DNA of 45,416 nucleotides, the filler included, from Jimgerdemannia flammicorona (taxonomy: Eukaryota), in the NCBI GenBank assembly GCA_003990765.1. It is 2 parts of 2 records of this genome, joined end to end, with 100 filler letters (N's around TTAATTAATTAA, not from the genome) between each part and the next. Parts side by side here need not be neighbours in the genome. Positions count along the whole stretch, not along the records: positions 1 to 22,659 come from RBNJ01001232.1; 1 more part is not named here. The stretch is one strand, 5' to 3'. Under the pieces are notes generated by a model, which was given only the letters and a program-made list of their open reading frames with translations, did no database searches and had not been told where the DNA came from. Shown here piece after piece: positions 1-45,416 of this stretch (its first letter is position 1; each line of letters opens with the position of its first letter). The translations under genes were made by a program, and so were the position numbers.

Positions 1-823
1 AAAAAAAAAAAAAAAAAAAAAAAACGCATCCTCGCCCACCCTGTGATACCCGATTCTCAAAACCAATACCTCAATTCGAATGCCACTCTGAGCTAAGGGC
101 GTAAAACTACATGAGTGCTGAGACTCCGCAGGGGTGGGAGTGCCATGGCTCGGCCATTTTGGCCGGAGGTGGCTGACTCAATTTCATGGCTTGGCCAAGT
201 GGCTGTTCCAAATTCATAGAAACCTATACTACCAGAAAGCCCTTGATCATGCGAATCCAGCAATCTTAGATTTTGTCTAAGCCACGTGTCAACCCAAAAG
301 CGACCTTTACCATTGTTTTGATTTCTAAATTTATAGCATTCAATTAGTTAGGCTCAGCCACTTGACCAGCCAGGGTTCGAGGCCAGGCTCAGCCATCTGG
401 AATACGTAACCCTGTAGCATGTCAACTGGTCATTACAAATGAACATCATCCATATTAAGAATGCATGAGTGGAAATTTTGGCCCGGTCATGCCGAGTGGA
501 CCGGAAACACGGGTACATATCTCCACGCGAATGGAAGTGGCGAATCACTCCCCTTAATAAAAGAAATGCAGGTGCACACGTCCCTTTGTTTTTTCAGCCC
601 AACGCGCGTGCACACCGTGACACCCTTCCAGCTAGTCGTGGGAACCAACAAGACCAAAGAGGTAGCAGGGCAATTTTGATCGCTCATGTTGTCTGAGTGA
701 CTCATCCGTCAATCAATACGAGCAGGTGGACAGATATGAAGTACATTTGCTTATTGCACCATCGCTTACACTAAACCCCTGTCCCGCTTTTTGCGCATGT
801 TATGTTTTATATCAATTTATATG

Positions 824-1594
824 CTACACGAATGTTTCATCCTTGGTAGCTACCTTACTGTACCCAGCTCTGTACCGCAAATCTTCAAATAATGGAATAT
901 TGTTCGCTCTCCCAATCGCAACCAACCCACTCACCAGCATGCCGCTTTTCTTTTTCAACACTCACCGCACCGCGAACTGCATCCCTGATATGGCATGGTA
1001 TGCCGCCAACCCGACGAGTCCAACGAGTAACCCGTACACCACGAGTGGAAGAGCAAGAGAGATGTAAGAAAAGTCGAGGAAGGCTGAGTCTCCGAATGAC
1101 GGCGTGGATGGAAGCAGGAAATAACGAAGTGGGTGGCGACGATGGAAACGAGGAGAAATCCCGAAAAGGAGTGGTAGTGGAGGAAGGTTGTGGTTGTAAT
1201 AGGGGTTGGGGCGGAAGTTGAGGTTTCGACTATGGTAATTTTTCATTACTGGTTTCCTGCGAATCCCTTGATCCCCCGCCTTGGAAATCTCGCCGAGGAA
1301 GTGAACGGTGAGGGCGCCGTAGACAGTCCTGTTGGTAGAGGTGGCGACCAAAAAGATAGCGGTTCGCGAAGTCGACACTGCCGAGGTTGGCGACGGAGAT
1401 CTGGAGAGCATAAGTGAAGGCTAATTGTATATTCCGCTGTTAAGAGTCGTCACGGGATCACGAAAACAGTCACATGAGGATACACGTGACCTATGACAAT
1501 AAGTGGAAATGACCGCAGGAATGTCTTGGGCGCCGGGTATAAGGCGTTTTATGCGCGCTTGCTTTAACGCCAATGTCAAAGACGTAAGGCGCAT
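824..1594 (-). pseudogene. MCP1-like (Mdm10-complementing, DUF1691) mitochondrial membrane protein, frameshifted
   Basis: Stitched translation: ..AQDIPAVISTYCH[GT..AG intron 1490-1421]SLHLCSP /fs/ VANLGSVDFANRYLFGRHLYQQ /fs/ VYGALTVHFLGEISK..LDFSYISLALPLVVYGLLVGLVGLAAYHAISGM..*(962-964)..SGLVAIGRANNIPLFEDLRYRAGYSKV..*. The motif order matches fungal MCP1 as I recall it (HLSxP, ANLG, GRxxYQ, LxVH, LDxxY, YHxxxG). It needs two frameshifts and has one in-frame stop. Confidence 0.65.
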
Positions 1595-2099
1595 GTATTT
1601 CACGATTTAATTCGAATGTATATATACTTCCTTTTATGGCATTAGCGCATTTGCTCCCCTTTTCCAATTGTAACCGCAATATATTATCGTTTGCACTTCA
1701 CACCACGCGTATCGCGCTCTCCCGTAAGCCATGAATAATTCGACAGACCTTGGCAATCTACATGATTTATATATATACGTGCGTCGGTGGGTCGGTGGAG
1801 TCCGAGAAAGAGCAGTTTGGGTCACATAAAAGTTTGCATGTATATATCGCAATAAATGCTTTCCGAAATGTCCAAACTACGCTACGATAACCGAAAACCC
1901 ATCATAAGTGTGCGGTAAAAGTTTAGTCAAGTATATGTGTATTTGGGTAGAAAAGAGATTCACGGAGAAACCATCCCCGTGGATTGTAAATGTATATGTA
2001 GTGGGGGCGGGTGGTAATGAATGTCCACCTACCACTTCGCACGAAGTCTCCTATCGCTTGGCATGGGCTCCACTCGCCTCGCACAACCAGAAATATCCA

Positions 2100-2640
2100 A
2101 AGCCCACCGTCTTCACCTCAGTGACTCGGTACCGGCAATTACACCACCTCAACCTCCTGGTCCCCAGATCCTTCACGCTCATATCTGTCAGTTCGGTGAA
2201 CCGTAACTCGTTGACTATCCTGTCTGGTTCCCTGCCGAAAAATTCACCAATACCAACTTTATTGATGAAGGTGGGTTTACAAGGTAACTGCCCCTGCTGA
2301 AGTAAGCCCGAAATGCATTTCGCATTCAAAAGGTTGAGGCAAAGAATGGGATTTACTGCTCTCACAGCTTGTCACGAGGATGACACCACGAGATAACGCG
2401 TCCGTCGCCGTCGCGATCGATTGCGTGAAAGCATGATCCCCGACGCGCTAGCAGAGTTTGAGGCGATACTAAGGGAGTACTGGTGTAAAGATCCTGCGCA
2501 GCGGCCATACATGTGGCAGATTTATCATCAATCGGCATGTTGTCGTAGTTCCTTAAACACCTCGGCAATTCCGTCTTCGACGCAGGAATTCAGAAGGAGC
2601 AGGCGTCTGACCAAGCGATGCCCAGTCATTCGGAGAATGT
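2100..2640 (+). pseudogene. TKL-type protein kinase relic, copy A (large internal deletion)
   Basis: VWFPAEKFTNTNFIDEGGFTR* (Gly loop, ~2222-2287) and MHFAFKRL (subdomain II, ~2313). These are followed almost directly by LRESMIPDALAEFEAILREYWCKDPAQRPYMWQIY (subdomains X-XI, 2421-2525). Boundaries approximate. Confidence 0.75.
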
Positions 2641-3624
2641 AGCGTCACAACCTATAAATAATGAAGCTGGTCGCGGCGCACTGCTTAAATTATCTTCCAA
2701 CTGAATTGTACAAACTAGCTAACCAATTATGAAAACGCCAACATGGCAACAAAATATAATTGTAGCAAGTATGTAGGATTTGACAGTGATCGAAGCTCTC
2801 TATCAGAATGGGGTTGCTGATTCCCTTATCAGGGTGCATTTTTAATAATGACCTGGCCCCCGCTCCGCTCAGACAGTACAAACCCGACGCTTTCGTTCCA
2901 TAACGGAATCAATTAAAAAAACTAGACGCCCACTTGTTCAATATCAATACTGTGTTTGCGATAGGACGTGTACGGAGGAAAATGTCAAAATTGTCACGTT
3001 TATGATAGGTTCAATAAAAAATTAATTTACGCAGCAGCGTGCTGCCAAATTCCTATGCTTCGTTTTCTTGTATGTAGACATGTTGCTCGCACACATAAAG
3101 TGAGGGAGATGTTTGGCGCAAAAAAAAAAAAAAGGGAGAAAAATGGAGACATAGAAATTCTGACACAAATCCTTTCGATTATTGCACAATTGGAAACGAA
3201 AATGATTTGTTCTCATTAAAACCGCGTGTATTATGCGTCTAGATCCTGTCTGTGGTTTCGGCTCCTCCACAATGTTGCAAAACGCGGTTCATCTTGAGGA
3301 CTCTTTGAATGGGAGCCTCCTAGTTGACCTAGCCGACACTATTATATATCGATCCCGTAGTTTTAATCGTTCAGTACTTCGCGCTATCACCTTTCACACT
3401 GTCCGCAAAATGAATTACGTAAATATGTAACCTGCTTAGTGTTTGTTATGCATGACGGAAATGGCATATTCTGTTATGCATTCGATTTCTCGCGCACAAC
3501 GCTTTATTTGGTCTGTCTGTTTGTTCGGAGAGCCAACAATAGCCGATTGGACTTTAGGATCATTCCGGGATATCACATGCGGGTTTATTATACAATTAAA
3601 AAAAAAAAAAAAAAAAAGGATTAG

Positions 3625-4690
3625 CGGGCAGTCGATCCTAAATGTGGTTCATGCGTCTCAACCCTATCCTCCGAATGACGTCTGACCAGACGTCAGTTCC
3701 TCAATGAGCGAACGAAATGGGGATGGCCACCCCTGGCGCGTCGGGTCACGCAATCGATCGGGGTTCCTCAAGACCCCCGTGACGCAGCAGATATCAGACG
3801 CAGATGTCTGTGTCCCATAAAATGCTGTAGAACGACTGGTGTCATCGAAGGATAGGGAGATTCCGACGTCGATCAGAGCGGGCTTGTCTTGGTGAACGTA
3901 CATCACATTGCCAGGGTGGAGGTTGTTGGGATTTTTACTAGTGGATTACTGGAGAGAGCTCATCTTACGCGTTGCAAATTGATGACGTAATGATGATGTC
4001 ACCGTTGATGACGTATACATCAGTACAAGCCACAAACAAATTGCTCGTTACTCGAGTTGCATATTTCAAAGAGGTGGAGCTCAAGACGTGTTGCGCGAGG
4101 AGTGTGGACTGTGCGCCATCTGAAACCAGTCGGTTTTTTGAAGCGCAGGAAGATTCTCGAGAGTGCCGTGGTGTGCAAAGGTAAAAACCATTATGTAAGT
4201 GTGGGCTGTAGGATGTTGAGAAAGCTGACGAGAGGACAGTCGGGGGAACTTTGGCCATTGGCCGTCAGGTAGGTGTTGAAGGCAAGGGTCAACTATTCAT
4301 AAGCTAAACTGTAGCAAGTGTCGACGAAACACGTACCTCGAGTTCCATTTCTTGTTTCGACTCTTTGAATGCGAAATGCATCTCTCACTCGCTCTGGTCA
4401 GTGGTGACAGTTCCTTTGTGAATCCGCCTTCACCAATAAGTGAATATTGGTGAATTTTCCGGTGGGGAACCAGAAAAGATAGTCAACAAGTTGCGGTACA
4501 TAAGCGAGAAGTTTTTGGCGCGGTTCAGGGATCTGGAAGTTGAGGCAGTAAATAATTGCCGCCATCGAGTCACTAAGGTTGTCGAACGGGGTGAGTCGTG
4601 CGAGTACTATGGGTTTCCAAAACTGAGGTCCTCTTGCCTCCTTTAACGATCCAAATTTGATATAGTGACACCACACAAATACCATTCTTA
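3625..4690 (-). pseudogene. TKL-type protein kinase relic, copy B
   Basis: Motifs in order on the minus strand: FWFPTGKFTNIH/fs/IGEGGFTK (~4475-4413), MHFAFKESKQEMELE then a GTACGT donor (~4381-4331), YIMVFTFAHHGTLEN (subdomain V), NNLHPGNVMYVHQDKPALIDVG (VIb/VII, ~3929-3860), SASDIC (IX), ELTSGQTSF. Frameshifts and stops are present. Confidence 0.8.
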
Positions 4691-5238
4691 TTGACCTACT
4701 ATTCGAACGTCGAATATGACGACAAATTTGAACGACGTTCTATAGGATATGCAGATACAGAACAAGACTACACTAAGGGAGTAAACTATAAGATATACAG
4801 AACCAATGATCTCAATGTTGCACCAGTCGTGTTGCAAGGTCGTGAGTTGGACGTGGTCGCGAGATCGCGAGCAGGACGTGGTGATTTCGTGTCGCAACTA
4901 GAGATCATACCAGTATTTATTCAAAGGTATACTATTATTGATGAATTGAGGCAAGGGATCACAGTTTTGGAACCCCATAGTAAAGAAAGCAAGACGGTGA
5001 AATAAAGTTTTAATTACTGGAAGTATTTCGTGTTACACTCATTTAGCATGTGGATTTAAATTCCGGTCCACGTTTGTCTAGTTCAAGCCAGTTAACGTTC
5101 TCGCTCGTCCTGTTCACGTTAGTTCGTTCATCCAGTTCACATCCAGTCCACGTTCATGAACTCTCTGTCAATTTCCTCATTTCACTTCATATGTACTTTG
5201 TAAGTATTTAAATACCATAATAGATAAGGTAGTGTGTA

Positions 5239-5303
<65 letters not shown>

Positions 5304-5793
5304 CGTTCCCAATCTTCACCATTCAGTATGGTCATGTTTCGGCATGGAGCAGGAAAGGACTACACAAAATATCTGCCAACACCTTCATAAGTCGGGTATA
5401 GGACAATACGCGATTGGATTATCGCAGCATCACCTTATTGGTGTTATGCCTAGAGGAAGGCGCTCCTACGTCCCATACATTTGGTGGCAGTTCACAGCAT
5501 GACTCAGTTAAACATGACCAATGGGTGTTGGTTTCCCATCTTTAATGTTCAGATATCTGCAGCCACCGCGAAGCATCAATTCGCTTACTTGCATATTAAG
5601 CAGTCGGATAAACACGGCAAACACCGCAAGGCCGATAAGCACGGTACATGTGACAAGTGGCCAGTGGCTTTAGCGTAGAAGGATATCGTCAAGGAGAACG
5701 AGAATGTGGGTGTGCATAATGTGAACTCATGATTTTGTTTGCCTTCCATTCGTTTATATCCTGCTTCGGGTATGAAATCACATGATCGGACTA

Positions 5794-5901
5794 ATCGTGA
5801 TATTTAAGCCACCTGATTTTTACAGTTCTAAGTGTTTGCCAAAATTGGAGCTAACCAAAGCACTTAGAACTGTAAAAATCAGGTGGCTTAAATATCACGA
5901 T
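5794..5901. repeat. Perfect 41-bp inverted repeat with a 26-nt loop
   Basis: ATCGTGATATTTAAGCCACCTGATTTTTACAGTTCTAAGTG (5794-5834) is the exact reverse complement of 5861-5901. Confidence 0.95.
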
Positions 5902-6451
5902 GTATAAATTGATTTAATAAAGGGACTTAAGGCTAACAAAATGTTTTAGAGCCTGAATAGCGACCAATTAATTGGATACCTCGTTTCTGGCGAATGCACG
6001 CGTATTCCAATGTTCGAATTTTCAAATCTCACTAAGTTTTATTATCAATGAATATTTACCTATTTATACAGCCTTTTTTCCATCGCTCTAACTAATACTA
6101 TGGCGCTACGTAAGTCGTCAAACCTCAGCGTTCAAGCGTTCAATATCATTGTTCCACAACGTTCGATTAGGACGCGTCAATTTCAAACACGCGGCCGAAA
6201 AGCCGGTTTGACGTGACCTATGCTATAGGCAACCTCATGGTTGTCGCATCTTCATTTGCTCCTATTTCTAAAGGGTTGTTATAACAATTAAGGGAGAAGG
6301 CGGAACTTATAGAATGACAAGTCCACAATCCTCGAAGCCGTCGACTACCCTTGAAAAGACCCATGTCAAGGTTTCACAGCCAAAAAAATCTTTACATAAA
6401 CAAACATTACCTCTGAAACAACGCCTCCCTCTAACCCAGCCTACTCACAAC

Positions 6452-6982
6452 ATGGGTAATAAATTCTCTCGTCGTCGGTCCCACGCACCTCCTGAAGATG
6501 AGGCGCCCCGTCTTAGCCCTATGATGGAGACGTACGGTGTGTTCATAGTGCGCTTCATCCAGATAATCCACGACGGCATCCTGGTGAAGAACCGAAGACG
6601 CTGGAGAAGACGCTGGAGAAGCTTCGTGGTCCTGGACTTGCGGTTCCCGAATTCAGAACCGGAGAGGCTAGTGGCGGCCACGGCAAAGGGCCCTGCGGAC
6701 AGTCAGAATCGAAGGGAGCTACTGAAGATGCTCAAATCCGCGGAGCGTAGAGCCTGCGACCGCATGAACTGGGTAACCTTCTGGGATTTCGTCGAGGAGC
6801 GCTTTGACCAGACGGAGGAGGAGTTCGGAAAATTCAAAGTGGATCTCGTGACAAGGGTAAACAGGGGCCAGCTCAGTGTGGAACACATCATTACAAAAGC
6901 GAATCCCTCTGTGTACTGGCCTTCGAGAGACCCCGACATGCGCTTGATTCGCCTTCAGCTTCAGTTTCACGAATTCGAATAG
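6452..6982 (+). CDS. Orphan hypothetical protein, 176 aa, N-terminal MGNKFS (myristoylation-type)
   Basis: Longest ORF in the unique region (frame open from 6314). ACAACATGG start context at 6452, GC-rich third positions, AT-rich flanks. No family recognised. Confidence 0.6.
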   Translation: MGNKFSRRRSHAPPEDEAPRLSPMMETYGVFIVRFIQIIHDGILVKNRRRWRRRWRSFVVLDLRFPNSEPERLVAATAKGPADSQNRRELLKMLKSAERRACDRMNWVTFWDFVEERFDQTEEEFGKFKVDLVTRVNRGQLSVEHIITKANPSVYWPSRDPDMRLIRLQLQFHEFE

Positions 6983-8707
6983 ACATAGACATTTTTTATT
7001 ATGTGTACTATTGTTCCTAGTATTACGATCAGCTCTTTGTATTGTAAAAAAAAAAAAAAAAAAAAAAAACACGCCGATCGTATCTATTTTTGGAATGATA
7101 ACATTGGACACGATTCTGTCAATCTCCACTGATTGCTTTGTTGTATTCTATACGTACTGAGTTTAAATATATACCATAATAATATGTTGTGACAATGGCC
7201 AACATTACCTGTTTGCGCATTAAATAGCCCTGTTTCATTGTTGCTTTTAAGCAGGAAAATTTCCACAAGGCATCGCACGGCTAATTCTGTGAGTATTAAA
7301 TGCTGCCACGCAAACGGAAGCCATCATCCAGCGGAACCCTTGTTCAAAACGTTGTCGCGCATGAAACCAGGTGCATCAACGTTTTGGCGCTCCGCTCGCA
7401 AAAGCGGACTATCGCAGGCGTCCCCGTCACCGCAAAATGGTATTTATTGGTCAAAGAACAAATTACAAATACAGGAAAAGAAACTTCATACTGTCGAATC
7501 GATGAAAGATAGATGATGCACATGGTTATTTAAACATTCCTGTTTTGGACTCGCGTGTTTGTGAAACGTTATGGAGCTTAAGGGTAATCGCCAGTTTTAT
7601 TAGCTTACGAAACACTCCTGATTTCAGGATCAAAATAAACATCAATATGCTAGTGCCAAAATTAGTGCCTCACAATCACGACTAGCCAGTCGTCGCGGCT
7701 TCATCTCATCGAATTGGCCAAATTCTCACTTAAGAGACGCGTCAGGATAATGAGCGACCTCGAGATCACGTACCAATGCGAATGGAGGTTTTGGTGTCAA
7801 CTTGGGATAGTCAGGTTTGAAACTGCAAAAGTTCATAAAAGGAAGTGGTGCGGTACATTGCACATGTTTACTGTAAAAGCAGTGTGCTATGGGTCGTCCA
7901 CATGCAAACTTCCTAGCCAATAAAAAAGTTCGATAATGTAGAAATTCTGCGCTGCACGATCCGCCCTGCATGCCTGCACATGTGCTGATTTTTCTTGCAA
8001 GATAAGGTTGGGGTGGCATGACGATTCTCAATTTTGGCCGGTATTTTGTTTTCGTTCTCGCATTCATTTTTAATACCTCCCCCATCACAGTGTATATACA
8101 TACAAATGATGAGGTACTACTGAACGACTACAAATATAACCGATTGCGGCATCTAATCGAAATTTTATTATCATAGGCAACTTCGGGGTTGAGTTAGATG
8201 CTCTGCGATACGAAAACCGGTTGCAGACAAAGCGATAAGTTTAAAGAACACCACCGCCACATGTATTACAGGCAGGACCGTGTATTGAATGTGGTCTATA
8301 TGGAAGTGGAAAAAGAATAATAATTAAAGTTAATTGTCATCCTTCGAATAATAATCGTCTCGCTGTTAATCATCATTATCCGACCCAATCCAAATACAAT
8401 GCGAACCAAACTCGACCCGGCTGCAAACTGGGTTTTATGCAAAATATTCCTGAATAGCCAACTAGACCATCCAATCACAGAAAAATTCTAGAAAACACAA
8501 ACACAGTAAAATATCGTTAAATGCATAGCAATTACCCTACCACAGTGAAGCGTTCCTCTGAAAAGGACAAAGAAAACAACGGGGTGTACTTATGGAGCAT
8601 TTCCGGCAGGCCTATAATGTGGTCGTTCGGCGGGTTCTTTGGAATCTCGGCGATAGAGGAAATCTTGGTTCGACGTTGCAGTAAGGTCTATAGGGGTCGG
8701 CATCGGG

Positions 8708-8760
8708 AGAGGGAACCTCGGCGGTGGAGGGAACCTCGGCGGTGGAGGAAATCTCGGCGG
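8708..8760. repeat. 18-bp tandem repeat x3
   Basis: GAGGGAACCTCGGCGGTG units; the third copy is diverged. Confidence 0.85.
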
Positions 8761-9140
8761 ACGGATTGCGGATGGATTTTGGTGGTACATCCCTGCAGTA
8801 GCGTTTATATAAGGTGGTCATAGGGTGCGATGGGAAACTCGGAAATGGAAACTCGGCAGAAGGGAATCTCGGCTGCCTGGAAAAACAAAACCCGTGAGTT
8901 TGTGTACTCCGAACCCTTGCCGTGCATTCTCATTCTGGAAGTTTTCTTGTACGTTATCTTTCCAGCGCTGACGATTTGATGTCCTTGATACGTTAGCTAC
9001 TGACAATTGCTAATTGCACTTACGTCACTCGGTTACCACCGCCCCATTATTCACGACCTCCACGACCTCAAAACACGTTATTACGTTGGATGAGTGGATC
9101 AACATTGCTGTTGGTTTTCTCACAATTTAATAAAACCTAG

Positions 9141-9322
9141 TGTTGAAATTCTCATTATTATGCATCTCGATAATGTGGCTTAGACACGTGATTCTTAGAG
9201 CTACGTCATCCTTGAGCTACGTCATCCTTGAGCTACGTCACTCGATGCGTAAAAATGCAAGCAATCAATAAACAATGCTGTTGCTCTTCTCCCCACTCCA
9301 TATTCCCAACATATTCACAATA
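9141..9322 (+). repeat. Copia 5' LTR
   Basis: TGTTG...CAATA (read as CAACA with a C>T change). Contains AATAAA and a 16-bp unit GAGCTACGTCATCCTT x2.7 (9198-9240). Directly followed by the PBS. Confidence 0.75.
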
Positions 9323-9324
9323 AA

Positions 9325-9336
9325 GGTTATGAGCCC
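9325..9336 (+). promoter_or_regulatory. Primer binding site, copia/Ty5 half-tRNAiMet type
   Basis: GGTTATGAGCCC, 2 nt after the LTR end. Confidence 0.85.
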
Positions 9337-11189
9337 CACTTAGTAGCTAAAGAAACACCTCTCTAAGACTGTACACTACTCTACACCAAGATATTGCAAA
9401 TAACAAATTAAGAAGTTAGTATAAGTATGCTAAATACAGCAGATGCAGATACCCCTAAAATAGGTATGATGATGGTCATAGTCTCCATGGTAAGCATAAA
9501 CATAGCTAAGAGGTCAATTCCAATCTTTGGCAGCAAGGATTACACCATTTGGGCATTCTATATAAGTAATCTTCTAAAAGAATATAGTTTAGTAAAGTAT
9601 ACAAAACTATAAATATAGATTTAAGATTATAATATTATAAACAATTACTAAATATTATACAAGATCATATTCATGTTGTCAAATTTGCAAATAAAGTATA
9701 TAATGCATATAATAATTGCTCACAAAGTATAGGAGACTCTATATAATTATTATATATATATATTTATATTAAATTAGTTTTATCTAAAATTTCAACTATT
9801 TAATTTATAAATTAAGTCTAAGAGAGTATCTACAAATATGCTGATCATATTGATAATCTGATGAATTAAGTAAATTCTCTAAGTATGTCAGTAGAGTATA
9901 TAGGTAATGAAGATAAAGTTTTAATCTTTATATATAAGAAAATTTTCTGAGATATATAATATCATAGTAGTAGCTATATACAAGAGTAAAAAACTTAGAG
10001 AGTATACCTATATGATAACAAGTCTTATAAATGAGAAGATATATTAAGAAAACAGTAATAATAATAATAATAAAGTATTCTATAGATTATATGGATGTGA
10101 TAAGAAGTATTAATAAGATTAAAAATACAAATCTAAGTTTAATAGAAACTGCTATTACTATAGTAAGTATAGATATATATAGAATGACTACTATTATAAG
10201 AATAAGGAGAATGATGAAAATAAGTATAGAGGTCAGTATTAATAATATAAGAGTAAAGAATTGAGAGAATGATAAAGAGCAATATAATATAAATATTACT
10301 AAAACTAATAATAACTAGAATAGAGGCAAATTTTTTATAAGTAATATATATTGAATATCTAAAGAAGATATCTATATCTATGCCTAAGCTATATATTTTT
10401 AAGCTAGTGAAAAATAATAATATCAATATAAGTAAAGTATATATCAATATAGCTGATAATATATAACAATATATAGCTTATAGATTTAGATTCTATATAA
10501 TATATATATAATAACTAATTGAGAATAGTTGTCTATATATAAGTTCTTTAAGTATCTAGTATCAATTAAGTTAGATAATTATTATATTATATATATATAT
10601 TTAAAGAAGAGAAAATATCAGAATATATCTCTATAAAAATATTATAAAGCCTACTGATACTTTTCAGAATATATTATATACTCTAAAGATAAGAAAGAAC
10701 CTCTTCTCAATTGAAAAAATAATAATCTATAGTAATAAAAAAATATATATATATCTAAAGAGAACAACTATATATAGTTTAAAAAATAATAAGAAGATTA
10801 TAATAGTATTGAAATGAGATAATCTTTATATGATTAATAGTATACTAAAGAGTATAAAAGTCTCTGTATATATGACAACTATATCTAATGTATTTAATAC
10901 ATAATATTAATAATTAGAATATATAGACAAATTAAGTCTAAAAAGAATAATCAGAAATAATTTAGTGAGTAGATTACTGATATATATATATTTGATAATA
11001 ACTTCTATAAGAACTATATAGCAAATAAAGTATTCCAACAACTATTTCAGAAATAGATAAAATATATATCTGATATACTTGATTTAATCTATATAGATAT
11101 ATATATATAGTTTGATATATACTACTTCTTATGATAGAAAGAGATATTTCATTATATTTATCAACAATTATATATATAAAGTATATACT

Positions 11190-14100
11190 ATCTTTCTCCA
11201 CTACTACTCATATAACACAAACTTTGAAGTATACTTTTGACCAATTTATTGAAGAAAGATACTAAGGTTATGGCAACTAATAAGTAAGCAGACATATATA
11301 CTAGGTTGGGTGGACCTGGGGCCTTCAACTGGCAATATGTCAGATAAGGATATGGACTTGGGATGGGGTCTTTTGGTGGTCTGAGTGGACAGGATAGCTT
11401 GGGTAGTAGAAGCAGCAATGGTGGAGGGACTGGAGGGCAGAAAGAGAGGAGCTTTGCAGACATGCTGAAGGCTGGAGGTTGGCCAGTAGGAGCTTATGGT
11501 GGGTAGGCAGAAGGGAAGAGAAAGTAGAAAGGAGGAGGAGTTGGAGGTGCTGAACCTCTGCCAGCAGGAGGAAGGGCTAGTGGAGTAGCTGATAGGAGTA
11601 GGGGTAGGACTGCTGATGGTGGTGTGACTGGGAATCTGGAAAAAAATCCAGATGTAACAGTTGATAGAAAGGCTGGACAGATGGGCTCAAAGCAGAAGAG
11701 AGAACTGGCTGATGATGTGACAGGGCTGGCAGTGGTACTGTTATTCAAGAAGTCAATCTTGAAGTTCATGGCAACCTTGTGCTTCTGGAACTTGGCTGTG
11801 ATGGCAAGAATAGTTCTGGGGATTATCTCAGAGCAAGTGGCTAGAGCTATCTTGGTGAAATTCCTGAAGAGACTAGAGAGAGTTGAAGTGGGTTTTGAGG
11901 AGGTGGGTCTACTGGAGGAAGTGTTGAAATCTGAAGTGGCTGTTGGTGAGGTGGTAATCTCTATAGTATAGTGTTTGAGGTGGAACCCCAGAGTGGTTCA
12001 GCTACTGGTGAAAGAGGTGTCTACAGTGATGAAGGTTGAGACTAGGAGGAGGGTAGAGGAGGTGATGGCAGAGTATGGTGATGTAGTCAATATTGGTTTC
12101 CAGATGTAGGAGGGGACTACTTTCAGGACAGGAGATGTGGATATTAGGATTAGACTAACTGAGAGAGAGGTCATGGGGAAGACAAGTGACTGGCCTTCAG
12201 TGATGATGTGGGGGACTTTTATCTGTAAGATATCGAGGGTGAAAGGGAGTGAAGAGGAGGAGAAGGACTTGTTGGAGGCTTTAGAGGAGCTGAGTGGAGT
12301 AGTAAAGCAGAGGACAAAGGCCTGGAAGCTATATATAGAGTCAATACATTTAGAGATTATAGGTGAGAAATATATTCGCACTGACAAGAGGTAGTGGGAG
12401 AGAGCTCAAGGGTGCAAAAAGCAGAGAGAGCTGCTGGCAAGTATGGGAGGAGGGGCAAAGGTGAATTCTGGAGGCCCTGAGAAGTCTGGGGGTATAGAGG
12501 TGAGTGTCTGGGCTAGTAAGAGAGAAGGAAATACAGAGGAGAGCCTAAATGGAGCTGAGAAAATGATGCACAAAGACCCATTTGCTAATGGTATATTTGA
12601 GGTCTGAGAGCCAGTCTTAGAAGACACTCTCTCTCTGATCAGGTGAGACCCTGCTGCAAGGAGTCAGGTAGCTAAGAATGAGCTGATGCAGGGCACTCAG
12701 CAGGTACACTTTGGAGTTCCTAATATGGCAAAAGGAGGATAGATGGTGGCAGTTGGTGAGGAAGAGCTGGTGGATGTCCCAGAGGAAGAGTGGAATGAGG
12801 CTACAAGTATAGAGACAGATACCACAATACTGGATACAGGAAGACTGGGGACATCAGGAGAGAAGGAGGTGGGAAACCTACTGTAGATGAGCCAAGTGAT
12901 AGATAACTTCGCAGTTGAGGAATTAGGGGAAATGGATCTGAGAGTGATGAGTGAGGAGCATTGGGCATGGATTCTACATAGAGATGGAGTGGTGAAGGCA
13001 CTGAAGGCAGAGGTACTTGCTATTTTCCTAGAGAAGAAGGAATATGAGGTTAATGAGGAGAAGAAGGCTGAGCTGGCAGTTGTTGCTGGTGAGCAGGCTG
13101 CCTACTGTTGGGCAGAGTGGCATGGTTTGCAACTCTGATAGGAGGTATGCCTGGAGTATTGTGAGGACTTTGAGGAAAAAGAGAATGGGGAGTTGGCTGA
13201 GCTTCTGATTAGGCTGGAGGCAAAGACAACTGAAGAGAAGGAACTGACTGCTGAATATAACTTGGACTTGACACAGAAGAGGTTGAATGTAGATTTATAG
13301 AGGATGGGCTTGATAATTAACATTATTTTTTATGAACAGTATATACAACTAATATTTTCTCTCTGAATGTAAATAGATTAAGGAGATCTGGGTAGTATAA
13401 GAATATTTTTACTTAGCTTAAGAGATTGGAGGCTGATCTCTTTCTACTGCAGGATGTGCAGTATGAGGATAAAGAGAATCAGGCAGAGTGGACTAGAGAA
13501 TGGGAAGAAGCTATGACTTGGATTAGCAAAGTAGTAATTCTGGTGAGGAGGAATAGAGGAGATTTGGGTGGAATCAGGAGCTGGGGGGACTGTTTGGTCT
13601 GGGGAGAATGGTATTGACCTGGGTGAGAGCCAGTGAGAGTAGGCTCTTGCTACTGTCCTGCAGCTAGGGGTGAGCAGATTGTATGGATTAGAGGTCTTTT
13701 GGAGGAAGGTATTCTCTTAGAGGAAAGAGTGGATGTTCTGGGAGGTGACTTTAATATGGTGCAGAATCTTAGGTTGGATAGGACTGATAGAGGGAGGAGT
13801 GTGGGTGAGAGGAGTGGTGGTCTGGATGCTTGAGAGGAGGTAGAGACCCTTTGCTCCTTAGGAGATATGGGCAGATTATAGTGGGGAGAGAAGAGGGTCT
13901 ATACATACTAGGTGAATAGACTGGGTATGAGGATAGACTGGATTCTGATAGCTGAATGCTGGGGCATAGATGTCTGGAAGACTCTGGAGATGGAGTAGTG
14001 CCCATGGTCTGATCACTAGGGGCTATTAGGGCAGAGGCAGTTTGGGGAGAGTGGAGATGGATCTAGACATTGGCACCTTAACTCCTCTCTGCTGGCTGAG

Positions 14101-17075
14101 AAAGTATTGTGAGACCTGTGGGTTGAGGACATCCAAGTAAAGATTGCCAACTAGATACATGAGAGTTCATCGGTGAGTATCCAGTGGATGAAGTTGAAAG
14201 AAGCTGTGAGGGTTTACTAGAGAGGAGCAGGTAGGGATGCTGGGAGGTAGCAAAGAAAAAAAGTATAGTATACTTTAGATCAGTTAATTAGATTACAGAT
14301 GGAATAGACAGATTTGATATCTTCTGGAGAGGTGGATGATTGGAGGTTGGAGTATGCAAAATTAGAGGTGGTGAAGTTGTAACAGAGAGGAGGAGGAGAC
14401 ATATATAAAAGGAATAGTAGCTAGGCTGCAGTGGTAGGGGCTTGAGGAGGGGGAGAGGCCTACTCAGTACTTGTCAAGACTCCTCCAGACTAGGAGGGTG
14501 TAGCATTGATGGGATGGGGTCCTTGATGCCAAAGAAGAAATAGTGTATAGTATATAACAGATCTTGAGAGTACTGAAGGAGAGATAGAGGGGTCTGTGGA
14601 GTGAAGAGGAAGGGGGTGCAGATGAAGAGGCAATTGAAGACATGCTGGAGGATTGGAAACTGCTGCAAGTAGAGGGCCTTAGTGACTTGATCCTATCAGT
14701 CCAGGAGGAGATCCAGAGAGTCCTTGCAGCAACTAAGCTTAGGACAGCTCCAAGAGAGGATGGATTACCTTGGGACTTTTGGAAGAAGATGGCAAAGGTC
14801 TCTGGAGTATTGAGAGAGATGGCAGCCCTCTGTGACCATGTTCTTCTGAAGGGTGAGTGGGTTGGAGAGCAGGACTTGGGGTTGGTGGTATTGTTGTACA
14901 AAGACAAGAGGAGGAGGGAGGACTGGAAGAGCTGGAGACTGATTATACTTCTGGATATAGACAGGAAGATGGTGACTAAGGTAATTGTTGTAAGGCTACA
15001 GAAGGTTGCCCAACAGGTACTAGGTGAGGAGCAGTGGAGTTTTGTAAGAGGCAGACTTATTAGAGATAGGACAGCCTGAGTTCATAGTATTATTGAAGAG
15101 GTACAGGCTTGTGGATTGAATAGAAGACTAGTCTTTTTGGACCAAGAGAAGGCCTATGACCACATTCAGTGAGTGTGGCTGGGCAAGGTGCTGGATAGAA
15201 TTAGTGTTCCCCCATAATTTTAAGCTTCTATGTTGAGTCTATTGGAGGGCAGTAGGGCAGCACTGATGTGTAATAGTCACCAAGGTCTGGTATTTCCCTT
15301 GGGAAGAGGAGTTTCTCAGGGGGATCTACTGTCTTCTATTCTTTATGCTCTTTCATTAGAACCTTTGATAAATAGGATACAATAGAAGATAGTAGGACTT
15401 TCTATATATGGTATGGTGTAGAAGGTGGGGGTCTTTGCAGATGATATGGTAGTTGGACTTGACTCAGTGATAGATGTTGAGGTTCTTAAGGAGATAGTGG
15501 AATGGTATAAGGTATAATCTGGAATAAAACTCAACTAGCATAAGTGTGAGATAATGGTGCTGGGGAATGGGCTAGTGGGAGGAGACATCATTGGAACAAT
15601 TGTCCCTACAGGAGAGGCAGTACAGTATCTGAGCATCTTTCTCTCTATATATGGTTCTGTCTTACTACAAGTATGGTGGGAGAGGAGAGTGGCCATTTGG
15701 GGGGAGGCTCTTAGAGGGTGGGGAGGTTGCCACATCTCCCTTACTGACCAGGTATCAATTCTGAATATCTACTGGCTCCCCAAGCTATGGTATATTGCTT
15801 ATTATTTGGACTTTCCAGCTTAGGTAGTGAAGAGACTAATGAAACTGGCTAGAGATTGAATTTGGGTAGAGAGATAGTCCCAGATCAGTTGGAACACTCT
15901 TGCAATACCAGTAGTTCAGAGTGGACTAGGCCTAGTGGATTTTTCTAAGAGGCTGTACTATCTGCAAGCTTGGTGATTGAAAAGAACTATTGAATTGCAG
16001 GGAGGAGGTTGGGTACCACTGATGCAGAAGGTGTGGGAGATGAGATTCTCCCTATGAGGATCCTTGAGAGATTTGCTATCTCTGGTGAGTCTGGATGAGA
16101 GCCAATGACTTTGGTATAAGGGCTTCTGATGGGGGGTGGTGGATGGAGCACACCAAATAGGTCTGCACTGATGAAGCAATGAGAGAGAGATGCTGTGGGA
16201 TCCAGCTATGTAGTGGTGGGACAGACTACTTCTAGGGAGTATGCTACTTGCTGAGTTTAGTATTAGTGATGGAGTAGAGTATCAGCAGAGACTTGGTTAG
16301 GATCTTTGGCCAAGTAGTTGGCAGGCTGTGAGGATTGGTGAGGAGTAGAACTGGGCAGGAGTCTGATCATAGAGTGCTAAGGTGCAGAGGTGGCTTCCTC
16401 CCAAGTTCTAGGTAGTATAGTGGTGAATGCTGTGGAGGAATGTCATATTGAATTTCTATACTAGACATCTGGTGGAGGGTGGACAATTAGATTGTGAGGA
16501 GTGCTACAATGTCGGGCAAGTTGGGGGATTTGTGTAGATACCAAAATATTGGCTGGGAGAGTATAAGGTTATGGAGGACTTTTGGATAGCAGTAGAGGAC
16601 TAGCTAGGTGTGAAGAAGAGGCCAGATGGAGAGAGAGGCTGCTGGGAGGATTTGAAATCTCAGTTAGTGGGTGGTGTGGGCAATGGATGACTCATGGTAG
16701 GGTGGGTTTTAGCTATGTATATGGGTAGGGCTGGCTGGATATTGGCTCTTTGTTTTTGAGGAGAGGCAATAGATAGGTATATAAGAAAAGTTATTAAGAT
16801 GAGAGGGGTTGATGGAAGATTTGCTGACAGGGTGGTGGGTTGGCTGGGGTCTCCAGAGTGGGCAATATCACTATCTGGTAGAAGGGATCTGTGAACAGAG
16901 TGGTGGACAGATGGGAATGATAAATGACAAAGTAGTCTTTCATTGAGAGAGAGTAGGGGGGAGAGAAGAGACCCCTAGGAGGATCAGATAGGAGTGAGCA
17001 CAGTGTATTTTATAGAGGATAGATGGGTGTATTAATAAAGGAAAGAGTCTGAGTAACTATAAAAAAAAAAAAAAA
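11190..17075 (+). mobile_element. Full-length L1/Tx1-clade LINE, copy A (defective)
   Basis: 19-bp TSD TATATATAAAGTATATACT at 11171-11189 and 17076-17094; A15 tail. ORF1 relic; ORF2 with APE (FLLQDV, GGDFN, RIDWIL, WSDH) and RT (APREDGLPWDFWK, LDQEKAYD, QGDLLS, FADD). Many stops. Confidence 0.95.
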
Positions 17076-18659
17076 TATATATAAAGTATATACTTTTTAA
17101 TAGCAAAAAGTAAGGTCTTGGAGAAATTCAAAGAGTTTAAAGTAATTATAGAGAATGAAACAGAATATAAAATATATACTATATATTTAGATAATAAATA
17201 TAAATATATCAATAGTATATTCAAGCAGTATCTGAGAAAATATAATATATACTATCAAATAACAGCTTTATATATATTCTAGTAGAATGGTATAGCTAAG
17301 TAATTTAACTATACAGTTATAGAAATAATATGTATGATAATTAATATAGCTAAACTATTATATTCTTATTAGGCTGAGACAATCAATATAGTAATATATA
17401 TACAATCAGTATATATTTCAAGTATTGAGCAAGAAATCTAATGATAATAATAAGTAATCTAAGAATAATTATAATCTCACTTCTGAAGAATTATAGAGTA
17501 GAGTCAAGCCTAATGTATTATATCTATATATATTCAGATATAAGGTCTATATTCTAGAGAAAGAAGAAAATCAGTATAAATTTGAGCCTAAGACTAATGA
17601 GTATATATTCTTTAAACATAATAGAAAATTGTATTGTGGAATCTATATAAATATTATATAATAATCTCATATAATATACAGTTTAACAAAAAAAGAAATA
17701 ATAAGAAGATTTATATAAATATATCTATTTTGATCTTTACTTTAATATTTATATTCTATCAGTATAATATCTGATACCAATCTCTCTAATAAAGTAAAAT
17801 TATTTTCAATCACTATACATATCTAAGCCAAAGTTATCTGAGTCAAGGATAATAGAGATTAAAAATAGTAAGACTTTTGATAATAATGAAGAGTTTATCA
17901 AAGATAAGAAAAAGCCAAAGTATAAGTCTAGAAATGAGACTTATTTCAATTTAGAAAATTATTAGAATATGTAGATAATAATATAAGAATCATATAAACT
18001 ATGCTAAGATATACAAATATATATTTATTATAACTTCTGGTAAGTCAAGTATATATAATAAAGTAATAACTTCCTCTAATAATAAGAGATAGAAGTAAAT
18101 AATAAATAAAGAGTATATTTTACTTATTAAAAATGACAAATAAAATTTAGTACCCTTCTGACCAATCAATAAGCTATAGAATTATTGGGTTTATAAAATC
18201 AAGTATAAGAGTAATAGAAGTATAGAGTAATTTAAACCTCATTTTATTGCTAAGAATTATTTGCAAGATTATGGTATAAACTATAATGAGATATTTTTAC
18301 TAGTATTTAAGCTTACTTTACTTAAAATACTTCTTATAATCAGTATTATATATAATCTAGAAATCTACCAGATAAATATAAAGATAGTTTTTCTCAATAG
18401 TGATATAGATATAGAACTATATATTCATCAGCCACAAGAATATAAATTATATAATAGCCAGAACAACAATCTCATATATATACTATATAAAGAATTATAT
18501 GGCATTAAGCAAGCAACTTGTCTGTGGAATAGAAAAATCAATAAATAACTTTTTAACAATAGCTTTATATACTATAAAGTAGATAACTATATATATATAT
18601 TTAATACTATACTAATAGAGTAGCTTATAGGTAAATATGTAATATAATTATCATTATAA

Positions 18660-19143
18660 GTACATATCTCTTGGGGGTCTGCCCACCAGGGCCTATAGTG
18701 GGAAAAAGGTGGAGTAATCTTCAGCAGAGGCTGGTAGGAGGGGTTGAAGATGATTGATTAACTATTGGGTGGATACTTGCTATTTGGATTAGGCTTGCCA
18801 GATATTGGCTATATATATTTGAAGATAGATGGCAGTTGGTACTTAGATTATAAGTTACCAGATAGAAGTGATTGATAATGGACCTATTGAATGGCTGGTA
18901 GAAGAGGTGGAGACCTGGTGGGGGGTCTTATAGAAGACTGGTAGAAAAAAATTTATAGATAGAGTAGTGAGAGGATTGGGATAGCTAAGGGAATGGTAAT
19001 TTTTCAGGAGAGAGAGAGGAGAGAGAGAGAGAGGCTCCTTGTAAGATTGGGTGAGGGGTGGGATTGTATTAGTATAATATAGATTAGATAGTAATAAAGT
19101 AGAAGTTTGAATAACTATATAAAAAAAATAAAAAAAAAAAAAA
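18660..19143 (+). mobile_element. 5'-truncated LINE inserted in the copia RT
   Basis: G-rich LINE 3' end with AATAAA and an A tail (~19120-19143). Degenerate TSD (ATTATCATTATA / ATTATTATTGTA). The copia RT resumes after it. Confidence 0.75.
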
Positions 19144-19576
19144 TTATTATTATTATTGTAATAAAAAGTAAGCTTAATAGAGTCAAAGAAGTCCTATATA
19201 AGAAATTCAAGATAACTGATATAGGTGATATATTCTTTCTTTTAGAGATATCTATTATATAATAGAAATATATATACCATATATTTCTCACAGTTAATAT
19301 ATATCTAAGCCATCCTAGAATACTTAATATATATAAGTAAATATAAGTCTGTTAATACTCTTATAGAAATATCTGTAAAGTTAAGAAAGTCTGAGACTGA
19401 TAATAATAAAAATTATACTAATATTTCTTATTGGTAAGTAATTGAGTTCCTTATATATCTCATACTAGAAATAATACCTAATATCTTATATACTATAAAT
19501 AAAGTAGTATAGTATTTCTTCCGCTATAATTACATATTTGTATTAGAGTATTATTAAGAAGATTTTCAGATATATT

Positions 19577-20002
19577 TAGTACTCTCAATGAATTAAATTG
19601 AATCAAATTAAACTCAAATTCAATTTAATTCAAAAACTTTGAATTGAATTAAGGCTTAATTCAATTTAATTCAAATCAAATTAAGGTCCAATTCAATTTG
19701 AATTTCAATTCAATCCTAAATTTTTAAAATTCAATAACTTGACAGAAAAATGTCTAAATTTAATAATCTTTATTGTACTAGATTTGCCTTATCAAAGCAA
19801 ATCTAACAAGCTAAAATTCATCTAATTTGAATATATTTTCATTAAGTGATTATATTTCAAAGTTTAACTTTCAATTTCAAATTGAATTAGATCTCAATTT
19901 GATTTGAACAATTTGAATTGGATTCCAATTTGAATTGAAAAATCTCTAATTTAATTTGATTTGAATTACCCTCAATTTGATTTGATTTGTTTGAAAGTAC
20001 TA
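19577..20002. mobile_element. Non-autonomous hAT-type MITE, family 2 (old, mutated)
   Basis: TAGTACTCTC...GAAAGTACTA termini; 8-bp TSD GATATATT (19569-19576, 20003-20010). Subterminal ATTCAA/TTGAAT arrays and a central TAGATTTGC-N9-GCAAATCTA palindrome. Confidence 0.88.
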
Positions 20003-20210
20003 GATATATTAAAGATATAGTATACTATATACTCAATCTCAGTAAATTGAATAGAAGCAATGATAATAAGGATAAGAATAATAATATATAATTATCTAGT
20101 ATATATGATGCTAACTGGGCTAGAGACTTAGATAATTACCAATCTACAACTGAGTACTTCTTCTAATTAAACAATAAAGAGATTGTATATATCTTAGCAA
20201 ATATATATAT

Positions 20211-21722
20211 TGTCACGTAGTGGTTGCTGAGTCCTTCAAATACACCAGATTCTCTTCAAGGTATATCTCTTAGACTAACTCAAGTTTGTTATAAGCAAGT
20301 TCTTATTGGAGTGCCTTCTCAAGGTCTTATAGTTCTCAAACTTCTTATCTTTAACTGTCTTGTTATCTCTTAGATTGCTTGCAAGGAAGTGTGTGTATTG
20401 CACTGAGAGGAACTGACTTTATTTCAGAGGAAATAAGAGGGGTATTTATACAAAATATAATTCAATGGTTGCTAAGATATAAAGCTAAATATAAATTCCA
20501 ATAACTAAAACTACTAAGTTCCAAGGCTGGTATTATTTAGTGTCACATCAAAATGCCGGTGCTGGAACAATTTCGCGTCACCTCAGAATACCAGTGCTGG
20601 CATTATCTAGTGTTACATGAGAATACCGGTGCTGGCATTATCTGGTGTAACAAAGAACTTAGAGCAGAAAGTTCAGGACCATGGGGGCTTCATCATCATC
20701 ATCATCATCATCATCACTGAAGGAGATGAGATCTGCGAATTCGTCGTTTTCGCGTGCTTCGCGTATGTCGATGTCACGCGGGATGACGTCATCGCCGATG
20801 ACGTCATCACGTTCGGCGGGGAAATCGGGGACAAGATCTGGAGCTCTCCAGTCTATGAGGTTCTCTTCCACAAAATAGGGGACAAATGTGGGGTCTTGGG
20901 GAGATCTAACCCGGATGCTTGGGCCTTGGAATACTGAGATCAATCCTTGCAGGAACTGGTCTGGGTTGTCCTGAAGGATAGGATACCAGAAGTCTTCTAC
21001 TTCTTCACTGTTGAGGGTGATAGTGGACTGGGCTTCTGTAGCCACCCTGGCTTCTAGCACATTGATATGGTGGGATGACAGGTCTCTGAAGTCTGAGACT
21101 CTAACATACTCCAAGTTGGGGATTGACCATGGTGCATGCCTGAAGATCTGATGGATCTTCTTTGCTGTCCTTGCTTCTCGTAGGTCTATGGGAGTGGCAT
21201 CTTATAGCTCTTGAGGGCTGGCCTGTGGGAACTCCCGGCAGAGGAGGTTTCCTATTTCATACTCCTGCCACATTTGGAGGCATTCAGTGGCGATAGTGAT
21301 CCTTGTTTCCATTTCACAGCAGTAGAGGATGAAGTGATAGGGGTCTGCAGTACCCAGGTTGACACTAGGAGTCCTTCTTGAGCAGGTCCCCATGGCTCTT
21401 CTGATGTCTTGGAACATCCTTTCTTCAACCGAGATACCTTAGTAGTTCCTTGACCTTGAGGTTTGGCAGGCAGCAGGCATTTCATTTGTGGTAAGTCTTT
21501 GAGCTATTTTGGGATTGGTGGTTCTTGTTGGTTGCTGCTACTGCGGTTCCTTAATCCTTCTTTTATATTCTTCAGGATGCTTGTGCTGTGGTCACAATGA
21601 CTCACAGTTAGTCATTATTGCTCATCTCGTATGCTATATGATCTTCTTGTACTTTGATCTGGTGGCTTGCAAGGAAAGACTGTCTCCTATGCTAATGTCA
21701 TCATTCTGGGGTCACTGTTACA
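20211..21722 (-). mobile_element. 1.5-kb TG..CA solo-LTR-like element carrying an internal gene
   Basis: Minus-strand termini TGTAAC...GTGACA with ATAT on both flanks. It interrupts the copia RNase H (IS*QIY|K*SSVVISSIQVEYQ). Minus-strand TATA (~20440-20452), AATAAA (~20418-20423) and ~35-bp repeats (20550-20650). Confidence 0.75.
20659..21480 (-). pseudogene. LTR-borne ORF, ~274 codons, two internal TAA stops, acidic C-terminal tail
   Basis: One frame: MPAACQTSRSRNY*GISVEERMFQDIRRAM..WQEYEIGNLL..QEL*DATPIDLREARTAKKIHQIFRHAPWSIPNLEYVRVSDFRDLS..SDDDDDDDDEAPMVLNFLL*. It joins track ORFs 21202-21417 and 20659-21114. Both stops are explicable as CAA>TAA. TATAAAA lies upstream at ~21561-21567. 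Confidence 0.7.
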
Positions 21723-21870
21723 ATATATAAGTAGAGCTCAGTAGTAATATCATCTATACAAGTAGAGTATCAAGTATTATCTATAGTAATAAAGAAAGCC
21801 ATTTGGCTATACCAGCTATTAAAAAAACTTAGCCTTGATTAAGAGTACTCTATACTTATGTATAATATAA

Positions 21871-21963
21871 ATTCAGTAATTCAAATCAAGATTCAAATTT
21901 GATAATTTGAATTGATCATGTGATGAATTTAAACTAATTCAAATTGACTCATTCAGAGTACTA
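21871..21963. mobile_element. Orphan end of the TAGTGCTC hAT MITE family
   Basis: ATTGACTCATTCAGAGTACTA matches ATTGACTCGTTCGGAGCACTA (end of the 25307 copy) with 3 transitions. It is fused to the truncated copia. Confidence 0.75.
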
Positions 21964-22380
21964 CCTCTCTACTTTCTTATATTAAATACAACCTAACTAT
22001 TAATAACTACAACCCTCTTACTACTTTTTATATAAATTCTCTTTACTAAATAGTGACAGTAACCACTCTGAGGGCTCTACCCCCTCTACTAGTTAGACAC
22101 AATATCTATCACCAATCTCTTCTACTGTATTATCCTCTTTTCTAATTCTATCTATCTCTCTTTTCAAATATATATAGCTAATGTCCAGCCAACTCTACTT
22201 ATACTACCAAAGTTCACTCAACAGTAAGTTACTCATTACCAATATACTCCACCAATTATGATTTCAAGTCCTCTTAATGACCCCCCTCTCTACTCTCTCA
22301 CTTCTTTATCTCTAAATAACTACCAACTCTCATCTAGAAGTTCTCAAGAACCTCATACTCACTTAGCTAATATTGACCAA
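21964..22380 (-). mobile_element. Degraded LINE ORF2 C-terminal fragment
   Basis: CT-rich and aligns by eye with 29470-29850. Confidence 0.6.
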
Positions 22381-22659
22381 GAACTCTATTCATTATAGCA
22401 GAATAAAGTACATTGATATACAACACCACTATATAAGAGAATGCATGAAGAATATAACTATATGCTTAGAATACATTCTCACAGAGTATATAATTATAGA
22501 TTTGCTCTCTCAGAATCTAAGTTTAAGTAATATATTAAAGAAATAAGTCTTACAGTAAACTATATACTAATAATAAAACTATATGCCAGCAATAGATACT
22601 TATGGGATATTTCATAACAAAAAGGAAGCAGAAAAACAATGCATCTTTCTTTTTTTTTT

Positions 22660-22759
22660 NNNNNNNNNNNNNNNNNNNNNNNNNNNNNNNNNNNNNNNNN
22701 NNNTTAATTAATTAANNNNNNNNNNNNNNNNNNNNNNNNNNNNNNNNNNNNNNNNNNNN
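22660..22759. other. Assembly gap with artificial linker
   Basis: 44 N + TTAATTAATTAA (22704-22715) + 44 N. Confidence 0.97.
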
Positions 22760-25306
22760 TCTAGTGGGCCCTCCCCCCCACCCTCTCATGATAAAAGACC
22801 ACCATACCATTTACTATTACCACTCACCCACTACTCTGTTCACAGATTCCTTCTACTAGATAGCAATGTCACCTACCCTGGGGACCCCACCCAACCCACC
22901 ACTCTGTTAGAAAATCACCCACTAACCCCTCCTATCTTAAAAACTTCTCCTGAACTCCCATTCTCTATCCCTTCTCAAATACAAAGAGCCAATGTCCAGC
23001 CAGCCCTACCCAGATAGCTAAAATCTGCCCTATAGTGAGCCATCCATTTCACACCACCCACAAGTCTAGCTTTTAAGTTCTTCCAATGCCCTTGCTCTCC
23101 ATTCAGCCTCTGCTCTACACCTAGCCAATCTTCCACCACTATCCAAAAGTCCCCCAGAACCTTACATTCTTCTAGCCAATATTCTAACATCTATACAAAA
23201 CCCTCAACCTGCTCCACATCATAGCACTCCTCACAATCTAAATGGCCACCATCTACCAGATGACCAGCAAGGAAATTCAATATAATATTCCTCTACAGCA
23301 TCCTCCACTACACTACCCAGAACTTGGGAGGAAGCCATCTCCACATCTCAGCACTCTATGACCAGACTCCTGCCCAGTCCCACTTCTTACCAATCCTCAC
23401 TATCTGCCAACTACTTGGCCAAATATACTGACCAAGACTCTGCTGACACTCTAATCCATCACTAATATCAAACTCAGCAAGTAGAGCCCCTGCCAGAAGC
23501 AATCTGTTCTATCTCTATATCTCCTGGCCCCACAGCATCTTTCCCTCATTGCTCCTCCAATACAGGTCAATGCAGTATACTCCATCCACCACCCCCAACC
23601 AGAAGCCTGTAAACTGCAGCAATTGGCTTCCATCTAGGCCCACCAGAGACAACAAATCACCTAATGACCCCCTAGGAGAGAATCTCATCTCCAACACCTT
23701 CTGTATCAGTAGCACCCAGCCCCCTCCTTGCAGTTCAACAGCCCTTTTCAACCACCAAGCTTGCAGGCAGTACAGTCTCTTAGGAAAATCCACAAGGCCA
23801 AGTCCTCCCCTATGTAAGAGTATCCCAACTGATCTGGGGTCTCCTCTCTGCCCAAATCTGCTCTCTAGCCAGTTTCATCAGTCTCTTCACCATCCAAGCT
23901 AGAAAGTCTAAGTAATAGGCCATATACTAAAGCTTGGGGAATCAGTAAACATTCAGAATTGACACCTGAGCTGCTAGAGAGATGTGTTGACCTCCCCAGC
24001 CTCAAAGAGCCTCTTCCCACATAGCCACCTTCCTTTCCCATCACACTTATAGCAAGACAGATCCATATACAGAGAGGAAGATGCCCAGATACCACACCAC
24101 CTCTTCTGTAGGGACAATTGTTCCAATGATGTCCCCTCCCACTAGCCCATTCTCTAACACTATTGTCTCACACTTATATCAGTTGAGTTTTATCCCAGAG
24201 TGTATCTCATACCATTCCACTATCTCCTTAAGTACCTCAACATCTTTTACTAAATTAAGTCTATCTACCATATCATCTGCAAAGGCCCCCACCTTCTATA
24301 CTACACCATAAATAGCAAGTCCTACCACCTTCTGTCATATTCTATCTATCAAAAGTTCCAGTGAAAGAGCATAAAGGATAAGAGACAGCAGGTCTCCCTG
24401 AGGAACTCTCCTTCCCAAGAGAAATGCCAGACCTCAGCAGCTATTATATAACAGTGCAGCCCTACTACCCTCCAATAGATTCACTATAGAAGCTCAAAAT
24501 CATAGAGGAATACAAATTCTATCCAGCATCTTACTCAGCCAAACCTGCCAAACATGGTCATAGGCCTTCTCCTGATCCAAAAAGACCAGTCTTCCATCCA
24601 ATCCATAAGCTTGTACCCCTTCAATGATACCATGCATCCAGGCAGTCCCATCTCTAATAAGCCTGCCCTCAATAAAGCCCCACTACTCCTTACTCAGTAC
24701 CTGTTGGGCAACCTTCTGTAGTCTTGCAACAATCTCCTTAGTCACCATCTTCCTGTCTATATCCAGAAGCATGATCAGTCTCCAGTTCTTCTAGTCTTCT
24801 CTCCTCTCTTTATCTTTGAACAATAAGGCCACCAGCTCCAAATCCTGCTCTCTAACCCACTCACCATTCAGAAGTACATGATTACAGAGAGCTGCCATCT
24901 CTCCTAACACCCCAGGGACCTTTGCCATCTTCTTCCAAAAGTCCAAAGGTAATCCATCCTCTCCTGGTGTTGTCTCAAGCTTAGTAGCCATAAGGACTCT
25001 CTGGATCTCCTCTTGGACTAGTAGGATCAAATCACCAAGCTCTTCTACCTGTAGTGTTTCCCACTCCTTCAGCATATCTCCAATCACCTCTTCATCAGCA
25101 CTCCCTTTCGCCTCACTCCACAGACCCCTCTATCTCTCCTTCAGTACCCCCAAAATCTGTTGTGTGCCATGCACCATTTCCCCCTCTGCATCAAGGACTC
25201 CATCCCATCAATATTGCATTCTCCTAGCTTGGAGGAGTCTAGACAAGTATCTGGTAGACCACTCTCCCTCCTCAAGCCCCTACCACCTTAGTCTGGCAGC
25301 CATTTC

Positions 25307-25819
25307 TAGTGCTCCTAACGAGTCAATTTAATCCGGATGGATTCGAATCGGATTCGAATCAACCATTGTTTTGATTTCCAAATTAGACAATTAAATGTTT
25401 ACATCAATAACTTGATGAATAATCATCTAAATTTGATGATCTTGGTGTCATTTGAAAGCCCTTAATAAGGCCTATCTAATGATACCAAGAACATTGAAAT
25501 CGGATCATGCGTTGCTGAGTTATGAAGGAAACCGTCTGAATCGCCGATTTTGGAAATTCTTTGATTTGCCGATTTTGGAAATTTCGTCAAATGGAACATT
25601 TTCCTTAATATCTCGGCACCACGTAATCCGATTTTAATGTTCTTGGTATCATTAGAAAGGCCTTATTAAGGGCTTTCAAATGACACCAAGATCATCAAAT
25701 TTGGATAATTATTCATCAAGTTATTGATGTATACATTTAATTGTCTAATTTGGAAATCAAAACAATGGTTGATTCGAATCCGATTCGAATCCATCCGGAT
25801 TGACTCGTTCGGAGCACTA
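25307..25819. mobile_element. Fold-back hAT-type MITE, family 1 copy 1 (513 bp)
   Basis: TAGTGCTCC...GGAGCACTA termini, ~200-bp inverted arms, 8-bp TSD GCCATTTC (25299-25306, 25820-25827). CpGs are retained. Confidence 0.95.
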
Positions 25820-27718
25820 GCCATTTCTTTCATATGAATCTCCTCCTCCTTTCACAATATCTGTTGCAGCTCCACTATCTCTAATTTTGTCCATTCTAAC
25901 CTCCAATCCTCTACCTCTACAGAAGAAAGCAGATCAGCCCACTCCATCTGCAATCTCATCAGTCTATTAGAAGCACACCTCACTTGCTTCCTTCTCTACC
26001 ACTCAGCCTCCCTACCAGCTCTTCCCCAATAAACCCTCACAGCCTCCTTCAACCTCATCCAATGAATACCTACAGATAAACCCTTATATATCCAGATAGT
26101 AATCTTTGCCTGGATGTCCTCCACCCATGGGTCCTACAACCCCTTCTCAGCCAGCAGAGAGGAGTTAAAGTACTAATTTCCAGGTCCATCTCTACTCCCC
26201 CCAAACAGCCCCTGCCCTAATAGCCCCCAGTAATCTGACCATGGGCACTACTCTACCTCCAAAGTCCTCCAAATATCAACATCTCAATATTCAGCCATCC
26301 AGTATATATAGACCTTTATATTGCCCCACCTTTTTCTGCCCATATCCCCTAAGGAGCTAAGGTTCTCTATCTCCTCCCATGTATTCAGACCACTACTCCT
26401 CCTGCCTGCATCTCTCCCTCTATCAGTTCTATCTAACTGTGGATCTCTCACTATATTAAAGTCACCTTCCAGAATATCTACTCCTTTCTCTAAAAGAATG
26501 CCCTCTTCCAACAGATCCCTAATCTACTCAATTCTCTCACCCCTAACCACTGGGCAGTAGTAGGAGCCAACTCTCACTGATTCTCACTCAGGTCAATGCT
26601 ATTCTCTTCAGACCAAATGGTCACCCCAGCTCCTGATTCCACCCAAATCTCCTCTATCCTTCCTCACCAGAATTGCCATCTTACCAATTCAAGCAGTAAC
26701 TCCACCCCATTCTCTAGTCTACTCCACCTAATCTTTCTCACCCTCATACTATATATTCTGCAGTAAAAAGAGATCAGCCTCCAATCTCTTAAGCTAAGTG
26801 AAAATGTTCTTATGCCATCCAGATCTCTGTAACTCATTCACATTCAGAGAGAAAATGTTAGTTGTACTATTTATAAGGAATAATGTTGATTATCAATTGC
26901 ATTCTCTACAAATCTGCATTCAACTCTTTCTGTGTCAAGTTCAAGTTATGTTTAGCAGCCAGTGTCTTCTCTTCAGCTGTCTGTGCCTCCAGCTCAACCA
27001 GAAGCTCAGCCATATCTCCATTCTCTTTTTCCTCAAAGTCCTCACAATACTCCAAGCATGCCTCCTGCCAGAGTTGCAAATCATGATACTCTGTCCAACA
27101 GTAGGCTGCTTGCTCACTAGCAAAGACTGCCAGTTCAGCCTTCCTCTCTTTATCAATCTCATATCTCTTCTTCTCCAGGAGAATCACAAGTATCTCTGCC
27201 TTCAGTATCCCTACCACCCTATCTCTATGCAGAATCTACACCCAGTGCTTCTCAGATATCACATGCAGGTCTACTTCCCCCAACTTCTCAGCTGCAAAGT
27301 TATCTATCATCTTGCTCATCCACAGCAGGCTCCCTACCTCCTTCCCTCCTGGTATCCCTGGTCTTCCTGCATCCAGTATTATGGTATCTGCCCCTATACT
27401 GGCAGTCTCATTCCACCCCTCCTCTGGGACATCTACCAACTCATCCTTGCCAATGGCCACCACCTGTCCACCTTTTGTAACATCTGGAACCCCAAAGTAT
27501 ACTCGCTGGGCACCCTTCATCAACACATCCTCTGCCACCTGACCCCTTGCAGCTGGACCCTGCCAGACTAGAGGGGGAGTGTCATCCAAGACTGGTTCCC
27601 AGACTTCAAATGTGCCATTGGCAAATGGGTCCATGTGTGGTGTCTTCCCAGCCCCCTCCAGGCCCTCCACCACATCCCCTCCACCCTTACTAGCCCAGAC
27701 ACTCACCTCCACACCCTC

Positions 27719-28939
27719 ACTAGGATTCCTTGTTGGTGTTTAGTGGTATAATAGTCAATCTGGATACAATGGTCGATTTCCTTATTGGGATGGTTCTTGG
27801 GTGTAGCGGTGATTTCATATGATGGTCGGATTCCTTATGCAGAATGATCTAGCGGTTTCCTTCTTGAGTGGTGGCGATCTCCAAAAGTATGCGATTTCTG
27901 CATGACGATCTCTTGTGTAGTGCGATGATCTTCAAAAGTGTGCGATTTCTGGCGGGATGATCTTGGCGGTATTCCTTATGCGGATTTGGCGGATAATTCG
28001 GTTTGGTGCAGATTCTCCTGAATCGGCTCTTCTGGAAATATCGGGTAACTTGATAACTTGGGTAACTCGGATGATACGGATAACTCGGATGACTCGGATA
28101 ACACGGATTCTTCCTGAATCGGCAGGTTCTTCTGAAAATAACTTGGATGGCAGATAATTTGATAGCTCGGATGCAGATAACTCGATTCGGCGCGGATTCT
28201 CCTGAATCAGCGGCTCTCTGGGAATATCAGATAACTTGATAACTCGGATAGCTCGGATGGCAGATTCTTGGCAAGTTACGTTAAAGACTGGCATCGTTTG
28301 TGTGGGGTTACATCATAGACCGGCTCCACTGCGAAGTTGCATCAGATAGACTGGCTTGTGGCAAGGTTCCTTAAGGTGGGCTCTCTGGAAATGGCGAATG
28401 GCACGGATTCTTCCTGAATCGGTGGACTTCTCTGGAAAATGGCGGCTTATTCCTTAAGTGGCAGATTACTCAAATGGCAGTGAAGTTCTTCACTTGAACT
28501 TAGGCAGCAAAATACTCAGATTCTTCAGGCTTATCTGGCAAGCATACCAATCAATCTTTGTATTGGAAAGTGGACTGGAGTGGGGAAAAGGGAACCAATG
28601 CTCACAATTTTTAGTGGCTTCTTTGGTTTGTATCAACTTTTCAGACTGAGGTTTATTCACTCTTGTCTCTGGGGTATTTTATACAGTTGTGGTTGCTACC
28701 TGGTTGTTACATTGCTAATTATAGATTACTATCTATAGCAAGTATTCCTGGATGGTATAGTGTTCTAGACCAGTATGGTGTACTGGTTCAGTATAGTGTA
28801 TTGGACCAGTATAGATAAACATACTGTTTCTGATATCTATACAGGTTGGTACAGAAAAGCAGTCTTGGTTGCTTAGTGCACTAGATATGGTATTTGGCAA
28901 ATTTATGATTTCAGTAGTACAGTTCTGCTGCTCATTACA
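27719..28939 (-). mobile_element. LTR-like repeat family B, copy 1 (LTR plus leader, truncated)
   Basis: Minus-strand start TGTAAT at 28939, short tandem repeats, TATAAAATACCCC (~28672-28684), AATAAA, ATAACTCGG 9-mer array (~28050-28110). Colinear with 32100-33237. Confidence 0.65.
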
Positions 28940-29307
28940 CTACTCTCTTCTATCATCTCATTTCCTTTATTACTCAAAAACTCTACTCTACTCTCTCATT
29001 CTACTGTATTCTATCTTTCTCTAGTAATAACTAACTCTAACTCTCTAATATCTTTTCTCTCACTTCTCTTGATATCTCAACCCCATTATATCTTCTCTAG
29101 TTCTATTACTCTTGAATCACTTTTCTTATAAGTTATTACTACTTATTTATTAACTTTCTAATACTCATCTACTGCTCTCTCTTAAATACTTATCTCTAAT
29201 ATAAAGTCATCAATATCTATATATACTAATAATTCTCTCATACAACTTCTATCTCTCTCTCTAATCTCCTTCTAGCTATCATCTTTACTATCTCATTAAT
29301 TTTCTCT

Positions 29308-30183
29308 TTATTATTTATTTATTTATTTATTTATTTATAATTACTTAGACTTTATTATTTATTATTAAACTAATCTATATCCAGATATTATACAGTAACT
29401 CTACTCTCTATCCAATTCTCCTCAGGGGTTCATCTCCTATCTCATTATAATTAAAGATTATCAGATCATTAACTACTATAATCCTCCTACTACTTTGCTT
29501 ATAAATTTTCTTTACTAGATATCAATGATGACTATTCTGGGAGCCCTACCCCATCTCCCAGCCTGATATAACATTCTTCATCAACCACTCTTACCTTGCT
29601 AACTACTTCTTCAAGCTTATCTACTTTTCCTTTTTGAATATATATAGTTAATAACTAGCCAATTCTACTTATACATATGTATTACTAAAATCTAACCAAT
29701 AGTGAGCTATTCATTATCAATATACTCTACCAATCTTTTTCTTATATTAGCTCAATAACTCTCTTCTCCATCCTCCTATCTCTCTATTCTCAGACAATCT
29801 ATAACTATTATCTAAAAGTCCCTAAGTACTTTGTAATCTCCTAACCAATATTTAGACATCTGTATAAAGTCCTTCTCCTGCTCTACATTATAATACTCCT
29901 CACAATTAAAAGACCCTCTATCAATCAAATATCCTGAATGAAAGTTCAATATGATATTCCTCCTTAGTATGTACTACTATACTACTCAGAACTTTAGAGA
30001 AAGCTACTGCTATACCTCAGTGCTCTAGGTCTATACACTAGCCCAGTTCTATTCTTTACCAATTCTGATCATCTGCCAGCTAACTGACCACAGATTCTGT
30101 CCTAACCCTCCTTAGTATTCTACTCTAGTATTAATGTCAAAGTTAACTAGTGGAGAACCACCCAATAGTAGCCTGTCTCTCTA

Positions 30184-30217
<34 letters not shown>

Positions 30218-30960
30218 CACTCAGACTCCTTTCTTTATTAATATACCCATCTATATAATATATAATATACTGTATCTACCCCTAACCAATCCCCCTAGGA
30301 CCCCTCTCCTTCTCTCTCCCCTCACCTATCTCTCTACCATATCACTGGACCCCACTGCTCTCTCACCTCAATACTATATCAATATAGACCAATATAATAG
30401 ATACTCTACTATTTCTATCAGAAGTCTCTATATTGTAAATATCTACTACTATTTAGTCTAACTAATAATAGTAAATTATCTAAAGAGCCTCTAAGAGAGA
30501 ACTTCATCTCGCAGACCTTCTGTATCAATAGCACCCACTCTCTCTATAGCTCAACAGCTCTCTTTAGCTACTAATCTCTCAAATAATATATCTTCTTAGA
30601 GAAGTCTACCAGATTAAGATTACCTCTATTTATTAGTATTACTAAGATCTTTTAATTAATCTAATACTATCTCTCAACCCAGATCTAGTCCTTAGCTAAT
30701 TTCAATAATCTCTTCATCACCCAGACAAGAAAGTCTAAGTGATATATTAGATACTATAACTTTAATAGTCAGTAAACATTCTGTATTAATATCTATTCTG
30801 CCAGAGAGATAGGATATCTCCTTCAGCTCTAAAGAGCCTCTCTCTACATAATAATATTTCTTTTCTATCAAGCTCTGAACAAGACAGATCTATATACTAA
30901 CAGGAAGATACCCAGATACTATACAGCTTCCTCTATAGATTCAATTATTCCAATGATATG
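29308..30960 (-). mobile_element. Old 5'-truncated LINE with a (TAAA)n tail
   Basis: (TTTA)n followed by TAATTACTTAGAC, the LINE terminus. Degraded ORF2 C-terminal half up to TTCCAATGAT. Confidence 0.75.
30186..30323 (-). mobile_element. 138-bp LINE 3' stub nested in the older LINE
   Basis: T32 followed by CACTCAGACTCCTTTCTTTATTAATATACCCATCTA, matching the 3' end of copy A. Degenerate 15-bp TSD GCCTGTCTCTCTATC / ACCTATCTCTCTACC. Confidence 0.8.
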
Positions 30961-31417
30961 AATATATAGAATTAATTACTGGGATATATTAAAGTAGTAA
31001 ATGATAGAAGAGGGATTGGAGATATATAAGTAGCTTATCTTAGAGTAGGTTCTTATAGTTTGGATCAGTCTGGTGAGCCACTAGTAGGTAGTATTAGAGG
31101 ATGGCCAGATGATAACTATGGGGGAAGAAGGTGGTAAGATAGGAATAGTTGATGATAGATATATATTTTGTTTGGATAATAAATAGAGTTGAGCCCTAGT
31201 GGGGAGTAGTAATGGAAGCTAGTGGGGATTATTTATAGAAAGAGTAGAGAGAGAATTAGAGTGATTAAATCTGAGATAGTATTTAATAGAGTTAGAATAG
31301 GAGGTTTAGATAGAGGTAGATAGTGGCTACTAGTGTAATATGAGAATATAGAGCATATTTTAGATTATTAATAAATGGAGCTATAACCTATAGAAAAAAA
31401 AAAAAAAAAAAAAAAAA
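30961..31417 (+). mobile_element. Degraded LINE 3' fragment
   Basis: G-rich sequence, AATAAA, A24 tail at 31394-31417. Confidence 0.6.
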
Positions 31418-32039
31418 CTGCTTTTTAGAAAGTATTAAAGATATGTTCAGAAGAGAAATGCATTATTTGTTTATATCTTGGTATTCTTTTTTTAGAAGTA
31501 TGTATCTGAGTTCACTTAATTATTAATTGACTTTTTTCTAAGCTAATTGGTATTCTTTATATTTGTTTATAAAATATATATAATATTAATAATATTATTA
31601 ATTTCATAGTCTATTTTTAAATTATTATTTTATATGAGATTATAGATTATTTAGTATATAATATTAAGAAGTTAGTAATATTAGTAGCTAATTTTAATAA
31701 GATTATAGACTAAATTAGTAAATTAGTTTATAATTATCAATCTATTTTTAGATAAAAACTATAGTAATATCAGTAAGATTATCAATTAAACTAGTGTAGA
31801 GACTAGTATAACTATTAATATTAGTGAATATTTAAGTATATAACTATAATGATGATATAAATCCAATGATATTTAAATAAATTTTCATTATAAATAGTAA
31901 GAGTATAATTATATCATCTGGTAATAGCAGTAGCTAATATGGATATAGGAGTATTAGGAGTAGTTAAGAAAGATGAAGTAGAAGGAGATAATATTATAGA
32001 TATATCATAATCTACCTGGCTCAATAGAGGCAAATTACA

Positions 32040-33237
32040 AGGTTGGAGGTTGATGTAGTTTGGCTTGAGCCTTTAGTTACTTTGTCAAAAAGCAATAAAA
32101 TGTTCTAAGATTTCTGTGGTCCTTGGCATTTAGTAGTATAACAGTCAATCTGGATATTTCAGTAGTTCCTCTGATCATATGGTGGTCAATTTGTATATCA
32201 GTTTCCTTATTGAGATAGTTCTCTAAGTATAGTAGCAATTTTGTATAATGGATGGTCTTTATATAATATGGCAATCTCCTTATATATAATGGTCTGGCAA
32301 TTTAGTGGTTTTCCTTATATGATTTCTACATGATGATTTCATATAGCATAACAATCTCTGTATAGTATGGTAGGTTCCTTATATATGACATTCTGACAAT
32401 TTGGCAGATAACTCGATTTGGTAAATAACTCAGTTTTGGTGCAGATACTTCTGAATTAGCAGCTTACTAGAAATAAAGGATAGTATAAACTCTTCTAAAT
32501 CAGCTTACTGGGAATAGGTAAATAACTTAGATAGTACAGATCCTTTCTATATTAGCAGGTTTCTTTGGGAATAATAACTGATAGTGGATTCTTTCTGAAT
32601 CAGCAGCTTACTGGAAAAGATTATTTTCTTAGCAAAGTTATATCAAAGACTGGCTTTATTTACATGAATGAATCACTGTAAAGTTGTGTCTAGTAGACTG
32701 ACTTATGGCAAGGTTTCTTAAGGCTCTCAGGGAATATAGATAACTTAGAATCAGCAGCTTATTCCTTAAGCAGCAGATTTCTCTTCAAAAGATAGCAAAG
32801 TTCTTCTTTAAACTTTAGTGACAAATCTTCAGGCTTATCTGGTAAGCAATCCAAGGCTTTATATTAGTAAGTAGACCAGAGTAGGAATAAGGGGACTAAT
32901 GCTTAATCTTTAGAGGCTTCTTTGGTTTGTACTTCAATTTAGACTAAGGTTTACTCACTCATATCTGTGGAGTATTTTATGTATTATGGTTGCTATCTGG
33001 TTGCTATCTGGTTGCTATCTGGTTGCTATCTGGATAATTATAGATTTACCACTTCTGGTAATATTTAGGTGTATCCTCAGAGCATGAGTGTGTCTACAGG
33101 ATATGAGTGTGTCCACAGGACATAAGTGTGTCTATAGGATATAAGTGTGTCTACAGAATATGAGTGCATTTACCAGATATAGGAGTATCTTTAGGATACA
33201 GATAAATAACCCTAATTTGGTATCTTGCCTAATTATA
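32040..33237 (-). mobile_element. LTR-like repeat family B, copy 2 (more mutated)
   Basis: Colinear with 27719-28750 (e.g. TTTAGTAGTATAACAGTCAATCTGGATA, TTCAGGCTTATCTGG, GCTTCTTTGGTTTGTA). Contains TGGTTGCTATC x4 and a 19-bp repeat x4.5 (33082-33170). The end ATTATA is read as a mutated ATTACA. Confidence 0.65.
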
Positions 33238-35659
33238 AGAATGATATTTATGGGTAACTATGCTATTAATGCCACCTTTTACCAGTAATATTCAGGTGAC
33301 ACAAGACTCAGACAATACTTTCTACAACATTTTTGGTAAAAGGCAATTAGCAATATAGACAGTAATGAATATACTGGTGAGCATGTCAGCCAGGGGGACA
33401 GCAGTGCCTTTGACTGGCAGCATATAGGGAGGAGGAGGGGTGATGGTTTGGAAATGCCAGGGCCTTCTATGGCTGGCCACAGTGCTGGTAGCAGAGGAAG
33501 AGGTGGACTGAGGCAATAAGGAGAGAAGAGGATGATCTTTGTGGACAAGGTCAAGATGGGGAGAATGACATCTGGTCTAGATGGTTGGCTGGGCTTGGGG
33601 AAGGCACCAATGGCTACTGTTGGGGGATAGAGAGGGGCCCCCAAGGGAGGGTTGGGCAGTAGGGGAGAGGGGGGAGTAGGGGCTAGAGATGTGACTGCTG
33701 ATGGAGCTGTGACTAGAGATCAGGAAAAAAATCCAAATGTGATGGAGGTTGGCAGTTCATAATAGAGGGTGGATATGAGGCCCAGGGACCTGGTAGATGA
33801 TATGACAGATATGGTATCAGTACTGTTACTTAAGAAATCAAGGTTGGAATTCACCATTACATTGTGTTTCTGGGACTTGGTGGTAACTACAAGGATGATC
33901 TTGGAGCTGGTGGTACAGAAGGTGAAGGGGGCAGCTCTAGTGAAGTTTTTGAAGGAGAAAGAAGGAGTTGAGGTTGGGTTTGAGGAAGAGGCATCATTGT
34001 TGGAGGCTATGGAGAAGGGTAATGGTAGGCAGTGTGGTAGTCCCTATGGTTAGATATATGTGCTAGGACCTCTGAGTAGTGCAGTTGATGGTATTGGATC
34101 TTCTGATGGTGTCAAGGGAGAGGGCCAGGGAGTTGATTGTAGAGGCAGTCAAGGAGTATAGAGAGATCATAGACATTGGGTTCAGAGTCTGGGAGGATAC
34201 TGAGCTTAGGATTGGTGATGTCAATATCTGGGTGAGGCTGGTTGGAAAGGAGAACATGGGGAAGATGAGAGACTGGCTGGTAACTTTTAAGTAGGGACAG
34301 GTAGAGTACAAGGTCTCATAGGTGAAAGGAATATTAGAAGAGGAGGAGGATTTGCTGGAGACTCTTGAGGATCTGGCAGAAGTAGTCTAGAGGAGGAGAT
34401 TGGCTTGGAAGGAGTATGAAGCCAAGACAGTAGTGGAAATGTTAGATAGAAAGAGGATCAGGATGGACTGGGCAACCAGGGAGAAGATATAAGGGAGGCA
34501 AATCCAGAAGGAGCTGCTGGAGAAGTTGGGAGGCAGTGAGGCAGGCAGCAGTGCAGAAGAAGGTGGTGTAGGATTGTAAGAGAGTGCCTGGGCTGGGGAG
34601 CACAGGATGGCCCAAGGTGGGGCCCAGGGTGAATCAAGTGAGGAGGGACAGGGTGGTATGGAGGTAGATGTGGAAATGAGTGAGGAAGTACACCCTCAGT
34701 ATGGTGTTCTGAGTGGGACAGAGGGTGAGGAGGAACTACTGAATATACCAAAAGAGGAGTGGGATGAGTCAATGAGGAGGAGTGCTTTGATGGACCCAGA
34801 GTTAGGGGTTGAAAGGGTCACTCAGAGTGTTACAGAGGCAGTAGATGAGAAGGTACTGAGGAAGGTTAGGAATGAGATTCTGGTGGTTCTCTTGGAATCA
34901 ATTAAATATCAAGTAGATGATCAGAGGGAGGAGGAACTTTGAGTGATTGTGAATGACTGAGCAGTATACTTGTAGGGTTTGAGGAAGGGGTTGGAGAAGT
35001 GGAGAGTGGTCTGTGCAGATTATCAGGCAGAAATGGAAGTGGTGGATAGAGTAGAGTGTCAAGAAATCTTGGTGGCATTGGATGCTCAGGCTGTAGTGGA
35101 AGGTAATCTGAAAGCAGAGCAGTACTTGGATCTGGCTGGGGATGAGATGAGCATGGAATACTAGGCTGGGTTATCAATATCAAACATTATTCAATATGAA
35201 CAGTACAACTAGAATATTCTCTTTAAATATGAATAAGTTGAGAGGTACAGCTTAGTAAAGGTACATATTTGATTGGCTCAGGAGACTGGATGCAGATCTC
35301 TTCTTACTGCAGAATGTGCATTACAAGGTGGGTGTAGACTTACAGGATTGAACTAGAGAATGGGGGGGGGAGGCAGCAGTGTGGTCTGAGTGGGTGGGCA
35401 TTCTAATTAGAAAGGAGATGGGGGATATTGGTAATATTGGACATTGGGAGAGTAGGTTGGTATTGAGAGTGTGGAAGAGACCTGAATAGAGTCCTTTGAC
35501 TGTTGGGTCATATTATTGCCCAGCAGAGAGGGGGGAATAGGTAGATTGGATCAGAAATTTGAGAGAGGCTAGTGTTATGAGTGAGGCTGGGATTGACACT
35601 GGTAACATTCAGGTGACACAAGACTCAGACAACACTTTTGACAACATTTTTGGTGAAAG

Positions 35660-37749
35660 GTGACTAGCAACATAGTGAGAAATGACCATACCAGTGCATG
35701 TACTAGGTCAGGTGGATCTAAGGCCTTTGACTGGCAGCAGGTGGGAAGGGGTTATGGTCTGGAGATGGGGGCTTTTGGAGGACTGAAGAATGGAGAAGGC
35801 TCTGGAGGGGGACTGGTGTTCAGTGGCAATGGGGGAAGATCTGGTCTCCTGAGCTTTGCCGACAAGGTTAAGGGGAGGGGATGGCTGGCTGGTAATAGGG
35901 CTGGTGCTGCTGAGGGGAAAGGCAAGGCAAATCTTAGGAGGGGGGGCAGTGCTCCAGCTAGGAGTGCAGGTGTGGGGGCTAATGGTGCTGTGGCTGGGGA
36001 TGTGACTGTTGATGAGAGTGTGATGGGGAATCAGGAAAAAAATGGAGATGTGATGGCTGATGGCCAGGGGGGGCAGGGATTCCTGATGTGGAAGGGGGAC
36101 CTGGCGGATGGTGTAATGGGGCTGGCAGTGACCCTGTTGCTTAAGAAGTCGATCTCAGAGTTTGCGGTGACCTTGTGCTTCTGGGGCTTGGTGGTGATAG
36201 CAAGAATGGTTCTGTGGCTTGTCTCGAAGCAGGTGGCTGGGGCAGCCTCGGTGAAGTTCTTGAAGGGTCTGGAGGGAGTCAAGGTGGGATTTGAGGATGC
36301 CAGTCCACTAGATGAGGCACTGAAGACTGGAGTCATTGTTGGGGAGGTGGTGGTCCCTATGGTACAGTGCTTGCGATGAGACCCCAGGGTGGTGCAGCTT
36401 CTGGTGAAGGGGGTGCCCACAGTGACCAAGGAGGAGACTAGGAAGAGGGTAGAGGAGGTGATGATTGAGTATGGTGACATGGTGGACATCAGATTTCAAG
36501 TGTGGGAGGGGACAACAATCAGGACAGGTGACATCGATGTCAGGATCTAGCTGGCAGGAAAGGAGGCCATGGGGAAGGTGAGTGACTGGCCTTCTGTGCT
36601 GATGTGGGGGGCATTCATCTGTAAGGTGTCAAGGGTGAAGGGGAGTGAGAAGGAGGAGGAGGAGGACTTGTTGGAGGTGCTGGAGGAGATGAGTGGAGCT
36701 GTGGAGAGGGGGGTGAGGGCCTGGAAGATGTTTGAAGAGTTGATGCATCTGGAGGTTGTGGAGGGGAAATATATCTGCATGGACAAGAGGCAGTGGGAGT
36801 GGGCACAGGGGCGCAGAATGCAGAGAGAACTTCTGGCAAATATGACAGTTGGGGAGGAGAAGAAGGCAGTTGGGGCAGAGGTGTCTGGGGGCATCAAGAC
36901 CAGTGTCTGGGCTAGTACAGGGGTAGGGGAGGTGGAGGTAGGCAAGGATGGAGATGGGAAGGTGCTGAGCAAGGATCCTTTTGCCAATGGCACCTTGGAG
37001 GTCTGGGAGCCAGAATTGGACTCCACCCCACCCCCTCTGATCAGGAGGGGCCCAGCTGCAAAGAGAAGGTTGTCAGAGGATGTACTGATGAAGAGGGCCC
37101 AGCAAGTGCATTTTGGGGCCCTGATGTGGCGAAAGGAGGTCAGGTGGTGGCAGCTGGCAAGGATGAGCTGGTGGATGTACCTGAGGAGGAGTGGGATGAG
37201 GCTGCCATTGTGGGTGCTGACACCACAATGATGGATGCGGGATGGCCTGGGACCCCTGGCGGAAAGGAGGTAGGAAACTTACTGTAGATGAGCAAGGTGA
37301 TGGATAACCTCATGGCTGATGCATTGAGAGAAGTGGACCTATGGGTTATGCCTGAGGGGTACTGGGAGCAGATTCTGCATGGTGAGGGAGTAGTGGAGGC
37401 GCTGAGGGGGGAGATTCTTGCTATCCTCTTAAAGGAGGAGGGATATGTGGTTGATGAGGTGAGAAAGGCAGAGCTGGTGGTGGCTGCAGGTGAGCAGGCA
37501 GCATACTGCTGGGCTGAGCAGTATGGTTTGCAGCTCTGGAGAGAGGCCTGTCTGGAGTATCATGAGGAATTTGAGGAAAGGGAGGATGAGGTGATGGTAG
37601 AACTCCTGGGAGGATTGGAGGCATAGGAAGCTGGGAAAAGGGAACTAGATGCTGAATGGGAATTGGACTTAGTGCAGGAGGAGCTGAATGTGAACTTATA
37701 GAGGATGGGATCACCTTTTAACATTATTCCTTATGAACAGTACAACTAA
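35660..37749 (+). pseudogene. LINE D ORF1 (Gly-rich N-terminus, RRM-like core, acidic helical C-terminus)
   Basis: Track ORFs 35660, 36569 and 37288 joined across stops and one frameshift. VVQLLVKGVP..EYGDMVDIRFQVWEGTTIRTGD is RRM-like. Ends NIIPYEQYN*. No CCHC knuckle seen. Confidence 0.75.
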
Positions 37750-40700
37750 CATTTTCTCTTTGAACGTGAATGGGCTGCAGGGGTCTGGACGGTGTAAGAA
37801 CATTTTTACTTGGCTCAAGGGATTGGAGACTGATCTCTTTTTATTGCAGGATGTTCGGTATGAGGATGAGGATGATCAGGTGAAGTGGACTAGGGAATGG
37901 GGCAGGGCTTCTGCTTGGTTTGAAAAAGTGGTGATTCTGGTGAGGAAGGGTAGAGGGGACTTGGCGGGAATCAGGAGCTGGGGTGACCATTTGGTGTGGA
38001 GAGATTGGCAGCGGCCAGGGTGGGAGTCAGTGAGGGTCGGCTCTTGCTACTGCCCTGTGGTTAGGGGTGAGAGGATTGCTTGGATTGAGGAGCTAATGGA
38101 GGAGGGTATTCTCTTGGCAGGAGGGGTTGATGTGATTGGGGGGGACTTTAATATGGTTTGGAATCAGAGTCTGGACTGCACTGATGGGGGGAGGAGTGCA
38201 GGAGGGAGAAGTGGTGGCTTGGATGCATGGGAGGAGATGGAGAGGTTGAGCTCCTTAGGGGATATGGGTAGAATATAATGGGGCGTCTCCAGGGTCTATA
38301 CACATTGGGAAAATGGCTTGGGTACAAGGATTGACTGGATTCTGATGGCGGAATGCTGGGGGCCAGATGTCTGGAAGGTATTGGAGGTGGAATGGTGCCC
38401 ATGGTCTGATCACTGGAGACTGTTGGGTCAGGGGCAGTTTGGGGGGAGTAGAGATGGACCTGGACATTGGCACCTCAACTCCTCCCTACTAGCTGAGAAA
38501 GGGTTGTGGGATTCATGGGAAGAGGACATTCAGATGAAAGTTTCTTGCTGGAGGTATGAGGGTTTGTCAGTGGGTGTCTGGTGGATGAGATTGAAAGAGG
38601 CTGCAAGGGTCTATTGGAGAGAGGCTGGGAGGGAAGCAGGGAGATGAAGGAGGAAGTGCACAAGGTGTGCTTCCAGCAGGCTGAGGAGATTATAGATGGA
38701 TTGGGCAGGTTTGCTTACCTCTGATGGGGTGGAGGACTGGAGGTTAGTGTGGATTAAATTGGAGATTTTGGAACTGCAACAGGTGCTGAGAGAAGAGGAG
38801 GAGGTGCATATGCGAAGTATGGCTGCTAGGCTATGGTGGCAGGGGCTTGAGGAGAGTGAGCAGCCCACTAGATATTTATCCCACCTGCCCAATGCTAGGA
38901 GGGTGAGACATCAGTGGAATGGAGTCCTTGATGCCAATGGGGATATGGTGCAAGGCATGCAACATATACTAGGGGTTTTGAAAGAGAGATGGTGGGGTTT
39001 GTGGAGTGAAGATGAAGAGGGTGCTGATGAGGTGGCTATTGAAGATGTATTAGGAGAATGGAGGCTGCTGCAAGTGGCTGGACTGGATGACTTGGCCTTG
39101 CTGGTGCAAGGTGAGGAAGTCCAGAGTGTCCTTGTAGCAACTAAAACTAGAATTGCACCAGGAGAGGATGGACTGCCATGGGACTTCTGGAAGAAGATGG
39201 TCAAGGTCTCTGGCATTCTGGGGGAGATGACTGCTCTCTATGATCATATTCTTCAGGGCAGTGAATAGGTTGGGGAGCAGAACCTAGGGCTAGTGGCCTT
39301 ATTGTACAAAGTCAAGGGGGGGAGAGAAGACTGGTAGAACTGGTGGCCGATTATGCTTTTGGACATGGACAGGAAGATAGTGACTAAGGTAGTTGTCACA
39401 AGGCTGCAGAAGGTTGCCCAACAGGTGCTGGGGGAGGAGCAGCAGGGCTTTGTTGGAGGCAGACTTATTAGAGATGAGACTGCTTGGGTGCATGGTGTCA
39501 TTGAAGGGGCCAGGGCTTGCAGCCTGGATGGGAGGTTGGTCTTTTTGGATCAGGAGAAGGCCTATGACTGGGTCCAGCGGGTTTGGCTGGGCAAGGTGTT
39601 GGATTGTATTGGTGTTCCTCCTGGATTTTGGGCTTCTATGGTGAATCTGCTTGAGAGCAGTCGGGCAGCACTATTGTGTAATGGCCACCATAGTCAGGCA
39701 TTTACCTTGAGAAGGGGGGTTCCTCAGGGGGACCCCTTGTCCCCTATTCTTTATGCTCTTTCATTGGAACCATTAATAGATAGGATTCATCAGAAGGTGG
39801 TGGGGCTCTCTATCTATGGTATAGTGTGAAAGGTGGGGGCCTTTGCAGATGATATGGTGGTTGGCCTTGGGTCTGTGGCAGATGTCGAGGCACTTCAGGA
39901 GACAGTGGAATGATATGAGGTTCACTCTGGGGCAAAGCTCAACTGGCATAAGTGTGAGACTATGGTGCTAGAGAATGGACTGGGGGGTGGGGACATCATT
40001 GGAACAATTGTCTCTACTGGAGAGGTGGTGTGGTATCTGGGCATCTTTCTCTCTATATATAGCTCTGTCTTGCCACAAGGGTGGTGGAAGGGCAGGGTGG
40101 CTATTTGGGGGGAGGCCCTGCGAGGCTGGGGAGGCCACCATATCTCTCTAGCAGGGCAGGTATCAATTCTGAATACTTACTGGTTTCCCAAGTTGTGGTA
40201 TGTGGCATATCACCTAGACTTCCCAGCTTGGGTGGTAAAGAGACTGATGAAGGTGGCCAGAGTTTGGATTTGGGCAGGAAGGAGGTCCCAGATCAGTTGG
40301 GATACTCTTGCGATACCAGTGGACAGGGGAGGTCTTGGCCTTGTGGATTTTCCCAAGAGGTTGCACTGCCTGCGAGCCTGGTGGCTGAAGAGAGTGGCTG
40401 AACTGCAGGATTGGGGTTGGGTACTTCTGATGCAGAAGGTGTGGGAGATGAGAACCTCCCCCCGAGGGTCCTCAGGAGATCTACTCTCTCTGGTAGAGCT
40501 TCATGGAATTCAGCGGCTATGATTTAAGGGCTTTTGGTGTGGAGTGGTCAATGGAGCTCACCGAATTGGTCTGCACTGGCAAGGCAATGAGGGGGAGAAG
40601 TTGTGGGGTCCTCGTATGTGGTGATGAGATAGACTGCTTTTGGGGAGTACTCCACTTATTACTTTTGATATTGGGGATGGAGTGGAGTGTTAGCAGAGTC

Positions 40701-41392
40701 TTGGCCAAGACCTTTGGTTGAGTGGTTGGCAGGTAGTCGGGATCAGTGAGGAGTGGGACTGGGCTGGTATCTGGTCTTGGAGTGCTGAGGTGCGGTGGTG
40801 GCTTCCCCCCAAGTTCTGGGTGGTGTGGTGGTGAATGCTGCAGAGGAACATTATGCTGAATTTCTGCACTGGGCATCTGGTGGATGGTGGCTGTTTTGAT
40901 TGTGAGGAGTATTGCAATGTAGGGCAAGTTGGGGGTTTGGTGCAGATGCCAGAACATTGGCTGGGGGAGTGTGAGGTTTTGGGGGACTTTTGGGTTGAGA
41001 TAGAGAATAAACTAGGGGTGGAGCACAGGCCAGCAGGTGAAGGGGATCGCTGGGAGGACTTGAGATCTTGGCTGGTTGGGGGGGTGGGTGATAGTTGGCT
41101 CACTGTTGGGTGGGTGTTAGCAGTTTGGATAGGGCTGGCGGAATATTGGCTATTTGTGTTTGAGGAGAGGTGGCAGATGAGCCTACAGGAGAAGGTTGTA
41201 AGGTGGGAGGAGCTGTTGGGAGATCTGTTGACTGGATGGTAGATAGGTTGGAGTCCCTCAGAAGGGCAGTGGTGTGGTTTGGTGACAAGGATATGCAAAC
41301 AGAGTGGTGGGAGGGTTGGAATTGTATTTGATAGAGTGGTGTTTCATCAAGAAGGGGTAGGGGGGAGGGGCCCCCCTAGGGGGATTGGATAG
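37733..41392 (+). pseudogene. LINE D ORF2 (APE endonuclease, reverse transcriptase, C-terminal Cys/His motif)
   Basis: MNSTTNIFSLNVNGL, GDFN, RIDWIL, WSDH, WHLNSSLL, APGEDGLP, FLDQEKAYD, RGVPQGDPLSP, FADD, YLGI, CFDC..EHWLGEC. Ends PPRGIG*. Several premature stops. Confidence 0.92.
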
Positions 41393-41733
41393 GGGGTGGG
41401 TTTATTGTATTTTATAGGATAGATGGGTGTAATAAAGAACAAGTCTAAGTGACTATAAAAAAAGAGGCTGGGATTGACTGCCTGGGGGGTGATTTCAACA
41501 TAGTGCAGGATAATGTAGTGGACAGGACCAATTGATGGGAGAGAGATGGGGGGCAGAAGTGGTGGGTTGGATGTTTGGATGGAGTTGGAGAGGTTGAGTT
41601 CTTTGGTTGACTCAGGGAGACAGTTTTGGAAGGATCATTGAATTTATACTTACTGGATGGCAGGGCTGGGCTCCAGGATTGACTGGATATTGATGGCAGA
41701 GTGCTGGGGAGTGGATGTCTGGACTGTGCTGGA

Positions 41734-42326
41734 TAGTGCTCTGAACGAGTCAATCCGGATGGGATTCGGATGGATTCGAATCAACCATTATTTTGATTTC
41801 CAAATTAGACAATTAAATGTTTACATCAATAACTTGATGAATAATCATCCCAATTTGATAATCTTGGTGTCATTTGAAAGCCCTTAATTAGGCCTTTCTA
41901 ATGATACCAAGAACATTAAAATCGGATTACGTGTTGCCGAGATATTAAGGAAAACGTTCCATTTGATGAAATTTCCCAAATCGGCAAATCAAAGAATTTC
42001 CAAAATCGGCGATTCAGATGTTTTCCTTCATAACTCAGCAACACATGATCCGATTTCAATGTTCTTGGTATCATTAGATAGGTCCTATTAAGGGCTTTCA
42101 AATGACACCAAGATCATCAAATTTGGATGATTATTCATCAAGTTATTGATGTAAACATTTAATTGTCTAATTTGGAAATCAAAACAATGGTTGATTCGAA
42201 TCCGATTCGAATCCGATTCGAATCCATCCGGATGGGATTCGAATCCCATCCGAGTTGATCCGGATGGGATTCAATCGGAATCAATCTGAATCCAATCCAG
42301 ATTAAATTGACTCGTTAGGAGCACTA
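41734..42326. mobile_element. Fold-back hAT-type MITE, family 1 copy 2 (593 bp, opposite orientation to copy 1)
   Basis: TAGTGCTC...GAGCACTA termini; 8-bp TSD GTGCTGGA (41726-41733, 42327-42334). The GGATTCGAATCC array is expanded in one arm. Confidence 0.95.
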
Positions 42327-45300
42327 GTGCTGGAGGTGGTTTGGTGCCCATGGTCAGATCACTGGGGCCTGATAGGGAGGGGGAGGTTTGGAGGAAGTGA
42401 GGATGGGCCTAGACATTGGCAACTGAATTCTTTTTTGTTGGAGGATGGTTCTTTATAGGCAGACTGAGAGGTGGAGGTTATTGGAAAAATTGGTAGGTGG
42501 CAGAAGCAGGGACTGGTGATTGGGGATCACTGGCAGAGGCTGAAATCGAGTACTCAGAGGTACTGGAGAGAGGTAGGGAAAGAAAGGAGTACTTGGCAGT
42601 GGCAGAGAGTGCAATAGGCTTTACAGTGATTGGCAGTGCTCCTGGGGAGATGTGCAGGGGTGCTAGATGTTTGGGAGGTGACTGACTGGCATATTCTGTA
42701 AATTCAAAAGGAAGTTGATGAGCTTAAGGAATTGTTACAAATGGAGGAAGAGATTAAGCTGAAGAGGATGGTGGCAAGACTGCAGTAGCAAGGATTGGAG
42801 GAGGGAGAGAGACCCACTAGGTTTTTATCATGGCTACTCCAAGTGTGAAGAACTAAACAGAGGTGGGATAGTATCTTGGATGAGGATGGAGAGATGGTGG
42901 TGGAGACTCCTGTGATTTGGAGATTGCTAAGAACTCACTGGGGGAACTTATGGGGTGAGAAAGAAGGTGGTGAGAATGCTCTAAATATTGAGCATCAATT
43001 GGAGGATTGGCATCCAGACTCTGTATTGAGTCTGGGAATGCTGGGGGTTCTGGTGAGGGGAGAGGAAGTATGCAAGGTCTTGGCTGCAATAAGTAAGGAG
43101 ACAGCTCTGGGAGAGGATAGATTGCCCTGGGATTTTTGGAAGAAGATGGCTAGGGTGGTGGTGGCTCTAGAGGAAATGATGGCAATATGTGATGAGGTAC
43201 TTTAATCTGGAGCTTGGATTGGGGGCCAGTATCTGGGACTGGTCTCCTTGCTCTATAAGGATAAGGAAAGAAGAGAAGATTGAAAGAACTGATAGCTAAT
43301 CATGCTTCTTGATATGGACCACAAGCTGGTGACAAAGATCTTGGTGACTAGACTGCAGGAGATCACTCAACAAGTACTAGGAGTGGAACAGAGGGGATTT
43401 TTTGGTGGCTGGTTGATCTGAGATAGTACTGTCTAGGTCCATGGAGTGATTTAAGGGGCTAGGGCTGCTGGGGTGGATGGTCAGTTAATATTCCGATCAG
43501 GAGAAGACATATGACAGAGTGAGGAGAGTATGGCTGGAGGGAGTATTGAAATGGGTGGGGGTTTCCCCAGAGTTCAGGAGGGTATTAATCAGTCTATTGG
43601 AGGACAATCAAGCAGTGCTAGTGGTGAATGGGCACAGGAGTATGACTTTTCTGTTAGGATGTAGGGTGCTACAAGGGGACCCTTTGTCACCCATCCTCTA
43701 TGCTCTTTCCTTGGAGCCCTTGTTGGACAAGATCTGGCATTGGATTGGGGGTTTGGACATTTTGGGGATTAACTGGAAGGTGGGAGTATTTACTGATGAC
43801 ATGGTGGTTGGACTGGGTTCTTTGGAGGATGTGGAGGAACTGAGGAGGACAGTGGAATGGTATGAGAGGGCTTGGGTGCTCAGCTCAATTGGCACAAGTA
43901 TGAGACTCTGGTATTAGGCAATGACATAGTTGGCAGAGATGTGATTGAGACAGTGGTTTCAGCAGAAGAACCAGTCTGATACTTGGGAATATACCTTTTG
44001 GTATATGGGTCCCTACCACCCTGTGGATGATGGGAAAGACAGTTACTTATATGGAGAAATGTTCTCCTACAGTGGAGTGGTCAGCATATATCCCTGGCAA
44101 GAAGGATAATGGTGCTGAACATATATTGGCTGCCAAAGTTGTAGTATGTGGGGTACCATCTGAACTTTTCAGCATAGGTGGTCCAGCAACTTCTGAAGAT
44201 AGCAAGATCATAGATCTGGGCTGGGTGGTGAAGTCAGATAGGTTGGGAGGTTCTCCCTCTGCCTGTTGAATAAGGTGGGCTGGGTTTGGTGGATTTTACC
44301 AAGTGCCTTCATTGCCTGTGAGCATGGTGGCTGAAGAGAGTGAGTGATTTGAGAGGCCTGGAGTGGGTGCTGCTTATGCAGAGATTGTGGGAAGTTTGGT
44401 ATTCCCCTCATGGGATGTTGGGAGATCTACTAGCAATGGTGGCCATGGATGGAAGTAAGAGGATACATTACAAGGGCTTTTGGTGAGGAGTGATAGATGG
44501 TGCAAGATATATAGGGTTTCAGTAGTGGGGTGAGGAGGGGGAGGAGGACTGGGGTCCACAGATGTAGTGATGGGACTAGCTATTACTGGGTGGAATATTG
44601 ATGGAGGACATTCAGCTTGGTGATGGTATAGAATGTCTGTGGGAGCTTGGAGGGGACTTGTGGTCTGAAGTATGACAAAGGATAGGGATCAGCAAGAAGT
44701 GAGACTGGAATAGTATCTGGTCTTTGAGCAAGCAGATGATAAAGTAGCTTCACCCTAAGTTCTGAGTGATCTGGTGGAAGTTCCTAAGGTGGAATGTGAT
44801 ACTGAACTACTAGTCAAGGCACTTGGTGACTGATGATATATTTGAATATGAGGAATATATGGACATTAGTCAGGAGGCGGGAGTGGTACAAATGCCTGAA
44901 CATTGGCTAGAGGAGTGTGAAGTTTTGGGGAAGTTTTGGCATAGTATTACAAGTAGGTTGGGTTTGTGGCCACTGGTGGGAGGAGAAGGAGGGAGATGGG
45001 GGGACCTCTGATATAGGTTAGTGGGTGGGGTTGGAGATAAATGGTTGACTTTGGGGTGGACTCTGGTGATTTGGATGGGGATGACCAGTCATTGGCTTCA
45101 TGTCTTTGAGGAGAGCCAGCAGGTTGAGATTGAGACTAGGGTGGCATGTCAGGAATGACTGTTACTCAACATTTTGAATGGTTGGTAGAGAGGGTGGGGA
45201 CTAAGTGGGGGAAGCTGTTGGAAATTGGTGAATTGTATTTATAGTAAGAGTGGAGGTAGGGTCAGGGTGGTGGGTGGCTGGATTGTCCTTTGGCAGAGAG

Positions 45301-45416
45301 AGGGGGGAAGTAGAGAGGGAAATCTGAGGGGTATAGGCTAAAGGGTTGTGGGTACTTATGTATTATTATGTATAGATAGAGTGATAATAAATGGCAGTCC
45401 AAGTGATATAAAAAAA

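What the first reader, a model, noticed from the sequence alone, without database searches (positions are those of the whole stretch)
20211..21722. Solo-LTR-like element that carries its own non-gag/pol gene upstream of the LTR promoter
Seen: a 1,512-bp insertion with TG..CA ends splits the copia RNase H cleanly and has no gag/pol, PBS or PPT. On the minus strand it reads TATA, a 274-codon single-frame ORF, ~35-bp repeats, a second TATA, then AATAAA. The ORF is broken only by two TAA codons, consistent with CAA>TAA, and has a helical core (YEIGNLL..AKKIHQIFRHAPWSIPNLEYVRVSDFRDLS) and an Asp-rich tail. Known: LTR-encoded accessory genes exist in retroviruses (MMTV sag, HIV nef overlapping U3); I do not know of characterised fungal cases. 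Inference: this is an accessory gene in U3 that every solo LTR would spread. It could be a transactivator or anti-silencing factor, given the acidic tail and the local CpG retention.
Basis: partly seen in the sequence, partly recalled or inferred. Interest (0 to 1): 0.78.

Follow-up and report, generated by a model that had tools for sequence, protein, structure and literature searches.

The report
Solo LTR carrying its own gene
This 1.5-kb insertion is a lone terminal repeat of a high-copy retrotransposon, and the repeat itself carries a conserved protein-coding gene of no known family, a layout otherwise best known from one mouse retrovirus.

Summary
Window 20211-21722 is a sharply bounded TG..CA repeat inserted into a degraded copia pol. 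In four public runs, summed contig depth jumps from about 2-8 to about 1000-2500 exactly at both ends.

In other copies the same ends abut a PBS-like TGG... sequence on one side and a 10-purine tract on the other. So the unit is an LTR whose sense strand is the window's minus strand, and this copy is a solo LTR.

On that strand the order is TATAAAAG, a 273-codon ORF, three 35-bp repeats, TATAAATA, then AATAAA. The ORF carries two in-frame TAA codons. Relatives read Q at both sites, and most laid contigs read CAA at codon 93.

A relative with 62% protein identity (L001) keeps an intact 323-codon frame, the same start and the same flanking signals. dN/dS is 0.23 overall and 0.16 in the core.

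The protein has no Pfam, PDB or fold match. Only 5 clusters match it among 1.84 billion representatives.

The structural reading, an accessory gene inside U3, is well supported. Function is unknown, expression is untested, and no full-length element was recovered. The closest analogue in layout is MMTV sag, with which it shares no homology.

The parts
20211..21722 (-). Solo LTR (1,512 bp) of a high-copy LTR retrotransposon family. Sense strand is the window's minus strand: 5'-TGTAAC...GTGACA-3'.
   Evidence: depth steps at both ends, PBS-like loose end before 20210 (8 contigs in X1, 1 in X2), PPT-like loose end behind 21722 (2 contigs in X2, 1 in X7); no other copy in the window.
20207..20210 (.). 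Left copy of the putative 4-bp target-site duplication ATAT
   Evidence: A 4-bp duplication also restores the host copia reading frame. Low-complexity AT run, so weak evidence.
21723..21726 (.). Right copy of the putative 4-bp target-site duplication ATAT
21598..21604 (-). TGAGTCA (AP-1/Gcn4-type heptamer) about 37 bp upstream of the first TATA
   Evidence: motif position only. The factor name is recalled and function is not tested.
21560..21567 (-). Upstream TATA box (TATAAAAG), 76 bp before the ORF's ATG. Candidate promoter of an LTR-internal mRNA.
   Evidence: The 11-mer GAATATAAAAG is identical in L001. Function is inferred.
20659..21480 (-). LTR-borne ORF: 273 codons plus stop, inactivated in this copy by two in-frame TAA codons
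21439..21441 (-). In-frame TAA, codon 14 (Q in P0004, P in L001)
21202..21204 (-). In-frame TAA, codon 93. Most laid contigs read CAA here.
   Evidence: 21204 A>G at depth 675.2 of 701.6 in X1, 104.5 of 118.2 in X2, 34.3 of 34.3 in X7, 838.1 of 838.1 in X8..
20662..20844 (-). Acidic, predicted-disordered C-terminal tail with conserved DLISF and LNF(L) motifs. Holds 18 of the element's 30 CpGs and two TGACGTCA octamers (20799-20806, 20784-20791).
20521..20651 (-). Three tandem units of 35-bp period between the ORF stop and the second TATA (enhancer-like U3 repeats). Some other copies carry one unit fewer.
   Evidence: joints skipping 35 bp in X7.
20443..20450 (-). Second TATA box (TATAAATA), the candidate genomic-RNA promoter, inside the best-conserved non-coding block TGTATAAATACCCCTC
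   Evidence: 16 of 16 identical in L001
20418..20423 (-). AATAAA poly(A) signal, starting 27 bp after the start of TATAAATA (26 bp in L001)
20211..20417 (-). Inferred short R plus U5, ending ...GTGACA
   Evidence: Inference from motif spacing. Partly alignable to the end of L001.
17000..20210 (+). Left part of the degraded, AT-rich host Ty1/copia pol (RVT_2 at 18261-18548), with a nested LINE 3' fragment at about 18650-19145
21723..22700 (+). Right part of the host copia pol (continuation of the RNase H-like frame)
   Evidence: Motif identity is recalled.

Best explanation
Window 20211-21722 is a solo LTR of a high-copy LTR retrotransposon family, inserted antisense into an old, decayed copia element. 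The family's LTR is unusual. About 820 bp of its roughly 1.3-kb U3 is a protein-coding gene in the sense orientation, lying downstream of the polypurine tract and upstream of the LTR's main TATA box.

Shown:
- the repeat boundaries;
- PBS-like and PPT-like neighbours of those boundaries in other copies;
- open frames in relatives;
- protein-level purifying selection;
- a conserved start codon, two conserved TATA blocks and a conserved AATAAA.

Inferred mechanism. In a full-length element the gene is the 3'-terminal cistron of the genomic transcript. It also has its own upstream TATA (TATAAAAG, 76 bp before the ATG) and can use the LTR's AATAAA. Every LTR, solo ones included, would then be a self-contained unit for an mRNA of about 1.1 kb. 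This is the two-promoter logic of the MMTV LTR, where P2 drives sag and P1 drives the genome.

Inferred product. It is a soluble acidic protein of about 270 aa, with a somewhat basic N-terminus, a helical core, a short beta-hairpin, and a disordered acidic tail carrying two conserved short motifs (DLISF, LNF). My best guess is that it acts in trans for the element's own expression or replication, most plausibly as a nuclear regulatory adaptor or activator. I give that specific role about 35%.

The window's copy is dead: it has two CpA>TpA stops and is no longer attached to an element.
For: LTR identity. Depth steps at 20211 and 21722 in all 4 of 4 runs laid. The loose end before 20210 is the same sequence in 8 X1 contigs (agreement 1) and 1 X2 contig. 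Read on the sense strand it gives LTR-end ...GTGACA, then CT, then TGGTGCCCATTGG.... The loose end behind 21722 (2 X2 contigs, 1 X7 contig) gives ...AGGAGGAAGA directly before TGTAAC. By my own rough estimate, a TGG start within a few bases together with a 10-purine run abutting the end would arise by chance at about 1e-4.

Insertion. Two contigs bridge the copia site without the element.

Gene.
- 6 relatives at 58-86% identity have open frames, and Q stands at both stop sites in P0004.
- 5 clusters match in the 1.84e9-representative library.
- L001 carries an intact 323-codon frame with the same MPA start.
- dN/dS is 0.23 overall (dN 0.35, dS 1.49) and 0.16 in the core.
- Of the 24 best-supported between-copy differences listed inside the ORF, 12 are synonymous, although only about 21% of sites are.
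- Outside the ORF only short blocks align with L001. They are the TATA blocks, ACAAATGCCTGC at the start codon, and AATAAA with conserved 26-27-bp spacing.

Not gag, pol or env. There are 0 Pfam families. No longer or fused forms were found among 2,424 candidates. No hydrophobic segment is present: maximum Kyte-Doolittle 19-residue mean is 0.74.

Architecture parallel. The MMTV U3 holds the sag/naf ORF, and a U3 promoter P2 can express it (passages of PMC9412291).
Against: - No full-length element with paired LTRs, gag-pol and duplications was recovered. No genome is held and the metagenome scan gave one LTR-internal contig. PBS and PPT therefore rest on 15-30-nt loose ends of short contigs.
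- The tRNA matching the PBS-like sequence is unidentified.
- The target duplication is a low-complexity ATAT.
- dS of about 1.5 is near saturation, so the dN/dS value is approximate. Tail dN/dS is 0.68 on an uncertain alignment.
- The stretch coding the tail (20726-20822) is covered at 80% identity or more by few contigs (X1 depth 52 against more than 800 beside it). That part is therefore variable.
- Both promoter assignments are motif-based only.
- The structure models are of low to middling confidence (pLDDT 54 and 67) and match nothing, so the proposed function has no direct support.
Confidence: 0.75

Rival explanations
1. Same LTR, different transcript map. Genomic transcription starts at the upstream TATA (about 21535), so the ORF lies in a very long R region. 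It would then be the first cistron of the genomic RNA's 5' leader as well as its 3' end, a leader-encoded protein rather than a U3 accessory gene.
For: TATAAAAG with its 11-mer context is identical in L001. The only poly(A) signal found lies downstream of the ORF.
Against: The best-conserved non-coding block is the second TATA (16 of 16 nt), with fixed 26-27-bp spacing to AATAAA. That fits a main promoter there and a short R. From general knowledge, an R of about 1.1 kb would be exceptional.
Confidence: 0.1
2. The LTR is real, but the ORF is a passenger. It would be a transduced host or foreign gene fragment, or a frame kept open by recent common descent, with no role in the element's life cycle.
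For: No domain, fold or expression evidence was obtained. The family is tiny: 5 clusters. This copy and presumably others carry stops.
Against: The frame stays open over 323 codons in a relative with dS of about 1.5, and dN/dS is 0.16-0.23. Start codon and layout are conserved. No longer or host-like homologue appeared in 5.8e9 or 1.84e9 sequences. All relatives sit on contigs of at most 1.6 kb, which I take to be the size expected of collapsed repeats.
Confidence: 0.08
3. It is not an LTR at all. It would be another dispersed repeat, such as a small gene-bearing non-autonomous element or a segment of a larger repeat, whose constant neighbours merely look like a PBS and a PPT.
For: No paired copy or gag-pol was seen. 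The neighbour sequences are only 15-30 nt long.
Against: TG..CA ends with an inverted repeat. Both boundary neighbours fit PBS and PPT in the single orientation that also fits the ORF, the TATA boxes and AATAAA. A flanking 4-bp duplication restores the host frame.
Confidence: 0.04

Closest known systems
MMTV LTR open reading frame (sag/naf) with U3 promoter P2
   Same: A sense ORF lies inside U3 of the LTR, upstream of the main promoter, and a second promoter further upstream in U3 can express it (passages of PMC9412291). LTR length is similar (recalled: about 1.3 kb).
   Different: There is no sequence relationship (0 Pfam families). Sag is a membrane glycoprotein (recalled), whereas this protein has no hydrophobic segment and is acidic. 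The host here is an unidentified soil eukaryote and the element is an LTR retrotransposon of unknown superfamily. Promoter use is not shown here.
Additional ORFs (aORFs) of LTR retrotransposons: plant env-like and antisense aORFs, Retrosat2 ORF0, Botrytis Boty brtn, C. elegans Cer1 CERV
   Same: An extra, family-specific protein of unknown or regulatory function is carried by most copies, with no homologues outside the element family. Sources: abstract and passages of PMC7264820, passages of PMC3485330, one passage of 10.1101/2021.04.13.439636, abstract of PMC10309623.
   Different: Those aORFs lie in the internal region, between pol and the 3' LTR or upstream of gag. This one lies wholly inside the LTR, so it is duplicated in every element and survives in solo LTRs. 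In the review PMC7264820 the phrases 'within the LTR' and 'inside the LTR' occur 0 times.
Cassandra TRIMs (5S rRNA-like gene in each LTR)
   Same: The LTR itself carries an independently promoted gene-like unit, so every LTR copy has it. I saw only search listings and abstract starts of 10.1101/2023.07.14.548913 and PMC10886601.
   Different: That unit is a Pol III small-RNA module, not a protein-coding gene, and it occurs in plants.
Complex-retrovirus 3' accessory genes overlapping U3 (HIV/SIV nef, foamy virus bel/bet with an internal promoter)
   Same: They are 3'-terminal accessory genes that reach into U3, and some have their own promoter and acidic activation regions.
   Different: Those genes only overlap U3 and start in the internal region. 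No homology was tested or expected.

Membership tests
LTR of an LTR retrotransposon (here solo) | 5'-TG...CA-3' ends with a short terminal inverted repeat | tested here: met
   TGTAAC...GTGACA on the sense strand
LTR of an LTR retrotransposon (here solo) | Dispersed repeat with sharp, constant boundaries | tested here: met
   Depth steps and loose ends at 20210/20211 and 21722 in 4 of 4 runs
LTR of an LTR retrotransposon (here solo) | In full-length copies, a PBS (TGG...) just 3' of the 5' LTR and a polypurine tract just 5' of the 3' LTR | tested here: met
   Loose-end consensus sequences, 8+1 contigs and 2+1 contigs. They are only 15-30 nt long, and the primer tRNA is not identified.
LTR of an LTR retrotransposon (here solo) | 4-6-bp target-site duplication | tested here: inconclusive
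   ATAT on both sides, which also restores the host frame. The site is an AT run, so this could be chance.
LTR of an LTR retrotransposon (here solo) | Paired copies flanking gag-pol | not testable with these tools
   No genome is held. The metagenome, viral and prokaryote scans gave no full element.
MMTV-type LTR-encoded gene (sag) | Sense ORF contained in U3, upstream of the main LTR promoter | tested here: met
   The order PPT side, ORF, TATAAATA, AATAAA, PBS side. The U3/R border is inferred from motifs.
MMTV-type LTR-encoded gene (sag) | Sequence homology to Sag, and type II membrane topology | tested here: not met
   0 Pfam families at E<=10. Maximum hydrophobicity over 19 residues is 0.74. 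That Pfam holds a Sag model, and the Sag topology, are recalled.
MMTV-type LTR-encoded gene (sag) | Expression from an extra U3 promoter and/or a spliced mRNA | not testable with these tools
   Only a conserved TATAAAAG motif is available. No run on record as RNA was listed.
Internal-region aORFs of LTR retrotransposons | Located between pol and the 3' LTR, or upstream of gag | tested here: not met
   The ORF lies inside the repeat, 240 bp from the PPT-side end and 450 bp from the PBS-side end
Gag / capsid | Retrotransposon gag or capsid domain, or zinc knuckle | tested here: inconclusive
   No Pfam hit. Fold searches on models with pLDDT 54 and 67 gave at best Z 5.0 (rmsd 3.0, 72 aligned) or Foldseek E 1.8.
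Acidic transcriptional activators (works-like only) | Acidic or hydrophobic activation region plus a DNA- or factor-binding domain | tested here: inconclusive
   The tail has 18-28 D/E against 2-4 K/R in the 6 rows of A3 with a complete tail (P0001, P0003, P0004, P0005, P0007, P0011), and it is disordered in the model. No DNA-binding fold was recognised.

The most novel reading that the evidence does not exclude
A retrotransposon family of a soil eukaryote has independently arrived at the MMTV solution. Its dual-promoter LTR encodes a new-fold accessory protein. Because the gene sits in the LTR, every element carries two copies, and every solo LTR left by recombination stays a potentially expressed helper gene. 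The genome would then hold a distributed, deletion-resistant pool of a trans-acting factor, an activator or an anti-silencing adaptor that uses the conserved DLISF and LNF tail motifs, serving the remaining active elements.
Probability: 0.3. Interest if true: 0.8.

Novelty: new variant of a known kind. Interest (0 to 1): 0.6.

Why it matters
Extra genes in LTR retrotransposons are usually internal, and recombination to a solo LTR removes them. A conserved gene under selection that lies wholly inside the LTR changes that picture.

- Gene dosage would scale with LTR number.
- Solo LTRs, normally treated as inert promoters, would be potential coding units.
- The element would resemble a complex retrovirus in regulatory layout without being one.

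The protein is an orphan with no recognisable fold. If it is an activator, an export factor or a silencing antagonist, it would be a new tool and a new example of how retroelements deal with host control.

My four literature searches and a fifth found no LTR-internal protein gene described for a fungal or other non-retroviral LTR element. The library lacks most subscription journals, so this absence is weak.

Tried and rejected
- Whole-genome search: no genome is held.
- RNA evidence: no RNA holder was listed among 21 runs. X8 is only guessed to be RNA, and one of its contigs runs through TATAAATA and AATAAA (20324-20523 and beyond). It therefore cannot define transcript ends, and I draw no conclusion on expression.
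- Full-length element or more loci:
  - Viral contigs by protein, 72 stretches, none a relative;
  - Genome contigs, 27 stretches, none;
  - LTR-PBS junction pattern in viral contigs, 0 matches;
  - Metagenome contigs, 380 stretches, 1 relative, L001.
- PBS-like 17-mer in the window: 2 matches at 3 mismatches, both inside LINE copies (27446-27462, 38393-38409). I judged them unrelated.
- tRNA genes in the window: 0.
- Fused or longer forms of the protein: none among 2,424 candidates.
- Domains and sequence-to-structure: Pfam 0 families and PDB sequences 0.
- ESM Atlas: best feature scores were 0.83 and 0.86 and best TM was 0.56, all below the tool's own bars.
- Fold searches:
  - full-length model against PDB Foldseek, best E 1.8;
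  - BFVD, best E 0.22;
  - VIA wide, best Z 4.1;
  - core model, VIA wide best Z 5.0 to a photosystem subunit with 72 residues aligned;
  - core model, Foldseek best E 2.9.
  All of these are within noise for helical models.
- TRIM or internal LTR-pair reading: rejected, because no terminal direct repeats occur inside the 1,512 bp.
- 'True LTR is only 20211-20652': rejected.
- Classic RIP as the local mutation process: (CpA+TpG)/(ApC+GpT) is 0.92-1.58 in the repeats, not low. What stands out is CpG loss. The two stops are nevertheless CpA>TpA.
- Sigma-70 promoter scan: not applicable to a eukaryote, so ignored.
- Complex prediction: not run, because I claim no binding.
Full report
**What is there.** Window 20211-21722 begins TGTCAC and ends TGTTACA. 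It lies between AT-rich sequence that ends ...ATATATAT and resumes ATATATAAG. GC is 0.45 inside against 0.24-0.28 in the flanks.

The flanks belong to one degraded Ty1/copia pol on the + strand. RVT_2 matches 18261-18548 at E 7e-18. The frames on either side of the insertion read as decayed RNase H-like motifs. I recognise those motifs from memory only, because Pfam found nothing in either flank. The left frame has one base left over at 20210 and the right frame starts at 21723. Removing the element plus a 4-bp duplication (ATAT) would therefore restore the frame.

**Is it a repeat, and what kind?** The window holds no second copy and no genome is held. I therefore laid Logan contigs of four public runs on 19900-22000. 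Two runs were soil metagenomes, X1 and X2. The other two were coded organisms, X7 and X8.

- In all 4 of 4 runs the summed contig depth jumps at 20211 and falls at 21722. In X1 it goes from 1.6 to 968-2586, then from 608 to 10.9.
- 2,165, 479, 257 and 56 contig pieces were laid in X1, X2, X7 and X8. In X1, 344 of the 2,165 are at least 99% alike.
- Depth here is a sum over contigs and gives no copy number.

Contigs that run off the ends do so into constant sequence.

- Before 20210, 8 X1 contigs (agreement 1) and 1 X2 contig share a tail. On the minus strand it reads ...GTGACA, then CT, then TGGTGCCCATTGGCTGG.
- Behind 21722, 2 X2 contigs and 1 X7 contig read, on the minus strand, ...AGGAGGAAGA directly before TGTAAC.

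A TGG-initiated sequence two bases after ...CA, and a 10-purine tract abutting TG..., are what a primer-binding site and a polypurine tract look like. Both fit only if the minus strand is the sense strand.

Two further contigs join the copia flanks without the element (20174->21727 and 20121->21746), so copies of the host copia without the insertion exist. No terminal direct repeats lie inside the 1,512 bp, so the unit is one LTR and not a miniature element. I conclude it is a solo LTR.

The weak points are these:

- the neighbours are only 15-30 nt long;
- 195 further loose ends were not shown;
- the tRNA is unidentified;
- no full-length element could be fetched.

**Layout on the sense strand.** Position 1 is window 21722.

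| Feature | Sense position |
|---|---|
| TGAGTCA | 119 |
| TATAAAAG | 156 |
| ATG | 243 |
| Stop codon | 1062-1064 |
| TGACGTCA (two, inside the ORF tail) | 917 and 932 |
| Three units of 35-bp period | about 1072-1202 |
| TATAAATA | 1273 |
| AATAAA | 1300 |
| End of LTR | 1512 |

With a TATA 27 bp before AATAAA, the genomic start and the poly(A) site would lie close together. That implies a short R and a U5 of about 180 bp. This is inference from motifs, not data.

**The ORF.** It has 273 codons with in-frame TAA at codons 14 and 93.

- A word-indexed search of 5.8e9 proteins gave 6 relatives among 350 candidates. They are 58-86% identical and 161-271 aa long, and all sit on contigs of at most 1.6 kb.
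- A full HMM search of 1.84e9 representatives gave 5 clusters and nothing more distant.
- P0004 (271 aa) is open throughout and has Q at both stop positions. P0003 and P0005 have Q at the second.
- At 21204 most laid contigs read the base that makes CAA: 675.2 of 701.6 depth in X1, 104.5 of 118.2 in X2, 34.3 of 34.3 in X7 and 838.1 of 838.1 in X8.

Both stops are thus private CpA>TpA changes of this copy or a minority.

**A diverged relative.** The one metagenome locus found, L001 (1,345 bp, 1 relative among 380 candidate stretches), carries an intact 323-codon frame. It has the same MPA... start, and its extra length is in the tail.

L001 begins at GAATATAAAAG and keeps ACAAATGCCTGC at the start codon. 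It also keeps TGTATAAATACCCCTC, and AATAAA 26 bp after the start of that TATA. Between these blocks the non-coding parts hardly align, at 63-68% over 81-104 nt. The coding part aligns throughout.

Nei-Gojobori estimates between the window ORF and L001:

| Region | Codons | dN/dS | Notes |
|---|---|---|---|
| Whole ORF | 271 | 0.23 | dN 0.35, dS 1.49 |
| N-terminus plus core | 210 | 0.16 | |
| Tail | 61 | 0.68 | gappy alignment |

dS is near saturation, so the ratios are rough. The contrast between dN and dS is still clear.

One search listed 40 between-copy differences, with 228 more not shown. Of the 40, 24 fall in the ORF. 12 are synonymous and 12 are not, one of the latter being the stop-to-Q change and four coming from a single X8 contig. 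Only about 21% of sites are synonymous. These rows were selected by support and are not independent, so this is a hint only.

**What the protein looks like.**

- There are no Pfam families for the window protein, P0004 or the L001 protein, and no PDB sequence match.
- No longer or fused relatives were found.
- It has no hydrophobic segment, so it is not env-like or Sag-like.
- The N-terminal 59 residues are basic in the closest relatives: 12 K/R against 5 D/E in P0004.
- The core is mildly acidic.
- The tail is strongly acidic: 18-28 D/E against 2-4 K/R in the six rows of A3 with a complete tail (P0001, P0003, P0004, P0005, P0007, P0011). DLI(S/T)F and LNF motifs persist down to the 41%-identical P0011.
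- AlphaFold2 on the 11-sequence alignment gave pLDDT 54 and pTM 0.46. The model has helices over residues 18-185, a hairpin at 200-212 and a disordered tail.
- The core alone gave pLDDT 67 and pTM 0.57.
- No search found a fold above noise.

**Mechanism.** Shown: an LTR-borne, sense-oriented gene that was under selection during the family's history.

Inferred: it is expressed either as the 3' cistron of element transcripts or from the upstream TATA, ending at the LTR's own poly(A) signal. Each LTR would then be a complete gene.

That is the logic described for MMTV, whose U3 contains the sag/naf ORF and a second U3 promoter P2 that can express it (passages of PMC9412291). The proteins are unrelated.

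For function I commit, at about 35%, to a nuclear regulatory role that supports the element's own expression. Candidates are an activator or adaptor, or alternatively an RNA-export or anti-silencing factor. The grounds are the selection pattern, the basic N-terminus, and the acidic disordered tail with conserved short motifs. The abstract of PMC10309623 shows that an LTR retrotransposon can depend on such an extra protein (Cer1 CERV).

The TGACGTCA pair and the TGAGTCA site look like binding sites for bZIP factors. That is a recalled assignment, and it could mean that coding sequence doubles as enhancer. This was not tested.

**Against, or unexplained.** The stretch coding the tail (20726-20822) holds 18 CpGs and both octamers. 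Few contigs cover it at 80% identity or more (X1 depth 52 against more than 800 on either side). A repeat filter explains only 20681-20725. Either most copies have lost these CpGs or the tail evolves fast.

The surrounding repeats have CpG o/e of 0.0-0.12, while window 1-9000 has 1.07. This points to repeat-targeted CpG decay. The element's o/e of 0.40 then marks it as comparatively young.

The host organism is not identified.

**Comparison and novelty.** A review of extra ORFs in LTR retrotransposons places them in the internal region (abstract and passages of PMC7264820). Retrosat2 ORF0 lies upstream of gag (passages of PMC3485330). Boty brtn is an antisense aORF, which I saw only as cited.

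Cassandra elements carry a 5S-like Pol III unit in their LTRs (search listing). Five searches turned up no protein gene wholly inside the LTR of a non-retroviral LTR element. The library is incomplete, so this absence is weak.

I rate the finding a new variant of a known kind. The layout is known from MMTV, while the protein family and the host group are new.

Noticed in passing
window ~11000-17000 (+), ~22700-27700 (-), ~33000-45416 (+): Several diverged copies (70-82% alike) of a LINE-type element (Exo_endo_phos at E 1.1e-3, below Pfam's cut-off, and RVT_1). GC skew on their sense strand is extreme, about +0.3 to +0.57, and they have almost no CpG (o/e 0.02-0.12). Two copies form a large inverted pair around the copia/LTR nest (I1, 1,495 nt arms).
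   Followed up: partly
window 1-9000 versus the repeats: CpG o/e is 1.07 in 1-9000 but 0.0-0.12 in the copia and LINE copies, while the (CpA+TpG)/(ApC+GpT) index is not low.
   Followed up: partly
window 25330-25531/25600-25801 and 41772-41955/42020-42203: Near-perfect hairpins of about 200 nt (93-94% complementary, 64-68-nt loops) sit at the same place in two LINE copies (I11 and I13).
   Followed up: no
window 5241-5303, 30187-30217, 19121-19143, 31395-31417: Long homopolymer tracts: about 60-70 T, about 30 T, and two A-rich runs. The run at 19121 ends a LINE 3' fragment nested in the degraded copia at about 18650-19145.
   Followed up: no
window 20617-20937 (+) and L001 609-863 (-): The frame antisense to the ORF's tail is open in both the window (106 aa) and L001 (84 aa), with shared motifs. 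It is probably a by-product of the acidic codon usage. Selection was not tested.
   Followed up: no
window 20506-20594: Family members vary in the U3 enhancer-like region. Some contigs carry two instead of three 35-bp units (X7). One has a 22-nt insertion behind 20506 (X8). Alternative sequences branch off at 20509-20534.
   Followed up: no
window 21252-21485 (-): In this copy a second ATG lies 5 nt upstream of the ORF's ATG and opens a 77-codon overlapping frame. L001 lacks that ATG, so it is probably a private change.
   Followed up: no
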